The notes beneath the pieces were generated by a model that saw only the letters and a program-made list of their open reading frames with translations, was not told where the DNA came from and ran no database searches. A stretch of 64,000 nucleotides of DNA from Desulfobacterales bacterium. GTDB lineage: Bacteria; Desulfobacterota; Desulfobacteria; Desulfobacterales; UBA11574. Shown here in pieces: positions 1 to 64,000 of this stretch; within the stretch, counting starts at the first letter, position 1; every line of letters starts with the position of its first letter. The translations under genes were made by a program, and so were the position numbers. Location of the stretch: NCBI GenBank assembly GCA_030145345.1, contig JAQYVT010000001.1, positions 13,013 through 77,012 of the forward strand, in the 5' to 3' direction.

Positions 1-1
1 T

Positions 2-628
2 ATTTTAATTGTCGGATGCGGTGGCTGTGTCTCGGTATGTTTGGCCGGCGGCCAAAAAGAAACCAACACCCTTAAAGCCGATCTAAATATGCTGTATAAA
101 CAGGATAAAATAAGAAAAGGCCTCAAAACCTTTACCATCGAGCGTCAGTGCAATGTGCAGTTCTTGGCCGAATTAGATGAAATCGTTCAGGAATATGATT
201 GTCTGATATCCATGGCTTGTGGCGCGGGCGTACAGTATCTTGCAGAGCGGTTTGGGCAAAAACCGGTGTTCCCTGCCATCAATACCGATGCCATCGGCGT
301 TGACAGAGGCGTCGGGATATATGAAGAACAATGCCGGGCCTGCGGTGAATGCGTGTTGGCCTATACCGGCGGAATTTGTCCGGTAACACGATGTGCAAAA
401 GGGCTTTTCAATGGTCCCTGCGGCGGCACCAATAAAGGCATGTGTGAAGTCGATAATGACGTCCCGTGTGCTTGGCATGACATTTATGAACGCTTAAAAG
501 AACAGAACCGTCTGGATTGCATTTTAAACATTCAAACGCCGATGCAATGGCAGAATCAGGTTCAACGGACCATTGTCCAGGAACCCTATGAAAGCCGATA
601 CCGCCAAAACCGGCATAGCACTTCTTGA
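2..628 (+). CDS. MetV-like protein (methylenetetrahydrofolate reductase C-terminal domain family), 5' end cut by the window edge
   Basis: The frame is open from nt 2 (ILIVGCGGCVSVCLAGG...), so the ATG at 41 in the ORF track is internal. The Cys-rich core CRACGECVLAYTGGICPVTRCAKGLFNGPCGGTNKGMCEV fits the MTHFR_C/MetV pattern CP..C......GPCGG...G.CEV. Confidence 0.7.
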   Translation: MLIVGCGGCVSVCLAGGQKETNTLKADLNMLYKQDKIRKGLKTFTIERQCNVQFLAELDEIVQEYDCLISMACGAGVQYLAERFGQKPVFPAINTDAIGVDRGVGIYEEQCRACGECVLAYTGGICPVTRCAKGLFNGPCGGTNKGMCEVDNDVPCAWHDIYERLKEQNRLDCILNIQTPMQWQNQVQRTIVQEPYESRYRQNRHSTS

Positions 629-674
629 AAGAACGTTCAGGTAACCATGAAAGGGAATAATTTAAAGCGAGCGT

Positions 675-1391
675 GTGCATCCTATGGAACTCACCAATAT
701 TTTATCGGCTGACGTCATTTATGATTTGGCCAGAGGCCCCTTCGTGTGGATGTCCCTGGTCTTATGTATTGTCGGCACGATGGTTCGAACCCTTCAGCTC
801 ATATCGCTGACAAAAGTTGAAAAAAGAAACATCCGGATCCAGCGACCTGCGGCCATAAAACAAAAATCTAACCAAAATTTCTCAGCCAAGAACCTCTCCC
901 GGTTTTTTTCGGATCTAAAATTGACCATCATCGGAACCAGCCCGGTAACCATCGTGGTGAGCTGTATGTTCCATCTATGCCTGATCATCACACCGATTTT
1001 CCTGCTGGCCCATAACATTTTGATCGAAGAAGCGGTTGGATTCAGTCTGTTCTCTTTTTCAGAGCACTTTGCGGACAGGCTGACCTTCATATTCCTTATC
1101 TGTGCGGCCTATTTTTTAATTCGCCGGGTTTTTCTGCCGCGGCTGCGGGCAATTTCATCCGTCTACGATTATATCATCCTGGCTGTTACCACCGCACCGT
1201 TTCTCACAGGATATTTGGTATACGATCAAGTGTTCGATTATAAAATAATGATCATTCTGCACATGTTGGCCGGCGAACTCATGCTGATCGCAATTCCATT
1301 TACAAAAATCTACCATATGTTCTTTTTCTTTATCGGCAGATTCGTTCTCATACACCAGCATACCCTGGGAAAAGGCAGCCGAACCTGGTAA
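675..1391 (+). CDS. Integral membrane dihaem-b-type redox subunit (NarI/DsrM/HdrE-like)
   Basis: 238 aa with about five hydrophobic helices carrying His residues. The C-terminal IPFTKIYHMFFF resembles the PFSKL.H motif of the NarI-gamma/DsrM family. Flanked by MetV-like and Fe-S genes. Confidence 0.6.
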   Translation: MHPMELTNILSADVIYDLARGPFVWMSLVLCIVGTMVRTLQLISLTKVEKRNIRIQRPAAIKQKSNQNFSAKNLSRFFSDLKLTIIGTSPVTIVVSCMFHLCLIITPIFLLAHNILIEEAVGFSLFSFSEHFADRLTFIFLICAAYFLIRRVFLPRLRAISSVYDYIILAVTTAPFLTGYLVYDQVFDYKIMIILHMLAGELMLIAIPFTKIYHMFFFFIGRFVLIHQHTLGKGSRTW

Positions 1392-1456
1392 TTCCAAATG
1401 AATAGAAATGGATAGCAGATTCAATGGAATAGAAATAATTGACTTTGGAGTAAAAC

Positions 1457-1834
1457 ATGATTGAAGAACAAACAGCGGCTGTTGATATAACATTCATCAG
1501 AGACATGCTGGAAAAGAATAAAGGAAAAATGAAGCTTTCGCTGCGCGTATGCGCGCATTGCAGTCTGTGTGCCGAAAGTTGTTTTTTGTTCAACGCGTAC
1601 AATAACGATCCGAAATATATGCCTTCTTATAAGTTCATTCACTCCATCGGCACGCTTTATAAAAAGAAAGGCAAGGTCGATCGGTCGATGCTGGAAGAGA
1701 TCAGCATCAATATCTGGAAACGATGTGTTTTATGTACCCGTTGTTACTGCCCGTTTGGGATCGACATTCCAAGCATGATCGCCCTTGCCCGGAGCATATG
1801 CCGGTCTCAAGGTGTTTTCCCAAGATATGATTAA
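1457..1834 (+). CDS. Small 4Fe-4S dicluster protein (HdrC-like, or only the N-terminal ferredoxin domain of HdrD/DsrK/GlpC-type proteins)
   Basis: 125 aa with two cluster motifs, CAHCSLCAESC and CVLCTRCYCP. No CCG domain follows before the stop. Confidence 0.6.
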   Translation: MIEEQTAAVDITFIRDMLEKNKGKMKLSLRVCAHCSLCAESCFLFNAYNNDPKYMPSYKFIHSIGTLYKKKGKVDRSMLEEISINIWKRCVLCTRCYCPFGIDIPSMIALARSICRSQGVFPRYD

Positions 1835-1916
1835 GCGATCAAATTTGATCAAGCTATAACCTTAATTGAGGGAATATAAGTTAATTATTTCAGCTATCCA
1901 TTTCTTCTACGATGGA

Positions 1917-2384
1917 TTAAGGTATAAATTTTGAGGGAAGCGGCGGGTCATCCGTCAACCCCCGCCCCGGCTGAATCATCACCGTTGATGTTCCATGGGC
2001 CAGAATTTTCCCATCTTCATTTGCCACCTCGGCCTCTGCATATCCAAGGGTTTTACCCAGTTTGATCTGTCGCCCCTTTGCAACGAGCTTCCCGGACACG
2101 GCCGGTGCAAGGTAATTTAACTTGATATCCACTGTGGTTACCCCGGCATTTTGATCTTCAACGTCATAATAGACCGACCAAAAAGCAGCTGCATCGATGA
2201 TGGATGCAAAAACCCCGCCGTGCACCAGGCCGAAAGGCTGTAAATGTTTTGGGTTAATATCAATTTCCAGATGAGAAAATCCGATGCCCACGTCAAGAAT
2301 TTTCATGGAAAGCAATGAAAAGTAGGGCGAATTGTTCACGAGAAGGTTCACTCTTTCAACATACTCTGAATTAAGTCTTTTCAT
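1917..2384 (-). CDS. PaaI/4HBT-family hot-dog thioesterase
   Basis: 155 aa. The motif GLVHGGVFASIIDAA and the overall length are typical of PaaI-type acyl-CoA thioesterases. Confidence 0.8.
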   Translation of the reverse strand: MKRLNSEYVERVNLLVNNSPYFSLLSMKILDVGIGFSHLEIDINPKHLQPFGLVHGGVFASIIDAAAFWSVYYDVEDQNAGVTTVDIKLNYLAPAVSGKLVAKGRQIKLGKTLGYAEAEVANEDGKILAHGTSTVMIQPGRGLTDDPPLPSKFIP

Positions 2385-2569
2385 ACCACCTCATTTTAAG
2401 ATTATCATCGAAAACCGTCTTTTACTAACGAGTTCATTCATTATTCGATATTGATCAAACGCCCTTCATCGGCCCCCCACCCCATGGGTATCATTTTCAA
2501 AATAAAAGGTTTTCGATGCGAATCCGGTCGTGTTTGCATGGATTCTGAGCCGCAAAAATCATGATAGAT

Positions 2570-3997
2570 TTAAGATGCCCTTTCATCGTCAATGGCAATG
2601 TCTCCCTGATAGCGGGTTACGCCATGGGGAGTTTTGGCCGCTGAAAAATTAAACGGTTTGGTAAACAGGGGATCATCGTAGATTTGCCGCAGGAAATCGT
2701 CGCTAAAATTGGGATGGGCAATACTGGCGATGGCCAAGGCTTTGTTGCCCAGGGTCAAACCGCGCAGATCGGCAATTCCGTATTCTGTCACCAGAACAAC
2801 ACCGTCGTAGGCCGAGGCAGTCAGGCTGATTCCCGGTGGATGCATTAAGCTGATTTTGGATGCACCTTTGTGGGTCAGGCTTTTCATGGCAATAATCGGC
2901 GTACCGATGGAAGAATCGATGATGGCCCGAATAAAATCGGGCTGTCCGCCGACGCCGCTGTAGTACCGCCGGGGATCGATGAAATCGGCCCAGACATTGC
3001 CGAAAAGATCCACACCGATGGCGGTGTTTACGGATACGAAGGGGTGATTGAGACGAATGGTATGGGCCGCGTTGGTATAAGACGATGGCCGCATCTGAAC
3101 GCCTGAGCGCATGTGGACATAGTCATATAAGTCCCGGGAACCCATAATCAGGCTGGTGGTGCTGTAACCCATATTGACCTTCTTTTTTCGATTGGTAACG
3201 ATCCCTGATTTTTGCAAAAGCATCAGCCCGTCACCGTAAAGCTCGGTCTGGATCCCCAGATCCTTCGGATTTGCCTCTTTTATGGTGCCCACCACTGCAT
3301 CGGGTATTTTTCCGATGCCCACTTGGAGCGTAACCCCGTTCCGGATGAAGTGCTCGGTGATCAATGCGCCGATTCGGCGCTCTTCCGGTGACAAGTGCTC
3401 GAAATCCGGTGCTGGAAAGTCGTACACAGGTTTTATACCTTCTTCAACAAGGTAATCGATGGACCGGGCGTCTACAAGGCTCTGCCCCTGGGTAAACGGC
3501 ATGCTGGCGTCTATCTCTGCAATAACGATCTCGGCGTGATCGATGGCTGTATGTAGCGCTTCCACGGACAGCCCCAAGCTGTATTCACCGGTGCCCGGGT
3601 GCCGGCTTACCTTCATGATGACCACATCGGGTTCATATTTCTGCCCTTGGTTGATCAGACCGTCTAAATTCGCAAGGGTGCAGGGGAGATAAAAAGCCCG
3701 TCCCCGGTTGGCGGCCTCACGTACAGGCCCGCTGGAAAAAATTGAATACGTCATGATGCGGTCCTGAAGGCCTTCCTCCACATAGGGTACCGGCCCCTGC
3801 AACAGTATGTGAACCATTTTTAAGAACGGCAACCTCTGTGAGCCGGACGTTACCGCGTCGGTCAGCGCCTCGATGGAGGCCGTGGGCGTGGCTGCATTGG
3901 ATCCGATATAACAGGTAATCGCTTCCCGGCCTTTGAAGCCGGCGGCAATGACGCCGGCAATGTCGTCAAGCTGGATCGTTTTGGGAGAAAAATTCAT
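2570..3997 (-). CDS. Acetyl-CoA hydrolase/transferase family protein (4-hydroxybutyrate / acetate CoA-transferase-like)
   Basis: 475 aa. The family motif SGVGGQPDF and the two-domain length are typical of this family. Confidence 0.85.
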   Translation of the reverse strand: MNFSPKTIQLDDIAGVIAAGFKGREAITCYIGSNAATPTASIEALTDAVTSGSQRLPFLKMVHILLQGPVPYVEEGLQDRIMTYSIFSSGPVREAANRGRAFYLPCTLANLDGLINQGQKYEPDVVIMKVSRHPGTGEYSLGLSVEALHTAIDHAEIVIAEIDASMPFTQGQSLVDARSIDYLVEEGIKPVYDFPAPDFEHLSPEERRIGALITEHFIRNGVTLQVGIGKIPDAVVGTIKEANPKDLGIQTELYGDGLMLLQKSGIVTNRKKKVNMGYSTTSLIMGSRDLYDYVHMRSGVQMRPSSYTNAAHTIRLNHPFVSVNTAIGVDLFGNVWADFIDPRRYYSGVGGQPDFIRAIIDSSIGTPIIAMKSLTHKGASKISLMHPPGISLTASAYDGVVLVTEYGIADLRGLTLGNKALAIASIAHPNFSDDFLRQIYDDPLFTKPFNFSAAKTPHGVTRYQGDIAIDDERAS

Positions 3998-4291
3998 ACA
4001 TGACCTCTTTATAAGATGACCGCATTAAGGGCCGATGCCCAACTGCACCATACTGGAGATTTTCAATGATTGAAGCTCCCTGCAGCCCTGCAAGGCGGGT
4101 TTTCCGCCCCAGATAAACAGAAAAGACGATAATACCCCACCGTCTTCAATACCTGCCCGCCGTACAAGACTTTGGGAGGCGGGTCAAGGGCTCGCAGTAG
4201 ACGACGGCGGTCTATCCCGCAGGATCAGCGGGGTTTCATGTGTGTCTCGAATCTGGGGCATCCTCGACGTTCGCTCAATTAGGGAATAGGT

Positions 4292-4735
4292 TCAAGTTGT
4301 GGTTTTGTTGGGGGCCGAGCCTTTTTTCAGCTTTTTTTCCAGCTCAGCAAAAAGGTCCTTTTGTTTTTTTGCCTGTTCAGCCCGAAACAATTCTGCTTTT
4401 TGGGTCATATCTTTTCTTGAACTCTGAAATTTTTTAACGGCGTCCTCGAGGCTGTCCGCCTTTTTCTCCTTGGAGAGTTCTTCTATTTTTAAATGGTTGT
4501 TTAAAAATAGGCGGGTCCCGAAGGCGCCTTCAACGATTTCGATGATCCCTTTATCTTTTAGTTTTTTGCAGATAAAGTTGCCTTGCTCCAAAGAAAAAGA
4601 CAGGGTCTGGCAAATCTCATCGATAGAGGGGGGTCTTGAATTCTTGTGGGCAAAAATCCTTATGGCTGCAGCCACGAGATGTGCATTGGAATAAAAGTCA
4701 GAGTTTTGCATAACACGCGTTAAGCTCCGGATCAA
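4292..4735 (-). CDS. Hypothetical protein: possible winged-helix N-terminal half and charged coiled-coil C-terminal half
   Basis: 147-aa ORF with no competing ORF of better quality. The K/E-rich C-terminus has no recognisable catalytic motif. An alternative start lies at the internal Met (VMQNS). Confidence 0.55.
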   Translation of the reverse strand: MIRSLTRVMQNSDFYSNAHLVAAAIRIFAHKNSRPPSIDEICQTLSFSLEQGNFICKKLKDKGIIEIVEGAFGTRLFLNNHLKIEELSKEKKADSLEDAVKKFQSSRKDMTQKAELFRAEQAKKQKDLFAELEKKLKKGSAPNKTTT

Positions 4736-4838
4736 AAGAACCCGAATTTTCTTTTCCCTAAAAAGGGTTATGATTATAGAAAGTCAAGAGTTGTGTGTAC
4801 AAAATTTAACGGTATTAAAGATATCGGATGTCCTTTCC

Positions 4839-4867
4839 TTGACATTGAATTGTTAGAAGAGTAACAT
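4839..4867 (+). promoter_or_regulatory. Candidate sigma-70 promoter for eno
   Basis: TTGACA (4839-4844), a 17-nt spacer, then TAACAT (4862-4867), about 100 nt upstream of the eno ATG. Confidence 0.35.
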
Positions 4868-4972
4868 TTATTTTCAAATTGTCAACCCGGAAAAATGGAT
4901 TTGCATGGCTGAAATTTACATGCAATTTAAAGTCATTACAGAAATATTCAACATTTTTTACAGGAGAGAAAC

Positions 4973-6241
4973 ATGACAGAAATAATTGATGTCAAAGCAA
5001 GGGAAATTCTCGATTCAAGAGGCAATCCTACCGTTGAAGCCGATGTTCATGTTTCCTGCGGTGCCGTTGGCCGTGCGGCAGTCCCATCCGGCGCTTCCAC
5101 AGGAAAACGTGAGGCCTTGGAGCTTCGCGACAAGCGATCCAAGCGGTTCGGCGGCAAAGGCGTTGTCACGGCGGTTAAAAACGTGATCAATAAGATTGCA
5201 CCGGCTGTTTTCGGAATGGATGCCGCGGATCAGGTCGCATTGGACAACGCCATGATTAAACTGGACGGCACACCCAACAAGTCAAAACTGGGCGCCAATG
5301 CAATCCTTAGCGTATCGATGGCAGCTGCCAGAGCCGCTGCACAGGCCTATGGATTGCCCCTTTACAAATATCTGGGCGGCATCAATGCCAGATGCCTTCC
5401 CCTTCCCATGATGAATGTTATCAACGGCGGCGCCCATGCCGCCAACAATCTGGACATACAGGAATTTATGATCGTGCCCGTGGGCGCCAAATCCATCGCC
5501 CAGGCCGTTCAGATGGGAGCAGAAACCTTTCACGGCCTGAAAAAGATACTCAAAGACAAAGGTCTTAACACGGCGGTGGGGGATGAGGGCGGATTTGCAC
5601 CCGACTTTGAATCTCATGAAGAAGCCATCCAATTCATCATGGATGCCATTGAATCCGCCGGATACAAACCGGGTACCGATATCGGGCTTGCTTTGGATTG
5701 CGCTGCCAGCGAGTTCTACAAAAAAGGAACCTATACCCTTCATTCAGAAAACAAAAAAATGACCGCCGAAAAACTGATCGATTATTATGAGAATCTCATT
5801 GATAACTATCCGATCCTGAGTATTGAAGACGGGCTTGCGGAACAGGATTGGAAAGGCTGGGCACGGATGACCGACCGGCTGGAAGGCTCCATTCAGATTG
5901 TGGGCGATGATATTTTTGTGACCAATCCCAAGATCTTTAAAAAAGGGATCGAAAAAAGCATCGGCAACTCCATCTTGATAAAGCTGAATCAGATCGGGAC
6001 CGTTACCGAAACCCTCGATACCATTGAGATGGCAAAAAATGCCGGGTACACCACGGTGATATCTCACAGATCGGGTGAAACCGAAGACGACTTTATCTCA
6101 GATTTTGTCGTGGGTGTCAACGGCGGCCAGATAAAGACCGGTTCCATGTCCCGCAGCGACCGTATCTCCAAGTATAACCAGCTCATGAGGATTGAAGAAG
6201 AACTCGGGGATGGGGCCACGTTTGCAGATGAAATACTTTAG
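4973..6241 (+). CDS. eno: Enolase (phosphopyruvate hydratase)
   Basis: 422 aa. N-terminal [22 protein letters not shown] and the SHRSGETED motif are present. Confidence 0.98.
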
Positions 6242-7094
6242 GTTTCTTCTACATCAACACCTGAAAAAGTCGTGGGTCATCTTCTTCGGCCTTTCCCTTT
6301 TGGCATGTTGCCCGGCCCCGGCACGGGCCTATGTCTTGCCGGGACCCTACATCCTCGAACTCATGACGCAGAATCTCGGCAAAGGCAAACGTCTTTTGGT
6401 AACGCAGAAATTGGTGCTGCTCAATGACACCCCGGACAAAAACCCGCTTGAACTCAGCGAAACTTTAAAGTATATTTTTCCGAATACGTTTCGTTCGGAT
6501 ATTTTATCAGAAAATATTCAACGAATTCACGTGTTATCCAGGGGCAGGGCCTTGACGGTCATTGACGGAAAGACTTCCGATGAAGCCGAAAACCCCTATG
6601 ATCACTACAAAGATCTTCTTCTTTTCAGATCCCGGAAGATGCTTCAAGAGCGGTTGTCCCATCTGGGTGTGGACCCAAAGGTTTCAAGTCTAGGGCGCTT
6701 TCAGGGCAAACCGGCATATGTTCTGGGTGCCCAATATCCGGATGAAACGGTTCCCCAAGTATGGTTGGACAAGAATACCTTCAGGCCCCTTCGCTGGATA
6801 ATTACAAGCCAAACACAGCAGCGCCTGGAAGTTCGATATTTACAGTGGAACAAGTTGAAGAACACCTGGTATCCAACGCGTATCGAGTTTATCGCCGATG
6901 GGAATTTGGTCCGGAAAATCCATGTGGAAAGCATCAAGGTGAACCCGTCTTTTGAAAAAAACCTTTTTGACATCGAACACCTTAAATCACGCTATCCCCG
7001 GGTTGAACCCACGGCGCCAGCGGGTCAAGACAAGAAAGAATCGACCAACGAAATTCAAAAAACCATTGAGGATTTCAAGAAAATATACAAATAA
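6228..7094 (+). CDS. Secreted hypothetical protein (possibly LolA-like fold)
   Basis: The ORF track starts at 6192, but MKYFRFLL...[11 protein letters not shown] at 6228 gives a plausible signal peptide. Overlaps the eno stop by 14 nt. No catalytic motif recognised. Confidence 0.6.
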
Positions 7095-7126
7095 TCTGAA
7101 TCTCAAATCCGAACCTGAGGCACTGA

Positions 7127-8773
<1,647 letters not shown>

Positions 8774-8819
8774 TTGGATCGATATGGGGCATCAAGTCTT
8801 GGCCCGGTCTGCTCACCCG

Positions 8820-9638
8820 TCAGGTCGCCAAATCCCGATTCATGCGCCCCTGGCCATACCCTTCCAGATCCACAGCCACATGGAAAAATCCGATTTTCCT
8901 CAATTTTTCTACAATGACGGATCGCACTTTTCGATCGAGGAACCTTTCGATATCTCCGGTATCGACTTCTATCCGGGCGACGTTCCCATGCTTTCGAACG
9001 CGACAGCCCGTAAAACCGCAGCCCCATAAAACCTGTTCGGCCTGTTCCACCATTTTAAGGTCTTTTGGGGTTATGGGGGTTCCGTATGGAATTCTTGTGG
9101 CAAGGCATGCCATTGACGGCTTGTTCCAGGTGTTTAGGTTCATCTGCTTTGAAAGCCGGCGAATATCGTCCTTGGTGAGTCCTGCATCCACCAGCGGCGC
9201 CGTTATGCCCATCTCACGGGCAGCGGCAAACCCGGGACGGAAGTCATCAAAATCATCGACGTTCGCCCCATGGGCGACGTGTTCAATCCCCCTGTCCCGG
9301 GCAATTTTTAACAAATCCTCGCAGAGATATTTCTTGCACAAGTAACATCGATCCTTTGTGTTGGATCTAAATTCGAGGCGGCTCATTTCCCTCGATGGTA
9401 TGATGATATGCTCGACGCCCAGTTGTCGAGCGAAGGCGGTTGCCGATTGTCTTTCCCATTCTGGATGAACCGGCGAACTTGCGGTGACGGCAACCAGATT
9501 CTTTTTCAACGCTTTATGTGCCACGGCCAGGAGAAAAGAACTGTCAACGCCACCGGAGTATGCGATGACCAAAGCACCATATTCTTCTAAAATCGAAAAC
9601 AGATGATCTCTTTTTTTTGTTGCGGGGTTTTTATTCAT
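8820..9638 (-). CDS. larE: PP-loop ATP-utilising enzyme, LarE-like sulfur transferase family (TIGR00268-like)
   Basis: PP-loop AYSGGVDSSFLL and the MACLATRIPYG segment resemble the LarE active-site Cys region. The start was moved to MNKNPATKK (9638); the ORF track starts at 9668. Confidence 0.75.
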   Translation of the reverse strand: MNKNPATKKRDHLFSILEEYGALVIAYSGGVDSSFLLAVAHKALKKNLVAVTASSPVHPEWERQSATAFARQLGVEHIIIPSREMSRLEFRSNTKDRCYLCKKYLCEDLLKIARDRGIEHVAHGANVDDFDDFRPGFAAAREMGITAPLVDAGLTKDDIRRLSKQMNLNTWNKPSMACLATRIPYGTPITPKDLKMVEQAEQVLWGCGFTGCRVRKHGNVARIEVDTGDIERFLDRKVRSVIVEKLRKIGFFHVAVDLEGYGQGRMNRDLAT

Positions 9639-9746
9639 GATAAAAAAATGTTTACAAAACTTATGCATTCATATATACACATTTTCTTAATATAAATTAT
9701 TATTTACTATATACACTGTCACCCACAAATTCAAAGAGGTTTTTTT

Positions 9747-11066
9747 ATGGGAAAAAACAGCTTACTTAAATCGACCTCCAAAGCCAAGAAAAAGGCGCCT
9801 GCTAAAAAAAAGGCGGCCGCCAAAGCAGCTGCAAAGGCCAAAGCAAGTCCCAAAGCCAAAGCCCTCCCAAAGGCCAAAAAGGCACCCGCAGCCAAAACTA
9901 AAAAAACCGCCCCGAAAACAACCCAGAAGAAGGTTTCTGTGAAAGATCTCATGATGAAAAAGTTCGACCTTTGGAAACCTGAAACCCTCTATACCGTGAG
10001 CCCGGATGAAACCGATTCAAAGGATTTTGCTGCACCGCCTTTTTTCTCCGGCTCAGAAGAAGAAACCCGTCGGATCAAGGAACTGCTGCTGAAAAAATTT
10101 GATCTGGCGGAAATCAAAGCCGCTGGCGAAAAGGCCGCTGCTGAAAAGGCCGCTGCTGAAAAGGCCGCCGCTGAAAAGGCCGCCGCTGAAAAGGCCGCCG
10201 CTGAAAAGGCCGCTGCTGAAAAGGCCGCCGCTGAAAAGGCCGCTGCTGAAAAGGCCGCCGCCGAAAAGGCCGCCGCCGAAAAGGCCGCCGCTGAAAAGGC
10301 CGCCGCTGAAAAGGCCGCTGCTGAAAAGGCCGCCGCTGAAAAGGCCGCCGCTGAAAAGGCCGCTGCTGAAAAGGCCGCCGCTGAAAAGGCCGCCGAACCT
10401 GAGGTGTCTGTATCATACGAACCCCCCGATAGTGGGGACACCATAACCGATGATCCCATGGAAAAAGCCATGAAATATCTGGCCGCCGCTTTCGCGGTTC
10501 TTATCGCACTGGTTATCGGAACCAGCATGATAAACAAAAATAAATTTTACATTCATGCAACAGACGGTGCGCTTGAAATCTGGCAGGGAAGATTCGCCCC
10601 CATGGGCGAGGCATGTTTGATCACGCTCCCCGGAGTTCAACCACCTGAAACAATTAAAGATATTTATTCCAAATCAGACGCCTTTCCCCTTATTTTCAAT
10701 TACTATGTGGAAAAGGCAGATACCCTTTTGACGGTTCCGGGGTTGCCGGATTTTGACGGTATTAAAACGTATTTGAACACGGCGCTGGCATATGCGACAA
10801 CACCGGCCGCCAACGAAGCTGTTTTTAGCCGCTTAAACAACATCGAACTGATGATTCTTCTATACAAGGCGGATGTATCCGCCAGCAAACCCACCCTTTC
10901 CGATCTTAATCAAGCCAAAGGATTTCTTTCGGAAGCGGCAAGACTGGGTATCGATGACCTTAAAGTCGATTTGATCCATCAAAAAATGGATGCCGTGGAT
11001 CAACAGATTGCGGCCCTGAAGGCCAAACAGGCGGCGAAAAAATCTCCGGCAACGCCGGCCAAATAG
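9747..11066 (+). CDS. Membrane-anchored repeat protein: K/A/P-rich histone-H1-like tail, (EKAAA)n helix, one TM helix, C-terminal extracytoplasmic domain
   Basis: 439 aa with an RBS-less but clean ORF. N-terminal KAKKKAPAKKKAAAKAAAKAKASPKAKALPKAKKAPAAK; two copies of [VI]K[DE]L[ML][ML]KKFDL; about 18 EKAAA pentads; the hydrophobic segment YLAAAFAVLIALVIGTSMI. A strong terminator follows. Confidence 0.8.
   Translation: MGKNSLLKSTSKAKKKAPAKKKAAAKAAAKAKASPKAKALPKAKKAPAAKTKKTAPKTTQKKVSVKDLMMKKFDLWKPETLYTVSPDETDSKDFAAPPFFSGSEEETRRIKELLLKKFDLAEIKAAGEKAAAEKAAAEKAAAEKAAAEKAAAEKAAAEKAAAEKAAAEKAAAEKAAAEKAAAEKAAAEKAAAEKAAAEKAAAEKAAAEKAAAEKAAEPEVSVSYEPPDSGDTITDDPMEKAMKYLAAAFAVLIALVIGTSMINKNKFYIHATDGALEIWQGRFAPMGEACLITLPGVQPPETIKDIYSKSDAFPLIFNYYVEKADTLLTVPGLPDFDGIKTYLNTALAYATTPAANEAVFSRLNNIELMILLYKADVSASKPTLSDLNQAKGFLSEAARLGIDDLKVDLIHQKMDAVDQQIAALKAKQAAKKSPATPAK
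10116..10397 (+). repeat. 15-bp tandem repeat (AAG GCC GCY GCY GAA), 17 complete units plus degenerate first and last units
   Basis: Read directly from the sequence. Units differ only at the third positions of two Ala codons (GCT/GCC). In frame within CDS 9747-11066. Confidence 0.95.
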
Positions 11067-11090
11067 ATTGTTTATAAACAAACCCGATAA

Positions 11091-11136
11091 AAAAGCGGAT
11101 AGCGGTTAATAAAAACCGCGGTCCGCTTTTTCTTTT
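11091..11136 (+). terminator. Rho-independent terminator after the repeat-protein gene
   Basis: AAGCGGA-TA-GCGGTT / AACCGC-GG-TCCGCTT form a 7+6-bp stem, followed by TTTCTTTTCTC. Confidence 0.65.
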
Positions 11137-11234
11137 CTCAAAAACTCCCCAGGCCATCTCTTTACGATTCTGATATTCCAATTGTGAAGAGACGTGGTGC
11201 CGGGTTCTTTCTATTTCCGCCGGCGCCTTTTCAC

Positions 11235-11263
11235 TTGACTCAAAAACCCGAATCTCTTATGTT
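11235..11263 (+). promoter_or_regulatory. Candidate sigma-70 promoter for the opp-like operon
   Basis: TTGACT (11235-11240), a 17-nt spacer, then TATGTT (11258-11263), about 85 nt upstream of the ATG at 11351. Confidence 0.3.
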
Positions 11264-11350
11264 TATGTTTCAACAATAATTATCCTTTAAAAACATTTAG
11301 TTAGCTCAAACAACCTGTTGTTGGAATTCATACAATAAGCGGCTGTTATC

Positions 11351-13483
11351 ATGACCATTAGACGTGTCCTCATTTTTGCACCCATACTTCTCATTGTGGT
11401 CTTGTTGCAGTCGTATTTCTGGGTGCCGACCTACGAACAGCAAACAAGGGGCAATCCTGCGCGTCTTGCTGAATACATTGCCGGATCCATCGGTGATGCC
11501 AGCCTCCTTAATCCCATTCTTACAGCGGATTCTGCCAGCAGCAACATCCAGGACTTTGTGTTCGAGGGTCTTATTGACCGGGATGAGCAATTGCGCTTTA
11601 GGGGACGACTGGCCAAATCCTGGGAGGTTTTTGAAGAAGCTTTTTTTTATGTCAACCCATCCGCATCCATACCCGGTCTGGGCAAGGCGGACCCTCAAAC
11701 CCTAGCGGCCTTTGTGAAAGACGCGCAAAAAAAAAATCATGCAACAGATCCGGGGCTTAAAAATTCTCTAAAACGCATCACTGAAATTTCCGTGCTCCCG
11801 CCCAGTACCTTTTCGGTGACCCGGCCGTTCAAAGATCCGAATACCGACACACAGGAAACCATAGAAATCCGTGTTGCAGCACCCGCTAGAATCAAACTGG
11901 TTCTCAACGGCGTCGACCCGGATCTTTTTCAAAACCTGTCACACCTTCTGGGCAAAAATTACTTTGAGTCCTTTCACGGCAAAGACTACTTGAGTTCGCC
12001 GTCTCAGCACGGCAAAGAAAAATTGCCGGCATACGCCGAGGAACTGTTACCGGCCACTGAACACAACCCGATCCTGCTGTTTCACCTTCGGCCCGGGGTA
12101 AGGTTTCATGACGGCCATACGGTGGAAGCCGATGATGTCAAATTTACCTATGAAGCCATCATGAATCCCAAAAATCTTTCGCCTCGCATTTCAGATTACG
12201 AGCCGGTCAAAACGGTTCAAGTTGTTGACCCGCTGACCGTTAAAATCGTATACAAGCGGCTCTATTCTCCTGCCATTGGAACCTGGGGCATGGGAATCCT
12301 CCCCCAACACCTGCTGAATTCAAAAGCACTTGAAAAAGAAGCCTTGGGTCTGGGAAAAGACCTGAAAACTTTTTCCATGCGCCAGAGCACCTTCAACCGG
12401 CGCCCCATCGGATCCGGACCTTTCAAATTCCGTGAGTGGAAGTCGGACCAGTACATTACCCTGGATCGTTTCGACGACTACTGGGAAGGGCCGCCGAATT
12501 ATCAACGGTATGTCTTTCGGATTATTCCCGATCTTTTGACCCAGGAAATGGAATTTTATGCCGGCACCATCGACAGCTATGGTGTTCAACCCCACCAGGT
12601 GAAACGCTTGGAAAAAGATCCTAAATTTCAAAGCTTTGCCGGCACCGCTTTCGGCTATACCTATATCGGTTACAACATGAGACGAAAACCCTTTGATGAT
12701 CCCCGTGTACGAAGGGCATTGGGAATGGCCATTGATGTAGACAAGATCATCCAATACGTGCTGTATGGTCAGGGAGAACAAATCACCGGCCCTTTTGTCA
12801 AACAGACCGATTATTATAACCACCATATCCAGCCGCTTCCCTACGATCCCAAAGGTGCGTTAAAGCTGTTGGCGGCGGCCGGTTGGCAACGGAATAAGGA
12901 CGGCTGGCTTGAAAAAAACGGCCGGCGGTTTAAATTCACCCTCATCACCAACAGCGGCAACGATCTTCGAAAAGCCATACTGGCCATTGCCCAGAATGCA
13001 TGGAAACAGATCGGCATCGATGTCCGGACCGATCTTTTAGAGTGGTCTGTTTTTATACAAGAACGGGTAAACAAAGCAGATTTTGATGCGTTGATTTTGG
13101 GGTGGCAAATGGGAATCGAACCCGATCTATATCAGATATGGCATTCGAGCCAGACACATCCCTATCAGCTCAATTTTGTCAATTTTAAAAATCAAGAAGC
13201 CGACGATCTCATCATCAAGATACGGCAGGAATACACCCATGACCGACAGGTGGAATACTCGCACAGGCTTCATGAAATTATTGCAAAAGAACAGCCGTAT
13301 ACATTCCTTTATGTCGGAAAGTGGACCGCCGTTTTAGACAAGCGTATCGTCATAAAAGATGTCGATGATGCCGGAAACATACGGTATGAAAAAATAAAAC
13401 CCACCCAGACCGGCAATTATGCATTCTATTTCAACAAGTGGATAAAGCTTCCAAAGGCCCCGAACTTTATGGATGAAGGATAG
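11351..13483 (+). CDS. ABC transporter substrate-binding protein, family 5 (Opp/Dpp/nickel type), unusually long
   Basis: 710 aa with an N-terminal signal/anchor helix. LAKSWEV...FHLRPGVRFHDG and the YTFLY-type C-terminal motifs of family-5 SBPs are present. Confidence 0.85.
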   Translation: MTIRRVLIFAPILLIVVLLQSYFWVPTYEQQTRGNPARLAEYIAGSIGDASLLNPILTADSASSNIQDFVFEGLIDRDEQLRFRGRLAKSWEVFEEAFFYVNPSASIPGLGKADPQTLAAFVKDAQKKNHATDPGLKNSLKRITEISVLPPSTFSVTRPFKDPNTDTQETIEIRVAAPARIKLVLNGVDPDLFQNLSHLLGKNYFESFHGKDYLSSPSQHGKEKLPAYAEELLPATEHNPILLFHLRPGVRFHDGHTVEADDVKFTYEAIMNPKNLSPRISDYEPVKTVQVVDPLTVKIVYKRLYSPAIGTWGMGILPQHLLNSKALEKEALGLGKDLKTFSMRQSTFNRRPIGSGPFKFREWKSDQYITLDRFDDYWEGPPNYQRYVFRIIPDLLTQEMEFYAGTIDSYGVQPHQVKRLEKDPKFQSFAGTAFGYTYIGYNMRRKPFDDPRVRRALGMAIDVDKIIQYVLYGQGEQITGPFVKQTDYYNHHIQPLPYDPKGALKLLAAAGWQRNKDGWLEKNGRRFKFTLITNSGNDLRKAILAIAQNAWKQIGIDVRTDLLEWSVFIQERVNKADFDALILGWQMGIEPDLYQIWHSSQTHPYQLNFVNFKNQEADDLIIKIRQEYTHDRQVEYSHRLHEIIAKEQPYTFLYVGKWTAVLDKRIVIKDVDDAGNIRYEKIKPTQTGNYAFYFNKWIKLPKAPNFMDEG

Positions 13484-13486
13484 ACC

Positions 13487-14446
13487 ATGGTATCATTTAT
13501 CGGACGAAGTTTTGTACAAAAAATTATCACCCTCTTTTTTGTCTCCATCGTTTCTTTTTTGATTATTCATCTTGCACCGGGAAAACCGAGCCAGGTCGAT
13601 CCCATGAATCCAAAATTTACACCCGAAATGGTGGAACGCTTCAGCAAAGAATTCCATCTGGATAAGCCGCTGTATGTCCAGTATGTCTACTTTTATCAGG
13701 ACCTGTTTACCGGAAAAACCGCATCATGGAAAGACAATCAATCGGTCCTTAAAAAAATTTGGGAACGATTTCTAAACAGCCTCCCCCTGTTTATTGTGGG
13801 AACGCTCATAACCTGGACCCTTTCTTTCCCGGTCGGCATCCGGTCGGCCATTTTCAGAGAAGGCGTCTATGACCGAACCGCCACATTCTTGTCTTACTTG
13901 CTGATTTCCATACCCGGCTTCTTCTTCGCTTACGTTCTCATAATTTTTGTGGTGACCCGTTTCCATGTACCGGTTATCGGCATGGAAACTTTCGGGATCG
14001 GAGACGCTTCCCTCCCTTACATATTGATGGACAGGATCTGGCACATGCTCCTTCCCTCGGTCCTGGGAGCAACCGGCGGCATTGCAGTCCTTTCCCGGTA
14101 TGTTCGAAGCCAGATGCTGGAAGTGGAAGGTCAGGACTATATTCGAACCGCCCGGGCCAAGGGCCTTCCCCCGGAACAGGTCCATTATAAACATGCGCTC
14201 CGAAATGCGCTTCTGCCGTTCGTCACCATGTTCGGCCTGATTTTACCCGGTTTGATCGGGGGATCGGTCATCATCGAATCCATCTTTTCCTGGCCCGGCA
14301 TGGGGCGTATGGCCTATGAAGCGATTCTGGCCAGGGATTACCCGGTTATCCTGACGGTTAATTTTGTTTCAGCCGTTTTGGTGCTGGCCGGCACCTTTAT
14401 ATCGGACCTTCTTTACCTGATTGTCGACCCGAGGATACGCCTGTAA
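13487..14446 (+). CDS. ABC transporter permease (OppB/DppB-like)
   Basis: 319 aa, polytopic, with the IRTARAKGLP motif typical of OppB/DppB. Confidence 0.9.
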   Translation: MVSFIGRSFVQKIITLFFVSIVSFLIIHLAPGKPSQVDPMNPKFTPEMVERFSKEFHLDKPLYVQYVYFYQDLFTGKTASWKDNQSVLKKIWERFLNSLPLFIVGTLITWTLSFPVGIRSAIFREGVYDRTATFLSYLLISIPGFFFAYVLIIFVVTRFHVPVIGMETFGIGDASLPYILMDRIWHMLLPSVLGATGGIAVLSRYVRSQMLEVEGQDYIRTARAKGLPPEQVHYKHALRNALLPFVTMFGLILPGLIGGSVIIESIFSWPGMGRMAYEAILARDYPVILTVNFVSAVLVLAGTFISDLLYLIVDPRIRL

Positions 14447-15618
14447 TGAATCTGAATGAAACGACGGTTACCAAAGATTTCCATGTGGAGGCGCCGCTGA
14501 CCCCGAAGCGGACACGGTGGGAGGAATTCTGGCTTCTGTTCGGACAAAACCGGCTTGCCATTCTGGGGCTGCTCATTTTTATCCTGTTCTTCTGCTGCGC
14601 AATCACGGGTCTTTTCCTGACCTCGGGATCCAAGCCCATTTTTGATCCATCTTTGGTCCGCCTCGAGGAAAAGTTGCGACCCCCTTTTTCAAAACCCAAT
14701 CTCGACTTGCTGGAACCCGACCAAGTTCCAACCTTGAATTTCTATCTCATGGGAACCGATGATCTGGGAAGAGATGTTTTTGCGAGAATGCTTCAAGGGG
14801 CATGGGTTTCGCTGACCGTCGGTTTTGTTGCCGTGGGAATATCGGTACTCATCGGCATCTTCATGGGCGGAATTGCAGGCTATTTCGGACAACATTACCT
14901 TAAAATAGACCATATTCTGTTGACGTTATTATTGGTTTCAGGAACAGGACTGATAATTCTCGATGTTATCCGCTTCGGCGCGGCACTTTTATTGCTCTGC
15001 CTGGCATACATCGTTTATGCTGTCTTGACCCGGCACAGATCCAAGAAAAAAGCATCTCCATCATGGGGGGCAATGTTTCACATCAATGCGGTCTCCGTGG
15101 ACACCCTGATCATGAGAATCGTGGATATTATGCTCTGCTTTCCGAGCTTTTTTCTGATTTTAACGGTGGTGGCGATTCTCCCTGCAAGCATCTACAATAT
15201 TATGATCGTCATCGGATTGACCAGCTGGATGGGGACCACGAGGTTTGTCCGCGCTGAATTTCTCTCCCTGAGGGAACAGGACTTTGTGGCGGCGGCAAAG
15301 GCGCTGGGCATCGGTAATTTCAGGATCATCTTTCGGCACATGATGCCCAATGCCGTCGCGCCGGTGCTGGTCTCTGCCACCATCGGTATCGCTTCCGCCA
15401 TTTTGACAGAGGCCGGCTTAAGCTTTCTTGGATTCGGAGTCCCCCCGCCCCATGCCACCTGGGGCAATATCCTTTCGAACGGCAAAAACTTCATTTTTGA
15501 TGCGCCCTGGCTGACCTTCATTCCGGGGATCACCATATTGATCGTGGTGCTCTCTTTTAACCTTTTTGGTGAAGGTCTCAGGGATGTACTGAACCCGAAA
15601 CTCAGGGAAAGACATTAA
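14446..15618 (+). CDS. ABC transporter permease (OppC/DppC-like) with an internal insertion
   Basis: 390 aa. The motifs FVAAAKALGIGNFRIIFRHMMPN and DTLIMRIVDIMLCFPS are present. The start overlaps the previous stop (ATGA-type coupling). Confidence 0.9.
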   Translation: MNLNETTVTKDFHVEAPLTPKRTRWEEFWLLFGQNRLAILGLLIFILFFCCAITGLFLTSGSKPIFDPSLVRLEEKLRPPFSKPNLDLLEPDQVPTLNFYLMGTDDLGRDVFARMLQGAWVSLTVGFVAVGISVLIGIFMGGIAGYFGQHYLKIDHILLTLLLVSGTGLIILDVIRFGAALLLLCLAYIVYAVLTRHRSKKKASPSWGAMFHINAVSVDTLIMRIVDIMLCFPSFFLILTVVAILPASIYNIMIVIGLTSWMGTTRFVRAEFLSLREQDFVAAAKALGIGNFRIIFRHMMPNAVAPVLVSATIGIASAILTEAGLSFLGFGVPPPHATWGNILSNGKNFIFDAPWLTFIPGITILIVVLSFNLFGEGLRDVLNPKLRERH

Positions 15619-15624
15619 ACAAAG

Positions 15625-15839
15625 GGACGTGTTCAGGGGGTGCGCTTCCCCGTGTAACGATATTGGCGGAGTGGCTTCGTTATTTCAATGACTTAGCTGT
15701 GGGGGAGACCGCGGCTCCCGCATGCTTTTTGCGGGAGAACGCGGAGGGGGCAGGAATGCCCCCGCTGTTAAGTCTTTGAAATGACCAGACACATAGACAC
15801 CGGAGTGAAGCGGGGGAGCGCACCCCCTGAACACGTACA
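15625..15839 (+). mobile_element. MITE-like non-coding palindromic element, copy 1
   Basis: Terminal inverted repeats ACGTGTTCAGGGGGTGCGCTTCCCCG (15627-15652) and CGGGGGAGCGCACCCCCTGAACACGT (15811-15836) are 25/26 complementary. No ORF. A second copy lies at 42148-42389. AACAAAG flanks both sides (15618-15624 and 15840-15846). Confidence 0.7.
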
Positions 15840-15889
15840 AACAAAGAATTCCTAAAGTGAACTAAAGTATATAAATTTTAAAGAAAAAA

Positions 15890-16885
15890 ATGACAGACAA
15901 CAATACCCTTCTTTCCGTACGAGATTTAAAAGTATATTTTCGAAGCGGCGACGCCTGTGCCCGTGCCGTGGACGGGGTCCGTTTCGAGATCCGGAAAAAA
16001 GAGACGGTGTGTATTGTGGGTGAATCCGGATGCGGAAAAACCGTCTCTGCACTCAGCATCCTGGGCCTCGTTACAACGCCGCCCGGAGAAATCATCGCCG
16101 GCCGAATCGTGTTCGCAGGACGAAATCTCTTGGAACTCAGCGAAGAAGAGATGCAAAAGATCCGGGGAAACCATATTGCCATGGTTTTTCAAGAACCTCT
16201 GACATCGCTGAATCCGGTCTTTACCATCGGAGACCAGATCTCGGAAGCCGTCCGTATCCATAAAAAGATCGGGGCCCAATCGCTTCATGAAAAATGTATT
16301 CGGCTCTTGAAGGACGTGGGAATTTCCGCTCCTGAAAAACGACTTGAAGACTATCCCCATCAGCTCAGCGGCGGTCAGAGACAACGGGTTATGATCGCAA
16401 TGGCACTGGCGTGTGACCCGGATCTGATTATTGCAGATGAGCCGACCACCGCCCTTGATGTCACGATACAGGCTCAGATTCTTGCGCTTTTCGGGTCTAT
16501 TCAGAAAAAACAATCCATGTCGATTCTATATATTACCCATGATCTCGGCGTCGTGGCCGCCATCGCCGATCGGGTTTATGTCATGTATGCCGGCATCATT
16601 GCCGAGCAGGGAAATACGGAACAAATCTTTCGTAATGCCCGGCATCCGTATACTCAAGGACTCCTTGCATCGCTTCCCAGCCTTTCGAAACGGGGCCAAA
16701 GACTTTACAGCATCCCCGGAACGGTACCAAACCCGGCGTATAAGCCGGCAGGGTGCCCCTTTCATCCGAGGTGTCCCCATAAAGCGCCGAGCTGTTATAC
16801 AGAATATCCTAAAATGTGCGATTACGGCCAAGGGCATCTGGCCCGCTGTCCGATACTGTTTCAAAACGAAGGTCGTCAACCCTAG
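15890..16885 (+). CDS. ABC transporter ATP-binding protein (OppD/DppD-like)
   Basis: 331 aa with Walker A GESGCGKT, signature LSGGQRQR, and a C-terminal HPYTQGLL oligopeptide-transporter domain. Confidence 0.92.
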   Translation: MTDNNTLLSVRDLKVYFRSGDACARAVDGVRFEIRKKETVCIVGESGCGKTVSALSILGLVTTPPGEIIAGRIVFAGRNLLELSEEEMQKIRGNHIAMVFQEPLTSLNPVFTIGDQISEAVRIHKKIGAQSLHEKCIRLLKDVGISAPEKRLEDYPHQLSGGQRQRVMIAMALACDPDLIIADEPTTALDVTIQAQILALFGSIQKKQSMSILYITHDLGVVAAIADRVYVMYAGIIAEQGNTEQIFRNARHPYTQGLLASLPSLSKRGQRLYSIPGTVPNPAYKPAGCPFHPRCPHKAPSCYTEYPKMCDYGQGHLARCPILFQNEGRQP

Positions 16886-17878
16886 ATGAAATCAAAAAAT
16901 AAAAATAACCCCATCATTCTTTGCGTTAAAGATTTGAAAAAATATTTTCCCATACGCAGAGGTTTTTTCCAGAAAATCTCCGGGTGGGTGAACGCTGTGG
17001 ACGGCGTCAGTTTTGAAATCGAACGGGGAAAAACCATGGGTTTGGTGGGTGAAAGCGGCTGTGGAAAAACAACGGTCGCCCGATTGATTCTGAAGCTTCT
17101 GGCGCTGGATGAAGGAAAAATTATTTACCAGGGAATCGATATCAGTGGATTTTCCGAAAAAGAGATGAAACCCCACCGAAAAGAGATGCAGATTGTTTTC
17201 CAGGACCCCTTCGGATCACTGAATCCCCGAATGACCGTTGGCCAGTCTGTGGAAGAGGGGTTACGGATTCTTGGCCTCAAAAGCCACGGGATGCGCAAAG
17301 CCCGCCTTGAAAAACTCATGGAAATGGTGGGCATGTCCCCGGACAGCACCGACCGGTATCCCCATGAATTCAGCGGGGGCCAGCGCCAGCGTATCGGCAT
17401 TGCCCGAGCCTTGAGCGTGGAGCCGTCCCTGATCATATGCGATGAACCCATATCGGCCCTGGATGTCTCTATCCAGGCCCAGATCATTAACCTTTTAAAA
17501 GACTTGCAGGATCAGCTGGGGCTAAGTTATCTTTTCATCTCCCATGACCTTAATGTGGTGGGCTATCTGTGCAACACCATCGCGGTGATGTACATGGGAC
17601 AGGTCATGGAGTATGCATCTGCTGAAGACATTTTTGACAACCCGCATCATCCCTATACCCGGTCATTGCTCGCTGCGGTTCCCGATTCCGAGCCGGGAAA
17701 AAAAATGGAAATTACGCTTCCGAAAGAGGATGTTCCCGATTCCCCGGCGGCGCTCCAGGGATGTAAATACCGGTCTATGTGTTCCATGGAAGCGCCCCGC
17801 TGCCGGAAAGAGCAGGTCCTTTTCGAAAAAATCGGGGAAAAACATTTTGTCAGATGCTGGAAAGCAATGAAAAAATAA
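16886..17878 (+). CDS. ABC transporter ATP-binding protein (OppF/DppF-like)
   Basis: 330 aa with Walker A GESGCGKTT, signature FSGGQRQR and HPYTRSLL. The start abuts the previous stop. Confidence 0.92.
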   Translation: MKSKNKNNPIILCVKDLKKYFPIRRGFFQKISGWVNAVDGVSFEIERGKTMGLVGESGCGKTTVARLILKLLALDEGKIIYQGIDISGFSEKEMKPHRKEMQIVFQDPFGSLNPRMTVGQSVEEGLRILGLKSHGMRKARLEKLMEMVGMSPDSTDRYPHEFSGGQRQRIGIARALSVEPSLIICDEPISALDVSIQAQIINLLKDLQDQLGLSYLFISHDLNVVGYLCNTIAVMYMGQVMEYASAEDIFDNPHHPYTRSLLAAVPDSEPGKKMEITLPKEDVPDSPAALQGCKYRSMCSMEAPRCRKEQVLFEKIGEKHFVRCWKAMKK

Positions 17879-18039
17879 AACGCCCCGCCCAAAGGGGCAG
17901 GGTATCGTCAAAAGCACGTGAGTGCTTTAATCGTTGCATTTGCGACCGGGTGCAACCCATCTGGTTTTTGGCCAAAATAAACCGGATCTCCCGAGTGCTT
18001 GTGGGCCAAGTTGTTCTAAGACCCAAATGGATATAATTT

Positions 18040-18846
18040 TTGCTGTCACAAGGAGGATCAATCGTGGACCCTGTATTGCTGGAAAAGGACGGACCCATGG
18101 CATGGCTTACATTGAATCGTCCGGAAAATCGGAATGCACTCTCTCTGGAATTAATGGGGGACATGCGCCATAAACTTAACACCATCGCACAGGACCCGGA
18201 TGTCCGTGTGGTGGTCATAAAGGGAAACGGCCCGGCGTTCTGCGCAGGGCATGACCTTGGAGAAATGGTGGGGTCAGATTTGGATATCCAGCATTTTAAC
18301 CATTTGTTTTCGGTATGCGCTGAAATGATGCAAACGCTTCAAAAACTGCCCCAGCCCGTTATTGCTCAGGTTCACGGCATTGCAACGGCAGCAGGGTGTC
18401 AGCTGGTTGCGGCCTGCGATCTCGCCACTGCAGAAACCGGTGCTCAATTCGCCACACCGGGGGTCAAAATAGGCCTCTTTTGTTCCACCCCGGCAGTACC
18501 GCTGGTTCGGATTATCGGAAAACGAAGAGCCATGGAAATGCTGTTGACAGGGCGTTTTATCTCAGCCGAGGAGGCCGAAAGGTACGGGCTGATCAACCGG
18601 ATCGTCCCCCCGGAGAACCTTGCCGAAAAGACCCGAAGCCTGGCAATGGAAATCGCTCAATACAGTCGGTACACGCTCGCTTTTGGAAAAGACACTTTTT
18701 ACAAGCAGGTCGATCTCGATATGAGATCTGCTTACGATTATGCAACCCGTGCAATTGCCATAAACTGCGTCGATGAAGATGCCCAGGAAGGTATGCGGGC
18801 GTTTCTTGAAAAGCGGACGGCCAAGTGGAAAATTCGGCATGAATAA
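18040..18846 (+). CDS. Enoyl-CoA hydratase/isomerase (crotonase) family protein
   Basis: 268 aa with WLTLNRPENRNAL, GNGPAFCAGHDL and the FLEKR C-terminus typical of crotonase-fold enzymes. Confidence 0.88.
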   Translation: MLSQGGSIVDPVLLEKDGPMAWLTLNRPENRNALSLELMGDMRHKLNTIAQDPDVRVVVIKGNGPAFCAGHDLGEMVGSDLDIQHFNHLFSVCAEMMQTLQKLPQPVIAQVHGIATAAGCQLVAACDLATAETGAQFATPGVKIGLFCSTPAVPLVRIIGKRRAMEMLLTGRFISAEEAERYGLINRIVPPENLAEKTRSLAMEIAQYSRYTLAFGKDTFYKQVDLDMRSAYDYATRAIAINCVDEDAQEGMRAFLEKRTAKWKIRHE

Positions 18847-18873
18847 AGGGAGCCGGCAAACACCGGCTCCCTT
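18846..18873. terminator. Bidirectional hairpin terminator between convergent genes
   Basis: Perfect stem AAGGGAGCCGG / CCGGCTCCCTT with a 6-nt loop. T-rich on the plus side (TTTGAT) and A-rich downstream (a T-run for the minus-strand rpsI transcript). Confidence 0.6.
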
Positions 18874-18894
18874 TGATCTAACAGAAAAAAAATT

Positions 18895-19290
18895 TTAGCG
18901 TTTTGAGAACTGGAAACGGGCCCGTGCACCCTTCTGGCCGTATTTCTTTCTTTCCTTAACCCTTGGATCACGCCGAACAAAACCTGCTCTTTTCAACGCC
19001 GACCTTAAATCAGGATTGGCCAGCAAAAGCGCCTTGGTGATGCCGTGCCGGATTGCGCCGGCCTGTCCTGAAAAACCACCACCGGCAACTTTGGCTTTTA
19101 TATCAAATGACCCGAGCGTATTTGTCAGAACGAGTGGCTGCTTCACAGCTGTTTTTATCGACTCAATCTTAAAATAATCATCAATCGACAGGTCATTCAC
19201 GGTGATATTACCGTCTCCGGGTTTTAACCAGGTCCTGGCTACGGCATTTTTCCGTTTACCAGTCGCATAATAGACGTTTTCGTTCTCCAT
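18895..19290 (-). CDS. rpsI: 30S ribosomal protein S9
   Basis: [16 protein letters not shown]...[26 protein letters not shown]. The start was set at MENENVYY (the ORF track starts 12 nt earlier). Confidence 0.97.
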
Positions 19291-19328
19291 ACCATTCCCC
19301 AATAATTAAGAACACTTATTTTTATAGG

Positions 19329-19763
19329 TTAAATTTCGAAAATTTCAGGCTGCTGGGCCTCATGCGGGTGCGTATCAGACGAATATACTTTTAATTTTTT
19401 AAAAAGTTTTCTCCCCAGTCTATTCTTTGGCAGCATTCCCTTAACGGCAAAACGAATCAAATCTTCAGGTCTTTTTTCCATCAGTTTCTTGGCCGTAATG
19501 GTCTTCAGCCCGCCAATGTAACCGCTGTGCCGGTAATAGTTTTTTTGATCCCATTTTCTCCCGGTCAGCACAATCTTCTCCGCATTGACAACAATCACCC
19601 AGTCTCCGGTATCAGCATGTGGGGTAAAAAGGGGATTGTGCTTTCCCCGCAAGCGGGCCGCCACAGAACTGGCAAGTCTTCCCAGAACCGCGCCTTCGGC
19701 ATCAACAAGGCACCATTTGCCTGGGTTGTCCTCATTTTTTGCACTATATGTATATTTTTTCAC
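19329..19763 (-). CDS. rplM: 50S ribosomal protein L13
   Basis: 144 aa with [17 protein letters not shown]...[13 protein letters not shown] start preceded by AAGGAG. Confidence 0.97.
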
Positions 19764-19795
19764 TGGATTTTCTCCTTCATATAAAAAACCTCACA

Positions 19796-19824
19796 CATTT
19801 AAATAAAATTTGCCCTTGTGTCAA
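19796..19824 (-). promoter_or_regulatory. Candidate sigma-70 promoter for rplM-rpsI
   Basis: On the minus strand: TTGACA (19824-19819), a 17-nt spacer, then TAAATG (19801-19796), about 30 nt upstream of the rplM start. Confidence 0.35.
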
Positions 19825-19851
19825 GGGAAAAAACACAAACCGAGTCAATAA

Positions 19852-19880
19852 TTGACACTAAATATGATTTCTAATATAAA
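19852..19880 (+). promoter_or_regulatory. Candidate sigma-70 promoter for the CYTH/EEP gene pair
   Basis: TTGACA (19852-19857), a 17-nt spacer, then TATAAA (19875-19880). Confidence 0.3.
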
Positions 19881-19982
19881 CAAATTATTAAATCGCTTGG
19901 CGATGTTATGTGCCGTCCGCTTTCAGCGGGACTCAAAAATCATCCATTAAAAGATTTTGAAATGGTTTGCAGGCAATGTCAA

Positions 19983-20594
19983 ATGGAAAATTTGGAAACC
20001 GAGGTAAAATTTTATTTGTCGGATGTGAATCCGATACGCCGCCGGATTATTGAGCTTGACGCCGATTCCAAGGGTCGCGTCTTTGAGACCAACCTGCGGT
20101 TTGAAGATGCCGATAACCGTCTGATTCAAAAAAAATCTCTCCTGAGGCTCCGAAAAGATATCAAAACCACCCTGACGTTTAAATCGGAGCCCCCGTTCAA
20201 AGACGATCAATTTAAAACATTAAGGGAGTTCGAAGTCGAAGTTTCCGACTTTGCCGGCATGAAAAAAATTCTGGAATCTTTAGGGTTTCATGAAGAACAG
20301 GTTTACGAAAAATGGCGTGAAACCTTTGTGTTGCGCGATACGCACCTCTGTCTCGACACCATGCCCTACGGCGACTTTCTCGAAATCGAGGGCCCTAAAA
20401 AATATATCAAAGAACTGGCATCCCGAATCGGGCTCAAGTGGCACAAAAGAATACTCCTGAATTATCTTGCCATATTTGATGTCATACGCAAGCAATTGAA
20501 TCTGGGGTTTTCTGATGTCACATTCGAAAACTTTAAAAATATTCGATTCGATCTTGCCGAACATCCCGGTCTGCTGGATGTGGATGCCCGTTAG
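19983..20594 (+). CDS. CYTH-domain protein (class IV adenylate cyclase / triphosphate tunnel metalloenzyme family)
   Basis: The N-terminal EXEXK signature (MENLETEVKFYL) is at the Met chosen here; the ORF track starts at 19908. Length of about 200 aa is typical of CyaB/CYTH. Confidence 0.7.
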   Translation: MENLETEVKFYLSDVNPIRRRIIELDADSKGRVFETNLRFEDADNRLIQKKSLLRLRKDIKTTLTFKSEPPFKDDQFKTLREFEVEVSDFAGMKKILESLGFHEEQVYEKWRETFVLRDTHLCLDTMPYGDFLEIEGPKKYIKELASRIGLKWHKRILLNYLAIFDVIRKQLNLGFSDVTFENFKNIRFDLAEHPGLLDVDAR

Positions 20595-20649
20595 TTCATT
20601 ACCCATCGAACGCATTGCGATCTCGCACGATTTCAACCTGGAGCATACC

Positions 20650-21435
20650 ATGGTTTCTGTTTTGACATTAAACCTTCGTTTCGGCCTGGCTGACGACGGC
20701 CCCAACGGCTGGCAATACCGGAAGCGATGCTTTCCTGCTTTTTTTGAAAAATATCGTGCGGATTTCATGGGATTCCAGGAAGCCAATGATTTTCAGATCG
20801 ATTTTATCCATGAAATTCTGGCTGAATACCATTATATCGGCCGGCGAAGCCCGTCTCCGGATTTCTGGCAACACAATGTTATCTTTTATAAAAATGCCTG
20901 GACCTGTACGTATCGTGAACATTTTTTCTTGAGCCCGACACCTTGGGTGCCGAGCCGTTTTCGGAAAAGTCTCTGGCCGAGACAGTGCACCATCGGCATG
21001 TTCAAAAATTCCCGGGGCCAGCTTATCTGTGTCAACACGCACTTGGACTTTGACGTCTCGGTCCAGACCCGAAGCGCCAAACTGATTCTCCAGCGGCTAT
21101 CGCATCTCCCCAACGATATCCCTGTAATTCTCATGGGAGACTTTAACACCCCGCCATTTAGCCCCTGTTATAACATTTTCACCGGACAGGACCAGAAACC
21201 AGCGGTCCAAGAATGCTATTTGAAAAACGCATTTGAAAAACCTTTTCCCGGAACCCACCACGGATTCAAAGGGGTTTCAAACGGAGATCATATCGACTGG
21301 GTTCTTTATCGGGGCAACCTTGTGGTAAAGAACAGCAGGGTTATTCAGGATACATTTGACGGCCGATACGTGTCCGATCATTTTCCCCTCTGTGCAAGGT
21401 TCAAGTGGGCGGTTCTTCCACAAGATTTATTGTAG
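20650..21435 (+). CDS. Endonuclease/exonuclease/phosphatase (EEP) family protein
   Basis: MVSVLTLNLRFG start, ...GFQEAN..., MGDFN, and the C-terminal SDHFPL motif. The ORF track start at 20515 overlaps the CYTH gene. Confidence 0.8.
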   Translation: MVSVLTLNLRFGLADDGPNGWQYRKRCFPAFFEKYRADFMGFQEANDFQIDFIHEILAEYHYIGRRSPSPDFWQHNVIFYKNAWTCTYREHFFLSPTPWVPSRFRKSLWPRQCTIGMFKNSRGQLICVNTHLDFDVSVQTRSAKLILQRLSHLPNDIPVILMGDFNTPPFSPCYNIFTGQDQKPAVQECYLKNAFEKPFPGTHHGFKGVSNGDHIDWVLYRGNLVVKNSRVIQDTFDGRYVSDHFPLCARFKWAVLPQDLL

Positions 21436-21577
21436 ATTCGCAAGGGGTTACGCTTCGGCCATAATCCTTTGCGCCTAAAATCAGATAAAACCGTCACCCT
21501 TTTATTTTTCGATAACAGGATTAAGGGAAAGCACACAGGCCGCAGATGGACCTCAAGGTTCATCCGCGATGGCCATT

Positions 21578-22690
21578 TTAAATCAATGCATCAATCGGCG
21601 TGCATTCCAGGCCGAAAGCATCTGCAACGGCTTTGTAGGTAACTTTTCCTTTGACGACGTTGGCCCCGAGTTTGATTTCCGGGTTTTCCCGGATGGCCCG
21701 CTTCCAGCCCTTGTTGGCAATCTCCACGGCATACGGCAAGGTCGCATTGGTCAGTGCCGTGGTGGACGTTTTGGCCACCCCCCCGGGCATGTTGGCCACG
21801 CAGTAATGGACGATACCGTCAACGGTAAAAATCGGATCCGTGTGGGTGGTGGGCGTGGATGTTTCAAAACAGCCGCCTTGGTCGATGGCGACATCCACCA
21901 ACACCGCACCTTTTTTCATGGTTTTGAGCATGTCCCGGGTCACCAGTTTGGGTGCCTTGGCACCGGTAACCAGCACCGCTCCCACCACCACATCGGCCTC
22001 TCTGACAAGCCTTCGTATGGCCGCCGGGCTGGCCATCAGGGGAAAGCAGTTGGCCGGCATCACGTCGCTCAAGTACCGTAACCGTTCCAGGTTCAAATCC
22101 AGGACGTAAACCTTCGCGCCCAGGCCGCAGGCCATCTTGGCCGCGTTGATCCCGACGATCCCGCCGCCGATGATGAGCACTGTACCCGGATCGACCCCCG
22201 GCACGCCCCCCAGCAGAACGCCTTGGCCGCCCTGGGCCATTTCCAGATATTTGGCCCCCTGCTGAATGGCCATTCGGCCTGCGACTTCACTCATGGGCGT
22301 AAGCAGGGGCAGGGAGCCGTCTGCTTTTTGAATGGTTTCATAGGCAATGTTAACGGCTTTGCTTTTGATCAAAATACGCGTCAACGCCTCGGCAGCCGCC
22401 AGATGCAGAAACGTAAAAACAATCTGGTCCTCGCGGATGAGGTCGTATTCCGGCGGTAGCGGTTCCTTCACATGCATCACCATGTCCGAACGTTGGAAAA
22501 TCTCTTTGGGGCTCGCAACGATCTCGGCCCCGGCTTTCTCATAGGCGGCGTCGTCGAAGCCGCTGCCCCTGCCCGCAGCCTTCTCTACCAGAATAGAATG
22601 GCCGTTGTGTTTTATGACCTCCACGCCGGCCGGGGTCATGGACACACGATTTTCCTCTGCTTTGATTTCCTTGAGAATTCCGACAATCAT
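21578..22690 (-). CDS. ald: Alanine dehydrogenase
   Basis: 370 aa with [23 protein letters not shown] and the NAD-binding [14 protein letters not shown]. Confidence 0.93.
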
Positions 22691-22798
22691 TTTGTTCTCC
22701 TTCAGTAAAAAAATGGCGCCGCTGTTATGGGGAATCGCCTCTTGTGGGGTTATACACCGTTAAAGCCTGGAAACATGTTGTGCCGTGCAAATCAAATG

Positions 22799-23368
22799 TT
22801 ACCCCCCATCGGCTTTCAAGGTACGGACAAATTGGAAAAACCCTTGCATGTATGTCGTAAGTCGCTTGCGTATGGTATCGTCAACCAGTTGTCCCCGGTC
22901 GTCAAACACCTTCATGGCTTGACTGACCCAAAGCATATCGCCAAACCAGACATTCAATTTCAATAATCTTAAAGTGGGCAGCCAGGCTGTTTGGGAAAAG
23001 GCCGTCCCAAAGTTGCCGGGGGTCGCGCCCATCAATGCCACGGGCCGATGATGGAAAACCCGGGGTTGATCTTGAGGTGGGCGGGAGAGCCAATCCACGG
23101 CATTTTTAAACACCCCGGGGATCGAATTGTTATACTCCGGAGTTACCAGCAGCAGCCCGTCTGAGGCGGCGATTTTATCCTTTAGCTGCGTCACCACCTC
23201 CGGGACACCTTCTGCAGACTCCCGGTCGGCATCGTAAAGGGGGATCCCCTTGATGGAACCCATCTCCACTTTACATCCTTCCGGAGCGACGCCAGCGGCG
23301 GTTCGGAGCAGCGCGGCGTTAAAAGATTCTTTTCTAAGACTTCCGGAAATTCCAAGTATTGTCAGCAT
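22799..23368 (-). CDS. NADPH-dependent FMN reductase family protein
   Basis: 189 aa with ILGISGSLRKESFN and PEYNNSIPGVFKNAVDWLSRP. Confidence 0.88.
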   Translation of the reverse strand: MLTILGISGSLRKESFNAALLRTAAGVAPEGCKVEMGSIKGIPLYDADRESAEGVPEVVTQLKDKIAASDGLLLVTPEYNNSIPGVFKNAVDWLSRPPQDQPRVFHHRPVALMGATPGNFGTAFSQTAWLPTLRLLKLNVWFGDMLWVSQAMKVFDDRGQLVDDTIRKRLTTYMQGFFQFVRTLKADGG

Positions 23369-23881
23369 ATCATCCTCCTATGAAAAACCAAAAGCACACA
23401 GTTTTTAACAGAATAGACCGTGCTCTGTCATACAGGGTGTAAAATTTAGACGTTTGAAATCGCCTGGCGCGTTGAATAGGGGGATCCAACGCAACCACGA
23501 TACCTTAAAAGTCCGTCTTATGGCAACCTTGAATTTTTCGACACCAAGATTTCCATGAAGCGTTTGCCCTTGGGCACCACCGGGTACGTCCCAATTAAAA
23601 GCGATGCGAAACGTCCGTTACTCGATGGCTTTCATGGGTTCAGGAGCGGTGTTCTTGGGGCTGATCTTATACCCGGTTTTATGGACCGTCCCGCTTTCGT
23701 CCATTTTTCTGAAATTTATGTTGTAAAGTTTTGTATCAAATTTTAATAAAAAGATTACCATAACATGCCATCTGTCAATGCGTGGAGATTGGCCGTTTAT
23801 TAATGGCTTAAGCCCGCCCGTTTAGGGGGATAATTCGCGTATGGTTTCGTTTCCACGTCTAAACTGTTTAAGGAGGTGGGT

Positions 23882-25393
23882 ATGATCAAGGGATTTTGCC
23901 TCACGGTAATGGTCGTCCTGTGGGTTTTGGCACCGGTGGTTTTGGCGGCCGCTGGCGAAGCTCCCATCAGCGATGCCACCCAGGAATGTCTGGATTGCCA
24001 CAGCGAGTTTCATCCGGGTATCGTTCAGGATTGGCTCAACAGCCGACATTCGAAAATGACACCCCGAAACGCCTTGAAAGCGGATAAACTGAAACGGAGA
24101 ATGTCCGGCACATCTGTACCCGAAGCCCTTCAAAACCAAGCTGTCGGATGCGCTGAATGCCATACCCGTAGAGCCGGCGCTCATTCAGATACATTCGAAC
24201 ATAACGGGTTTGAAGTCCATGTGGTGGTCAGCCCGGATGATTGCGCCACCTGTCATGTGGCGGAAAGAACCCAGTTCGCCAAAAACCTCATGGCGCATGC
24301 GTATAAAAACCTGGCGGAGAACCCCCTCTACCAGGACCTGCAGCGGACCATTCTGGGCGAAAGCACCCTCGAAGGCAGCAAAATTCGTTTCAGCCCGGCC
24401 AATGACCTCACCCGTGCAGAGGCCTGCTTTTACTGCCACGGCACTCGGCTGGAGGTGGTTGGATATGAAACCCGGGATACCGATGCCGGAGAACTCGAAT
24501 TTCCGATCATCAACGGCTGGCCGAATCAGGGTGTGGGCCGCGTGAACCTTGACGGAAGCCGAGGGGCCTGCTCCGCCTGCCATTCCCGGCATCATTTCTC
24601 CATTGAGATGGCCCGTAAACCTTATACCTGCAAGGAGTGCCACGCAGGGCCCGACGTACCGGCGTTCAAGGTATACGCGGCCAGTAAACACGGCAACATC
24701 TTTTCTGCCATGAACAGCACCTGGAACTTTACGGCGGTGCCCTGGACCATCGGTACAGATTTTTCTGCGCCGACCTGTGCCGCGTGTCATATCAGTCTGC
24801 TGGTCAATGCCGACGGATCGGTGGTCAACCCGCGGTCCCACCAGATGAACAACCGTCTGGGATGGCGGATTTTCGGCCTTATTTATGCCCATCCGTACCC
24901 CAAGGAACCCGACACCACCAAGATTCGTAACCGTGCCGGTCTGTCGCTGCCCACAGATTTTGACGGCGGATTTGCCAAAGATTACCTCATCGGCCCCGAA
25001 ACCCAAAAAATACGCCGGCAGACCATGCAGAACACCTGTCTGAACTGCCACAGCACCGCCTGGGTCAAAGGCCATTTTGTGCGGCTGGAAAACGCCATCC
25101 AGACGTCCAACGCCAAGATCCTAACGGCCACCGGTCTGGTGAGTAAAGCCTGGGAAAGGGGCTACGCCCAAGGGCCGGACCAGAAAGGCAGCCCGTTTGA
25201 CGAGTTCATTGAACGGCGCTGGAGCGATGCCTGGCTGTTCCATGCCAACAATGTCCGGTTTGTGTCGGCCATGGCCGGCGGCGGGGACTACGGCGTTTTC
25301 GAAGACGGCCGCTACCCGCTGACCAACGCGCTTCTGGAGATGCAGAGCTGGCTGGAAACCCGGGACATGATGCCAACGTCAAAGAAACAGTGA
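23882..25393 (+). CDS. Periplasmic octahaem c-type cytochrome (HAO/OTR-type multihaem superfamily)
   Basis: Signal peptide plus eight CXXCH motifs (CLDCH, CAECH, CATCH, CFYCH, CSACH, CKECH, CAACH, CLNCH). AAGGAGG lies 5 nt before the ATG at 23882; the ORF track uses the GTG at 23876. Confidence 0.8.
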   Translation: MIKGFCLTVMVVLWVLAPVVLAAAGEAPISDATQECLDCHSEFHPGIVQDWLNSRHSKMTPRNALKADKLKRRMSGTSVPEALQNQAVGCAECHTRRAGAHSDTFEHNGFEVHVVVSPDDCATCHVAERTQFAKNLMAHAYKNLAENPLYQDLQRTILGESTLEGSKIRFSPANDLTRAEACFYCHGTRLEVVGYETRDTDAGELEFPIINGWPNQGVGRVNLDGSRGACSACHSRHHFSIEMARKPYTCKECHAGPDVPAFKVYAASKHGNIFSAMNSTWNFTAVPWTIGTDFSAPTCAACHISLLVNADGSVVNPRSHQMNNRLGWRIFGLIYAHPYPKEPDTTKIRNRAGLSLPTDFDGGFAKDYLIGPETQKIRRQTMQNTCLNCHSTAWVKGHFVRLENAIQTSNAKILTATGLVSKAWERGYAQGPDQKGSPFDEFIERRWSDAWLFHANNVRFVSAMAGGGDYGVFEDGRYPLTNALLEMQSWLETRDMMPTSKKQ

Positions 25394-25697
25394 AACGGGG
25401 GTCTTATCAGCGCTTGACGGGGGCATACGGCAACGTCATCCCCGATGCCCCCCAAATCAACGACGTCCTCCCATTGCCGCTATACGCCGACTATCGGATG
25501 GGGTATATGACCCTTTGATGGCGCTGGTGAAAACATCGGGTGAGGGTATTTTCAAGAGAAGAGGGGTTTTTGAAGGGGCACTCCCTGGGGGTGTTTTATT
25601 TTACTATCCAATAATTATAGCGGGGTATCAATGGATGAAAGGCTCCGGGCCACACGGATGTTGAAATTCCGGGAGCCGATTCTTGACGGTCATGCTA

Positions 25698-25871
25698 TTA
25701 TGACCGATTCAATTCAAAAGCAATCCGTTTGTCTGGGTCGCCTTTTCTGCGGCGAATAACATTCCCGGTACCGGATCTGGCTTTCGATTTCTCTTTTCTG
25801 GCTCGGGATTTCTCGTAGAGCTCAATATTTCTTCGAAGTATAATTTCCAACGTCTTTTTTTTCTTTTCCAC
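25698..25871 (-). CDS. Possible small basic protein (57 aa), very uncertain
   Basis: GGAGG, then 5 nt, then GTG. Hand translation gives VEKKKKTLEIILRRNIELYEKSRARKEKSKARSGTGNVIRRRKGDPDKRIAFELNRS. It overlaps the track ORF 25709-25948 in another frame, and I cannot decide between them. Confidence 0.25.
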   Translation of the reverse strand: MEKKKKTLEIILRRNIELYEKSRARKEKSKARSGTGNVIRRRKGDPDKRIAFELNRS

Positions 25872-26244
25872 ACGTGCCTCCGCAATTCTATTGGACCGGT
25901 ACGGACATGTTCAGCTGAACAACGCTTTTGGTTCAATAATATTTTCAAGTATCACTGTCACACATAATTCTTCATTATATACTTTGGATTCGGCGGTCCC
26001 TGACATCTGAAATTTCTCGACATTGTCTCTGCTTTCAGAATCCTGGTTGAAGACACCTGCCCGGTTATACCTTCCTTCGGGTCAGTATCATTGAAGGTTG
26101 CTCCAGAACATTCGATTTTTCGAGCTTTATCTTTTCAATGCAAAAAGCACCCGTGGGAACGATATCGAGTAGCAACCCTAAATGAAAAACGCATAAAAAA
26201 GGCGAGGCGTCTTCTATTCCGGTCCGGCTAACATAAATCTTTTA

Positions 26245-26610
26245 TTATTCTTTTGTTCGTGGTTTCAGTTTTCCATCGGGTCCGTTTCTACGGTCCTTTT
26301 GAGACCTGCGCTCTGGAATGTACGTGTCGTATGAGAATTGACGCCGGTCTAACCCCAAGCGCTTTTCTTGTTTATCCATGTCAAATAAAGACATTAAATC
26401 TTTCTTATTCCATATTGTCTCTTCTAAAGCTAACGTAACTTTTCGCTTTGTGTCCTTTCGGCATGGGAGACCTTGTTCTATCCGCGTAAGGGTCATCAGT
26501 GAGATATTGGCCATTCTAGCCAGCTCCGTTTTGCTGATCATAAGGGATTTTCTGATTTTTTTTAAACCGTTTTTGCGCATTGCCGAACCTTTTAAACCGC
26601 TTGACTCCAT
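26245..26610 (-). CDS. XRE-family helix-turn-helix protein with an Arg-rich C-terminal tail
   Basis: HTH segment LKKIRKSLMISKTELARMANISLMTLTRIEQG. The start was set at MESSG (AAGGA 8 nt upstream); the track start is 26664. The tail is DRRQFSYDTYIPERRSQKDRRNGPDG. Confidence 0.7.
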   Translation of the reverse strand: MESSGLKGSAMRKNGLKKIRKSLMISKTELARMANISLMTLTRIEQGLPCRKDTKRKVTLALEETIWNKKDLMSLFDMDKQEKRLGLDRRQFSYDTYIPERRSQKDRRNGPDGKLKPRTKE

Positions 26611-26921
26611 TGGGTATTCCTTGACGGATATTTTTAAAGTTCTCTTCAGAAAGCTGCTCGTCATCTCCCCTTATGGCCACGGCCTTGCCTGGAGATGACG
26701 AGCACCTTTTTTATCTTCGAGCTCTGCATGTTCGGGCTTTATATAAGAAAGCGGAAAGATAACATCCACCCTCACGCCCGAATAGCACAGTTTTGATTTT
26801 CTGATTGGCAGAAGATTTAATGGGTTAATTCAGGCACTGAATGTAACCGACAATTTGACAACAAACGATCCATATGTAAACAACTAAAATTTATTAGCAT
26901 AATATAAGGTAAAAACCTATA

Positions 26922-28328
26922 TTATGTCAGGGGCAAAAGGAAGGACCTAAGGTTTGTTTTTGTATTTCGGAGACCCAGTTTGTTTCTAATATTATTCCGG
27001 TGAAAATTAATGGCACCCGTGGAGGAATTCAACAATTCAGCGATCTCTTTGGTTGTCTTGCCATCCCTAACGAGCCCGGCGACCTGAATTTCACTTGGGG
27101 TAAGATCGGAAAATTTCGAAAACAGCTGGTGAAGAAATGGTGCAATAATGTCCTCAAGGTTCGATTTAATAATATTTAAATATACCATCTGCCGGTCATT
27201 CAATCGGCTGTTATTCAGTTTTTCAATATAAGGAAGCACGAGCTTCTTCACATTTGCAATGACTTTTTCTTCCAATTCTTTTTTATCTTCGTCCCGGTGC
27301 TTCAGGAGGACTTTCAAGGCTGCATTCACTTCCTGAAGCTCATGTGTTTTATTCTCTAATTCATTCCCTCTTTCTAAAAGGGCCAATTCCACCTGTTTGC
27401 GACCGGTTATGTCATGAATAATCGAATATAGAAGTTGTCTGCCATGTACCTTGATGGGCCCGCTGAACACCTCGACATCACGGATTTCGCCGTTGGCCAG
27501 AAGGTGCTGGAAATAAAATACTTGGCGCTGTTCCGCCTTGGCTTTTCCCATTTCCTGAAACACTTGTTCGTCCGAAAGCATATTGATATCTGTAATCTTT
27601 TTGGCGGTTATCGCTTCAAAGCTCCAGCCATAGAAGGAGACAGCCGCCGGGTTGGCATCGACGATATCGGCACTCTCCGGATCTATGAGGAGCATCACGG
27701 AGTGGTGGTCTTTGAAAAGACTCCGATACCGTTCTTCACTCTCTCTGAGGGCTTTTTCAGCTTTTTTGCGACCGGTGATATCCATGATCATTCCGGATAT
27801 GGCATCTCCTTCAAGAACCGCACTTACAAGTAGATTTTTTGTTTCACCGGATTTTGTAAGCGCTTCAAATTCGAAATCCTTAAGGCGGCCCGATTCATTC
27901 AGAGATTGTATCAAAACCTTTCTGTCTTCAGCGTGCCTATATCGAACAATGGCATTTTCTAACAGCATCTCTTCCGGAGACTCGAACCCAAAGATCGTTG
28001 CCGCCGATTGGTTTACATAGAAAATATCGCCGTTGATACTGCTCTGATAAATCCCCACAAGGGAAACATTCAAAAGATTCGAGTATCTTTTGTCTGATTC
28101 TTTCAACTTCCTCTCAGCCCGATCGCGGGCTTTAATCTCTCCCTCGAGACGCCGGACCGTTTTAGCCAATTCGGCATTTTGATCCTCTGCGCGCCCTTCA
28201 AGCCGTGTGTTTGCCTTGCGCAACGCCGCTTTTGCCCGCTTGCGTTCAACGGCTTCATTCTCTAACGCCTCGATCTTTTGTTCCAATTCTTTATCGGTCG
28301 GTTTTGTTTCCATGGGACCTTTCTCCAA
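26922..28328 (-). CDS. PAS-domain LuxR/GerE-family transcriptional regulator
   Basis: 468 aa: an N-terminal coiled coil, two PAS-like segments, and the C-terminal LTPSEIQVAGLVRDGKTTKEIAELLNSSTGAINFHRNNIRNKLGL (LuxR-type HTH). Confidence 0.85.
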   Translation of the reverse strand: MEKGPMETKPTDKELEQKIEALENEAVERKRAKAALRKANTRLEGRAEDQNAELAKTVRRLEGEIKARDRAERKLKESDKRYSNLLNVSLVGIYQSSINGDIFYVNQSAATIFGFESPEEMLLENAIVRYRHAEDRKVLIQSLNESGRLKDFEFEALTKSGETKNLLVSAVLEGDAISGMIMDITGRKKAEKALRESEERYRSLFKDHHSVMLLIDPESADIVDANPAAVSFYGWSFEAITAKKITDINMLSDEQVFQEMGKAKAEQRQVFYFQHLLANGEIRDVEVFSGPIKVHGRQLLYSIIHDITGRKQVELALLERGNELENKTHELQEVNAALKVLLKHRDEDKKELEEKVIANVKKLVLPYIEKLNNSRLNDRQMVYLNIIKSNLEDIIAPFLHQLFSKFSDLTPSEIQVAGLVRDGKTTKEIAELLNSSTGAINFHRNNIRNKLGLRNTKTNLRSFLLPLT

Positions 28329-28395
28329 TTATTCCAACACGAAAAAACAGGTGCAATTTTGATTTGTTTTTTCCGTTGGGTGATTTTTGAGTCTT

Positions 28396-28558
28396 TTGTC
28401 GAAAAGCGCTCGGCGAAGCGGTGCGTTCATCCCGTTTTACCGGGATATACTGCGCGAGCTTAGCGCTTTACAAAAGGCTCAAACCAACGAATGGGAGGTT
28501 TTGAAACGGCTTCTAATAACATTAGAACGAATAGTTCTCCTCCAATTTAGTTGGAGAA
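28396..28558 (+). repeat. Diverged dispersed repeat, family 2, copy A
   Basis: Shares TTGTCGAAAAGC, GGGATATAyT, TTTACA..GGC and a 59-nt 3' module (CAAACCAACGAAT...TTGAAA..GC.TCTAA...GTTCT; 42/59 identical by hand alignment) with 42668-42861, collinear and in the same orientation. Confidence 0.6.
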
Positions 28559-28567
28559 GAGGGTTCG

Positions 28568-28593
28568 AGGATTCAGGGGGTCAAGGGTCCAAG
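28568..28593. repeat. Left arm of the 26-nt inverted repeat bracketing the IVS-protein pseudogene
   Basis: AGGATTCAGGGGGTCAAGGGTCCAAG. Its reverse complement occurs at 28962-28987 with one mismatch. Confidence 0.9.
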
Positions 28594-28949
28594 CGTTTGT
28601 TATCCAACGATTTTATCAGCGCTTTGAGCATCCTTTCAACTTCCTCTTTATCATCCTTGAGAGCCTTTAAATTTTCTTTATTTACATAATTTAAATCACC
28701 TGAAAGCAGGACCTGGGTCTCCTATTCGCAAACAGAACCATAGGCAATATATAATGACCTCAAGTCGTCTGCAGTTATCTTCCTGCCATATCCTTATGCA
28801 ATATTTGAAGGAATCGACACAGCGGCCTTTCTGATCTGAGATGTCAGACCGTATCTTTCTTTTGGAAAATTTTTTGTTATTCTATAAAGATCCAAAGAGA
28901 GTTTGTACGACGTTTGCCAAGCTTTCAGATCTCTGTAATTCTTAAGCAT
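28581..28949 (-). pseudogene. Four-helix-bundle protein (23S rRNA intervening-sequence protein / Avd-like family) inactivated by two in-frame stops
   Basis: Hand translation of the minus strand gives MLKNYRDLKAWQTSYKLSLDLYRITKNFPKERYGLTSQIRKAAVSIPSNIA*GYGRKITADDLRSLYIAYGSVCE*ETQVLLSGDLNYVNKENLKALKDDKEEVERMLKALIKSLDNKRLDP. It matches the family hallmarks YGLTSQ.RRAAVSIPSNIAEG and ELETQ. A TAA at 28794-28796 replaces the conserved Glu, and a TAG at 28722-28724 replaces the conserved Leu. Confidence 0.8.
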
Positions 28950-28961
28950 TTCATTCGAATC

Positions 28962-28987
28962 CTTGGACCCTTGACCCCTTGAATCCT
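28962..28987. repeat. Right arm of the 26-nt inverted repeat bracketing the IVS-protein pseudogene
   Basis: CTTGGACCCTTGACCCCTTGAATCCT is 25/26 complementary to 28568-28593. Confidence 0.9.
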
Positions 28988-29261
28988 TTCAAAATCATCC
29001 ATTCTTTGGGAGATGATCCGAACGAATTTATTATTCTAAAAGGAGTATTATACATTCGTCGGCCAATGAATTGCAAGAAGAGGATGTTGGGGTGATCGGA
29101 TATAGAAATAATCTACACATCGCCGTTCTGATTTAAAAATGGGTGCCGGAACAAAATTGCTTGTAACCGGACCGCAAAGACGTTATAAACCCCTTGCGCT
29201 GATTTTATACAGACCATCGACAGCGCCGATTCTTTAACGTTTAAAATACCAATTTTTGATC

Positions 29262-29876
29262 ATGGGCTTATTATCATCACGCATTTCCGTAACACGCTAT
29301 AAAGTCGAGGGCAGGCTGGACGGACCGGTACACGAAACCGTATACCAGAGCCTTAAACAACGTTCGATTCCCAACATCGAAGATGACGGGTCCGAAGCCA
29401 TCGTCGGCTGGACATCCTTTGAGACTCCGTACGTTCCCGATTTTGAAGGATATTCTTTTGTTTTCGGTGCCCATATGGTTTTTGCCCTCCGGGTCGACAA
29501 AAAATCCATTCCCCCGAAACTCATTCGGAAACATTATACCATAGAGGCTGCCAAACGCCTGGCGGTCACCGATAGAAGCTATTTATCCGCCAACGAGAAG
29601 AAAGTCATCAAAGAAAATGTCGTCCTCACCCTCAGCCGCCGAATTCCGGCAACCCCAAACGTCTTTGATTTGGTTTGGGATTACCAGGAAGCCTCGGTGT
29701 GGTTCTTTTCCAATCTGAAATCGGCCAACGAGGCGCTGGAGACCCTTTTTATCAAATCTTTCGGCCTGCACCTGATCCGTCTGTTCCCCTATACCACGGC
29801 CGACCTGATCGCCGGACTATCGGACGGTGAACGCGATCTATTGGAAAAGCTGGAACAGAGCCAATCTGAGGGATAA
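29262..29876 (+). CDS. RdgC-like recombination-associated protein (short form, N-terminal/central RdgC-like)
   Basis: 204 aa. From memory of E. coli RdgC: a beta-strand start (RISVTRYKV versus NLMVYRL), then KKSIPPKLIRKHYTIEAAKRL...SANEKKVIKENVVLTLSRRIP...ANEALETLFIKSFG, which parallels ILPSPVIKQALEAKIAKLE...KDEVLHSLLPRAF...AEDTLALLRKSLG. ATG at 29262; the track uses the TTG at 29256. Confidence 0.55.
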   Translation: MGLLSSRISVTRYKVEGRLDGPVHETVYQSLKQRSIPNIEDDGSEAIVGWTSFETPYVPDFEGYSFVFGAHMVFALRVDKKSIPPKLIRKHYTIEAAKRLAVTDRSYLSANEKKVIKENVVLTLSRRIPATPNVFDLVWDYQEASVWFFSNLKSANEALETLFIKSFGLHLIRLFPYTTADLIAGLSDGERDLLEKLEQSQSEG

Positions 29877-29879
29877 TCA

Positions 29880-30404
29880 ATGTTGGATGTCGCCATAGCA
29901 TATCGCCGTTATCAATTCTTAGGCAACGAATTTCTGACCTGGCTGTGGTTCATGATCGAAACCGATCAGAACCGGCTGCGCCAATACGATCCGGATCTTA
30001 TATCCCTGAACATCGGCAGCCGCTTGGTGCTTGAAAATACACGCAACAACGCCAAAGAAACCGTCACCATTAAAGGGGATGAGGCCAACCTGGAAGAAGG
30101 ACTGGTGGCGCTGAAAAAAGGGGCCGTAGTTACCGAAATGCATCTTTCCTATAAAACCGTCGGTCAAGACTGGCTGTTCAGCCTCAAGGGGGAAAGTCTC
30201 AACATTTCCAACCTGAAACTACCGGAGACCGGACCGGTGGAGACTCCGGAAGATCTTGAGGGCGTTGTGATCGAAAAGGTCTATCTTCTGGAAAAGGTCA
30301 TCGGCCTGGTGAACAATCTCTTTTCCCAATTCATTAAACTGCGGGTATCCGATACGTGGCGCAACCAAACGATTTCCCGGATCCGCAACTGGTCGGCATC
30401 ATAG
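29880..30404 (+). CDS. Hypothetical protein, possible second RdgC-like subunit, translationally coupled to the previous gene
   Basis: 174 aa, starting 3 nt after the upstream stop with GAGGG 8 nt upstream. Segment TIKGDEANLEEGLVALKKGAVVTEMHLSY...WLFSLKGESLNISNLKLP is loosely reminiscent of the RdgC C-terminal region. Weak assignment. Confidence 0.4.
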   Translation: MLDVAIAYRRYQFLGNEFLTWLWFMIETDQNRLRQYDPDLISLNIGSRLVLENTRNNAKETVTIKGDEANLEEGLVALKKGAVVTEMHLSYKTVGQDWLFSLKGESLNISNLKLPETGPVETPEDLEGVVIEKVYLLEKVIGLVNNLFSQFIKLRVSDTWRNQTISRIRNWSAS

Positions 30405-30461
30405 AAAAATCGCAATGTGTTTGAAATCTTTAGCCTGCATCTCTCCTGAAGAACATCCATG

Positions 30462-31253
30462 CTAAATCGGGTTATTTTTAGATCGGGTCACACTGAGCGG
30501 GCCGGTGCCGGTGAGGAAAAATTTAACCCAATCAAAACCGAACGTCATCAATTCCACATCCGATTCCTTTAATTTGTCGGCGGTTTCCCTCGGGACCTCA
30601 AACCGGGACAAAAACGTGCTTTCAAAGATGAATTTTTTGAATTCATCGCCGTTAAAACATGCCATAAAGGCCATTGTTAATGCCGGGCTGTCGAGACCTT
30701 GGGGACCCCACGGATTTCCTCTAAATAGGGTGTCTATGTCGACCCACAGATCATTCATATCATTAAACAATTGTATTTGCTGGTCTTCAATCCACGCGTT
30801 GACAGTCCATTCACGGGATTCTTTGTGCCCCAGACAGTAAGAATCTTCGGCCACAAAGTATAAAACGGTTCGTTCGTTTTCATCCTCGGTCCTTGCCACG
30901 GCGCGTTCCATTGGATATGCCCGGCATGAAAACGGCCGGTCTTCGTATACCGTGCATCCGCGCGTTGACAGAAAAGGACATGATCTCTCATCATCATCCG
31001 ACATTTTCAGCATAAGGCTGGGAAAGTATGGGTTGTCCCGAATGGCTTGAAACGTATGCCGTTCCAGAAATTTATCCGAAGACATGCCAAGCCGGTTTTT
31101 CATGCGGATGACGTCATACGGATAAAGATACATGTCTGCATCTTTGCAGCACCGGGTAAAACATGCCACACCGGAATGGCAATCAAACTTGAATGTATTT
31201 CCTGTGAGGAGTCTGCTTCTGCCGCTTTTTTGTATGCTGGATATATTTTTCAT
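30462..31253 (-). CDS. YkgJ-family (UPF0153) cysteine-cluster protein
   Basis: 263 aa with the N-terminal Cys cluster FDCHSGVACFTRCCKD and a second C...C region (CPFLSTRGCTVYEDRPFSCR). Confidence 0.7.
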   Translation of the reverse strand: MKNISSIQKSGRSRLLTGNTFKFDCHSGVACFTRCCKDADMYLYPYDVIRMKNRLGMSSDKFLERHTFQAIRDNPYFPSLMLKMSDDDERSCPFLSTRGCTVYEDRPFSCRAYPMERAVARTEDENERTVLYFVAEDSYCLGHKESREWTVNAWIEDQQIQLFNDMNDLWVDIDTLFRGNPWGPQGLDSPALTMAFMACFNGDEFKKFIFESTFLSRFEVPRETADKLKESDVELMTFGFDWVKFFLTGTGPLSVTRSKNNPI

Positions 31254-31305
31254 AATTCAAAAATCCCTTTTCCCCGCTTGCGTATGTATTTAAATTTGTT
31301 TGGGC

Positions 31306-32874
31306 TCATTTTGGAAGCCAGTAACTGAAGAACAGACACGCACATGACATGGTCAATGACGCCCAAAAAACCCAAGTAACACCTTGAGAGACAGCGTCTC
31401 GCAAAGCGTCTTGAACCATTTTGGAGAGAAAAGACTGTATCTCCGGTCTAAAAAGGTTTTCGATGTTCTGATGAATATGATTGGAAATAGATTCGGGAAT
31501 CTTTTCATGGATACCGGAATGCATCAGTGAATCCATGGTCTCTGAAAGTCGAGCGGTTACGAAACTTCCAGAAACACCGATCCCGATGGTGCCCCCTAAG
31601 GTTCTGCTGAATTGATGAGAGGTGGTGGCAACCCCAAGGTCTTCTCCAGAGAGGCTGTTCTGGACAATGAGAAGTGTGGAAATAGAGACAAAACCCATTC
31701 CCAGGCCGGCAATGGCCAAAACAATGGAAAATGCGGCCAGAGACGTTGAAATGGAAAATGTAAGTGTCATGCCGCAGCCCGCCAAAAGTAAAACAGAGCC
31801 CAGCAGCGCAGACGGTTTTTCTTTCAGCAGATGGACCATCTGTCCGCAAAATAATGCCCCCACCGACCATCCCAGGCTCAAAGGAACCATGGCCATCCCC
31901 AGTTGAGCCGGGGTTTTTCCCAGGGCACCTTGAATAAAAAGCGGGCTGAATGCCGAAAGTGAAAAAATTGAAAAACTGGCAAAAAATGCTGCGCCGTTGC
32001 CGATACTAAAACCTCGAACTCGGAAAAAGCCGATGGGAAGAATCGGTTCCTTTGCCCGCCTTTCCACCGTGTAAAAGATCACGGCTGAACCAAGCGTTAT
32101 AACGAAAAGTGCGAGGATCTGCGGTGAAGTCCATGCGTAGGTGCGGCCGGCCAGTAAAAATGCGGCAAGCAATGCCAGAATGGTGGTCGAAAGTGTTAAA
32201 GCACCCAGATAATCGATGGCACTGTCTCTTTTTTTCTCCCGGGTTTCCTCTAAATATCTCCAGATTCCAAGAAAGGCTATGATTCCAAGAGGTACGTTTA
32301 TGAAAAAAATCCAGCGCCATGAAAAGTAGTTCACAATAAACCCGCCCAAGGTTGGCCCCAAAACACTGGATAAACCCCAAACGAAGCTGATCAGAGACAT
32401 CATTTTACCCCGTCTTTCCGGTGGGGAAATATCCGCCAGAACAATATAGGCCAGGGCAAAATTACCGCCGGCCCCCACGCCCTGGACCGCCCGGGATAGG
32501 GTAAGCTGGGTCATGCTGTGCGATGCACCTGCACAAACCGAACTGATTAAAAAGATGACGATGGATATCAAATAAAGCTTTTTACTGTTGAAAAGATCAC
32601 ATAGTTTGCCGAAAATAGGAAGGGACACTGCACGGGAAAGAAGATAGACAGAGAAAACCCAGCTATAAAGGTGTATGCCACCAAGATCTGACACGATTGT
32701 CGGCATGGCGGCACCCATGATCAGGGTGTCGAGGGCGCCGAGAAAAAGCGCCAATAGTGCTGCAGCAATAACATACCATCGTTTTTTCCCGCTGAGAAAA
32801 ACATCTTTTTCTCTGACCGGTTGACGTTCCGTCGGGATTTTGAAAGATGCGCGTTTATGATGATTCACGGACAA
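31306..32874 (-). CDS. MFS transporter, 14-TMS DHA2 (EmrB/QacA-like) type
   Basis: 522 aa with many TM helices. The motif LSRAVQGVGAGG and the length are typical of DHA2 efflux pumps. Confidence 0.85.
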   Translation of the reverse strand: MSVNHHKRASFKIPTERQPVREKDVFLSGKKRWYVIAAALLALFLGALDTLIMGAAMPTIVSDLGGIHLYSWVFSVYLLSRAVSLPIFGKLCDLFNSKKLYLISIVIFLISSVCAGASHSMTQLTLSRAVQGVGAGGNFALAYIVLADISPPERRGKMMSLISFVWGLSSVLGPTLGGFIVNYFSWRWIFFINVPLGIIAFLGIWRYLEETREKKRDSAIDYLGALTLSTTILALLAAFLLAGRTYAWTSPQILALFVITLGSAVIFYTVERRAKEPILPIGFFRVRGFSIGNGAAFFASFSIFSLSAFSPLFIQGALGKTPAQLGMAMVPLSLGWSVGALFCGQMVHLLKEKPSALLGSVLLLAGCGMTLTFSISTSLAAFSIVLAIAGLGMGFVSISTLLIVQNSLSGEDLGVATTSHQFSRTLGGTIGIGVSGSFVTARLSETMDSLMHSGIHEKIPESISNHIHQNIENLFRPEIQSFLSKMVQDALRDAVSQGVTWVFWASLTMSCACLFFSYWLPK

Positions 32875-33406
32875 TATGTTCCTCTAACACCCAAGGGGCT
32901 TGTTTCAAATCAAGGAGAGTATATCCGCTTTTTATACCAAAGCAAGATCCAAATGGACCTTTTTAGAACGCTGGCTGCGCGTTAACAAAATGAAAGCCCA
33001 TGGGATCCCGTTTAAATGGATCTATATTTTTACCCGAATTGATCGCAAACAAACTGAAGAACCTAAATACGCATTTAAAACAATTATTTTTGGGGCGTTT
33101 GTTCAAAATTTCATATATCTTCTATCCATGAAATATATTTTTAAGCGCAATTTCTCCCTTTTGTTGACCCTTTGGGAAAGCCGATGTCACCTCGTTCTGG
33201 GAACAACGGGATGATCAAGATACACGGCAGCTAACGACGATTTCATCCTTGACACTCATTTCATCGGGTCGACGCCCATTTCCCGGGAAAAGCATCTTCG
33301 ACTTTCAGTCAATTGGAGTGGCATTCTGGACCGCTTTATAAAAAAGATGGACATTGTAACAAATTTTTATTAGGATTATGTATAACTTACCGGATCAAGA
33401 AAAATC

Positions 33407-33766
33407 ATGAAGAAAAATTCGGTCGACGACAACTCCCAGGAAAGAAGGTACGAGACCCGAACGGTTCTCGATCAATACTACAGTGTAGAATTTCGATTGA
33501 AGGATATCGCCAGCACCTATCAGTTTAAACTCAGGGACATCTCATCAAAAGGTTTGGGCATTCTGGTCCATAAAGGGTCTGAGGTATTAAAATACCTAAA
33601 GGCGGGCGATACACTGGACATGAAATATCTTCCCCCGGAATCTGCAGGCCTTTCTCAATCCTTAAAAACACAAATCGTACATATCACCCAAAAAGACCAG
33701 GATCCGTTCAAGGGGCACTTTTTGATGGGTCTCTCGATTATCGAAAAACAGGATCTTGACAGTTAG
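33407..33766 (+). CDS. PilZ-domain protein (putative c-di-GMP receptor)
   Basis: 119 aa with RxxxR (ERRYETR) and DxSxxG (DISSKGLG) motifs at the correct spacing. Confidence 0.75.
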   Translation: MKKNSVDDNSQERRYETRTVLDQYYSVEFRLKDIASTYQFKLRDISSKGLGILVHKGSEVLKYLKAGDTLDMKYLPPESAGLSQSLKTQIVHITQKDQDPFKGHFLMGLSIIEKQDLDS

Positions 33767-33900
33767 TGCGTGTGTCTAAAAAACCACGCCACGCTTTCTT
33801 TGGATATTTTGATACGTTTATTCTACCGAGTGCCGAACCTGACCTCTCGGCGATAATCTTGCCTGCCTGATATACCGCTTTCTTCCGCTGCTGTCTGAAA

Positions 33901-34260
33901 TCAATGATCGTGTTGGCAAATTACTTCCAAAAGCTCGTCCATATCAAAGGGCTTCTCGATAAATCCGGTACAGTGGTGATGCATCGCCTCAATCACAAGA
34001 TCTTTATCTCCGTATGCCGTCATTATTATTACCGGTATGGTTTTGTTGTTTTCGCGAATCTTTTGCAAAAGCACGATTCCGTTCATTTCCGGCATGGCGT
34101 AATCGGTTAAAACCATATCAATTGCAGGGTCCTTCTCGAGATGGTCCAGAGCTTCCTGGCCGCTTAGGGCTTCAACAACCCGGTATCCCCGGGTTCTTAA
34201 TCCCCTTCGCAGGGTTTTAAGCTGAACCTTCTTGTCATCAACAATAAGAACGGTTTTCAT
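33901..34260 (-). CDS. Stand-alone response-regulator receiver (CheY-like)
   Basis: MKTVLIVDDKK..., the phospho-acceptor context MVLTDYAMPEMNG, MTAYGD and IEKPF. Its ATG overlaps the stop of the upstream gene (ATGA at 34257-34260). Confidence 0.85.
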   Translation of the reverse strand: MKTVLIVDDKKVQLKTLRRGLRTRGYRVVEALSGQEALDHLEKDPAIDMVLTDYAMPEMNGIVLLQKIRENNKTIPVIIMTAYGDKDLVIEAMHHHCTGFIEKPFDMDELLEVICQHDH

Positions 34261-35411
34261 GATGCGCAAAAATTTTCGTGCAGCTCCGGACAATCGTTAA
34301 AAAATCTGTACAGCGTTGCCCGCCCCACATTAAGAAGCCTGGCGGCCTTTGCCTTGTTGCCGCCTGTTTTTTCCAGAGCAAGCTCAACACGCGCCATATT
34401 CAGTTTACGTGAAGATCCACGTAGTGTTCCAAAAAGGCGGTTGTCATTAAGTTCCATGGGAAGATCATCCGGTGTTATCTCATCACCATTGCTTTTGACA
34501 AAAGCAAACTGAACGGCATTTTGAAGCTCCCTGACATTTCCGGGCCATTTATATTCGGTGAGCAACAGCATGGCGTTATCAGAGACCGTTACAGGGTTCC
34601 GGTTATACTTTCTGATATCCTGTTTAAAAAAATGATCCGCCAGCAGCGGGATATCGCTTTTTCGCTCGCGAAGCGGCGGCAGATGAATCGGCACAACGTT
34701 AATTCTGTAGAAAAGATCATCCCGAAATCTGTGGTTTTTCATTTCCTTTTTTAGATCCTTGTTGGTTGCGCTGATAACCCTTACATTGACGGAAACCGTT
34801 TTTTCTCCGCCCACCTTTTCAAATTTTCCATCCTGAAGAAATCGTAAAAGCTTTACCTGCATGTGCTTTGACAGCTCGGCAATCTCATCCAAAAAAATGG
34901 TGCCCCCGTCTGCCAGTTCAAATCGTCCCTTTCTGTCACGGACAGCCCCGGAAAAAGAGCCTTTGACATGCCCGAAAAGTTCACTTTCAATAATACTTTC
35001 GGGCAGGGCGCCACAATTGATGGGTACAAAAGGTCCATTTTTACGGGCGCTTGTTTTATGGATGGCCTCGGCGACGAGTTCTTTTCCTGTACCGGTTTCA
35101 CCATAAATATGAACCGGATAATCGTATTCGGCAACATCGGTGATTTGCTGAAAAACTTCGATCATTTTTGTGTTCCGGCCAATGATTTTTAAAAAACACG
35201 CCGGTTGTTCTGGGTCTCTTTTCCGGTTGCTTGCCTCTGCAATATTCCTGAACGAGACAACTTTTCCGAAGGGGTTTTTATTGTTACCATTCTTTTTCAG
35301 GATCGTTGCCTTCATCTCCCGGTGATTGGAAAGTTTTTTAGGAGACAGGCTGTCAAGATCTTTGAATGGACGGCCATTGGGCGGGTTAAGGACGTTGCTC
35401 GCATGATCCAT
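34257..35411 (-). CDS. Sigma-54-dependent transcriptional activator without a receiver domain (AAA+ plus Fis-type HTH)
   Basis: Walker A GETGTGKE, a variant GAFTGA loop (GSFSGA), a C-terminal HTH (KAKAARLLNVGRATLYR) and about 90 aa of uncharacterised N-terminus. The start was set at MDHASN with AAGGAGG upstream; the track starts at 35456. Confidence 0.85.
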   Translation of the reverse strand: MDHASNVLNPPNGRPFKDLDSLSPKKLSNHREMKATILKKNGNNKNPFGKVVSFRNIAEASNRKRDPEQPACFLKIIGRNTKMIEVFQQITDVAEYDYPVHIYGETGTGKELVAEAIHKTSARKNGPFVPINCGALPESIIESELFGHVKGSFSGAVRDRKGRFELADGGTIFLDEIAELSKHMQVKLLRFLQDGKFEKVGGEKTVSVNVRVISATNKDLKKEMKNHRFRDDLFYRINVVPIHLPPLRERKSDIPLLADHFFKQDIRKYNRNPVTVSDNAMLLLTEYKWPGNVRELQNAVQFAFVKSNGDEITPDDLPMELNDNRLFGTLRGSSRKLNMARVELALEKTGGNKAKAARLLNVGRATLYRFFNDCPELHENFCAS

Positions 35412-35587
35412 GGTATTCTCTTTCCTCCTTTGCCGGCGTTGTTTCAGCGGGCTCACCGGTCATCTGTCATTTGGTTTGTTGTGGGCAACTACTGAATGGA
35501 AAATTTCAAATGACATTAAATTTTATCCCCTTATGGTGCCACCCGAGGTTGGGGAGGCGTGGTTTTAGAAGAATGACATTTCTAAAC

Positions 35588-35603
35588 AGCATAAAGCATG
35601 CCA
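35588..35603 (-). promoter_or_regulatory. Candidate sigma-54 (-24/-12) promoter
   Basis: The minus strand reads TGGCATGCTTTATGCT, against the consensus TGGCACG-N4-TTGCW. The GG-N10-GC spacing is exact. It lies about 175 nt upstream of the activator gene start at 35411. Confidence 0.45.
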
Positions 35604-35943
35604 CCGGAAAAGACGGAGGGTTCAAATGGAATAAGCAATGAAAAATCAATAGGATGACATGGCAACCGGTCCGGAAAAGAGAAGTTAAAGACGACGGCAA
35701 CCGGTTTATTCAGATATGCAAAAACTGCACACCCAAGTTCATTTTTATCCGTATAATCAATGGGGTATTTTCAAACTATGCAAAAATTGATCATCGGTTT
35801 TTGATCGGTTGATGGGCCCAAGGTGAGATCGGAAGCACAACCGCAGGCACATGTTTGATATTCCGAGGATTATTTTTTGAGCATAACGCAGATATTGGGA
35901 AAAAAGACCAGTTATGGATGGGCACGGGTTAAGAATTAATATA

Positions 35944-37314
35944 TTAGGTTGCCCCATAGGTTTTCAATTTTTTTCTGAGGGTGTTCAGGGCGATGTCAAG
36001 GCGTCTTGCGGTTTGGGACTTGTTTTTTCCGGTCTGATCATAGACTTTGAGGATATAGGACTTTTCCATTTGCGCAAGGGGAACAACGGCGTCCGCATCC
36101 GGCGAATATTTCTGCTTTTTCTTCGATTTTTGCTGTTGAATATTAACGGGTAGGCATGTCTTGGAAATCTTTCGTCCCTGGGCCAGGTTTGCGGACGATT
36201 CGATAATGGACCGAAGCTCTCTGATATTCCCCGGATAATTATAATTTAAGAGCTGATCCATGGCGCCGTCTTCGATACCGGCGATTTTATCTTTACCCAG
36301 AAATTCGTTTAGGAAGTGGTTGGCGAGCACGGGAATGTCTTCTTTCCTTTCCCTGAGCGGCGGCAGGTGGAGCCACCCGCCTTTCAAACGGTAGTAAAGA
36401 TCCCTGCGAAATAGCTTTTGGGCCATCAACTTGTCAAGATCCTCATTGGTTGCAGCAACAACCCGGACATCCGTTTTTCGGATGGTGTCCGTGCCGAGCT
36501 TTATGTACTCGCCGTCCTGCAAAACTCTCAGGAGCTTTCCCTGAAGTTCCATGGGCAGGTTGCTGATTTCATCCAAAAACAGAGTGCCCGTATTTGAGTG
36601 CTCCAGATAACCCGGACGGTCTTTTTCAGCCCCTGTAAAGGCACCCTTTGTATGACCGAAAAATTCAGCATCAAACAGGGCGCCTGTCAGCGAAGCCATG
36701 TTTACGGGGGTAAACACAGATTTTGCCCTGGGACTGGACCCGTGGACGGCTCTTGCAAGAAGTTCCTTTCCTGTTCCGCTCTCTCCGGTAATCAATATCG
36801 GCACATTGCTGGCGGCATGGAGTTCAGCCTCTTTTAGGGTTTTCAAAACATTTGGCGATATGGAAATAATCGATCTAAATGCATGTTCATGCAGAAGTTC
36901 GGGGAGACGCGTTCCTTTCCCGATATCGGCAATGTCGAACAGACGCTTTCTTTCCAGAGCACGGTGGATGGATGCAATAAGATCGTCTTTTTCCACCGGT
37001 TTCACCAGGTAATCATATGCCCCCTTTTTCATGGCGCTGACTGCAGTCGCGGCTTCATCCAGCCCCGTAATCATGATGCATTCGGTTTCGGGGCTGTTGA
37101 TCTTTATCTGTTCAAGAACTTTTAGACCGTCCATGCCGGGCATCGACACATCGATCATGGCAAGATCAAAGATTTCGCCGGCTTTAAAAGCTGAGACAGC
37201 TTTTTCAGGATCATTTTCAATTCGTATGAATTTAAAGCCGGACGTGATAAGACCCCTTTGGATGGTCTTGAGAAAGGTTTGATCGTCGTCTATTGCTATT
37301 ATTCGATTTTCCAA
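35944..37314 (-). CDS. NtrC-family sigma-54-dependent response regulator (REC-AAA+-HTH)
   Basis: 456 aa: a receiver (IAIDDD...MIDVSMPGMDG), Walker A GESGTGKE, a canonical GAFTGA, and a C-terminal HTH. Confidence 0.92.
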   Translation of the reverse strand: MENRIIAIDDDQTFLKTIQRGLITSGFKFIRIENDPEKAVSAFKAGEIFDLAMIDVSMPGMDGLKVLEQIKINSPETECIMITGLDEAATAVSAMKKGAYDYLVKPVEKDDLIASIHRALERKRLFDIADIGKGTRLPELLHEHAFRSIISISPNVLKTLKEAELHAASNVPILITGESGTGKELLARAVHGSSPRAKSVFTPVNMASLTGALFDAEFFGHTKGAFTGAEKDRPGYLEHSNTGTLFLDEISNLPMELQGKLLRVLQDGEYIKLGTDTIRKTDVRVVAATNEDLDKLMAQKLFRRDLYYRLKGGWLHLPPLRERKEDIPVLANHFLNEFLGKDKIAGIEDGAMDQLLNYNYPGNIRELRSIIESSANLAQGRKISKTCLPVNIQQQKSKKKQKYSPDADAVVPLAQMEKSYILKVYDQTGKNKSQTARRLDIALNTLRKKLKTYGAT

Positions 37315-37328
37315 GTCACCCCTCCCCG

Positions 37329-39413
37329 TTACAAATCCAATATTATCCTAAAATTACTCCCGCTTCCAAGCTTACTTTCAACTTCAATACGTCCGCCGAT
37401 TTTCTCAATAAGATTTTGGACAATATACAATCCGAGTCCGATGCCGTCTTCCGAAGACTTTGTCGTAAAAAAAGGGATAAATATTTTTTCCAAGGTTTTT
37501 TCGTCCATACCGCCGCCATTGTCACTGACTTCGATGGTGAGTCGATTTTCTCTGGAATCCTCCATGGAAACAACCAGATTAACGTTTGAATTTTCCTCAA
37601 ACGGCTTCTCGAAGGCCTGGGCTGCATTGATCAGAAGATTTATCAATATCTGTTCTAAAGATTGCGAATCGATCCGCACTTCCGGCAAGTTTTCCGAAAT
37701 ATGAACATTAAAGGTTTGTACCGTTCTTTTAATTTTGCTCCTGCAAAACCCAACCACTTTTTCAATGATGGGTTTCAGATCGATTTTTTCAATTCTCTTA
37801 TCTTCGCTGGGCTTTGAAAATACTTTTAAGTCCCGAACGATGGATTTGATTTGTCTGGAGCCGTGTTGAACATTATCAAGAAGTTCAAAAATATCTTCAC
37901 GGAATTCAGGATAAGACATATACAAAATTTCCAGATCCGGATGTTTTTGGGCGTATTCATCGACCATGGGCATCACGACATTAAGGTAATCCCTTAAAAT
38001 GGGAATGTTGACGGAAATATAATTGTTCGGGTTGTTGATCTCATGGGCAATACCCGAAATGAGAACACCCAGGGCCGCCATTTTTTCCCGCTGTATCAGT
38101 TGTCTTTCCGACATCTTCGATTCAGTGATGTCGGTGATACGGATGATGGCGGACCTAGACTCGCCATACTTCTCCTTCATAGGATATATTACGACCCGTT
38201 CCAGTCTTTCCGGGTTCATAAATCCATTCCGTTCAAAACCCACATGCCGCCCCTCAAAAACCGCGGGTGCAATGTTACAGTCTTCACAGGGGGTTGATCG
38301 GTCCTTGAATACCCGATAGCAGGTTTTTTCCATTAAATCTCGGCCCTTAATTTTGTAGTACGCTATCGCCGCCTTGTTGAGCATCTTTACTGTCAGATGT
38401 CCGTCTAAAAGGAGGAGAGGCTCTGAAATTCCGTCGAATACCGATTGAAGCCTATTTTTGGTTTTTAAAACCTCTTCCTGGGCATGGGTCCGTTCCACCA
38501 CCTCTTTTTTTAAATCAGCGGTCCGCTGGTCCACACGTTTTTCCAGTTCAAGATTGAGGGTGTTCAGTTCTTCTTCGCGCTGTTTTAAATTTCTGAATAG
38601 GAGACTGTAGGGCTTCACAAAACCGGACTCGATAATCGATTTATATATGAGATAAAAGGATATCAGCTTCAGGAAATGGCCTATAAGATTAGAAAGGCCA
38701 TGGACTTTGATATAGAATGTAAAGGCCAATTCGGAACCGATCGTAAGAATGATGGATGCTATCAATAGCCTAAAGATGTTTTTATCGAACTCTTTCTGTT
38801 TTTGAAACAGGAGAAAAATGGAACCCATGAGCATTAGGCAGATAAAATATTCGCTGATCTTTTTGAACCGTGTCAGTCCCGTCCCTTCAATAAAACAGTC
38901 GGGGAAAATGTTCCAATAAAAAATGGATGCCAGCATAAGGGATACCAACAAGGCATAACTCATAAACACAACGCGCGTGTTCAGTTTTCGAGGGATGAAA
39001 AGCGGCGCAATCAGAAGAGACATGCTCTCTATGTAACGGGCTGAAATCCACAACTGGGTGGGCAGGTTTGCATCATATCCGGAAAATATTCCCATGCCTT
39101 TATAGGCCAATGTATGGACCAGATCCAAACCTCCGATGAACAGATAGGCGATCCCGAGGAAAAGGAGATAATTATTGTCCAGAAATCTCCGGGAGTTCCA
39201 AGCAACCACAAAAATACCGCAGGCTACAAAAATACTAAATATTTCGGATAGACTGTGAAAAAGAAGGTAATTGTAAAGGCTGGATAGATATAGACCGGCC
39301 AGAATCACAATCCATATCGCAGATATTGTCCAATTTCCGGTGACGCCAGATGGCTTCGCCATGACTCTACCCCTGTTGTAAATGCGGAGAAGGCGTGAGA
39401 TAGAAGCTCCCAA
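37329..39413 (-). CDS. Membrane sensor histidine kinase (polytopic N-terminal domain, PAS, HisKA, HATPase)
   Basis: 694 aa with about 7-8 TM helices, a coiled coil, a PAS-like region, the H-box SGIAHEINNP, and N/G boxes (DNGGGM, GIGLGL). An alternative start is at MAKPSG (39362). Confidence 0.9.
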   Translation of the reverse strand: MGASISRLLRIYNRGRVMAKPSGVTGNWTISAIWIVILAGLYLSSLYNYLLFHSLSEIFSIFVACGIFVVAWNSRRFLDNNYLLFLGIAYLFIGGLDLVHTLAYKGMGIFSGYDANLPTQLWISARYIESMSLLIAPLFIPRKLNTRVVFMSYALLVSLMLASIFYWNIFPDCFIEGTGLTRFKKISEYFICLMLMGSIFLLFQKQKEFDKNIFRLLIASIILTIGSELAFTFYIKVHGLSNLIGHFLKLISFYLIYKSIIESGFVKPYSLLFRNLKQREEELNTLNLELEKRVDQRTADLKKEVVERTHAQEEVLKTKNRLQSVFDGISEPLLLLDGHLTVKMLNKAAIAYYKIKGRDLMEKTCYRVFKDRSTPCEDCNIAPAVFEGRHVGFERNGFMNPERLERVVIYPMKEKYGESRSAIIRITDITESKMSERQLIQREKMAALGVLISGIAHEINNPNNYISVNIPILRDYLNVVMPMVDEYAQKHPDLEILYMSYPEFREDIFELLDNVQHGSRQIKSIVRDLKVFSKPSEDKRIEKIDLKPIIEKVVGFCRSKIKRTVQTFNVHISENLPEVRIDSQSLEQILINLLINAAQAFEKPFEENSNVNLVVSMEDSRENRLTIEVSDNGGGMDEKTLEKIFIPFFTTKSSEDGIGLGLYIVQNLIEKIGGRIEVESKLGSGSNFRIILDL

Positions 39414-39609
39414 CAGCCCCGGAAGGCGGGATTTTTGCCCCGGTCAAACAGAAAAAACGATGGGTTTCGCCGGGGAAACTTCGCTCTAACACGCTGAAGT
39501 AAATCTTCGGCTGGGCGTAACCTAACATAGAGGGGGGTGAACTTCAAATATTTTCATTTATTCAAAGGGGATTAACGTGGTTGCTCCCGTTGAAAGCGGA
39601 GGGGGGGAT

Positions 39610-39650
39610 GAAGATGGGGATCGGCAATACCGTTGCGTCTCCCCATCTTC
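39610..39650 (-). terminator. Hairpin downstream of the ompA-like gene (terminator-like, no clear U-tract)
   Basis: Perfect 11-bp stem GAAGATGGGGA (39610-39620) / TCCCCATCTTC (39640-39650). Confidence 0.35.
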
Positions 39651-39680
39651 AGAGTTATAGGGTCAGGATGACCGGATTAT

Positions 39681-40859
39681 TTATTGAATCGGGGTTAATT
39701 CAACCCTGCGGTTTTTGGCACGTCCGGCCTTGGTGTCATTGCCGGCAGCCGGCTTGGTTAGCCCGAAACCCTTCACGGTAAGACGTTCAGCCTCAACGCC
39801 GTTATCAACGAAATATTTCATGACGGCGTTGGCGCGTCTTTCGGAAAGTTTCATGTTATAAGCGGCAGGACCAAGATTGTCCGTATGTCCGTCGACTTCA
39901 ACTTTGATGGCCGAATTCTTTTTGAGTATAATCACCGCCTCATCGAGCATGGGGTGAGCCTCGGCCTTAATTTCAGCGCTGTCAAAATCAAACAGCACAA
40001 CCGCGGCGTAGGTCCAACATCCCCTGGCATCAACGGTGGCGCCCTTGGGGGTATTGGGACACTGATCCTTATCGTCCGTCACGCCGTCGCCGTCACTGTC
40101 CATGGGTTTTGCAACCGGCTTGGGAGCTGGCTTGGGGGCCGGCTTGGCTAAAAATATTCCTTCCACAAACCCGGCCATGTTCGCCGACGAAGCCAGTCTG
40201 TCGACGGTGGTGGAAATGCCGCACCCGCCGGCTTTGACAATCGCTTCCAGGGTCATTTTACCGGCAGGATCGTCTCCCACCTGTACGGTGTCGATGCAAA
40301 CTCTGTCACCGAACTGGCTTTTCATGGCCTCGGCAGCCTTCAACGGTTGTGGATCCATTTGTTTTCCATCGCTGACGATAATGACCGCTATTGGACCTTG
40401 GGACGACTTTAAGTCCTCGCCGGCAGCGTTGATGGCTTTTGCCAGGGCAAGAGAACTGTCCCCGCTGGGCCCCTTTACAGAATTTAGGGCCTCTCCAAAT
40501 CCCGAAGTCGAATATTGCGTCGGTCCGTAAACCAGCAAGGTCGACTTGTCGGGGAGGCTGGCGCTGTGACCAAAGGTTCTGAGTTCCGCATTGTACTTCA
40601 GCTCCGGAAGGGTCTGATTCATGGCGGTCAAAAAATCTTTGGCGATTTTGGCTTTTTCCTTTTTCGCATATTTTTCCGACATTGAATAAGACGCGTCCAG
40701 GATCACCGCAAAATTGTCAACCTTGGGCACGTACTGATTTGCGTTAAACTTGTAAGGCTCGAAAGACGGTGCGGTCTTCACAACTTTTTTGCCGCCACAA
40801 CCGATCAGCAGGGTGCTGATCATTAAAATAAACAATAGTCTCAAATAACGCTTGGCCAT
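39681..40859 (-). CDS. Lipoprotein with vWA-like domain, thrombospondin type-3 repeat and C-terminal OmpA peptidoglycan-binding domain
   Basis: Lipobox LLIGC; a MIDAS-like ILDASYSM; the PAPKPAPKPVAKP linker; DSDGDGVTDDKDQCPNTP; and the OmpA_C motifs FDFDSAEI...NLGPAAYNMKLSERRANAV...NRRVEL. AAGGAGG RBS. Confidence 0.88.
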   Translation of the reverse strand: MAKRYLRLLFILMISTLLIGCGGKKVVKTAPSFEPYKFNANQYVPKVDNFAVILDASYSMSEKYAKKEKAKIAKDFLTAMNQTLPELKYNAELRTFGHSASLPDKSTLLVYGPTQYSTSGFGEALNSVKGPSGDSSLALAKAINAAGEDLKSSQGPIAVIIVSDGKQMDPQPLKAAEAMKSQFGDRVCIDTVQVGDDPAGKMTLEAIVKAGGCGISTTVDRLASSANMAGFVEGIFLAKPAPKPAPKPVAKPMDSDGDGVTDDKDQCPNTPKGATVDARGCWTYAAVVLFDFDSAEIKAEAHPMLDEAVIILKKNSAIKVEVDGHTDNLGPAAYNMKLSERRANAVMKYFVDNGVEAERLTVKGFGLTKPAAGNDTKAGRAKNRRVELTPIQ

Positions 40860-40934
40860 AATTTACCTCCTTGTTTTCCTTTGTTTGAATGTAAGATTTT
40901 ATGTAAAAAAGAAATAACAACCCGTCCATGCGTA

Positions 40935-41747
40935 TTATTCCTTATGACTATATAGGTGCACGTCTCGCTGTGGAAAGGGAATTGAAACGCCTTCTGCATC
41001 AAAGCGCTTTTTAATGGTTTCGGTTACATCAAACCAAAGATCCCAATAATCCAAAACGTTCACCCATGGACGAACCGCAAAATCCACACTGCTGTCTCCC
41101 AGCGCTAACACCGCAATTTTGGGAGGCGGGTCTTTCAAGACACGGGGATCATTATCAATGACATCGGTGATAATATTTCTGGCCTTATCCATATCGTCAC
41201 CATAGCCAATGCCAAAAACCATATCCACCCGCCGGGTTCCCTTTGCGGAGAAGTTTACGATGTTGTCGCCGCTTAACTTTGCGTTGGGGATAATTATGGT
41301 CTTGTTGTCGGGTGTTTTCAACTGTGTGGTGAAGATTTGAATTTTTTCAACGGTTCCTGCAACCCCGGCACCTTCGATGAACTCCCCGACCTTGAACGGT
41401 CGGAAAATAATCATCAAAAACCCGGCGGCAAAGTTTGAGAGAGACCCCTGCAGCGCAAGACCGATGGCAAGACCGGCGGCACCGATAACCGCGATAAACG
41501 AGGTTGTTTGTATGCCGAGCTGTCCCAGCGCCGCCAAAACCACGAAAATCAATAAAGCGATGTAGATCAAATGGGCGACAAAGGAGACGATGGTGGGATC
41601 CACCTGCCTTTTGTTCATTATTTTTTCTGCAACACCGCTCAAGCCCTTGGCGACCCATCGCCCCACGATCAAAACCGCAATGGCGGCAACGACTTTAAGG
41701 CCGTAAATCGTCAGCAACTCCCAAATTTTTGCAACGATATTTTCCAC
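40935..41747 (-). CDS. Small-conductance mechanosensitive channel (MscS family)
   Basis: Three TM helices followed by the MscS beta-domain (FKVGEFIEGAGVAGTVEKIQIFTTQLKTPDNKTIIIPN). The start was set at a GTG (VENIVAK) with AAGGA 8 nt upstream; the track uses the TTG at 41795. Confidence 0.85.
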   Translation of the reverse strand: MENIVAKIWELLTIYGLKVVAAIAVLIVGRWVAKGLSGVAEKIMNKRQVDPTIVSFVAHLIYIALLIFVVLAALGQLGIQTTSFIAVIGAAGLAIGLALQGSLSNFAAGFLMIIFRPFKVGEFIEGAGVAGTVEKIQIFTTQLKTPDNKTIIIPNAKLSGDNIVNFSAKGTRRVDMVFGIGYGDDMDKARNIITDVIDNDPRVLKDPPPKIAVLALGDSSVDFAVRPWVNVLDYWDLWFDVTETIKKRFDAEGVSIPFPQRDVHLYSHKE

Positions 41748-42147
41748 AGTTGAAATCCTTTTTGAATAATTGTTTGAACCCCCACCATATATCAATCAAA
41801 TTGCCGAAAGGTCAGCGAACCGATGTTAAAAACCATAAAAATCCTTTTTGGAAAAAATACCACAGGGTTTTTGGGATGTTTAAATTCGAATGAAAAATTG
41901 AGCCCTATTCGAATTTTATTAATCACCGATCAAACTTTTTAAGTTTATGCAGGAATGGGAAACAACAGATATCAAAGCAATAACTATGCCAAGGGTGGTG
42001 AATGCCGTATCGCTTACAGGGGAATGAACTTAAACATTATTCTATAACACATTCACAACTTAATGCAACAGTGTCGAAGTATTTTTCCTTTTTTTGAAGT
42101 AACGGTTCACCGCATATCTGCCATTGGCATCCATCGATTTTTTTGTT

Positions 42148-42389
42148 CATGTTCAGGGGGTGCGCTTCTCCGAGTAACGATACCTGCCCGCTCGTGCCTT
42201 GCATGGCAGGCGGGTTCGCGGAGTGGTTTGGTCATTTCAATGACTTAGCTGTGGGGGAGACTGCGGCTCCCCCACAGCTTTTTGCTGAAGAACGCGGAGG
42301 GGGCAGGAATGCCCCCGATGCTAAGTCTTTTTAATGACCAGACACGGTGACACCCGAGTGAAACAGGGAAGCGCACCCCCTGAACACGT
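42148..42389 (+). mobile_element. MITE-like non-coding palindromic element, copy 2
   Basis: Same termini as copy 1 (GTTCAGGGGGTGCGCTTC...GAAGCGCACCCCCTGAACACGT). Long identical blocks include ATTTCAATGACTTAGCTGTGGGGGAGAC, AGAACGCGGAGGGGGCAGGAATGCCCCCG and AATGACCAGACAC. It carries an extra insert of about 32 nt. Confidence 0.7.
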
Positions 42390-42419
42390 CGGACTTTTTA
42401 TCTAAAAAGGGGCTTTATC

Positions 42420-42435
42420 TTGTCTCATGAGACAA
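42420..42435. promoter_or_regulatory. Perfect 16-bp palindrome (possible operator)
   Basis: TTGTCTCATGAGACAA, located between MITE copy 2 and the predicted cfa promoter. Confidence 0.25.
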
Positions 42436-42597
42436 TTGTGTTTCAAATTCAATTTGGAACAACACCGTTTCACCCCAAGTGCACAGAGGTTAGGGGAAGT
42501 TCCCGGTGAAATCGGCATTGTTTGCCCTGGCTTTGGGTATTAAATTCTTGGACAGCATCCCCGGTATCTTGATTCCCGAAATTCGTCTGGCCAACGG

Positions 42598-42626
42598 TTG
42601 ACAACGCGGTATTATTTAATTAAAAT
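42598..42626 (+). promoter_or_regulatory. Candidate sigma-70 promoter giving a ~250-nt cfa leader
   Basis: TTGACA (42598-42603), a 17-nt spacer, then TAAAAT (42621-42626). Confidence 0.4.
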
Positions 42627-42667
42627 TTATATATGGATAGAAGCCATTTCAAAACCTTTGGGGGGAG

Positions 42668-42861
42668 TTGTCGAAAAGCCATTATGGATGGAGCGGGTAT
42701 ATTTTGCAGCTGTTTGAAGGCAACCGGCCGAGTTCTACAAATTTAGTGCCACGCCCTTGACCTTTTACAGGGCCATAGGGCGCAAACCAACGAATCTTAG
42801 ATCTTGAAATAGCGTCTAACCAATTGAAATAAAAGGTTCTATCCCTACTTTATTTGGCCGC
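42668..42861 (+). repeat. Diverged dispersed repeat, family 2, copy B
   Basis: Collinear similarity to 28396-28558 (see that entry). It lies between the predicted promoter and the cfa RBS. Confidence 0.6.
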
Positions 42862-42885
42862 TCACCCGAGAGAGAGGATAAAGTC

Positions 42886-44004
42886 ATGGATAGCAATACG
42901 TTTTATAAAAAAATACAGCACCTTTTATCCTTTGCCGATGTTAAAATCAACGGGGACCGTCCATGGGACATACAGGTTCACAATGAAAAACTATACCCGA
43001 GAATTCTGGCTGAAGGCTCCCTGGGGTTGGGCGAAGCATACATGGACGGTTGGTGGGACTGTGAAAATCTTGATGGGTTGGTTTATAGAGTCCTAAAGGC
43101 GAATCTCGACGCTAAGGTCAATGCCTGGAAGGATCTATTCTCGTTTTTAAATGCCAGGCTTTTCAATTTGCAAAAGACGTCCCGGGCTTTTCAAATCGGC
43201 CGGCATCATTACGATATCGGCAATGAGCTCTACCAACACATGCTCGACAGGCTTTGGATCTACAGTTGTGGTTATTGGAAGAATGCTTCCACCCTGGATG
43301 AAGCCCAGGAAGCAAAGCTGGACCTGATCTGCCGAAAGTTACAGCTTCAACCGGGAATGCGCGTTCTCGATATTGGCTGTGGTTGGGGAGGAACTGCCAA
43401 ATTCATCGCCGAACAGTATCACGCCGATGTTGTGGGTATTACCGTTTCCGAAAAACAGGCTGGTTTTGCAAAAGAATTCTGCCGTGGCCTGCCCGTCGAG
43501 ATCCGTATGGAGGATTATCGAAGCCTGAAAGGCGTTTTCGATAGAATTGTTTCCATCGGTATGATCGAGCATGTGGGGTACAAAAACTACAAAACATTTA
43601 TGCAGGTGGTCCATCGATGTCTCAAGGAAGAGGGTCTCTTCCTCCTGCAAACCATCGGTAGTAACCGGTGTAAAAAAAATTGCGATCTTTGGGTCGAGCG
43701 GTATATATTTCCGAATTCAATGTTGCCGTCGCCCAAACAACTCACTGTCGCAATGGAAAACCTATTCATCCTTGAAGACTGGCATAATTTCGGCACTGAT
43801 TATGATAAAACCTTGATGCACTGGTTTCAAAATTTCCAAAACAGCTGGTATCTTCTCAAAGATAAATACGGTGATCGTTTCTACCGGATGTGGAAATTTT
43901 ATCTGTTGTCCCTTGCCGGCGCTTTCCGCGCCAAAAGAAACCAGTTGTGGCAGATCGTCCTTTCCCCCAACGGGGTTTCCAATGGATATTGCGCACCATG
44001 CTAA
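42886..44004 (+). CDS. cfa: Cyclopropane-fatty-acyl-phospholipid synthase
   Basis: 372 aa with HYDIGNELY, YSCGYWKNA..LDEAQEAKLDLICRKLQLQPGMRVLDIGCGWGG, closely parallel to E. coli Cfa. Confidence 0.93.
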   Translation: MDSNTFYKKIQHLLSFADVKINGDRPWDIQVHNEKLYPRILAEGSLGLGEAYMDGWWDCENLDGLVYRVLKANLDAKVNAWKDLFSFLNARLFNLQKTSRAFQIGRHHYDIGNELYQHMLDRLWIYSCGYWKNASTLDEAQEAKLDLICRKLQLQPGMRVLDIGCGWGGTAKFIAEQYHADVVGITVSEKQAGFAKEFCRGLPVEIRMEDYRSLKGVFDRIVSIGMIEHVGYKNYKTFMQVVHRCLKEEGLFLLQTIGSNRCKKNCDLWVERYIFPNSMLPSPKQLTVAMENLFILEDWHNFGTDYDKTLMHWFQNFQNSWYLLKDKYGDRFYRMWKFYLLSLAGAFRAKRNQLWQIVLSPNGVSNGYCAPC

Positions 44005-44046
44005 CCCGAATATTTCATAAAAAGTCCGTGCTCGCAACAATTCGAG

Positions 44047-45294
44047 TCAGAACTCAACTACGCAACGCACGGCGGATATGAATCCAGAAGGGCTGTCTCC
44101 CTGCTTCATCTTGTTCTCCTGATATTGGAGATCGACGGTGAGCGCAACGTACTTGTTGAGTAAAAATCGGACATACGTTTCGAAAACATGGGCTTTATCC
44201 AGATCTTGATTGCCGCCGTCCACGAATGCGTACCCGATGCCGATATTGTCTTGTTCCCGTCTCCACAGTCTTCCGTTGATGTCAAGTCCGCCGGAATACA
44301 ACTCATTGGCCTGTATGGCAGCATCGTCATCTTGCCGGCCGAACCGAATCCAGGCACCCAGGATCTTTCCCAGTTGTTGATCAAAGGACAATATTACACA
44401 CTGCTTTGATTCCAGATTGTCCCCCGCACGATTGTTGAAGTCTTTGCTGGTCCATTGAACATTCACACGATAATGTCCCTCGCCCAATCTGGTTTCCATG
44501 GTATAACCCAAACTAGCGCCATAAAATTGGTAACTTCTAGCGTCGTCATTTTCGCCCACACTCATGGTAACACCTTTAAGTGTAAATGGGTCCAATTCCC
44601 ACTCTACGGCACCCCCCAAATCATAGGAAGGAACAAAACCATTGGGGGCATTTGTCAGCACCTGGTTCATGAACTGGACGAATCCATCGTTGGCATAGGC
44701 ATTTTCGTCCAGATAGTCTGTTCCATCGATGAGTCCTCCGGTAATTCCCAATGTGCCGGCTTTATGGAAGGTAAAGGTATGTTTGTACCAGGCCGTAAGA
44801 AGATAATCCCGATTCCGCCCATTGATATTTTTTACATCATCCTCCAGGTCTGCCGCCCACGGTGCAAAAATAAAGGGAGATACCGTTGCATCGTTCAAGG
44901 CGTTGCCGGCCGCAAACCCAAACTTGGTTAATATTTCATCGGCATCTGTCAGGGCAAAACCGATTTCGGGCTGAAAGACAAAGGCGCCTCGCCCGGTATC
45001 ATCAAAACCAGGGGCGTCATCCACACTTTGGTATTGGTAGACACCTGCAGCCACGCCCCCTACAGATATTTTGTCGAAGATCTCAGGGCTTGACGGCTCA
45101 TGATCCCTCGCCTTCTCTATATTTACAACGCGTTCCTCCATTACTTCAATTCGTTGTTCTAACGCGTCGTGGGATGTCTGACCCAAGGCGTTTTGAAGCC
45201 CCGGCGCCAAAGACACGAAAAAAATTGCCGCGATCGTTATTAAAATCTGTTGTGCTGCCGTCGTCCCCGGGTTCCCCTTTTTTCGTTCCACCAC
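44047..45294 (-). CDS. Outer-membrane beta-barrel porin (OprB/carbohydrate-porin-like) with an N-terminal coiled coil
   Basis: 415 aa with a signal sequence, the LEQRIEVMEERVVNIEK coiled coil, alternating beta-strand pattern rich in aromatics and Gly, and a C-terminal ...VVEF. Confidence 0.6.
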   Translation of the reverse strand: MVERKKGNPGTTAAQQILITIAAIFFVSLAPGLQNALGQTSHDALEQRIEVMEERVVNIEKARDHEPSSPEIFDKISVGGVAAGVYQYQSVDDAPGFDDTGRGAFVFQPEIGFALTDADEILTKFGFAAGNALNDATVSPFIFAPWAADLEDDVKNINGRNRDYLLTAWYKHTFTFHKAGTLGITGGLIDGTDYLDENAYANDGFVQFMNQVLTNAPNGFVPSYDLGGAVEWELDPFTLKGVTMSVGENDDARSYQFYGASLGYTMETRLGEGHYRVNVQWTSKDFNNRAGDNLESKQCVILSFDQQLGKILGAWIRFGRQDDDAAIQANELYSGGLDINGRLWRREQDNIGIGYAFVDGGNQDLDKAHVFETYVRFLLNKYVALTVDLQYQENKMKQGDSPSGFISAVRCVVEF

Positions 45295-45500
45295 AAACCC
45301 TCCTTTCTAAACAAAAAAACCACGATCGGTGCCACCTTCTGATGACATTATCCTTCGTGGTTGTGTGTGTTCGAGTTCTTTTTTTTTTGCTTTGGATGAG
45401 AGGCTTCATTACCCCGTTATTTAAATTTTTTACAATAACGTGGGGAGGGGTGTCAATAAATTTTCCAGGGGTCTTGCCCAAGACTTTCAACATCGGAAAG

Positions 45501-46694
45501 TTATCTCACAATGGCGAAACCCAGACGCACGGCTTCGGTCCGCTCTTTATAATCGAGAAGGCTTTCCGCCAATGCATTGACATATTCGACCTGAAAATAC
45601 AGCCCCAGATTACCCTTAAAAAACCGGTGCAAAGGGTAGGTCAAATCGAGGGTTATGGAAGCGCCTTCCTTTGCCCATCGAAAATTTGATCCCAAAACAA
45701 AACTGTCCGCATTTCCGAGTTTGACCTCAAGGTCGAAAAAGCCTCTGTAATCTTTTAAATCCGAATTGGTCTCATCATCGTTGTTTACGTAGGCCCACAC
45801 TTTGGGGGCGACCATAATACCCAACTGGTTTTTTTCTTGGTAATGAATGAATATGGGTTGGGCATATATGATGTTTGTGCTGCGAGAATCTTCACCGCCG
45901 CGGCCGTTGGATTCGTGCTGAAAACCGGTCTGCAGGAACGGTTGGAGCCAGGGAAAGGGGGTCTTTATTTTGGATGATAAAAAAAAGAATTCCGGCTTGT
46001 AGCTGGTGTCTTCGAAGGGTTTGGATTCTGATTTTAAGTCCCAAAAAGATGTCTGGGTATACCCAAAATGAAACCCTTCGACCCATGGATATCTTTGAGC
46101 TAAAGCGCCTTTTTTATTGAAAAATCGATACTTGAAGCTGACCTGAAATTTACTGTCTTCCGGATCGGTTCCCACGAGAAAATACATCGGCTCATAGGCC
46201 GCTATGTTTTTTAAATAGGGTTGATAAAGGGCAAACAAGGAATCCAGCGTTTCAAATTTCTGTGGTTCGGACGTTACACTTTTGGGCGCCTCGGGCCGGG
46301 GAGGCTCAACATCGATCTTAAACATCATTGCGGCGCCATCAAGGTCTGGAATCTTCATGCTCACCGGCCCGTTAAGGGTTTGGGGAAGGGTCAGGGAATA
46401 CCGAACCTTTTCGAAACATTTTCCGCAAATACGAAAGGATTTCAAAGACGGTGCTTGAATAAGGTTGGCCGCTGTTTCCACCTGTTGATCGGAGGATTTT
46501 AAAACGCACTGAACACGGACGGGAAGATTAACAAGGATTTCATTCTCCCCTGTGTTGTTGAAAAAGACCGAAAAAACCATGTTTTGTCCGGCTTGGGGTG
46601 TCTCGGTGGGTGTCGAGAGAACCGTTTCAAGGGTACCGGCAAAAGCAACTGCATGGAAAAAAACAATCAAAACTGCCGCGGCTAAAATTCTCAT
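45501..46694 (-). CDS. pldA: Outer-membrane phospholipase A (OMPLA) with an N-terminal extension
   Basis: Signal peptide; YEPMYFL; the catalytic region FQHESNGRGGEDSRSTN (His-Ser...Asn of OMPLA). About 130 extra N-terminal residues compared with E. coli PldA. Confidence 0.85.
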   Translation of the reverse strand: MRILAAAVLIVFFHAVAFAGTLETVLSTPTETPQAGQNMVFSVFFNNTGENEILVNLPVRVQCVLKSSDQQVETAANLIQAPSLKSFRICGKCFEKVRYSLTLPQTLNGPVSMKIPDLDGAAMMFKIDVEPPRPEAPKSVTSEPQKFETLDSLFALYQPYLKNIAAYEPMYFLVGTDPEDSKFQVSFKYRFFNKKGALAQRYPWVEGFHFGYTQTSFWDLKSESKPFEDTSYKPEFFFLSSKIKTPFPWLQPFLQTGFQHESNGRGGEDSRSTNIIYAQPIFIHYQEKNQLGIMVAPKVWAYVNNDDETNSDLKDYRGFFDLEVKLGNADSFVLGSNFRWAKEGASITLDLTYPLHRFFKGNLGLYFQVEYVNALAESLLDYKERTEAVRLGFAIVR

Positions 46695-46721
46695 CTTTAC
46701 CGACCCTCCTTGTTTTGGGGA

Positions 46722-49700
46722 TTAAAAAAGTTTTAGCTGTGACGGACCCGACTTTTTTTTCTTTCCCGGAACCGGCGCTTCGTGGGCTAACAGGTGTTCT
46801 TCTATTTTACCGACAAACGGTGACAGCTCCCGTTTCTCGGTTTTCCCGAAAATCCTTCGTTTTTTTGCAAAAGTGAGATAGAGCCGTTGCTTGGCGCGGG
46901 TCATGGCAACGTAAAAAAGGCGTCGTTCTTCTTCGATATCCGGTGGCGACCCCTTTGTGTCCGGCCGCTGAAACGGCAGGAATCCTTTTTCGCACCCGGT
47001 AACAAATACCACCGGGAATTCAAGTCCTTTGGCAGCGTGCATGGTCATCAAGGCAACCTTTTCAGATCGATGACTGTAAGTGTCCGTATCACTCCCACAC
47101 GCAGCCGCACGCCATACACCCGTTTTATTAAAACCGAAATTTTTGAAGATATCCATCAGGTGTTCAAGCGCTTCTTTTTCCTTGGGCCCCGTGTTAAATA
47201 TCTTGGACAATCGGGTGTTTTCCAAAAGAAAAATCAGCTTTTCCTCCATAGACATGGCCGCCGTCTTTTGTTTCATTTCCAAAATGTTATCCAAAAATTC
47301 GTTGAGCCGCTTCTGCCGAATCTTGCCCATGCCGTTGATGGGAAACCGGCGTGCATTGATCAACCCTGTTTTTAGGGAAAAACGGTTTTGGTAACACCAT
47401 TTTTTAAAGATTTCCGAACTCTGCTTACCAACCGTCGGTTTGGATATATTTAAAGTCCTTTCAAAATCTGAATAACATCCGGACCCTTCGATTATTTTTA
47501 ACAATGAAATTAATTCTGTTATGCCGGTTTTGCCGAATAGGTTTTCCCGGTTAACAATTTGATATGGAATGCCGGCGGCATCAAAAACTTTGGAAATGAC
47601 CCTGTGTTGTTCGGACGTTCGATATAGAACGGCAAAATCGGAAAAGCTGATATTGGGTGTTTGACGGTGTTGGGTCACACGGTCAAAATCAAATGAATGA
47701 AATCCCATTCCACCGATCAATTGTTCGATGGTTCTTCCCACCGCCACAGCTTCTGATTTTTCAGAATACGTATCGATCACCCGGATGGTCTTTTCGCCGT
47801 GGATCTCGGAGAAGATCCGCTCTTTAAATCCGTCTTTTTTCTGGGGTTCGATGACCTGATAAGATGCGTCCAAAATGGTTTGGGTGGACCTGTAATTTTT
47901 TGTCAGATTAACGACTTCGGCTCCAGGATGATCTTCGACAAATCTCTTAAAATATTTGACATTGGAGCCCCTAAACCCGTAAATGGACTGGTCCGGATCA
48001 CCGATCACACAAATGTTACGGTTAGAACCCGGGGGTACAAGGGCTTTTATGAGCCGGTATTGACCATAGTTCAAATCTTGATACTCATCCACAAAAATAA
48101 ATTTAAAAAGATCTCTGCACGTCTCACAAAACCGATGATCTGTTTCAAGAATTCGAACGGCATTGAATATCAGATCTTCATAGTCGTAAAGTCTTTGGAT
48201 TTCCAACAAGTTTTGATACGTCGTATATACGGATAAAAATACCCGGGGAAATTCATCGCCACATTCATCGGGTTTAAGTATCCGTTGTTTGGCGCGAACG
48301 ATCCCGTCTAACAGGTTTTTGGGTTTAATGTTGACCGGGATACCCATCCCCTCGACGTGTTGGATCGCATCTGAAATTAGGGATATTCGGTCATTGTCGT
48401 CGATAAGGTAACGTGTTTTTTCTTCATAATTATTTAATAGCTCGAAGCAAAAACCATGAAATGTTCCGATAAAAGGATCTTGTTTTGGCCGGTCCAACAG
48501 AAGTTCGAGTCTTTGACGCATTTCCTGGGCAGCTTTGTTTGTAAATGTCACGGCCACGATATGTTCCGGTAATACCCTCTTGGTTTTTATTAAGTGTGCA
48601 ATTCTTTGCGTCAGGGTACGTGTTTTTCCGGTTCCAGGACCTGCTACGACCATCAACGGCCCGCTTTTATGCGCCACGACCTGTTTCTGTTTTTGGTTTA
48701 ATTCGCCGGGTTCAAATTTTTGTCCGGTTATTTTCTCGGGGGTAGATTCTTTGCTCACATTTCTGGGGGTATATTGTTTCGAAGTTTTCCCACCCCTTTT
48801 CTTTTTCCCCAAAGGGGGTTGGAAGGGACTGGAAATAAAGAGAGATTTTTGACCCAGCAGACGGTTTCGTTCGTCCTGACCGAATATTTTTATCTTCCCA
48901 AACTCTCCGTCAAATCCCGGAATAATATCGATTTCACTTCGGCGAACCCTCGAAATTGCTTCACCCAGCAAAGGAATCCCTGCGTCGTCGAGGATCTCTT
49001 TTTTAAGGGTCGTTAGAATGTCGAATTCAGGTCCCAGTGTTTCAATTAACGACCGATACGTTCCCGCGACCTTTTTAGAGGCCGGCCCCACTTTCAAAAC
49101 TTCCGACAATATCTCCACAAGGGGGATCGTGTTATAAAACGGATGGTGTCCATCGGGTTTCTCTCCTTCCTTTCGATCCGATAGTTCCTCGACCCTGTAT
49201 AACACCCCCAAAGTCAGGGGTTTTTCACAAACCGGACAGATGCCGCCCCTTTTACGCGTCTGTTTGGGCCAACTGCGCACGTTACATTTCCGATGTCCAT
49301 CAATATGATATTTTCCTTCTTCGGGATAAAACTCAAAGGTACCCAAAAATTTCTCAGAATCCCCGCTCTCCATGGCAGACCTTATGGCGGTGTAAGAGAG
49401 GTCCGTATCAAAAATATTGGCCTCTCGTCCCAGTTTCATGGGGGAGTGGGCATCAGAACTTGATACAAGAGTCAGTCCATCCAATCCAGATACCCGCCAG
49501 TTCATCGAAGGGTCCGAAGAAAGACCGGTTTCAGCTGCAAATATGTAATCGGCAAGATCTTCAAAACATTCTTCAAGGGAATCAAAACCGGATTTTGAAC
49601 CCAGCAATGAAAACCAGGGTGTCCAAATATGCGCTGGAATGAGAAATCCCCCATCAGAAGTCTCAAGAAGAATTTCAAGAAGGTTTCTAGCATCAAGTCC

Positions 49701-50120
49701 GAGTATCGGCCGCCCGTCTGATTTGATATTTCCAATTTTATCCAATCTTAAATTAAATTTTTCGGCCTTATCCAGATCGGATAAAAATACAAGATTATGA
49801 TTTTTCCGGGTTTTGTCGTTTTTTTTATAAATATTGCTGATTTCAGAAACCAGCATAAACCGGACGTCTCGGCGGCATGTTGTAGGAACTTCTTGATCAC
49901 AGACGGCGGATATTTCTTTTTTTAATTTGAACAGTCCCGGCTCAGCCGGTACCAGTTTTTCTTTGATTTCGGAAAACCATCCCGGATGTGTAAAATCTCC
50001 GGTTCCAATGACCGTTATACCTTTTAGCTGTGCAGCGATGTACAGGTTTTCAAGGTCAAGATTCTTGGCCGTTGCTCTTGAAAAATGGGAATGAACATGG
50101 AAATCAGCGATAAATTTCAT
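46722..50120 (-). CDS. Fusion protein: EndoQ-like PHP-domain endonuclease (N-terminal ~430 aa) plus UvrD/PcrA-type SF1 helicase (C-terminal ~700 aa)
   Basis: N-terminus: DFHVHSHFSRA, GTGDFTHPGW, GRP, PAHIWTPWFS, SSDAHSP.KLGREAN, GKYH, the Zn-finger-like ICPVCEKPLTLGVLYRVEEL, and PGFDGEFGKIKIF. These match EndoQ hallmarks from memory. C-terminus: Walker A AGPGTGKTRTL, DEYQD, and the TMHAAKGLEF / VAMTRAK helicase motifs. Confidence 0.85.
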   Translation of the reverse strand: MKFIADFHVHSHFSRATAKNLDLENLYIAAQLKGITVIGTGDFTHPGWFSEIKEKLVPAEPGLFKLKKEISAVCDQEVPTTCRRDVRFMLVSEISNIYKKNDKTRKNHNLVFLSDLDKAEKFNLRLDKIGNIKSDGRPILGLDARNLLEILLETSDGGFLIPAHIWTPWFSLLGSKSGFDSLEECFEDLADYIFAAETGLSSDPSMNWRVSGLDGLTLVSSSDAHSPMKLGREANIFDTDLSYTAIRSAMESGDSEKFLGTFEFYPEEGKYHIDGHRKCNVRSWPKQTRKRGGICPVCEKPLTLGVLYRVEELSDRKEGEKPDGHHPFYNTIPLVEILSEVLKVGPASKKVAGTYRSLIETLGPEFDILTTLKKEILDDAGIPLLGEAISRVRRSEIDIIPGFDGEFGKIKIFGQDERNRLLGQKSLFISSPFQPPLGKKKRGGKTSKQYTPRNVSKESTPEKITGQKFEPGELNQKQKQVVAHKSGPLMVVAGPGTGKTRTLTQRIAHLIKTKRVLPEHIVAVTFTNKAAQEMRQRLELLLDRPKQDPFIGTFHGFCFELLNNYEEKTRYLIDDNDRISLISDAIQHVEGMGIPVNIKPKNLLDGIVRAKQRILKPDECGDEFPRVFLSVYTTYQNLLEIQRLYDYEDLIFNAVRILETDHRFCETCRDLFKFIFVDEYQDLNYGQYRLIKALVPPGSNRNICVIGDPDQSIYGFRGSNVKYFKRFVEDHPGAEVVNLTKNYRSTQTILDASYQVIEPQKKDGFKERIFSEIHGEKTIRVIDTYSEKSEAVAVGRTIEQLIGGMGFHSFDFDRVTQHRQTPNISFSDFAVLYRTSEQHRVISKVFDAAGIPYQIVNRENLFGKTGITELISLLKIIEGSGCYSDFERTLNISKPTVGKQSSEIFKKWCYQNRFSLKTGLINARRFPINGMGKIRQKRLNEFLDNILEMKQKTAAMSMEEKLIFLLENTRLSKIFNTGPKEKEALEHLMDIFKNFGFNKTGVWRAAACGSDTDTYSHRSEKVALMTMHAAKGLEFPVVFVTGCEKGFLPFQRPDTKGSPPDIEEERRLFYVAMTRAKQRLYLTFAKKRRIFGKTEKRELSPFVGKIEEHLLAHEAPVPGKKKKSGPSQLKLF

Positions 50121-50666
50121 AGGGTTTTATTTTGGAGATATTTCAAATCAATAGAAGAAGTTAAATCCTGTAATTATTATAAAATAGCAGGTAAAAACAC
50201 TTGTAACATTCTTATAAACAGTATATATATTTATATCAAACAAAATTAAACACTATATATGGTGTTTTTTGAACTGAAACCGTGAGCGCATTCCCGTAAA
50301 GCGTGTTGAAACGAGGTTTATTCCGTGAATTCTATCGGTCTTTTCTGTTTAACTGAAGCGAAAATTCCGCCTTGCGGGGCTACGGGGATCTTTAATTATT
50401 TTTTTTGATTTCTCCCGCAATTGCTCGTTTTAATCACCGAAAAATACGGATGTTTGTGTTGATATTTTTTCAATAACTCACTACTTATCAACAATAAATT
50501 TTAGTGTGTTCATAATTAATCTTTTTTAATCATTTTTCATACGCTTTTTTAAATCATTTAAATCGTTTTTTTTATATCATTCAAATAGGTTAAAAGGTTT
50601 CTATTGTTATCAACAACCCTTACTCTTTATATAAATATACATACATAAAATTATAAGGAACAGGTT
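50121..50666. other. AT-rich candidate replication-origin (oriC-like) / dnaN promoter region
   Basis: DnaA-box-like 9-mers: TTATCAACA at 50485-50493 and 50607-50615, and TGTTGATAT at 50457-50465. Between them are three direct AT-rich repeats T6-8-A-(A/T)ATCATT at 50522, 50545 and 50566 (period about 22 nt). It lies directly upstream of dnaN. Confidence 0.45.
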
Positions 50667-51785
50667 ATGAAGTTTAAAATTAAAAAGGAAGACATTCTGG
50701 ATGTATTGTCCAAGGTTCAAGGAATAACCGGACGAAAAAGCAATCTGGCTATTACCTCGAATATTCTTATTAAAACAACAGGTAATGGTATAAAATTAGT
50801 GATAACGGATCTTGAAACCGGTTTCGAAGGAATATATCCGGCGGACATTGAATCTCAAGGCACCATAACGATAAATTCAAGAAAGTTTTATGAAATTGTT
50901 AAAGAATTTCCGAGCAAAGAAATACAAGTCGATGAAGTTGAGAATTATTGGATCAAAATTCACAATAAAAATGTTGAGTATAATATTGTTGGAATGAATC
51001 CCGATGATTTTCCTGAAACTCCAGAGATAGAAGATGTTGATTTTTTTACCGTCGATTCCCAAATTTTTAAAGACATGATCGAAAAAACGATCATTATTTC
51101 GGGTGCTCCTGATGAAAAAAGAACCCATATCACCGGAATATATTTTGAATTACAGCACCAAAAGAAAGAAAACATATTCAGAATGGTTTCAACAGACGGC
51201 AACCGTCTTTCAAAAGTGGATTGTATTTATGAAAAAGATTTAAAACTGCCTAAAAAGACCGGTATACTGGTCCCCAAAAAAGGAATGAGTGAAGTTGTAA
51301 AATTTTTAGATTCCACAGGAACCGTTAAAATTGGTATCAAAAATAATAATTTTATTATAAAAAAGGACTTCGAAACAATTATAATTAGGCTTCTCGAAGG
51401 TAATTTTCCAGAATATGGGGATATTATAAAAAGGGGATCTTCCCATGCGATCCATATGGATCGCAAAATGTTTGTATCCATGCTGAAAAGAATGTCTATT
51501 TTGTCTTCAGAAGATTACAAAGGGGTTATTTTTAATTTTAAAGAAGATAACCTTTCCATAACCACAACAAATCCGGAATTGGGTGAATCAAAAGAAGACA
51601 TGGTTATCGACTATAAGGGAGATCCCATAGAAGTTGCTTTTAATCCCAGATACATTATGGAAACCATGAGCGTAATTGATTCTGATAAAATAATTGTTAA
51701 TATAATCGATAGTGAAAAACCCTGTTTACTCGAAGGGGAGAATGACGACACCTATTTAAGTGTAATCATGCCGATGAGAATATGA
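50667..51785 (+). CDS. dnaN: DNA polymerase III beta sliding clamp
   Basis: 372 aa with [20 protein letters not shown]...; the three-domain length; the C-terminal [19 protein letters not shown]. Confidence 0.95.
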
Positions 51786-54217
51786 AAAAACAAGAAAACA
51801 CATACAACGCGGACAATATAAAAGTTCTCGAAGGACTTGAAGCGGTCCGAAAAAGACCGGCCATGTACATCGGGAACACTGGTATTGAGGGGCTTCACCA
51901 TCTGGTTTACGAAGTTGTGGACAACAGTATTGATGAAGCGATGGCCGGTTACTGCGACCTTATAAAAGTTATCCTACATACGGACAACAGTGTCAGTATC
52001 GAAGATAACGGCCGGGGAATACCCGTTGGGATACAAAAATCCGAGAATGTGCCTGCTGTTGAAGTTGTCATGACCAAACTTCATTCAGGAGGAAAATTCG
52101 ATAGTGATTCTTATAAAGTTTCCGGTGGACTTCACGGTGTGGGGGTGTCGGTGGTAAATGCGCTTTCAAAATTTATGGAAGTCGAAATTTATACCGATGG
52201 AAAAATTTATTATCAAACATATGAAAAAGGAAAAAAAACCAGAGAAATCAATATCATCGGAAAAACCAAGAAAAGGGGTACAAAAATACATTTTGTTCCT
52301 GATACGGAAATTTTAGAAACAGGCAATTTTAGTTATGATGTTCTGATTCGAAGATTAAGAGAGCTTGCTTTTTTAAACAAAGGCGTCCGATTAACCATCG
52401 AAGATGAACGATCGGATAAAAAAGATGAATTTTATTATAAAGGCGGCCTTATATCATTTGTGGAGTATCTGAATAAAATAAATTCGCCACTTCATAAACC
52501 TATTTTCATAGAAGGCATAAAAAATGATGTTCAAATAGAAGTTGCCCTTCAATACAACGATACATTCAAGGAAAAAATATTTTCATTTGCCAATAATATC
52601 AATACGGCCGAAGGGGGGTTTCATCTCATCGGTTTAAAGGCGGGATTAACGCGAACCGTCAATCAATATTCAACAAACGGGAACCTTCCAAAAAACCTTC
52701 AAGCCAAGATTAGCGGTGAAGACATTAGAGAGGGTTTAACAGCGGTTATAAGTATTAGAATAAAGTCCCCACAGTTTGAGGGTCAAACAAAGACAAAACT
52801 TGGAAACAGTGAAGTAAAAGGGCTGGTCGAGTCTCTGGTGAACGAGAAATTAAGTATGTTTCTGGAAGAGAATCCAACCGTGGGCAAAAAGATAGTTGCT
52901 AAAGCGGTGGATGCTTCCAGGGCCAGGGATGCAGCAAAAAGAGCACGGGATATCGCAAGAAAACAGGGTGCTCTTATCGATTCAACACTCCCGGGCAAGC
53001 TTGCCGAATGCCAGGTTTCAGAGCCTTCCGAAAGAGAAATTTTTATCGTGGAAGGTGACTCTGCCGGGGGCAGTGCCAAACAAGGTAGAGACAGAAAGTT
53101 TCAGGCAATACTGCCATTAAAAGGGAAAATATTAAATGTTGAGAAAGCCAGATTTGATAAAATTCTTCGAAGCGAAGAGATTAAAAATATCATTACAGCC
53201 CTGGGAACCGGAGTGGGTGAAGAAGAATACGATATTGAAAAAATAAGGTATCACAAAACAATTATCATGACCGATGCGGATGTTGACGGATCTCACATTC
53301 GAACGCTTCTGTTAACCTTCTTTTACAGACACATGCCCGAGATGGTCGAAAAAGGGTATCTATACATTGCGCAACCCCCCCTGTTTAAAATCGGCAAAGG
53401 AAAGAATGAAATTTATTTAAAACATGAAAATCAATTGAACGATCACATTTTAAAACGAGCATGCAATAAAAAAAATATAAAGCTTGGAGAAGAAGAAAAG
53501 ATTCTATCCGATCATAACCTCTATCTTTTCATGACGAATCTTTCTGAATATTTTTTGATAATTTCGAGATTGAAAAAACAAGGGATTATCGGCGATCTTA
53601 TCGAATTGTTAATTAAAGAAAATGTTGAAAACAAAAAATTTCTAAAAGACCGACAAAAAATGAGCCAGTTAAAAAAGACGCTTATTGAAAAAGAGTATCA
53701 TGTCGCTGAATTAACATGGAATTCGGAACGGGATGTTTATGAAATGACGGTTACCCCGTCGTTTGGCCAAAAGGGACGATTGTCGGAAAAAATGCCAAAC
53801 ATAAAGGTGAAACCCATAAAAATCGGCAGAAGCCTTATTTATTCCGGAGATTTCCAGAAAAGCCTGTTTTTGAGTAAAAACATTTTCAAATACGATCGTC
53901 CACCTTTTCTTGTTTTTAACAAGGACGATGAGGACAATTTCATTCGCATCGATGATAAAAAAGACCTTCTTTCTTTTTTTATGGAGGAAGGGAAAAAAGG
54001 TCTCGGCATTCAGAGATACAAAGGTCTGGGTGAAATGAATCCAAACCAACTATGGGAAACCACAATGAATCCGGACAAAAGAACCCTCTTGCAGGTAAAG
54101 GTCGAGGATGTGGTTGAAACCGATGAAATTTTTACCGTTCTCATGGGCGAGGCCGTCGAACCCAGAAGAGAATTTATCACCAGCAATGCCCTTGAGGTGA
54201 ACATGCTGGATATATAG
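51782..54217 (+). CDS. gyrB: DNA gyrase subunit B
   Basis: 811 aa with [32 protein letters not shown], the Toprim [15 protein letters not shown], and [10 protein letters not shown]. Overlaps the dnaN stop by 4 nt. Confidence 0.98.
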
Positions 54218-54303
54218 GCACTCGATCGAAAAATTTCCACTAAACTGCAGCCGTGAGCGCATTTCCCATTAAACATTCAACCAACCGAAATTAGGCAATA
54301 AAT

Positions 54304-55095
54304 ATGGATATTCACAAGGTTAAAGCAAGGGATTTACCGGATCTCTGGTTTCAGGCGGTTCATGACATTCTTGACCGCGGCCGTCGGTTTAAAATAGATC
54401 GAGGAAGCTACGCCGGCCAGACAAGACTCGAATATGATTATTTTACCGGACACGTTCAGTATCCTGGAACCCAGCCGCTGTTGCCCGATATACCGGCATC
54501 CTGCGGGATTCCAAATCCTGTGGAAGAAGCCTATATTTATGGCGGTGAAGGCTATGAAAGATCGTACATCGAGTATCTGATGACGGGCCAAAAAGAAACG
54601 GGAGAATCATATACTTATGGTGAGCGATTGACCCGGGCGCCGCTGACCGGGGATCAACTGGCATGGTGGGAAGCGGGCAACGCGGAAATTATCGACAAAA
54701 GGGAGATCGACGGCAAAGCGGTTTTTGAAGAAGACGGACAAATCTACCTAAATCAGATCGAGTGGGTCATTCAGACCTATCGGCAGCATGGCAACCGCAA
54801 CAACCAGATGGTGCTTCAAGTGGCCCACCCAACGGATCTTACACTGCTGGACCCGCCGTGTTTGCGTTCAATCGACACGCGAATACAGGATGAAACCCTT
54901 CATTTTATAGTCTATTTTCGTTCATGGGATCTTTGGGGGGGAATGCCTGCAAATTTGGCGGGGATCCAGAATCTTAAAGATTACATGGCAGCAGAGATCG
55001 GCGTAAAAGACGGTGAGATGATCGTTGAAAGCAAAGGGCTTCATCTATACGGCTATGCTGAGCAGTTGGCCAAGTTAAGATGTTTGAAGGCTTAA
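54304..55095 (+). CDS. Thymidylate synthase family protein (divergent, archaeal-type ThyA-like)
   Basis: 263 aa. LDPPCLRSIDTRIQDETLHFIVYFRSWDLWGGMPANLAGI...GEMIVESKGLHLYGY parallels ThyA LPPCH..QFYV.DGKLSCQLYQRS.D..LG.PFNIA...G......GD.HLY. The N-terminus resembles archaeal ThyA. Confidence 0.6.
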   Translation: MDIHKVKARDLPDLWFQAVHDILDRGRRFKIDRGSYAGQTRLEYDYFTGHVQYPGTQPLLPDIPASCGIPNPVEEAYIYGGEGYERSYIEYLMTGQKETGESYTYGERLTRAPLTGDQLAWWEAGNAEIIDKREIDGKAVFEEDGQIYLNQIEWVIQTYRQHGNRNNQMVLQVAHPTDLTLLDPPCLRSIDTRIQDETLHFIVYFRSWDLWGGMPANLAGIQNLKDYMAAEIGVKDGEMIVESKGLHLYGYAEQLAKLRCLKA

Positions 55096-55116
55096 GATCA
55101 CCACCCTAACCTTAAA

Positions 55117-56499
55117 TCAGAATTCTATGGTGTTGGGTGTTCTCGGGAAAGGAATGACATCTCTGATGTTTATGATTCCTGTCATCAGCATAATCAACCG
55201 TTCGAACCCGAGACCAAAACCGCTGTGTTCAACAGATCCAAAACGCCGAGAATCTAAATACCACCAGTAGTTCTCTTTGGGCATTCCCATTTCATCCATC
55301 CGGTTTTCAAGAACCGCCAACCGTTCTTCACGCTGGCTCCCGCCGATGATTTCCCCAATTCTCGGCACAAGAACATCCATGGCCGACACCGTCTGATGGT
55401 CATCATTCAACCGCATGTAAAAAGGCTTTATTTTTTTGGGGTAATTAAAGACAATCAAAGGTTTCTTAAAGTGATCTTCGGTTAGATAGCGTTCATGTTC
55501 GGTTTGCAGGTCTTTTCCAAAATCGATATCGTGTTCAAATTTTTTTCCAGATTTTTTTAATATTTCTACAGCGGATGCATATGTGAGGCGTTTAAAATCA
55601 GAGGTGGCCACGTTATTTAACGTTTTTATCAGCGTCTTATCCACAAATTTTGCAAAAAGTTCTATATCTTCCGAGCATTCTTCGAGTATAAAGGATGTTA
55701 AATATTTTATCATCTCTTCTGCAAGATCCATGTTGCCCTCCAGATCACAGAACGCCATTTCTGGTTCAACCATCCAAAATTCGGCAACATGTCGTCGGGT
55801 ATGTGAATTTTCGGCACGAAAAGTGGGACCAAAGGTATAAACATCTCCCAAGGCAAGGGCGAACATCTCGGCGGATAACTGGCCGGACACCGTTAAATTT
55901 GCTTCTTTAGCAAAAAAGTCTTTGGAATAATCGATTTTGCCTTCTTTTCGGGGTGGATCATCCGGATCTATGGTTGTTACACGAAACAACTCTCCGGCGC
56001 CTTCGCAATCCGAACCGGTTATGATCGGTGAATGGATATATCTAAACCCCTTGTCTCTGAAGAATTTATGAATGGCATATGACAACTCGGATCTTATCCG
56101 AAATGCAGCGCCGTATTTGTTGGTCCGGGGTCTTAAATGCGCGATATTTCTTAAAAATTCATCCGTGTGACGTTTTTTCTGTAGCGGATAATTTTCAGGG
56201 GCAATATTTAAAATTTCCACCCGTTCCGCGACCACTTCCCATTTCTGTCCAGGACCTTTAGATTCTTCCAGTTTTCCACGGATTGCAACCGCGGAACCGG
56301 TGGAAATCCTGATGATGTCTTTGTAGTTGTCTATGGTGTTGTTAACAATGATCTGCATATTTTTTAGGCAGGATCCATCGTTGACCTCGATAAATGAAAA
56401 ATCTTTTGAATCACGTTTGGTTCTGACCCACCCCCTTACAAGAACTTCATCAATGGGGCGTTCTGATTTTAATAATTTTGTTATTTTTGTCCGTTTCAT
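55117..56499 (-). CDS. asnS: Asparagine--tRNA ligase
   Basis: 460 aa with VRGWVRTKRDSKDFSFIEVNDGSC, TFGPTFRAENSHTRRHVAEFWMVEPE and GGSQREER...GFGLGFERL, closely parallel to E. coli AsnS. Confidence 0.95.
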   Translation of the reverse strand: MKRTKITKLLKSERPIDEVLVRGWVRTKRDSKDFSFIEVNDGSCLKNMQIIVNNTIDNYKDIIRISTGSAVAIRGKLEESKGPGQKWEVVAERVEILNIAPENYPLQKKRHTDEFLRNIAHLRPRTNKYGAAFRIRSELSYAIHKFFRDKGFRYIHSPIITGSDCEGAGELFRVTTIDPDDPPRKEGKIDYSKDFFAKEANLTVSGQLSAEMFALALGDVYTFGPTFRAENSHTRRHVAEFWMVEPEMAFCDLEGNMDLAEEMIKYLTSFILEECSEDIELFAKFVDKTLIKTLNNVATSDFKRLTYASAVEILKKSGKKFEHDIDFGKDLQTEHERYLTEDHFKKPLIVFNYPKKIKPFYMRLNDDHQTVSAMDVLVPRIGEIIGGSQREERLAVLENRMDEMGMPKENYWWYLDSRRFGSVEHSGFGLGFERLIMLMTGIINIRDVIPFPRTPNTIEF

Positions 56500-56541
56500 T
56501 ATAAATCTCCAGTGTCAGAACTCGTTGATAGTGTAAGGGCG

Positions 56542-57957
56542 CTAAAGTTTTACCGTTATATTATACAGTTGATCTTCGCGCTGCAAAACCAGAACCAGTG
56601 ATTTTTTTTGGCGGTATTTTATGATTGCCTTTTTAAAATCGTCAATGTTTTTAAGGGATATATCATCGATTTGCCGAATCACATCTCCGGGCCTGACGCC
56701 GATACGCGCCAGATAAGATTGACGATTAAGATCTGAAATCACAACGCCTTCTTTCGGGTAAGCTTTAAAGATTTTACGGTTTTTAGCAGAAAGTTTATCC
56801 ACGGAAATACCCAGAAGCCTATGGGCCAATTCCAGAGCCAATTCTTTCGGGAACACCGATGATTTCACAGAAAAAGATTCGGTTTTACCATTTCTGAGTA
56901 TTTTTATGTCGATGGTTTCTCCGGCTGGAAAACTGCTCATGGACCTCTCAAAATCCATCTTAGAGTGAATGTTTCGCGACGCTATGGATACGATAATATC
57001 ACCCTCTCGAACACCGAACTTAAAGGCAGGTCCGGTATTTTCAACTTTTTTCACCAGAACGCCCTTGATGGTCGGTGCTTTCAAATAGTTGGCCAGCTCT
57101 GTATCCAAATCCTGTACCGTAATACCGATCCATGCCGGTATAACCTCTCCGTATCTTATAAGGTCGGCAACAATCCTTTTGGCTTTGTTGATGGGTATGG
57201 CAAAACCGATGCCTTGGGCTTTGGCAAATATGGCGGTGTTTATACCGATGAGGGCGCCATTTATATTGAGGAGCGGCCCACCGCTGTTGCCCGGGTTAAT
57301 GGAGGCGTCGGTTTGGATGAAATCGTGATACACCATGTCATCCGTCCGTATACTTCGGTTTTTGGCACTGATAACACCGGTGGTTACCGTATTTGAAAAA
57401 CCAAAAGGGTTGCCGATGGCGATAACCGTTTCGCCGATCATCAGATCATCGGAGTTTCCCATTTCAATCGCCGGCAGAACCTTCTTGGCGGAAATACGCA
57501 GAACCGCCAGATCAGAATCGGGATCTGCGCCCACAATCTGTGCCGTGAATTCTCGCCCATCTTTCAGACCTACGGTAATGGTCGAACCTTTTACGATGAC
57601 ATGTTTGTTGGTTAGGATAAACCCCCTTTTGCCGTCAATGATGACTCCGGATCCCAGGCTGGTTCGTTTATATCTTTGTTCAAACCCTGGATCAAAAAAA
57701 TCTCTGAAAAAAGATTCAAAAGACGGATCCATGCCAAATCCATTAAATGGATTTATACGCTTGCGAACCTGGAATTCGGAGCTTATATTTACCACCACAG
57801 GACTGACTTTTTGAACCGCTTTTACAATTGCGCTTTCACGCAGGTTTTCAGCGCCAAGGTTGTCCGGCGCTTTAAAAATAAGCGTGATAAAAAAAATAAA
57901 AATACAACCTACTGAAATTACGAGTTTGTTATTGTTTTGGGGTTTTATTTCTGGCAT
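56542..57957 (-). CDS. DegP/HtrA (Do) family periplasmic serine protease with two PDZ domains
   Basis: 471 aa with an N-terminal anchor, a catalytic His (LTNKHVI), Asp (DSDLAVL) and Ser (GNSGGPLLN), followed by two PDZ-like regions. Confidence 0.9.
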   Translation of the reverse strand: MPEIKPQNNNKLVISVGCIFIFFITLIFKAPDNLGAENLRESAIVKAVQKVSPVVVNISSEFQVRKRINPFNGFGMDPSFESFFRDFFDPGFEQRYKRTSLGSGVIIDGKRGFILTNKHVIVKGSTITVGLKDGREFTAQIVGADPDSDLAVLRISAKKVLPAIEMGNSDDLMIGETVIAIGNPFGFSNTVTTGVISAKNRSIRTDDMVYHDFIQTDASINPGNSGGPLLNINGALIGINTAIFAKAQGIGFAIPINKAKRIVADLIRYGEVIPAWIGITVQDLDTELANYLKAPTIKGVLVKKVENTGPAFKFGVREGDIIVSIASRNIHSKMDFERSMSSFPAGETIDIKILRNGKTESFSVKSSVFPKELALELAHRLLGISVDKLSAKNRKIFKAYPKEGVVISDLNRQSYLARIGVRPGDVIRQIDDISLKNIDDFKKAIIKYRQKKSLVLVLQREDQLYNITVKL

Positions 57958-58222
57958 TTTAGGTTCCGGTATAATAAGGTGAAAAATTAAGAATCCGTTG
58001 TTTAAATTTTTTATGCCCCCGCCGCTTGCGGCGGGGTGGTTAATTAAAAACCTAAACCCTTATAATATTTCTCCCGGTTTGTTTACGATCAATCAGGGTC
58101 AGACAATCGGGTTTCACCGTCTAAAACTCGCGAGTACCGAAGGGTAAAAAAATTAACCGGGGCTCGTTCCACTTTCTTCCAGGATCACTTGAAACGGAAC
58201 GAAACCCGACAAGATCTATATC

Positions 58223-60724
58223 ATGAGCATAACAACCATTCAAGATATCTTACCACTCATAGAGCAACCCAGCCGATATTTAGGCTCGGAGATAAATACC
58301 GTCAAAAAGGATATAAGCCGGGTAAAACTCGGTTTTGCTCTTGTCTTTCCAGACCTTTACGAGATCGGGACATCCCATTTTGGGATTCAGATACTTTACA
58401 ATATCCTGAACAGCCACCCAGAGATCGCCGCTGAAAGGGTTTTTGCCCCTGCACTCGATATGGAAGCATACCTCCGGTCGTCGGGAACACCCATTGCGTC
58501 ACTGGAATCTAAAAAACCCCTCGATCAATTTGATATTATCGGCTTCAGCCTTCTCTACGAGCTGAATTTTACCAACATATTGACCGTATTAGAACTGGCC
58601 AACATCCCGTTTTTTTCTCGACAACGAAATAATTCTTACCCGCTGATTATCGCCGGTGGTCCTTGTACGTGTAATCCCGAACCGATGGCGGATTTTTTTG
58701 ACGCCATGGTTGTGGGAGACGGCGAAAATGTAATTATGGAAATGTCCCAAACCTGGCTTGAATGGCAGTCGTCAGGAACGGGTGATAAAGAAGCCCTTTT
58801 GAAAAGATGGTCCAAGATAGAAGGGGTGTATATTCCTGAATTTTTTACGCCGAAATTTGACCGTCATGGTTTCCAGACCCTTGTTCCGAAATTTCAAGAT
58901 TATCATACGGTTAAACGCGCCATTGTTGATGATCTTGACGCGGCGCTGTTTCCCCGTGCACCGGTCGTTCCTTACGGCAAACCGGTGCATGATCGGCTTC
59001 GGCTTGAAGTATCCAGGGGTTGCACCAGAGGTTGCCGTTTCTGCCAGGCCGGGATGATATATCGACCGGTTCGTGAACGCTCGCCAGAGACCCTGCTCTC
59101 TCTGTCAGATTTTTCGGTGGCTTCAACAGGCTACGAGGATATATCGCTTTTATCTTTAAGTACGGGGGATTATAGCTGTCTTATACCGCTAATGGAAAAT
59201 CTCACATCGCGGTATGCATCCCAGCGGATTGCGGTTTCCTTTCCATCTCTGAGGGCCGATACATTATCGCCGGAACTCATGAATCTTGTAAAAAAGGTCA
59301 GAAAAACAGGCTTTACGTTAGCACCGGAAGCCGGAAGCCAGCGACTTCGGGATGTTATCAATAAAAATATAACCGAAAAAGATATTATAGAAACCGTTAA
59401 AGATGCATTTCATCTGGGCTGGCAGGTGGTCAAGCTCTATTTTATGATCGGCCTTCCCACCGAAACCGACGACGACTTGCAGGCCATCGTTGATCTTGTA
59501 AAAAAATTGAAAAACAATTGTTTACCCAACAGACGCAAGGCCAAGATCAATGTAAGTGTTGCAACGTTCATTCCAAAGTCCCATACGCCGTTTCAGTGGT
59601 CTTCCCAGATGGCTTTGGCTGAATCGAAACAGAAAATTAACCTGTTGAAGAAACAACTAAAAATACCGGGTGTTCAATTTAAATGGCAGAACCCTGAAGT
59701 CAGTTTCATCGAAGGGATTTGGGCACGGGGCGACCGGCGTCTTGGCCGTCTATTGCTTGCTGCATATAAGAAAGGATGTAAATTTGACGGATGGACCGAC
59801 CATTTTAAATATCGATTGTGGGAAGAAGCTTTTTCCGAGGAAGGGATTGATATCGATTTTTTTATTACCCGTGTTCGGCGTGCCACCGAGCCGTTGCCCT
59901 GGGACCATATCGATACGATGGTTTCCAAAGATTTCCTAATCAACGAATGGGATAACGCCACAAACGGTGAACACACGGCGGACTGTCGTAACGGTGATTG
60001 TAACCATTGCGGGGTGTGTGATTTTGAGGTTGTTCAACCCAAAGTCTTTGTCGACCATAAAGACAGGGTCCCAAAGAACATTCCGGCAGACCGTAATACG
60101 GATATATTTTACAAAAAATTCAAGGTGTCCTTTTCCAAGCTGGATCAGGCAAAATATTTTGGACATCTTGAACTGGTTAAAATCATAACCCGTGCCATTC
60201 GACGTGCTCGAATACCGGTCAAGTTTTCCGAAGGTTTTCATCCAAAGCCGTTAATATCCTTTGAAGATCCGCTTCCCATCGGTTTGGAGAGCCGGAATGA
60301 AAAATTTTGTGTATCCGTGAACGGAAACATTCAACCCCAGACCATTATAGAGGGATTAAACCGGCATTTTCCGAAAGGCCTTCGAATTATAAACTGCCAG
60401 CTCGCACCGACAAAGTCTTCCCGCAACACTTTTTCACCGTCGACATATTTGGTAACCAAAAAGAATGGTTTCTTTAATGAAGAAGATGTGGCATCTTTTG
60501 TTAAAAAATCTGAATTCATCGTTACCCGCATCAACCGAAAGGGAAAAACCAGACAGTTAGACTTAAAAGAGATGGTAATAAAGATAACGATGGCTTCGCC
60601 CAACAGGCTAAAGATGACGCTGAGATCGGAACCGGGCAAAACAGTGAGACCTTTTGAGGTTCTTGAACATATTTTTGAATTGAGCACAGAAGAGATCAAA
60701 CAGGCCGCCATCGTAAAAATCTGA
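58223..60724 (+). CDS. B12-binding-domain radical SAM protein (TIGR03960-like) fused to a TIGR03936/DUF2344-like C-terminal domain
   Basis: 833 aa with the radical SAM cluster EVSRGCTRGCRFCQAG and an N-terminal B12-like Rossmann region. The C-terminal ~220 aa begin KKFKVSFSKLDQAKYFGHLELVKIITRAIRRA, which is typical of DUF2344. Confidence 0.8.
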   Translation: MSITTIQDILPLIEQPSRYLGSEINTVKKDISRVKLGFALVFPDLYEIGTSHFGIQILYNILNSHPEIAAERVFAPALDMEAYLRSSGTPIASLESKKPLDQFDIIGFSLLYELNFTNILTVLELANIPFFSRQRNNSYPLIIAGGPCTCNPEPMADFFDAMVVGDGENVIMEMSQTWLEWQSSGTGDKEALLKRWSKIEGVYIPEFFTPKFDRHGFQTLVPKFQDYHTVKRAIVDDLDAALFPRAPVVPYGKPVHDRLRLEVSRGCTRGCRFCQAGMIYRPVRERSPETLLSLSDFSVASTGYEDISLLSLSTGDYSCLIPLMENLTSRYASQRIAVSFPSLRADTLSPELMNLVKKVRKTGFTLAPEAGSQRLRDVINKNITEKDIIETVKDAFHLGWQVVKLYFMIGLPTETDDDLQAIVDLVKKLKNNCLPNRRKAKINVSVATFIPKSHTPFQWSSQMALAESKQKINLLKKQLKIPGVQFKWQNPEVSFIEGIWARGDRRLGRLLLAAYKKGCKFDGWTDHFKYRLWEEAFSEEGIDIDFFITRVRRATEPLPWDHIDTMVSKDFLINEWDNATNGEHTADCRNGDCNHCGVCDFEVVQPKVFVDHKDRVPKNIPADRNTDIFYKKFKVSFSKLDQAKYFGHLELVKIITRAIRRARIPVKFSEGFHPKPLISFEDPLPIGLESRNEKFCVSVNGNIQPQTIIEGLNRHFPKGLRIINCQLAPTKSSRNTFSPSTYLVTKKNGFFNEEDVASFVKKSEFIVTRINRKGKTRQLDLKEMVIKITMASPNRLKMTLRSEPGKTVRPFEVLEHIFELSTEEIKQAAIVKI

Positions 60725-60930
60725 CCCTACAAAATTGATGGTCTCGTAAAAAAACCGTTTTGCTCGATCCTTGACCATTTGAAACACTGGATCCCCAAAT
60801 GATCCGATATCGCTCACAAAAGACTTTTTACGAGTTTGACAAAATTGAGTTGCGGAACTGTATGGCATGGAAACTTCTTTTTCAAAGGGGCGAAGCTGAA
60901 TTATAATGATATGTAAATACAGGAAAAACC

Positions 60931-62472
60931 ATGTATAGAAAAATTATTATAAATGCGGCTGAACATGAAACACGGGTGGCACTTCTTGAGGATGGGAACA
61001 TCGCTGAGCTTTTCATCGCGCGGGGAGATGCTTCAGACATTGCCGGAAATATCTATAAGGGACGGGTGCAACGGGTTCTGCCGGGAATGCAGGCTGCTTT
61101 TGTAGATATAGGACTCAAACAGGCCGCTTTTATCTATGTGAATGATGTGTTTGGCGGAAACTATAATGAAATTGAAAACTTCCTGATAAAAAGGAACGGT
61201 GACGAAAAGGATGCCCCGGATATCGATATCGCGGGTTCGTTTTCACCGTTGATCCGTCGCGAAAGACATATAGAGGAGCTTATCACCGAAGGTCAGGAGA
61301 TAATGGTCCAGGCTGCCAAAGCGCCATTGGGGTCAAAGGGGGCTCGGCTAACAACCCATATATCCCTTCCCGGCCGGGTTCTTGTTCTGATGCCCATATC
61401 AGAACATATTGGAATATCCAGACGTATAGAAGATGAGGCTGAAAGGCATCGGTTAAAGGAGATCATAGAATCGATACGGGAAGATAATTTCGGTTATATT
61501 GTTCGAACTGCAGCCGAAGGTGCCCAAAAAGAAAAACTCGAGTATGAGATGGGTTTTCTAAAAAATTTGTGGGAGAGCATACAAAAAAAGTATTCAACAG
61601 CTCCGGCACCCTCTCTGTTGCACAAAGAAGTCGCCGTCAGCCTTCGTGCAGTTCGGGATCTGTTGGTCAATGAAGCTCAGAAACTGATCATAGATTCCCG
61701 TTTGGGGTATGAGTCTATTTTAAATTTTCTCGATACGTTCAAGCCGAGCCTCAAAGATTCAGTAGAACTCTATGAGGGTTTGGAGCCGATTTTTGATGCG
61801 TATAATTTGGAAGGGGATATTTCCCGTGCTTTAAAAAAGAAAGTATGGCTGAAATCCGGTGGTTATATCGTGATCGAGCATACGGAAGCGCTCGTGGCAA
61901 TCGATGTAAACACCGGCCGGTATGTCGGCAAACACAATTTGGAAGAAACCATTTTAAAAACCAATCTGGAAGCTGTTAAAGAAATTGCGTATCAAATCCG
62001 CCTGAGGGATATTGGGGGTATCATCATCATCGATTTTATCGATATGGAAAAAAAATTGAATCAGGAAAAGGTGTTTAATGCGCTCTCAGAGTTGCTTAAA
62101 AAGGACCGGAGCAAGACCCATGTTCTACCCATGTCGGAATTGGGGTTAATGCAGATGACCCGAAAAAGGACCCGACAACCCCTCACCAGGATTCTGTGTG
62201 AGCCCTGCTTTTATTGTGATGGAGAGGGGTATCTGATATCCAGGCAGACCATCTGTTACAATATATTCAGGGAAATTCTTCGTGAATCAAACGACATGGC
62301 GGGGGTCAAGATAAGCCTGAGGGTTAATCCTGAAATTGCCGACCTTCTCCATGGTCAGGAAAGCCAAATTATTGTCGAACTCGAGCGTATTATCGGAAAA
62401 CAGATTGTCATATACCCCGAGCCCCAGCTGCATATGGAAGAGTTTGATATTTTCGAAATTTATAAGGAATAA
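60931..62472 (+). CDS. rng: Ribonuclease G/E family endoribonuclease
   Basis: 513 aa with an S1 domain (NIYKGRVQRVLPGMQAAFVDIG), VAIDVNTG, and the C-terminal Zn-link CxxC (CEPCFYCDGEG). Confidence 0.92.
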   Translation: MYRKIIINAAEHETRVALLEDGNIAELFIARGDASDIAGNIYKGRVQRVLPGMQAAFVDIGLKQAAFIYVNDVFGGNYNEIENFLIKRNGDEKDAPDIDIAGSFSPLIRRERHIEELITEGQEIMVQAAKAPLGSKGARLTTHISLPGRVLVLMPISEHIGISRRIEDEAERHRLKEIIESIREDNFGYIVRTAAEGAQKEKLEYEMGFLKNLWESIQKKYSTAPAPSLLHKEVAVSLRAVRDLLVNEAQKLIIDSRLGYESILNFLDTFKPSLKDSVELYEGLEPIFDAYNLEGDISRALKKKVWLKSGGYIVIEHTEALVAIDVNTGRYVGKHNLEETILKTNLEAVKEIAYQIRLRDIGGIIIIDFIDMEKKLNQEKVFNALSELLKKDRSKTHVLPMSELGLMQMTRKRTRQPLTRILCEPCFYCDGEGYLISRQTICYNIFREILRESNDMAGVKISLRVNPEIADLLHGQESQIIVELERIIGKQIVIYPEPQLHMEEFDIFEIYKE

Positions 62473-62634
62473 TAAGGCGTTAAGCGGATAAAAAGGACTT
62501 TTTTCGCGACACCAGAGTTTACATGTTGACAATCCGGGAATCTTATGATTAATTTATCCGGTTAATTTAACAAAATATAATATTTTCAAAGCACATGCGA
62601 AGAAAATTTAGGGTCTAATTAAGGGTTTTGAATT

Positions 62635-62769
62635 ATGAAAAGAACATATCAACCAAGCAGAATTAAGCGCGCCAGAACACATGGGTTTTTGAAGCGGATG
62701 TCGACAAAACAGGGCCGTAGGATTATTAACCGGCGCAGATCAAAGGGCAGAAACCGTTTATCGGTATAA
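62635..62769 (+). CDS. rpmH: 50S ribosomal protein L34
   Basis: Not in the ORF track (44 aa). Hand translation gives [44 protein letters not shown]. Confidence 0.95.
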
Positions 62770-62828
62770 TCGGTTGGTCAAATAAAATAGATATAGAAAA
62801 AACAGCGAATTGAACAGAGGAGTTTTTT

Positions 62829-63182
62829 TTGCGCTTTTTTTTTACCAAGGCGGACAGAATTTTGAAACGCTCCGAGTTTCTCAGGTTGTCTAATTTCGGA
62901 AAAAAATTTCAAAACAAACATTTTGTCGCAATATTTTCTCCGGGTCTGTTTCAAAGGACCCGCCTTGGTATCACTGTCGTGAGGAAGGTTGGAAATGCCG
63001 CGATACGCAACAGGATTAAGCGATTTACTCGCGAATATTTTCGGCTAAACAGGCACATGATAACAGGTTGTTGGGATATAAATATTATCGCAAAAAATAA
63101 GGCGGCCGAACTATCGACTGGCCAGGCTCATCGATCCCTCCAACACATTTTTAGCAACATTTCCAGGGGCTTAAACCATTAA
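62829..63182 (+). CDS. rnpA: Ribonuclease P protein component
   Basis: 117 aa with a TTG start. LKRSEFLRL...[28 protein letters not shown] carries the RNR motif. Follows rpmH. Confidence 0.9.
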
Positions 63183-63186
63183 CAGA

Positions 63187-63399
63187 ATGTTTGTGATAAT
63201 CGCTCTGTTTCTTATAAGGGCCTATCAGTTGATCTTGTCTTCGGTTCTGGCTCCTGCGTGCCGTTTCTATCCAACCTGTTCCGAATATGCCCATGAGTCT
63301 ATTCGGCGTTATGGATTTCTTAAAGGAATTTTCCTTGCTTTAAAGAGAATTTTAAGGTGCCATCCCTTTCATCCGGGAGGAATTGATCCTGTGCCTTAA
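63187..63399 (+). CDS. yidD: Membrane protein insertion efficiency factor YidD
   Basis: 70 aa with [19 protein letters not shown]...[17 protein letters not shown]. Confidence 0.93.
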
Positions 63400-63576
63400 A
63401 GCGCCTTGTTAGAGCAGATTCGATATATAAGACACCATTGGTGGAAATAAATATATTTTCCCGCCATTTGAAAATCCCGCAAAGATTTTGCTCCTCTGGA
63501 TTCTGACCCGTAAGACATCAAAACATTAACCCGAGCACCACTTTTTTGTATATTTTATTGAATTTTGGAGAGGATA

Positions 63577-64000
63577 ATGGAACACCTTCGACTATTTATA
63601 GCAATAGGACTTTCGTTGCTTGTTTTTATTGCGTGGAATTTTTTCTTTGTTGACGAGAAAAAGGACACACTTCCCCAGCAAACCATGAAAGCGGAACAAC
63701 CGGCGAAGCAAGCGCCGGAAATTCAAGAAAAGTCGGCCACGGCGACAGCGCCGTCTTTGAAAGACACGCCTTCGGAGCAGATTAAACCATCAAAGACAAT
63801 CACGGTAAATTCAAAATTATACACGGTTAAAATTTCGGAAAAAGGGGCGGTATTCAAGAGTTTTGTCCTTAAAAAGTACAAAGAGAGCATAAATGCCGAT
63901 TCGCCGTTATTGGAAATGATATCTCCGGATTTGACCGAAGGAACCGTACGGGTTGGATTTGTCGACAACAGCCTTCCCGGGGTCAATGGTGCGGTTTTTT
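63577..64000 (+). CDS. yidC: Membrane protein insertase YidC, N-terminal part (runs off the window end)
   Basis: Not in the ORF track. GGAGAGG RBS, then ATG at 63577. MEHLRLFIAIGLSLLVFIAWNFFF is the TM1 anchor, followed by a periplasmic domain (TVNSKLYTVKISEKGAVFKSFVLKKY). The frame is open to nt 64000 and synteny follows yidD. Confidence 0.85.
   Translation, partial: MEHLRLFIAIGLSLLVFIAWNFFFVDEKKDTLPQQTMKAEQPAKQAPEIQEKSATATAPSLKDTPSEQIKPSKTITVNSKLYTVKISEKGAVFKSFVLKKYKESINADSPLLEMISPDLTEGTVRVGFVDNSLPGVNGAVF

Follow-up and report, generated by a model that had tools for sequence, protein, structure and literature searches.

Bacterial MITEs such as Correia/NEMIS of Neisseria, ERIC, RUP, MITEAba12 and the elements of Coxiella and Cardinium are short, non-coding, bounded by terminal inverted repeats (TIRs), and flanked by a target-site duplication (TSD) of fixed length. 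They are present in multiple copies, lie in intergenic DNA, are often co-transcribed, form a long hairpin, and show deletion derivatives and presence/absence polymorphism. The repeat described here resembles them in these respects. Another kind of repeat is the REP/BIME palindrome, spread by RAYT, an IS200/IS605-like Y1 transposase. REP/BIME sequences are GC-rich extragenic palindromes dispersed in intergenic DNA, and Y1 transposition makes no target duplication. Duplications of 8 bp are made by several other IS families, namely IS256, ISL3, IS1595, and IS6, and these families have GG...-type ends. IS66 elements carry 20–30-bp inverted repeats that start with GTAAGCG and are flanked by 8-bp direct repeats (PMC11946415). 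ISDge4 of Deinococcus geothermalis, a member of the single-ORF ISBst12 group, has the TIR GTAACTGCTCAGCA and an 8-bp direct repeat (PMC12898284).

The window, the whole stretch of 64,000 nucleotides of Desulfobacterales DNA that was analyzed, contains an opp/dpp-type ABC operon of five genes, which were identified by Pfam searches on the orthologues (Table 1). The junctions of this operon are 0–3 nt long or overlapping, and the sole large gap, of 271 nt, lies between the second permease gene and the first ATPase gene. An earlier note on this DNA, made from the sequence, had described a tightly packed operon interrupted by a non-coding segment, and had proposed that a MITE-like element is inserted just after the oppC stop codon. 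Both statements agree with the results below. The TAA stop codon of oppC (15616-15618) is preserved by the duplication, since the left TSD copy overlaps its last two bases. Downstream of the insertion, oppD keeps its original upstream spacer of 49–51 nt. The inserted element, referred to as copy A, does not contain any complete ORF of at least 60 aa, and a scan of 15400-16000 found no sigma-70-like outward promoter.

Table 1. Coordinates of the operon genes, the two repeat copies, and their parts in the window
Feature	Position	Strand	Basis or remark
Substrate-binding protein (SBP) gene of opp/dpp-type ABC operon	11351-13483		
First permease gene, opp/dpp-type ABC operon	13487-14446		
oppC-like ABC permease gene, intact	14446-15618	+	PF00528; orthologues
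Left 8-bp TSD copy AAACAAAG	15617-15624	+	Sequence, TSD register
MITE copy A, 214 bp, non-coding	15625-15838	+	Family alignment and TSD register; absent from orthologous loci
Left terminal inverted repeat GGACGTGTTCAGGGGGTGCGCTTCCCCG; family consensus start GTACG	15625-15652	+	26-nt core and 22-copy alignment
Internal imperfect inverted repeat with two enclosed small GC hairpins (15715-15737, 15746-15763)	15679-15785	+	Repeat search, fold, sequence
Right terminal inverted repeat CGGGGGAGCGCACCCCCTGAACACGTAC	15811-15838	+	26-nt core and 22-copy alignment
Right 8-bp TSD copy AAACAAAG	15839-15846	+	Sequence, TSD register, empty-site alignment
oppD-like ABC ATPase gene	15890-16885	+	ORF list, Pfam of orthologues, empty-site alignment
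Second ATPase gene, opp/dpp-type ABC operon	16886-17878		
MITE copy B, 247 bp, old, degenerate	42145-42391	+	88% identical to copy A; TSD reduced by decay to 5/8 matches
32-nt GC-rich hairpin module CCTGCCCGCTCGTGCCTTGCATGGCAGGCGGG nested in copy B	42183-42214	+	Comparison with copy A, family alignment

Copy A is built as an inverted repeat with precise ends. Its 28-nt TIRs are complementary at 26 of 28 positions and directly abut a perfect 8-bp TSD. The ends were set by lining up 24 elements with their flanks, which placed the boundary 5 nt beyond the core TGTTCAGG on each side. The 26-nt inverted arms of the earlier note (25/26 complementary) were recovered at 15627-15652 and 15811-15836, and the ends set here lie 2 nt outside them on each side. 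A duplication had been recognized there as a 7-mer offset by 2–3 nt from the arms. The duplication itself stands, but the offset does not, and the repeated sequence is the 8-mer AAACAAAG abutting the true ends. Self-complementarity within the arms had also been reported, and an imperfect inverted repeat with inner 27-nt arms (15679-15705 and 15759-15785, 81%) was found. The asymmetric center gives copy A an orientation. In the hairpin CTCCCGC-ATGCTTTTT-GCGGGAG (15715-15737), the T-run sits in the loop and not 3' of the stem. The GC hairpin with an associated T-run exists as the note had it, but it is not a canonical terminator. The 18-mer GTTCAGGGGGTGCGCTTC occurs four times in the window, at both ends of two elements, where shuffled sequences are expected to contain it 0.03 times. 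The second of these elements, copy B, corresponds to the copy that had been placed at 42148-42389 in the same orientation.

That copy A is an insertion is proven by the empty orthologous site. Orthologous opp operons with the same five genes and with OppC proteins 93–95% identical were found in contigs L117, L124, and L125. In all three, the oppC stop codon is followed by 49 nt and then by oppD, the element is absent, and the 8-mer is present once, as (G/A)AACAAAG. In the alignment the relatives read ...GACACTGAACAAAGAATGCC... and the window reads ...GACATTAAACAAAG[214 bp]AAACAAAGAATTCC..., so that the window equals the sequence of the relatives plus 214 bp plus 8 bp. Copy A is a recent, lineage-specific insertion, and it damaged neither of the two coding sequences nor the region upstream of oppD. 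The earlier note had stated that a lack of further copies, together with conservation of the segment at distant oppC-oppD junctions, would point to a resident RNA. What was found is the reverse: many further copies and empty sites. Its proposal of a MITE-like insertion is borne out by the empty site, by family-wide 8-bp TSDs, and by dozens of dispersed copies.

A blastn search with copy A returned full-length copies that are 87–97% identical, in both orientations, in Desulfobacterales-type MAGs. Searching with the family consensus gave at least 68 places (copies or fragments) in 61 loci, in Desulfobacterales-type MAGs and sediment metagenomes. At least 18 of these places are in one MAG, JAHECI01; other MAGs carrying the family are JAQBBE, CAWBNO, DATKWE, JARRRC, CAXMTB, JAFCZV, CALLDL, and JAAXQD, which makes at least nine MAG species in total. 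A one-genome-per-species scan for TGTTCAGGGGGTGCGC returned at least 116 stretches, many of them chance matches in unrelated phyla, and blastn against a plasmid collection gave 27-nt chance matches alone. The family is common in uncultured marine relatives of sulfate reducers.

The family consensus ends are GTACG...CGTAC, with the variants GTAAG, GTGCG, and GTATG, and the TIRs are conserved across 22 aligned copies. Among 32 elements with both TIRs, the flanking 8-mers match at 8/8 positions in 16 and at 7/8 in seven (23/32 with a TSD); shuffled flank pairs reach 7/8 or more in 0.6% of cases. This signal is confined to a boundary placed 5 nt beyond TGTTCAGG. The TSD varies in sequence, is fixed at 8 bp in length, and has a GC content of 31% versus 46% for the window. 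A few copies have no recognizable TSD (L008 2813-3026, L049, L089). Among the copies listed, copy A is the closest to the family consensus (98.1%). All 23 full copies are intergenic with respect to ORFs of at least 90 aa. Between co-directional neighbors, the element is co-oriented in five cases and opposed in four, and tight spacers between co-directional genes also host copies in L010, L017, and L086. Deletion derivatives of 66–135 bp retain TIRs and TSDs, and one 37-bp remnant consists of little beyond the fused ends. Changes that match between the two TIRs are seen in one copy, L008 1813-2026, as an isolated case. Many contigs at the least, among the matches listed, terminate inside the element, as expected of a repeat that breaks short-read assemblies. 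Another TIR-bounded element of the window, at 28568-28987, was considered as a relative and rejected as a different repeat, since it is without a TSD and contains a 23S_rRNA_IVP pseudogene.

Taken together, the segment is a genuine bacterial MITE: it is non-coding and shorter than about 600 bp, has TIRs at its exact ends, a TSD of fixed length, dispersed copies, and a precise empty site. It is an ordinary kind of selfish DNA and reveals no new regulatory RNA or mechanism. A literature search by terminal sequences gave unrelated primer matches alone, and among the papers listed by a further search none paired MITEs with Desulfobacter-type bacteria; the family thus has no earlier description in the literature searched.

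Copy B provides a view of an older insertion. It lies between an MscS-like gene (40935-41747, minus strand) and a CMAS-like gene (42886-44004), and differs from copy A by an extra 32-nt hairpin inserted after element position 38. This 32-nt module defines a 'long' subfamily, and modules of the same kind stand alone, outside any MITE, in L049 and L139. A further 80-nt palindrome is also found nested inside the element family. Copy B is present at the orthologous CMAS-MscS spacer in all four contigs examined (L156, L157, L158, and L159), whose MscS-like proteins are 89–96% identical; the copy in L159 has lost its left end and is without the 32-nt module. Between lineages, copy B is 82–84% identical, as compared with 83–87% for the whole spacer, and its arms no longer pair well. 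Since its divergence matches that of the spacer and its arms pair poorly, copy B drifts neutrally. It is an old insertion common to the relatives, and its decay keeps pace with that of the intergenic DNA around it. One sample yielded both L124, whose opp site is empty, and L159, whose MscS site is filled. The activity of the family thus spans a long period, with copy A as a recent event.

A transposase gene that could serve the family was sought in the window, in genomes, in metagenomes, and in viral contigs. Outside the opp operon, the 29 largest ORFs of the window proved to be housekeeping or regulatory genes. For these ORFs, and for an IS66-type tblastn probe, it holds true that the window contains no transposase, as had been claimed. 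An exact-match genome scan found no autonomous element with these TIRs among the matches listed. Ten ORFs beside lone TIRs are ordinary genes encoding, for example, an AAA ATPase, a radical SAM protein, MoeA, Lon, and an MFS transporter. The metagenomes were scanned for a TIR followed by 'not C' at the place of the right TIR, for both the short and the long subfamily, so that intact MITEs were skipped. The 28 loci listed by this exact-match scan are truncated or deleted copies, copies with an extra insert, or chance matches, and none of them has a distant second TIR. By inspection of their translations, the neighboring ORFs in these metagenome loci resemble ordinary metabolic and membrane proteins. 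Scanning viral contigs by exact match gave, among the matches listed, one chance match, in a coding region. A tblastn search with an IS66-family transposase of the PF03050 type against 1.2 Mb of collected loci gave no match.

The explanation that we regard as by far the most probable is that the segment is a MITE, a non-coding non-autonomous DNA transposon, recently inserted in the opp operon as tolerated selfish DNA. A transposase supplied in trans would bind the 28-nt TIRs, and a staggered 8-bp cut, preferably in AT-rich intergenic DNA, would receive the element; gap repair would then yield the 8-bp duplication. Copy A would have entered the spacer right after the oppC stop codon recently, within the lineage, copy B being much older. 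Co-transcription of copy A with the opp operon is very probable, and in the transcript the element would fold into a long, imperfect hairpin (about −129 kcal/mol). In this explanation, whatever influence copy A has on the expression of the operon is a side effect that was not selected for.

The rival readings differ in whether they give the element a function or another mode of spread. It could be a resident structured RNA of the opp operon, that is, a cis-regulatory element, a processing site, or an sRNA kept for its fold. The computed RNA folds are indeed very stable (−129.1 kcal/mol and z = −11 for copy A, z = −9.8 for copy B), and the element probably lies inside the operon transcript, but such stability follows trivially from its being an inverted repeat. 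Moreover, orthologous opp operons are entirely without it, and copies occur at unrelated loci in both orientations. The earlier note had held that a match to a known Rfam family would speak against a mobile insertion; Rfam gave no match for the whole window at the gathering score, and for the element at E ≤ 10 the best hit scored 11.3 bits against a threshold of 45 bits (E = 2.4). In RNAalifold with 22 copies, the covariation term is −0.22 kcal/mol, and a double change occurs in 3 of 70 pairs; covariation is essentially absent, the copies differing too little from one another and such double changes as occur being singletons. In copy B, old and shared with orthologous loci, mismatches build up in the arms at the neutral rate. 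The reading as a resident structured RNA is largely refuted, and we consider it extremely improbable. A related reading holds that the MITE has been domesticated and serves within the operon as an attenuator, a terminator, or an RNase III site, so that the expression of permease and ATPase is uncoupled; RNase III could plausibly take the long hairpin as a substrate. The copies in tight co-directional spacers of three other loci would also fit, as would a weak terminator-like site (15703-15719) that has a stem of 5 bp and ends in the tail GCATGCTTTT. This site is marginal, however, being one of three found in the region against 0.8 expected, two of which are inside oppC, and no GC-rich stem followed by a U-run, as in an intrinsic terminator, is present at 15715-15737. 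Both orientations are tolerated, and a strong oriented signal would be hard to reconcile with the ratio of 5:4. Besides being lineage-specific, the insertion is so young, as judged by its closeness to the consensus, that there has been little time for selection. Domestication is accordingly highly improbable. The note's suggestion that the element imposes polarity or supplies an RNA processing site finds no backing in the position of the T-run, the 5:4 orientation, or the neutral decay of the old copy. There is no sign of a selected regulatory RNA role, and these data show a lack of structural constraint; an effect on the processing of the operon mRNA is possible but unsupported.

With regard to the mode of spread, the element could instead be a REP/BIME palindrome mobilized by RAYT, or a MITE of one of the other DDE families that make 8-bp duplications (IS256, ISL3, IS1595, or IS6). 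It is GC-rich, palindromic, and intergenic, and the 32-nt hairpin, found both within some copies and on its own, is REP-like in size and shape. The length of the duplication is likewise one that several of these IS families produce. In contrast to what Y1 transposition would leave, 23 of the 32 copies have a TSD, and a 214-bp element with 28-nt terminal repeats differs from a hairpin of 20–40 nt. The other DDE families are disfavored by the termini, which begin with GTA..., as in IS66-family ends. Both forms of this reading are together very unlikely, and the MITE reading given above is preferred.

Several consequences follow from the MITE reading. A family consensus would aid repeat masking and scaffolding of Desulfobacterales MAGs, in which the family breaks assemblies. 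Sites of presence/absence, such as the opp junction, are handy markers of strains or lineages in sediment metagenomes. The family is also a candidate for MITEs mobilized by transposases of the single-ORF IS66 type, a group with poorly characterized transposition. A more far-reaching version would be that of an orphan MITE, active across many uncultured marine Desulfobacterales species with no autonomous partner that matches it closely, and cross-mobilized by a distant ISBst12-type IS66 transposase. It would serve as a landing pad for second-order mobile palindromes, and some of its copies inside operons, copy A for instance, might change mRNA processing to a measurable degree. We consider this version unlikely.

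Among known systems, the named MITEs of other bacteria share the organization of this element and differ from it in that their sequences are unrelated, its hosts are uncultured marine or sediment Desulfobacterales, and no cognate IS was found for it. As to the ends, the closest counterparts are in the IS66 family. Unlike IS66 elements, the MITE has no transposase gene and no sequence similarity to them beyond the tip. The termini GTA(C/A)GTGTTCAG and the 8-bp duplication match those of single-ORF (ISBst12-type) IS66-family elements. One such element, at 14113-15741 of pHTA426, encodes a transposase that matches PF03050 (1.9e-64) and NF033517; its ends are GTATCTATTCAGCCC and GTAACTATTCAGCCC, and it is flanked on both sides by the 8-bp repeat GACGAGTT. 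When the MITE end, GTA(C/A)GTGTTCAGGG, is set beside those of ISDge4 (GTAACTGCTCAGCA) and of the pHTA426 element (GTA(T/A)CTATTCAGCC), two elements chosen after the fact, 9–10 of 14 positions agree with each. Common to all three are G1 T2 A3, T6, and T9 C10 A11 G12, which gives the end signature GTA-N2-T-N2-TCAG shared with the ISBst12 group. An ISBst12-type transposase is favored because of the shared termini and the length of the duplication. Since no partner element was found, the IS66 step is one that we infer, and we give about an even chance to mobilization of the MITE by an ISBst12-type, single-ORF IS66-family transposase. The 28-nt inverted repeat of the MITE falls inside the 20–30-nt range of IS66 elements. 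Its tip, GTACGTG in the consensus and GTAAGTG in variants, agrees with the canonical IS66 tip GTAAGCG at 5–6 of 7 positions, and the ISBst12-type ends fit it more closely.

The MITE is a non-coding palindromic transposon family with copies in the window. Two loci from other genomes, L008 and L049, belong to two MAG species that share one orthologous insertion of the MITE, and no target duplication flanks it (3/8 and 1/8 matching positions in the 8-bp direct repeat that would abut the ends). The duplication could be missing because two copies recombined with each other, or because of a deletion next to the element. Another copy in L008 has the identical two substitutions in both terminal repeats (GTGTGCCTCCCC in each arm), so that its arms are perfectly complementary. 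The paired substitutions are an isolated case, and they could hint at end-to-end correction or at a distinct sub-lineage. The extreme deletion derivatives retain hardly anything beyond terminal repeats fused to each other, and their flanking 8-bp repeats still match at seven or eight of eight positions. Such tiny derivatives arose either by internal deletion in place or as very small versions that are still mobile.

Coordinates of the features discussed (window, unless a comparison locus is named)
Feature	Position	Strand	Description
Orthologous MITE insertion	L008 2813-3026; L049 734-979		
MITE with paired substitutions	L008 1813-2026		
MITE deletion derivative	L080 2071-2107		37 bp
MITE deletion derivative	L136 3916-3995		80 bp
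MITE deletion derivative	L145 5782-5847		66 bp
Second inverted-repeat element	28568-28987		26-nt terminal arms, AGGATTCAGGGGGTCAAGGGTCCAAG, 25/26 complementary
ORF inside this element	28794-28949	minus	PF05635, E = 1.8e-16
46-nt direct repeat	28471-28516; 42774-42819		76% identical
UvrD-type helicase gene	46722-50120	minus	upstream of dnaN
dnaN and gyrB	50667-54217		
Repetitive ORF	9747-11066		439 aa
Tandem 15-nt units	10056-10460		about 27 units
32-nt GC hairpin	42183-42214		
Solitary 32-nt hairpin	L049 1825-1856; L139 10240-10271		

A second repeat bounded by inverted repeats lies in the window and is unrelated to the MITE. Its interior, 368 nt and AT-rich, contains a minus-strand ORF with a PF05635 match, which belongs to a broken gene encoding a four-helix-bundle protein of the 23S rRNA-intervening-sequence type. 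No target duplication flanks this element; related copies occur at three comparison loci (L115, L140, and L152). There is also a direct repeat of 46 nt, both copies of which are intergenic; each lies not far from one of the window's repeat elements.

Elsewhere in the window, dnaN and gyrB lie side by side, with a 546-nt AT-rich gap between the helicase gene and dnaN. No dnaA is found directly upstream of dnaN in the window. The dnaN-gyrB region may be near the replication origin. Tandem 15-nt units fall within an ORF whose product weakly matches histone H1-like HC2 and extensin-like repeats and is therefore a repetitive low-complexity protein.

The 32-nt GC hairpin is the marker of the 'long' MITE copies. 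At two orthologous MITE sites, one in L008 and L049 and the other in the window and L159, the contig of a relative, one lineage has the hairpin and the other lacks it. At three loci (L138, L139, and L151) an additional GC-rich palindrome, about 80 nt long, is nested in the module, and at two loci the hairpin is solitary, with no surrounding MITE. The module may be an independent mini-element similar to REP elements.

Follow-up and report, generated by a model that had tools for sequence, protein, structure and literature searches.

Which kind of genetic unit is represented by a broken gene of the four-helix-bundle family that lies inside a long inverted repeat, as such genes do in the intervening sequences (IVSs) of 23S rRNA, but stands outside any recognisable rRNA gene? 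The stretch of DNA analysed here, referred to as the window, comprises 64,000 nt from a Desulfobacterales bacterium (UBA11574; assembly GCA_030145345.1, contig JAQYVT010000001.1, positions 13,013-77,012, forward strand). Based on terminal inverted repeats, an 8-bp direct repeat, empty orthologous sites and intact copies in unrelated operons, we conclude with a probability of roughly 0.8 that the minus strand of 28533-29019 represents a decayed non-autonomous DNA transposon of ~490 bp, of the type called 'mobile insertion cassette'. As outlined in Table 1, the parts follow each other in the order terminal inverted repeat with hairpin, purine-rich tandem-octamer arm, 123-codon PF05635 gene, complementary arm, and again terminal inverted repeat with hairpin. 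The PF05635 gene is the sole conserved ORF inside the element, and a transposase is not encoded.

Table 1 Features of the proposed cassette and of the adjoining host sequence (positions in the window).
Feature	Positions	Strand	Details
Mobile cassette, whole unit (proposed decayed copy)	28533..29019	-	487 bp; both edges of homology sharp
Four-helix-bundle (PF05635/TIGR02436) pseudogene	28584..28949	-	TAA 28796-28794; TAG 28724-28722; one-codon deletion near 28859
5' arm of inner inverted repeat	28962..28987	-	Tandem octamers (AAGGRKTC), purine-rich, AGG-rich
3' arm of inner inverted repeat	28568..28593	-	25/26 complementary to 28962-28987; holds last four codons and TGA (28583-28581)
5' terminal inverted repeat (GGATCATCTCCCAA...)	28990..29019	-	Weak predicted hairpin (AUCAUC...GAUGAU), -6.2 kcal/mol, z = -0.3
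3' terminal inverted repeat	28533..28562	-	In predicted 10-bp hairpin (UCUUCUCCAA-CUAAA-UUGGAGGAGA), -13 kcal/mol, z = -3.5
Target-site duplication by 5' end	29020..29027	.	GAACGAAT
Target-site duplication by 3' end	28525..28532	.	GAACGAAT on + strand, 8/8 identical to 29020-29027
PAS-PAS-LuxR(GerE) regulator gene	26922..28328	-	Downstream of cassette; Pfam PAS_9, PAS, GerE; synteny kept in L174, L177
Host promoter-like site TTGCAA-18-TATAAT	29047..29076	-	10/12, consensus scan only; ~20 nt upstream of insertion

The minus-strand translation of 28949-28584, in which the two in-frame stops were masked as X for the profile searches, matched PF05635 with an E value of 1.8e-34 (118.6 bits, cut-off 33.8) and TIGR02436 with 1.6e-32 (112 bits, cut-off 24). 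With scores this far above the cut-offs, the family membership that had been proposed in the original prediction was borne out; a second member of the family was not found within the 64-kb window. The same prediction had placed two stops in the gene, each one base away from the expected codon. TAA indeed stands in place of the Glu of SNIAEG and TAG in place of the Leu of CELETQ, and since the four closest intact copies carry GAA and TTG at these positions, each stop is a one-base change. Further damage had been missed, namely a one-codon deletion (FPKE-RYGL vs FPKEERYGL) and seven more amino-acid changes which are peculiar to the window copy and which are accompanied by 0 synonymous changes. 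Altogether, the lineage-specific substitutions of the window copy amount to 0 synonymous versus 9 non-synonymous ones, plus the codon deletion. The R-x3-S-x3-N-x2-E motif, which is conserved in the four-helix-bundle family (PMC3936711), is broken by the exchange of its Glu for TAA and of its Arg for Lys. Because of these two exchanges, the second stop and the codon deletion, the window copy is classified as a pseudogene member of the family and, judged from its sequence, the ORF is dead.

It is very improbable that the gene is still functional and that its stops are sequencing or assembly errors or are read through. Such a view could draw on the stops lying one base off the family codons and on the good preservation of the non-coding modules and of the duplication, but it would have to accommodate ten independent lesions on the window lineage, none of them synonymous: both stops, the loss of one codon, and seven replacements, among them R42K within the conserved motif. 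Furthermore, the neighbouring ORFs fit the standard bacterial code, under which they yield Pfam matches and are limited by ordinary stop codons. In the family at large the ORF is under purifying selection, with a median dN/dS of 0.15 over 61 pairs.

With respect to the extent of the unit, the 26-nt inverted repeat had been taken as its boundary, giving 28568-28987. This delimitation had to be revised, as the homology with other copies spans 29019 to 28533 and reaches 32-35 nt past each inner arm, up to conserved termini; the true unit measures 487 bp, and the 26-nt repeat lies inside the mobile element and does not mark its terminus. Copies with 91-94% identity over ~487 nt (L082, L085, L090, L084 and L180) occupy unrelated gene contexts. 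They precede an acyl-CoA ligase-type gene, separate an ABC substrate-binding gene from its permease, split a pair of DUF169 and AF_1314_C genes, or part an RND fusion-protein gene from a gene of 1461 codons. These close copies were retrieved by exact-protein look-ups; in the genome and metagenome scans the matches listed reached at best 69% and 72% identity and included neither the window's own genome nor its closest relatives. The relatives whose existence elsewhere had been anticipated thus occur in large numbers.

The outer ends of the cassettes of this type, described by the pattern GGWTCWTCTCCMAA(N3-5)AGTTGG, showed a mean of 9.4 out of 13 terminal matches in 27 copies compared to 3.4 in shuffled sequences (shuffle maximum 9), with 8/13 for the window copy and 13/13 for L006. 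The 3' end ..TTGG(G)AGAAGAACC is kept in all 27 and exists in two variants, told apart by a matched C/G insertion in both halves; the 5' hairpin of the window copy alone is not significant. Directly outside the termini, among 30 scanned copies of which 27 were credible, a duplication was perfect (8/8) in 10 and nearly so (7/8) in 4, whereas cross-paired controls gave 0% and 1.3%, respectively. The ten perfect 8-mers differ in sequence from copy to copy, and the target sites consist of 81% A+T. For the window locus, empty-site orthologues of related species are available in L177 and in L174-L176, where synteny is kept, the flanks are 86-92% identical and the sequence runs contiguously over the site with one copy of the 8-mer (gaacaaat in L177, gaaggaat in L174-L176). 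Moreover, the identical protein P0007 is encoded by elements that share 99% identity and differ in their 5' flanks, which suggests recent activity of these cassettes. Taken together with the lesions of the gene, the terminal inverted repeats, target-site duplication and orthologous empty sites substantiate the earlier suggestion of a decayed IVS-like or mobile cassette, and they are direct evidence, at the sequence level, for the movement of one large PF05635 clade as a DNA transposon.

The same observations bear on the origin from rRNA. A relic of a true rRNA IVS, or a stem-loop cassette that ends at the 26-nt repeat, could have arrived here by recombination, and both the gene family and the stem-around-ORF layout are common to 23S IVSs; nevertheless this origin is hardly credible, as its boundaries are contradicted by the homology beyond each arm, and as the duplication is perfect and the empty sites are clean. 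No rRNA gene was detected in the 64-kb window, where an Rfam scan returned zero families at gathering score, in agreement with the claim that this copy is far from any rRNA gene. With permissive settings, Rfam returned for the element only bxd_1, a chance match (E 0.69). Among the 173 related loci no convincing 23S or 16S rRNA signature was found apart from one isolated 14-mer in L044, a result of little weight because MAG contigs are often without rRNA operons. The link to true rRNA IVSs consists in a shared gene family and architecture and is not evidence of an rRNA-gene origin.

The 173 loci, all of them outside rRNA genes, mostly lie in intergenic spacers of operons, and the cassettes are co-oriented with both neighbours in 73 cases (+,+) versus 3 (-,-). 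Terminal repeats and the 8-bp duplication, i.e. the transposon shell, were seen only in a Desulfobacterota-type clade which makes up ~28 of 132 distinct loci; in about a third of the shell-type copies the ORF is disrupted. In the remaining 104 loci, which have no shell, target duplications of 4-10 bp and terminal repeats were sought and gave no signal above control, so that the evidence for mobility is limited to the Desulfobacterota-type clade. The Xanthomonas orthologues of the XCC0516 gene form an arms-ORF-arms cassette between accB and accC. Full-text searches of the literature yielded no account of target duplications or terminal repeats for the four-helix-bundle family.

In the window, the insertion lies between rdgC and the PAS-LuxR regulator gene and has the same orientation as the latter. 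The promoter-like sequence at 29047-29076 is conserved in an alignment of the empty-site orthologues, and if this predicted promoter is real, the cassette apparently sits in the 5' leader of the regulator gene. A second candidate, TTGAAA-18-TAAAAT at 28639-28610, was considered as an outward promoter within the ORF and rejected, since the synonymous sites over its codons vary freely in 57 intact genes. Likewise discarded were two general roles for the 3' terminal hairpin: as an intrinsic terminator, because it was flagged as terminator-like in the window only, owing to flanking sequence, and as a downstream Shine-Dalgarno sequence, a GGAG being placed ~9 nt from an ATG in L085 but not generally. 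A search for anti-phage defence matched no PADLOC model.

The 25/26 inverted repeat, predicted to enclose the gene and to overlap its last codons, was present in every detail. Within the window the arm pattern occurs at these two places only, and two matches were obtained in 0/100 shuffles; Tandem Repeats Finder reported 4 copies of period 8 at 28957-28988. Codons 120-123, which lie within the 3' arm, have almost zero synonymous variation in the 57 intact genes and are consequently constrained at the nucleotide level. In a mini-construct the two arms, which had been proposed as a foldable pair, gave -48 kcal/mol (z = -9.6), and the stem enclosing the ORF appeared in both the minimum-free-energy and the centroid folds of the window copy, with z = -4.0 compared to -6.4 in the intact L082 copy. 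Across phyla, 136 of 146 family loci reached a stem score of at least 12, while only 1/146 did so after shuffling. The 5' arm was purine-rich in 134 of the 136 loci with a stem, and AGG was counted 403 times in 5' arms against 8 times in 3' arms. This strand asymmetry, along with the co-orientation of the cassettes with host genes, points to pairing of the arms at the RNA level; the numbers of sense-strand G.U and A.C mismatches in the arms (214 vs 186, p = 0.18) did not differ significantly. By analogy to IVSs, the arm stem is probably a substrate of RNase III.

As another possibility, the movement itself could proceed via RNA, with the stem-bounded transcript being reverse-transcribed and integrated with the help of an Avd-like protein and a reverse transcriptase. 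The fold shared with Avd of diversity-generating retroelements (DGRs), which is a partner of a reverse transcriptase, and the co-orientation of the cassettes with transcription would agree with this route. It is, however, highly improbable: the mobile unit extends beyond the arms and therefore differs from the RNase III product, its termini are inverted repeats and its target duplication is fixed at 8 bp, and neither the 39 window ORFs scanned nor the precomputed Pfam matches of the syntenic loci contained a reverse transcriptase (RVT) domain. Least probable of all, and next to negligible, is the remnant of a DGR with an orphan avd gene. Weak matches to bAvd (E 0.0076) and to the NCBIfam model of Avd (E 0.006) exist, but the scores were 17.2 bits for PF22296 (cut-off 40) and 16.9 for NF033474 (cut-off 80), compared to 118.6 for PF05635, and the copy is a member of a transposon family that has ends of its own. 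The earlier statement that this is not a DGR is consistent with the score of the Avd model and with the missing reverse transcriptase among the scanned ORFs; the repeat search covered 28300-29300.

In order to place the protein structurally, the intact relative P0003 (89% identical) was used, whose AlphaFold model (pLDDT 90.8) comprises four helices. Foldseek gave TM scores of 0.84-0.90 to 2GSC and of 0.73-0.84 to Avd, and a sequence search of the structure database (phmmer) retrieved 2GSC with E 2.8e-27. The close structural relatives of the protein are 2GSC, 2RLD and Avd only, and none of them has a nuclease or transposase fold. Both 2GSC and 2RLD were deposited with five chains.

Terminal inverted repeats combined with a duplication fixed at 8 bp are the hallmark of DDE transposases. 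The cassette was inserted into the AT-rich 8-bp target GAACGAAT, which was thereby duplicated, and we propose that its movement depends on a DDE-type transposase provided in trans. The GG ends and the 8-bp duplication are reminiscent of ISL3, IS6 or IS1595. An autonomous IS with matching ends was absent from the window, from ~0.7 Mb of loci, from PLSDB plasmids (permissive-E blastn, which returned only Nostoc four-helix genes) and from IMG/VR viral contigs (pattern scan, 0 matches); for this reason both the mobilisation in trans and the transposase family are offered as inferences. The missing partner may also be read in favour of an autonomous element, in which the four-helix-bundle protein would itself be the mobility factor, or one of its essential components, and the window copy would be a dead autonomous copy. 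Purifying selection on the ORF in copies over many loci is compatible with such autonomy, and a mobility role of the IVS ORF has been suggested by Ralph and McClelland (as related in PMC4990558). We regard it as unlikely, given a plain four-helix bundle of 123 aa with relatives that lack a nuclease or transposase fold, ends and duplication typical of DDE transposases, and the disrupted ORF in about a third of the shell-type copies.

For a non-autonomous transposon of this kind, the promoter-less gene would be expressed by read-through from host promoters. In the transcript, the arms could pair as a ~26-bp stem cuttable by RNase III, as demonstrated for the 23S IVSs of Coxiella and Leptospira. 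The cut would release the insert from the host transcript and thereby limit the harm to the host operon. The protein may be a pentameric, Avd-like nucleic-acid-binding four-helix bundle with a role that serves the element.

Beyond this, it is conceivable, though in our estimate clearly short of an even chance, that the IVS-type ORF cassettes of rRNA and the four-helix-bundle genes scattered in operons, including those reported to be CRISPR-associated and XCC0516, form one selfish class which is defined by tandem-repeat arms for the survival of host RNA via RNase III excision. Within such a class the arms would let host rRNA or polycistronic mRNA outlive the insertion, an intron-like damage control at the RNA level. 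In Desulfobacterota the module would be carried in the transposon shell (terminal inverted repeats and 8-bp target duplication), whose terminal hairpins would stay behind on the two pieces of host mRNA, capping and protecting their 3' and 5' ends.

In 2016 the origin and mobility of IVSs and the role of their ORF were called unclear, and transposition was listed as a hypothesis only (PMC4990558). Filled and empty orthologous sites, defined ends and an 8-bp duplication are now at hand for one large clade of PF05635 genes. The arms-ORF-arms layout is shared family-wide and is present in housekeeping operons including Xanthomonas accB-accC. The reported association of four-helix-bundle genes with cas operons (PMC3936711) finds a simpler reading as selfish insertion into operons rather than functional partnership. 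The defined termini and stems are testable objects, and for annotation the cassettes account for a common class of short genes and pseudogenes which are flanked by repeats and cause breaks in metagenome assemblies.

Compared with known systems, the cassette resembles the 23S IVSs of Coxiella burnetii (S23p) and Leptospira in encoding a PF05635 protein and in carrying the ORF within a ~26-28 bp stem. The Coxiella IVS has tandem heptamers (GACAGAT), and RNase III cuts its 28-bp stem; in analogy to it, the cassette has tandem 7-8-nt repeats just upstream of the start codon and an ORF that is prone to decay (PMC4990558). Unlike 23S IVSs, the window copy and the 173 related loci lie outside rRNA genes, and RNase III cleavage, demonstrated for IVSs, is inferred for the window clade. 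This clade also adds outer terminal inverted repeats and an 8-bp duplication, neither of which is mentioned for Coxiella in the accessible part of PMC4990558. The Avd protein of DGRs (4DWL, 8UB7) has the same fold (TM 0.73-0.84 to the model of the intact relative), but it differs by a sequence identity of 12-15%, by Avd models that score far under the cut-off and by the DGR context, which is absent here. XCC0516 (2GSC) and BT_0352 (2RLD) share both family and fold (E 2.8e-27, TM up to 0.90), and the XCC0516-type cassette of Xanthomonas has heptamer arms (GGGAATC), with no outer terminal repeats or target duplication recognised. MIC231 of the Bacillus cereus group and the Correia/NEMIS elements of Neisseria are mobile insertion cassettes or MITEs. 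From these the window clade is set apart by a single conserved cargo gene on which purifying selection acts (dN/dS ~0.15), by a second, internal tandem-octamer inverted repeat which brackets this gene exactly, and by the lack of a recognised parent IS. Like them, its members are short, have no transposase of their own, carry terminal inverted repeats and a fixed-length duplication, are dispersed and show presence/absence polymorphism, and like the Correia elements they would be co-transcribed with host genes and able to fold into a long RNA hairpin such as RNase III cuts.

Conceptual translation of the minus strand of the cassette reads as a complete four-helix-bundle protein (coordinates are collected in the table). 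With both in-frame stops masked, the translation matched PF05635 with E 1.8e-34 (118.6 bits versus a cut-off of 33.8) and TIGR02436 with E 1.6e-32, likewise above cut-off, so that the HMM search proposed with the original prediction bore out the family assignment; the two predicted stops are present as well. The nearest structures are 2GSC and 2RLD, with Avd, the accessory protein of diversity-generating retroelements (DGR), more distant. An identity as DGR Avd was rejected, the models scoring far under their cut-offs (17.2 versus 40 bits and 16.9 versus 80 bits). The PF05635-type family comprised 6726 proteins at E <= 1e-10; the nearest of them shared 85-90% identity with the window copy, nearly all being of 123 aa with the C-terminus ...SLENKRL(N/D)P.

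Lesions were counted against the four nearest intact copies, only at codons where those four agree. In the window-copy ORF, nine codons have changed non-synonymously (the two stops included) and one codon is deleted, while not a single synonymous change is seen; intact copies at different loci, in contrast, show a median dN/dS of 0.15. On sequence grounds the ORF is a pseudogene, and an assembly error is unlikely to have caused ten independent lesions. Since the ORF is disrupted in about one third of the copies bearing the outer terminal repeats, the window copy is a typical decayed member, an ordinary dead copy.

Copies 91-94% identical in DNA to the window element were found in unrelated gene contexts, and the homology among copies breaks off abruptly ~68 nt 5' of the ATG and ~50 nt beyond the last codon. 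Consequently, the element in the window measures 487 bp; the predicted cassette was right as to presence, mobility and decay, but its proposed extent of 28568-28987 was too small. The element ends form terminal inverted repeats, GG(A/T)TC(A/T)TCTCC(A/C)AA..., which agree end to end at 9.4 of 13 positions on average in 27 copies versus 3.4 in shuffles. Both ends sit within hairpins, the 5' one being weak in the window copy; two versions of the 3' hairpin exist, set apart by a C/G insertion that is matched between its halves. The 8-mers directly outside the ends were identical at 8/8 positions in 10 copies and at 7/8 in four more (30 scanned, 27 credible), versus 0% and 1.3%, respectively, in cross-paired controls; these targets, 81% A+T, differ in each copy. 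Only a Desulfobacterota-type clade (~28 of 132 distinct loci) showed terminal repeats and 8-bp duplication, and no duplication signal was found around the remaining loci outside it. Furthermore, the identical protein P0007 occurs in 99% identical elements with unlike 5' flanks, which suggests recent activity. At L180 the 5' terminus is partly duplicated (GAATCATCTCCAAAAGAGTTTTT GAATCATCTCCAAAAGAGTTGATGA) and the target duplication is 7/8. Some loci hold two cassettes close together (L041, L067, L060, L101, L148): in L041 they are in tandem with ~160 nt between them, and in L148 the 3' end of the second lies ~480 bp upstream of the first.

Coordinates and contexts of the features (L-numbers denote fetched related loci)
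Feature	Location	Strand	Remark
Element	28533-29019	-	
Four-helix-bundle ORF	28949-28584	-	
In-frame stop TAA	28796-28794	-	pseudogene lesion
In-frame stop TAG	28724-28722	-	pseudogene lesion
Inner arms	28568-28593 and 28962-28987		
Target-site duplication, 8 bp	28525-28532 and 29020-29027		GAACGAAT, outside element ends in window
Filled site	window		...aataacatta GAACGAAT [element] GAACGAAT ttattattct...
Empty site	L177		...aataacgtta gaacaaat atgctattct...
Empty site	L174		...aacaacattc gaaggaat ttattgttcc...
Copy	L082		acyl-CoA ligase-type gene downstream of element
Copy	L085		between ABC substrate-binding gene and permease gene of same system
Copy	L090		between DUF169 gene and AF_1314_C gene
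Copy	L180		between RND fusion-protein gene and 1461-codon gene
Duplicated 5' terminus	L180:9880-10000		
Neighbouring cassettes	L041:3001-3762; L148:195-224		
GC-rich insert	L174:3440-3700; L175:1-250		
Region lacking regulators	L178:2235-4615		
Xanthomonas cassette	L184:3925-4375		chromosome CP173422.1; also L182, L183
HC2-like ORF	9747-11066	+	
dnaN and gyrB	50667-54217	+	
ORF upstream of dnaN/gyrB	46722-50120	-	1132 aa

In the window, rdgC (+) and a PAS-PAS-LuxR regulator gene (-) diverge from a common spacer, which contains the element in the orientation of the regulator gene. A promoter-like TTGCAA-18-TATAAT, a consensus match only, is located ~20 nt upstream of the element and is kept in the empty-site orthologues, so that the element would lie in the 5' leader of the regulator. 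Orthologues of the rdgC-like gene with 98% and 92% amino-acid identity are found on contigs of the same synteny, and their flanks, 86-92% identical in nucleotides, identify these as related species. In L177 and L174-L176 the spacer runs contiguously over the insertion point with one copy of the 8-mer, which reads as a classical filled-versus-empty comparison. Evidently, the cassette transposes with an 8-bp duplication, and terminal repeats, duplication and orthologous empty sites together uphold the predicted mobility. L174 and L175 have a different insert, roughly 180-250 bp long, in this spacer; it is GC-rich with palindromes (CCCTGCAGCTTGCTGCAGGG; CCCCGCAGC...GCTGCGGGG) and called as a 135-aa ORF without Pfam match, probably another small repeat element. 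The more distant L178 (rdgC 85% identical) lacks the HTH and PAS-LuxR regulator genes, and a multihaem cytochrome gene directly adjoins rdgC; the block of regulators that the cassette entered is thus itself variable.

As predicted, no rRNA gene was detected around the cassette, no Rfam family reaching the gathering score in the 64 kb. Neither a second PF05635-type member was found in the window nor a reverse transcriptase or transposase among 39 Pfam-scanned ORFs (33 of the 36 that reach 250 aa, together with the immediate neighbours), which have housekeeping and regulatory functions; the absence of a visible reverse transcriptase had likewise been anticipated. A 439-aa ORF with a histone H1-like HC2 family match and extensin-like low-complexity repeats is an unusual neighbour for core metabolic genes, and directly upstream of the adjacent dnaN and gyrB their strand carries no gene of dnaA size.

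The inner arms are 25/26 complementary, as predicted, and occur nowhere else in the window; shuffled sequence never contained two matches to their pattern. An inverted repeat (median 29 bp) surrounds the ORF in 136 of 146 distinct loci from Desulfobacterota, Nitrospirota, Planctomycetota, Bacteroidota, WOR-3, Elusimicrobiota and others, versus 1/146 in shuffled controls. Related cassettes therefore exist elsewhere, and the arms are, by this comparison, a family-wide trait. They consist of tandem 7-8-nt units (AAGGRKTC, CAAAGGCA, AGGGACT, AGGCACT, GGCAATR, GTTGACAA) that vary by lineage, yet both arms of each cassette always match. Purines predominate in the 5' arm at 134 of the 136 loci (403 AGG versus 8 in 3' arms), and the last four codons, part of the 3' arm, show hardly any synonymous variation. 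In 73 cases the cassette runs in the direction of both neighbouring genes and in 3 against both, at a median gap of ~80 nt to a neighbouring gene. Purifying selection on the family ORF, orientation bias and conserved strand-asymmetric arms are established. At a site shared by three Phycisphaerales genomes (L048, L049, L061; flanking genes 74-83% identical in nucleotides) the cassette proteins share just 51-58% identity and have completely unlike arm units (GGCAATR, GGCATCGA, GGCATTC), which suggests either that the cassette was replaced at a hotspot or that both arms evolve in concert very fast.

Folding of the arms alone, proposed as a check, gave a stem of -48 kcal/mol, and the fold in which the arm stem encloses the ORF has z = -4.0 in the window copy and z = -6.4 in L082, which is intact; sense-strand G.U versus A.C mismatches, counted as a test of RNA-level selection, did not differ significantly (214 versus 186, p = 0.18). 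The promoter-less gene would be expressed by read-through, and the arms would pair in the transcript to give an RNase III substrate. Mobility mediated by RNA is unlikely, because the mobile unit reaches past the arms and bears terminal inverted repeats. We regard the cassette as a mobile, MITE-like insertion element with an IVS-type (rRNA intervening sequence) cargo module, which a DDE transposase may move in trans. Neither a transposase nor a matching autonomous element was found in the window, ~0.7 Mb of fetched loci, plasmids or viral contigs; GG ends and 8-bp duplication resemble those of ISL3, IS6 or IS1595. The significance rests on the family comparison rather than on the window copy itself, and full-text literature searches turned up no account of this family with terminal repeats, target duplications or empty sites.

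The same arms-ORF-arms design is described for the Coxiella 23S IVS, where heptamer repeats precede the ORF and RNase III cuts a 28-bp stem; the paper describing it calls the IVS origin unclear and lists transposition just as a hypothesis (PMC4990558). In Xanthomonas, orthologues of the crystallised XCC0516 (PDB 2GSC) lie co-oriented between accB and accC, within a 30-nt repeat, 83% complementary and built of tandem GGGAATC heptamers, which begins 5 nt past the stop codon of accB and extends to the ATG of accC, leaving no obvious Shine-Dalgarno sequence for accC. 23S_rRNA_IVP genes have been reported as CRISPR-Cas-associated, e.g. between cmr3 and cmr2 in Pleurocapsa (PMC3936711, PMC10910872), and four-helix-bundle IVS-type genes also inside CPR rRNA insertions. 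These cases fit a selfish insertion; tandem-repeat arms might also be mistaken for mini CRISPR arrays, and the habit of inserting into operons is the simpler explanation of the CRISPR-Cas association.

Follow-up and report, generated by a model that had tools for sequence, protein, structure and literature searches.

A predicted EndoQ nuclease–UvrD/PcrA-type helicase fusion with two candidate clamp-binding motifs, encoded beside dnaN in a Desulfobacterales genome

Analysis of a 64,000 bp stretch of DNA from a Desulfobacterales bacterium (the window) confirmed that, as judged from its sequence, the open reading frame at 46722–50120 on the minus strand encodes a real, intact EndoQ nuclease joined to a UvrD/PcrA-type motor and carrying two candidate clamp-binding motifs. 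It is a single, complete ORF with an ATG start that encodes 1132 amino acids plus a stop, exactly where the original prediction had placed it. Its product comprises an EndoQ module (aa 1–413) and an SF1A UvrD/PcrA-type helicase core (aa 473–1112). The reading we favour, with a probability of roughly 0.55, is that of a single-polypeptide, clamp-tethered 'nick-and-unwind' repair enzyme for deaminated bases, which would belong to the alternative excision, or nucleotide incision, class of repair pathways.

All of the motifs that had been named for the two halves were found in the right order. These were DFHVHSHFS (aa 6–14), GTGD (39–42), PAHIWTPW (162–169), SSSDAHSP..LGRE (220–233), GKYH (269–272), CPVC (295–298) and the EndoQ-terminal PGFDGEFGKIKIF (401–413), followed by the Walker A sequence AGPGTGKT (493–500) and DEYQD (678–682). 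A phmmer search of the PDB matched the EndoQ module to Pyrococcus furiosus EndoQ (5zb8) with E=1.7e-44 and the helicase half to PcrA (1pjr) with E=1.4e-88, so the matches lie far above chance. Both domain assignments also held in a domain search that included TIGR00375, PHP and UvrD_C. An alignment of relatives indicated purifying selection on both halves across more than 100 lineages. A chimera, in which assembly had joined a pair of genes, was rejected: assemblies independent of one another contain the same fused ORF, with 117 full-length clusters and complete or megabase-scale genome records carrying it, and the two halves of the gene have the same GC content (0.443 and 0.441).

The EndoQ module

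The match to 5zb8 extended over residues 5–413 of the query and 5–383 of the chain. The NCBIfam model TIGR00375 aligned with the module from end to end (model positions 2–374 of 374) with a score of 163.5 bits, below the curated cut-off of 326.6 bits; the module is thus a divergent subfamily rather than an equivalog of archaeal EndoQ. TIGR00375 was nevertheless the sole family match of the N-terminal half, whose sole solved relatives were EndoQ structures, and relatives of the fusion protein carry precomputed matches to Pfam PF27218 (MJ0043_C). When the EndoQ half of an AF2 model was compared by Foldseek, 5zb8 and 7k30 ranked first; the alignment to 5zb8 (E=1.3e-19) covered 407 columns with a target-normalised TM of 0.73, on a model of only moderate confidence. 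This structural comparison with the P. furiosus enzyme agreed with the predicted EndoQ identity. Assignment to another PHP subfamily (histidinol phosphatase, Pol X or Pol III PHP) was rejected, as EndoQ alone was matched by sequence and by fold and the generic Pfam PHP models gave no match to the fusion protein at E≤0.01.

The PHP catalytic domain (aa 1–265; 49326–50120, minus strand) was delimited by alignment to PfuEndoQ and 117 relatives. The roles of the catalytic, wedge and base-pocket residues have been established by mutagenesis of PfuEndoQ (PMC5961232), and every residue found essential there is conserved here. The predicted metal ligands H8, H10, E93, H108, H164 and D223 correspond to Pfu H8, H10, E76, H84, H139 and D193, and R137 and H225 to the essential R114 and H195; none of these eight varied among 118 close sequences or across 150 clusters (50% identity), and the same holds for the base pocket G199-L200-S201 (Pfu G169, L170 and S171). 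The wedge residue W169 (Pfu W144) was invariant in the 118 close sequences and was W in 139 of the 150 representatives at 50% identity, with H in the other 11.

The Zn-binding domain (aa 266–332; 49125–49325, minus strand) was recognised from K270, Y271, H276, C279, C295 and C298. The DNA-contact residues K270 and Y271, which correspond to Pfu K243 and Y244, were again invariant in the 118 close sequences and the 150 clusters (50% identity). A zinc finger had been predicted from the CPVC segment. The segment is present, but the site has the form His-x2-Cys...Cys-x2-Cys, with H276, C279, C295 and C298 as the predicted His-Cys3 ligands, and not the Cys4 form of Pfu EndoQ (PMC5961232), in which the counterparts are C249, C252, C268 and C271. 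The His-for-Cys exchange is clade-wide, as H was found in 148 of the 150 representatives. The C-terminal helical domain (aa 333–413; 48882–49124, minus strand) ends with PGFDGEFGKIKIF, aligns as far as Pfu residue 383 and was matched to 5zb8 by Foldseek; with it, alignment and Foldseek together recover the three-domain EndoQ fold.

The helicase core, the linker and the candidate clamp-binding motifs

The SF1A UvrD/PcrA/Rep-type core (aa 473–1112; 46785–48704, minus strand) was assigned from Pfam models, PDB matches and invariant motif residues. The Pfam models UvrD-helicase (229.7 bits) and UvrD_C (167.2 bits) both scored above cut-off, the phmmer match to 1pjr spanned residues 473–1112 and Foldseek matched this half to UvrD with E=2.4e-37. 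Motifs Q, I, Ia, II, III, IV, V and VI are present in order in a 1A/1B/2A/2B architecture, and their residues are invariant in the alignment of relatives. Besides Walker A (493–500) and motif II (DEYQD, 678–682), motif III lies at 707–718, IV (NYRS) at 742–745, V at 1025–1039 and VI at 1063–1077. The helicase is thus a complete SF1A enzyme as had been predicted, except for its length, put at about 700 aa: the core measures about 640 aa and is preceded by a linker of about 59 aa (414–472).

The helicase half missed the NCBIfam equivalog cut-offs for PcrA (448 against 911 bits), UvrD (358 against 1144 bits) and Rep (363 against 951 bits); it is a superfamily member outside any named orthologue group. 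The match to the PcrA model stops at position 641 of 725, the core is followed by just 20 residues, and the C-terminal partner-binding domain of PcrA/UvrD is absent. Because this domain is missing and the scores lie well under the equivalog cut-offs, the helicase half represents a dedicated subfamily rather than the housekeeping PcrA/UvrD helicase. As the TIGR00375 and PcrA scores both fall below their equivalog cut-offs, the substrate range may differ from that of the characterised enzymes.

The two modules are separated by a Lys/Gly/Ser/Pro-rich linker (aa 414–472; 48705–48881, minus strand), defined by composition, AF2 pLDDT and alignment variability. Its pLDDT was 24–29 over aa 430–470, its sequence and length vary among relatives, and the 59 or so residues are probably flexible. 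The full-length AF2 model (pLDDT 65, pTM 0.48) was too poor for inter-domain geometry; it served to match folds domain by domain, and weakly supports flexibility of the linker and tail.

Within the linker, 11 residues past the end of the EndoQ module, lies QKSLF (aa 424–428; 48837–48851, minus strand), an internal motif of the clamp-binding type. Of 120 close relatives, 117 have Q-x-x-L-F at this offset, as do 87 of 150 divergent representatives; Q424 and F428 are invariant in the alignment of relatives, and the second position is K where the consensus has L. According to Supplementary Fig. S1 of PMC4858679, QKSLF forms the C-terminus of short bacterial EndoQs, at roughly residues 420–425. That published table is the sole basis for this end point in stand-alone bacterial forms, the short sequences among the best 150 being few and uninformative or truncated.

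The basic C-terminal tail (aa 1113–1132; 46725–46784, minus strand) was delimited by the end of the PcrA model match and by a pLDDT below 50 for aa 1110–1132. It closes with QLKLF (aa 1128–1132; 46725–46739, minus strand), a candidate beta-clamp-binding motif conserved at the C-terminus: among 118 close relatives, 117 have Q-[LMI]-x-L-F within their final 12 aa, as do 93 of 119 long representatives. QKSLF and QLKLF both fall in segments modelled at low confidence. In archaeal EndoQ a C-terminal PIP box is reported to bind PCNA with a KD of 55 nM and cleavage to be stimulated (PMC4858679); the conserved QKSLF and QLKLF would supply such a clamp-docking peptide C-terminal to the nuclease.

Distribution and genomic neighbourhood

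Close relatives of the EndoQ module were found in at least 575 genome species, and the fusion family is common among sulfate-reducing bacteria. Most of the copies sampled are fused: the majority of the best 150 representatives (50% clustering) exceed 900 aa, and full-length fused relatives make up more than 117 clusters, some of them from complete genomes. In six Desulfobacterales genomes this EndoQ clade has been kept with no helicase attached, so the motor is dispensable for at least some function. At a few loci the EndoQ and helicase parts lie in different frames.

These losses of the helicase with retention of EndoQ, the loci with parts in different frames and the long, variable linker modelled at low confidence would be expected if the modules were independent, that is, if a general UvrD/PcrA paralogue were co-translated with EndoQ and the fusion served co-expression and co-localisation at the clamp only. 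Such an arrangement does not readily explain why the fusion persists in at least 129 clusters (50% identity) and many phyla, nor why the helicase lacks the PcrA/UvrD C-terminal domain and scores so far below the equivalog cut-offs, which points to a dedicated subfamily. We regard independent modules as improbable.

Screening of 50,697 phage records returned no homologue, and one was found among 72,556 plasmids, so the gene appears to be housekeeping rather than mobile. These counts also speak against an anti-phage or anti-foreign-DNA nuclease-helicase on the pattern of Gabija GajB or RecB-type enzymes, in which EndoQ would sense uracil-containing or modified invader DNA and the motor would drive its processive degradation. 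An antiviral role of Bacillus EndoQ has been speculated upon in the literature, and the helicase half matched PADLOC GajB models with up to 321 bits, but these matches are weaker than that to PcrA (448 bits) and reflect generic UvrD-fold similarity. Gabija pairs its UvrD-like helicase GajB with the OLD-family nuclease GajA; neither GajA nor another defence partner was found nearby, the context is housekeeping, the chromosomal position is stable across an order and the two halves are equal in GC content. A defence system was considered very unlikely.

The divergent neighbour of the fusion gene is dnaN (50667–51785, plus strand), which encodes the beta sliding clamp, on which the fusion protein presumably docks, and scored 275 bits against the TIGR00663 equivalog (cut-off 138). 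It begins 546 bp from the start codon of the fusion, on the opposite strand, as the predicted adjacency to dnaN required; gyrB, a thyA-like gene, PLA1 and a porin are also nearby. Of 43 Desulfobacterales loci whose flanks are complete, 31 have a divergent dnaN no more than 6 kb away, the other flank being variable. It is missing in about a quarter of the full-flank loci and in two of six sampled relatives, and the adjacency could reflect inherited synteny alone.

The AT-rich intergenic region common to both genes (50121–50666; GC 0.28) contains a highly conserved promoter-like block at 50191–50239 and two TTATCAACA boxes at 50485 and 50607. Inspection of the conserved upstream block by eye revealed no convincing LexA/SOS-box palindrome, and an Rfam scan of the window returned nothing at gathering thresholds. 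A nearby replication origin is possible, suggested by the two conserved boxes and a GC-skew minimum only, since DnaA boxes are not enriched over the whole window (20 found against 15.8 expected).

Proposed mechanism and relation to known systems

In the nick-and-unwind reading, the EndoQ module would flip out uracil, hypoxanthine, xanthine or an abasic site, and the Zn site of the PHP domain would cut the phosphodiester directly 5′ of the lesion, leaving a 3′-OH and a lesion-bearing 5′-phosphate. This first step is, at the level of sequence, strongly supported. The ATP-driven 3′–5′ SF1A helicase might then load at the nick on the undamaged template strand, a direction and strand that we purely infer, and remove the strand that carries the lesion in the form of a 5′ flap or of single-stranded DNA. 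The geometry would equal that of PcrA, which starts from a RepD nick ahead of a polymerase and is the nearest functional parallel to a nickase plus helicase. In the archaeal model a strand-displacing polymerase plus Fen1 do the strand removal proposed here for the helicase; published EndoQ pathway models already invoke a helicase step. Finally, the Q-x-x-L-F motifs at 424–428 and 1128–1132 would attach the enzyme to the beta sliding clamp, docking would stimulate incision as PCNA does with archaeal EndoQ, and the 3′-OH would pass to a clamp-bound polymerase for resynthesis, after which a 5′ nuclease and ligase would complete the repair. The motor would probably also free EndoQ from its nicked product, on which stand-alone PfuEndoQ stays, apparently as a single-turnover enzyme (PMC5961232).

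The same retention of nicked product (PMC5961232) would suit a motor that mainly translocates, searching for lesions and releasing the product, with excision left to Pol I or other enzymes. Clamp-tethered EndoQ would then be moved along newly replicated or single-stranded DNA and stripped off the nick. EndoQ has been reported to cut ssDNA too and is thought to act with the replisome, surveillance coupled to replication would suit the two candidate clamp motifs and the neighbouring dnaN, and helicase-less copies exist. The retention of all unwinding-related SF1A motifs and a 2B-type region, more than a bare ATPase would need, speaks against a mainly translocating motor, which we consider less likely than nick-and-unwind repair; the two are not mutually exclusive.

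A bolder form of the nick-and-unwind reading, which we put forward tentatively, is a replication-coupled excision machine. Its two clamp peptides, one per module, might fill both pockets of a beta-clamp dimer left behind on DNA, while the enzyme nicks 5′ of a deaminated base, its own motor strips the strand and a clamp-bound polymerase refills the gap; the conserved divergent pairing with dnaN, next to a possible origin, would represent co-regulation with the clamp. If true, this would be a bacterial repair route without a glycosylase or Pol I strand displacement. Repair by EndoQ in archaea and bacteria is understood only as far as the nick. For what follows downstream, the fusion suggests a helicase step and a polymerase bound to the clamp as partners, and it offers a one-protein system for dissecting incision, unwinding and clamp coupling. 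The mapped motifs, ligands and boundaries supply the mutants: H164A or D223N, K499A, and deletions of 424–428 and of 1128–1132.

The PHP, Zn and helical domains of P. furiosus and Thermococcus kodakarensis EndoQ (5ZB8, 7K30-33) are collinear with the query at about 33% identity and share its catalytic and lesion-pocket residues and a clamp-docking peptide after the helical domain. The archaeal proteins differ in being about 424 aa long without a motor, in their Cys4 zinc site, in having a PIP box for PCNA where the query has QxxLF as a candidate motif for beta, and in lacking a 17-aa insertion at query residues 67–83. Bacillus-type EndoQ is about 390–400 aa long and has no helicase; activity with the same lesion specificity is reported for the short forms of B. 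pumilus and B. subtilis (Shiraishi 2017), so the family is active in bacteria. A Brevibacillus short form (27% identity) has a Cys4 site, His for the wedge Trp and no clamp motif. PcrA, UvrD and Rep (1PJR, 2IS6, 1UAA) share the 1A/1B/2A/2B core and all motifs with the query at about 30% identity, whereas the C-terminal domain of about 80 aa in PcrA/UvrD is replaced by the 20-aa basic tail ending in QLKLF. AddA, RecB and AdnB likewise join an SF1A motor and a nuclease on one polypeptide, but their nuclease is a C-terminal PD-(D/E)XK domain and they act on double-strand ends in heteromeric complexes; that of the query is N-terminal, lesion-specific, of the PHP type and predicted to nick one strand.

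The fusion adds an uncharacterised member to a family that had been noticed before; it is no new kind of system. Supplementary Fig. S1 of Shiraishi et al. 2016 (PMC4858679, Sci Rep 6:25532) contains about 35 long bacterial EndoQ homologues of 941–1244 aa, such as those of Desulfobacterium autotrophicum (WP_015906045, 1156 aa), Desulfobacter curvatus (WP_020586011, 1088 aa) and Geobacter metallireducens (WP_004512662). They share the length class of the fusion, its taxa (Desulfobacterales and many phyla) and QLxLF at the extreme C-terminus. With long homologues and the C-terminal clamp motif already published there, the architecture is not new and the finding is less novel than the original prediction had implied. 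Its statement that the fused form is biochemically uncharacterised held: no biochemistry of a fused EndoQ-helicase was found in the literature searched. A 2017 paper (Shiraishi) sorts EndoQ into three families by domain organisation and may already name the helicase. The C-terminal beta-clamp motif is the only one of these features named in the material of PMC4858679 consulted; the helicase, the internal motif, the His-Cys3 ligands and the synteny with dnaN go unmentioned there. New here are the internal QKSLF, the clade-wide His-Cys3 site, the missing PcrA/UvrD C-terminal domain, the recurrent pairing with dnaN and the occasional loss of the helicase. One Desulfobacter sp. locus encodes a fused ORF of 1089 aa that has the helicase in frame and ends in QLELF, which fits the published D. 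curvatus entry.

Identity of the EndoQ and helicase modules

The fusion gene (46722..50120, minus strand) is a single uninterrupted ORF with an ATG start that encodes 1132 aa. The original prediction, an endonuclease Q (EndoQ)-like PHP nuclease fused to a UvrD-type helicase, was correct in both observation and interpretation, and inspection of the sequence found all the motifs it quoted in the order stated. The generic PHP model of Pfam gave no match at the N-terminus of the protein. The NCBIfam model TIGR00375 (EndoQ/MJ0043 family) aligned almost end to end (model positions 2-374 of 374) with residues 5-410, at a score of 163.5 bits, which is under the equivalog cut-off of 326.6. A PDB sequence search matched residues 5-413 to residues 5-383 of Pyrococcus furiosus EndoQ (PfuEndoQ; 5zb8, 7k30-33; E=1.7e-44), and Foldseek comparison of the N-terminal half also returned PfuEndoQ (E=1.3e-19, target-normalised TM 0.73), ahead of any other PHP enzyme. 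The profile, sequence and fold matches together identify the N-terminus as EndoQ and not another PHP subfamily.

The PfuEndoQ numbering was rebuilt from the printed alignment and agrees with all the residues that the structure paper names. PfuEndoQ was then aligned with the fusion protein and 117 full-length relatives and, in a later comparison, with 150 sequences that each represent a cluster at 50% identity. The metal ligands H8, H10, E76, H84, H139 and D193 of PfuEndoQ corresponded to H8, H10, E93, H108, H164 and D223, the essential residues R114 and H195 to R137 and H225, the wedge W144 to W169, the base pocket G169/L170/S171 to G199/L200/S201 and the DNA contacts K243/Y244 to K270/Y271. 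Mutagenesis has shown these PfuEndoQ residues to be required for activity (PMC5961232). All of them were invariant throughout the close family and in the 150 divergent representatives, except for the wedge, which was His in 11 of the 150. The zinc site differed, as C249/C252/C268/C271 of PfuEndoQ aligned with H276/C279/C295/C298; this His was clade-wide (148/150 divergent representatives), whereas a Bacillales-type short EndoQ (Brevibacillus) retained the Cys4 site. PfuEndoQ also lacked a 17-residue insertion in the PHP domain (aa 67-83). Cysteines of the insertion region are encoded on the minus strand at 49899-49949 (aa 58-74) and at 49872-49874 (C82); C74 and C82 were invariant in the close family. 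Among the divergent representatives C82 was present in 94/150 and C185 in 148/150.

The C-terminal half proved to be an SF1A helicase, as predicted. Pfam placed UvrD-helicase at 474-731 and UvrD_C at 737-1086, both well over the gathering scores, and residues 473-1112 matched PcrA (1pjr) in the PDB sequence search (E=1.4e-88). The best NCBIfam model was PcrA (448 bits), followed by UvrD and Rep, all far under their equivalog cut-offs, and Foldseek returned UvrD, PcrA and Rep (E~1e-37). Motifs I (AGPGTGKT, 493-500), II (DEYQD, 678-682), III (GDPDQSIYGFRG, 707-718), IV (NYRS, 742-745), V (1025-1039) and VI (EEERRLFYVAMTRAK, 1063-1077) were accompanied by motifs Q and Ia, and their key residues were invariant across the family. 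The PcrA model matched no further than position 641 of 725; the PcrA/UvrD C-terminal domain is absent from the fusion protein, and a basic 20-residue tail stands in its place. The full-length AlphaFold2 model, built with 52 relatives as input, was only moderate (pLDDT 65, pTM 0.48); the Foldseek matches of both halves hold at the level of domains.

Authenticity, distribution and earlier records of the fusion

A search of 5.8 billion proteins revealed 117 full-length clusters with the same architecture (1127-1175 aa, 56-94% identity), some of them on contigs of 1.2-6.8 Mb, and the two halves of the gene were equal in GC (0.443 and 0.441). The recurrence of the fused ORF across clusters and species and the equal GC of its halves therefore rule out an assembly-joined gene pair. 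When one genome per GTDB species was scanned, at least 575 species proved to have a close relative of the EndoQ module; the best 80 were nearly all Desulfobacterales, among them Desulfosarcina variabilis (represented by a complete genome) and Desulfonema limicola. The fused ORF was intact in approximately 60 of these 80 loci; in a few the halves were interrupted or in different frames. In six of the 80 (L010, L012, L021, L032, L050 and L076), EndoQ of this clade (63-75% identity) stood alone as a gene of ~420-460 aa and the 6 kb downstream contained no helicase, which looks like occasional secondary loss of the helicase. L010 and L012 were still beside dnaN and kept the internal QK.LF motif. 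Exhaustive searching of 1.84 billion representatives with HMMER returned 3,623 homologues of the EndoQ module, 1,062 of them at E<=1e-30. The best 150 clusters (50% identity) included 129 of at least 900 aa.

Bacterial EndoQ homologues were reported to end in beta-clamp-binding consensus sequences by Shiraishi et al. 2016 (PMC4858679), whose Suppl. Fig. S1 contains short proteins (405-464 aa) and approximately 35 long ones (941-1244 aa), all with a QLxLF ending. The long homologues came from Desulfobacterales, Geobacter, Myxococcales, Desulfovibrio, Bacteroidetes, Cloacimonetes, Chloroflexi, Actinobacteria, Verrucomicrobia, Alphaproteobacteria and Spirochaetes, among others. As the fused ORF of a Desulfobacter locus (L078; 1089 aa, ending in QLELF, helicase in frame) matches the Desulfobacter curvatus entry of that list (1088 aa, QLELF), these long homologues correspond to the helicase-fused EndoQ family, of which the fusion gene is an intact member. 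A 2017 paper sorted EndoQs into three families by domain organisation, according to the mention of it in Miyazono et al. 2018. The literature searched, which did not extend to the 2017 paper, contained no biochemistry of a helicase-fused EndoQ, in agreement with the original prediction; the family is therefore known to exist but biochemically uncharacterised. It is abundant, and its members bear only generic annotations such as 'UvrD-helicase domain-containing protein'. Its interest, which we consider moderate, lies mainly in giving tractable access to the later steps of EndoQ repair, those that follow the nick.

Clamp-type motifs and predicted mechanism

The terminal QLKLF (1128-1132) was kept in 117/118 close relatives and 93/119 long representatives. 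A second Q-x-x-L-F motif is internal (QKSLF, 424-428), exactly 11 residues past the final strand of the EndoQ module, and was present in 117/120 close relatives and 87/150 divergent representatives; Q424 and F428 were invariant in the family alignment. Short bacterial EndoQs terminate at the position of the internal motif, for example Thermodesulfatator with QKSLF at 420-424 (PMC4858679 table), which suggests that the helicase was added behind an EndoQ that was already a putative clamp binder. Both motifs fall within low-confidence, probably flexible segments of the AlphaFold2 model, the linker (425-472) and the tail (1110-1132). The internal motif, the conservation of both motifs, their setting and the dnaN synteny are additions of the present analysis.

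By homology, the N-terminal module is expected to cut 5′ of deaminated bases and AP sites, and the C-terminal module to work as an ATP-dependent 3′-5′ SF1A motor. Once the incision is made, the helicase would load at the nick onto the undamaged strand and travel 3′-5′ along it, the direction in which a repair polymerase moves on its template, displacing the strand whose 5′ end bears the lesion. Held via one or both QxxLF peptides, the clamp would promote nuclease activity, in the way that PCNA stimulates EndoQ in Thermococcales, and would also bring a polymerase to the 3′-OH. Published EndoQ pathway schemes include either a post-nick helicase or strand displacement plus Fen1. EndoQ remains bound to its nicked product, so a covalently attached motor would also solve the problem of turnover. 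Turnover figures too in a tentative alternative, in which the helicase is a translocase for search or turnover; that the two modules are independent of each other is unlikely. A role in defence is very improbable: PADLOC did return GajB matches, but these were generic and weaker than the PcrA match, the locus context is housekeeping, and homologues were absent from 50,697 phage records and found on only one of 72,556 plasmids.

The dnaN-proximal locus

The dnaN gene (50667..51785, plus strand), which encodes the beta sliding clamp and is securely assigned (TIGR00663, 275 bits against a cut-off of 138), is divergent from the fusion gene, with 546 bp between the two start codons, and is followed by gyrB (51782..54217). 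Both are markedly lower in GC (0.33 and 0.39) than the window average of 0.46; dnaN was similarly low (0.33-0.34) in three relatives. Among 43 Desulfobacterales loci with full flanks, dnaN was divergently upstream within 6 kb in 31 and directly adjacent in nine. Its orientation was divergent in all 42 cases where it was seen. Neighbours on the other side varied among the sampled relatives (PLA1, TetR, CMAS, DUF169), and in one relative the genes beyond dnaN were different as well. Two relatives lacked an adjacent dnaN.

An AT-rich block (50191-50239, flanks about 50170-50262), ~70-120 bp upstream of the fusion-gene start codon, was near-invariant (1-6 changes per 49 nt) even though the relatives' proteins were only 63-86% identical. 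It was found only where dnaN was directly adjacent (L004, L005, L006, L008 and L043; weaker in L020 and L025). The block reads as a sigma70-like promoter (TTGATA, 17 nt, TATAAG) that faces the fusion gene; an operator common to the fusion gene and dnaN may lie within it. The whole divergent intergenic region (50121-50666) had a GC content of 0.28 and contained two TTATCAACA boxes (DnaA box, one mismatch) at 50485-50493 and 50607-50615, both also conserved among relatives. Within the window, cumulative GC skew was lowest at 48-52 kb; DnaA boxes counted over the whole window showed no enrichment. The region may represent oriC, or a dnaN promoter regulated by DnaA. Within it lies a GC-rich insert (50262-50400) present only in the window and, in part, in the 86% relative. 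Approximately 70 bp of the insert (…GTCTTTTCTGTTTA.CTG..GCG.AAA..CCGCCTTGC.GGGCT.C.GGGA…) recurs in another intergenic region at about 4060-4130 (minus strand). It resembles a small dispersed repeat or a structured element; Rfam gave no match.

A phospholipase A1 (PLA1) gene (45501-46694, minus strand) starts 27 bp past the fusion-gene stop codon on the same strand and is followed by an OprB-type porin gene. Co-transcription of the fusion gene and PLA1 is possible; the linkage is not conserved, as the PLA1 and porin arrangement was also present in the 86% relative (L006) but absent from more distant relatives.

The gene after gyrB (54304-55095, plus strand) showed weak, partial similarity to bacterial ThyA (Pfam, 43 bits); its best match was the methanogen-type thymidylate synthase TIGR03283 (99 bits, below the cut-off of 174.6). 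An archaeal-type dTMP-synthase-like gene close to a uracil-directed nuclease may merit a look, and its position after gyrB was kept in relatives L004-L006.
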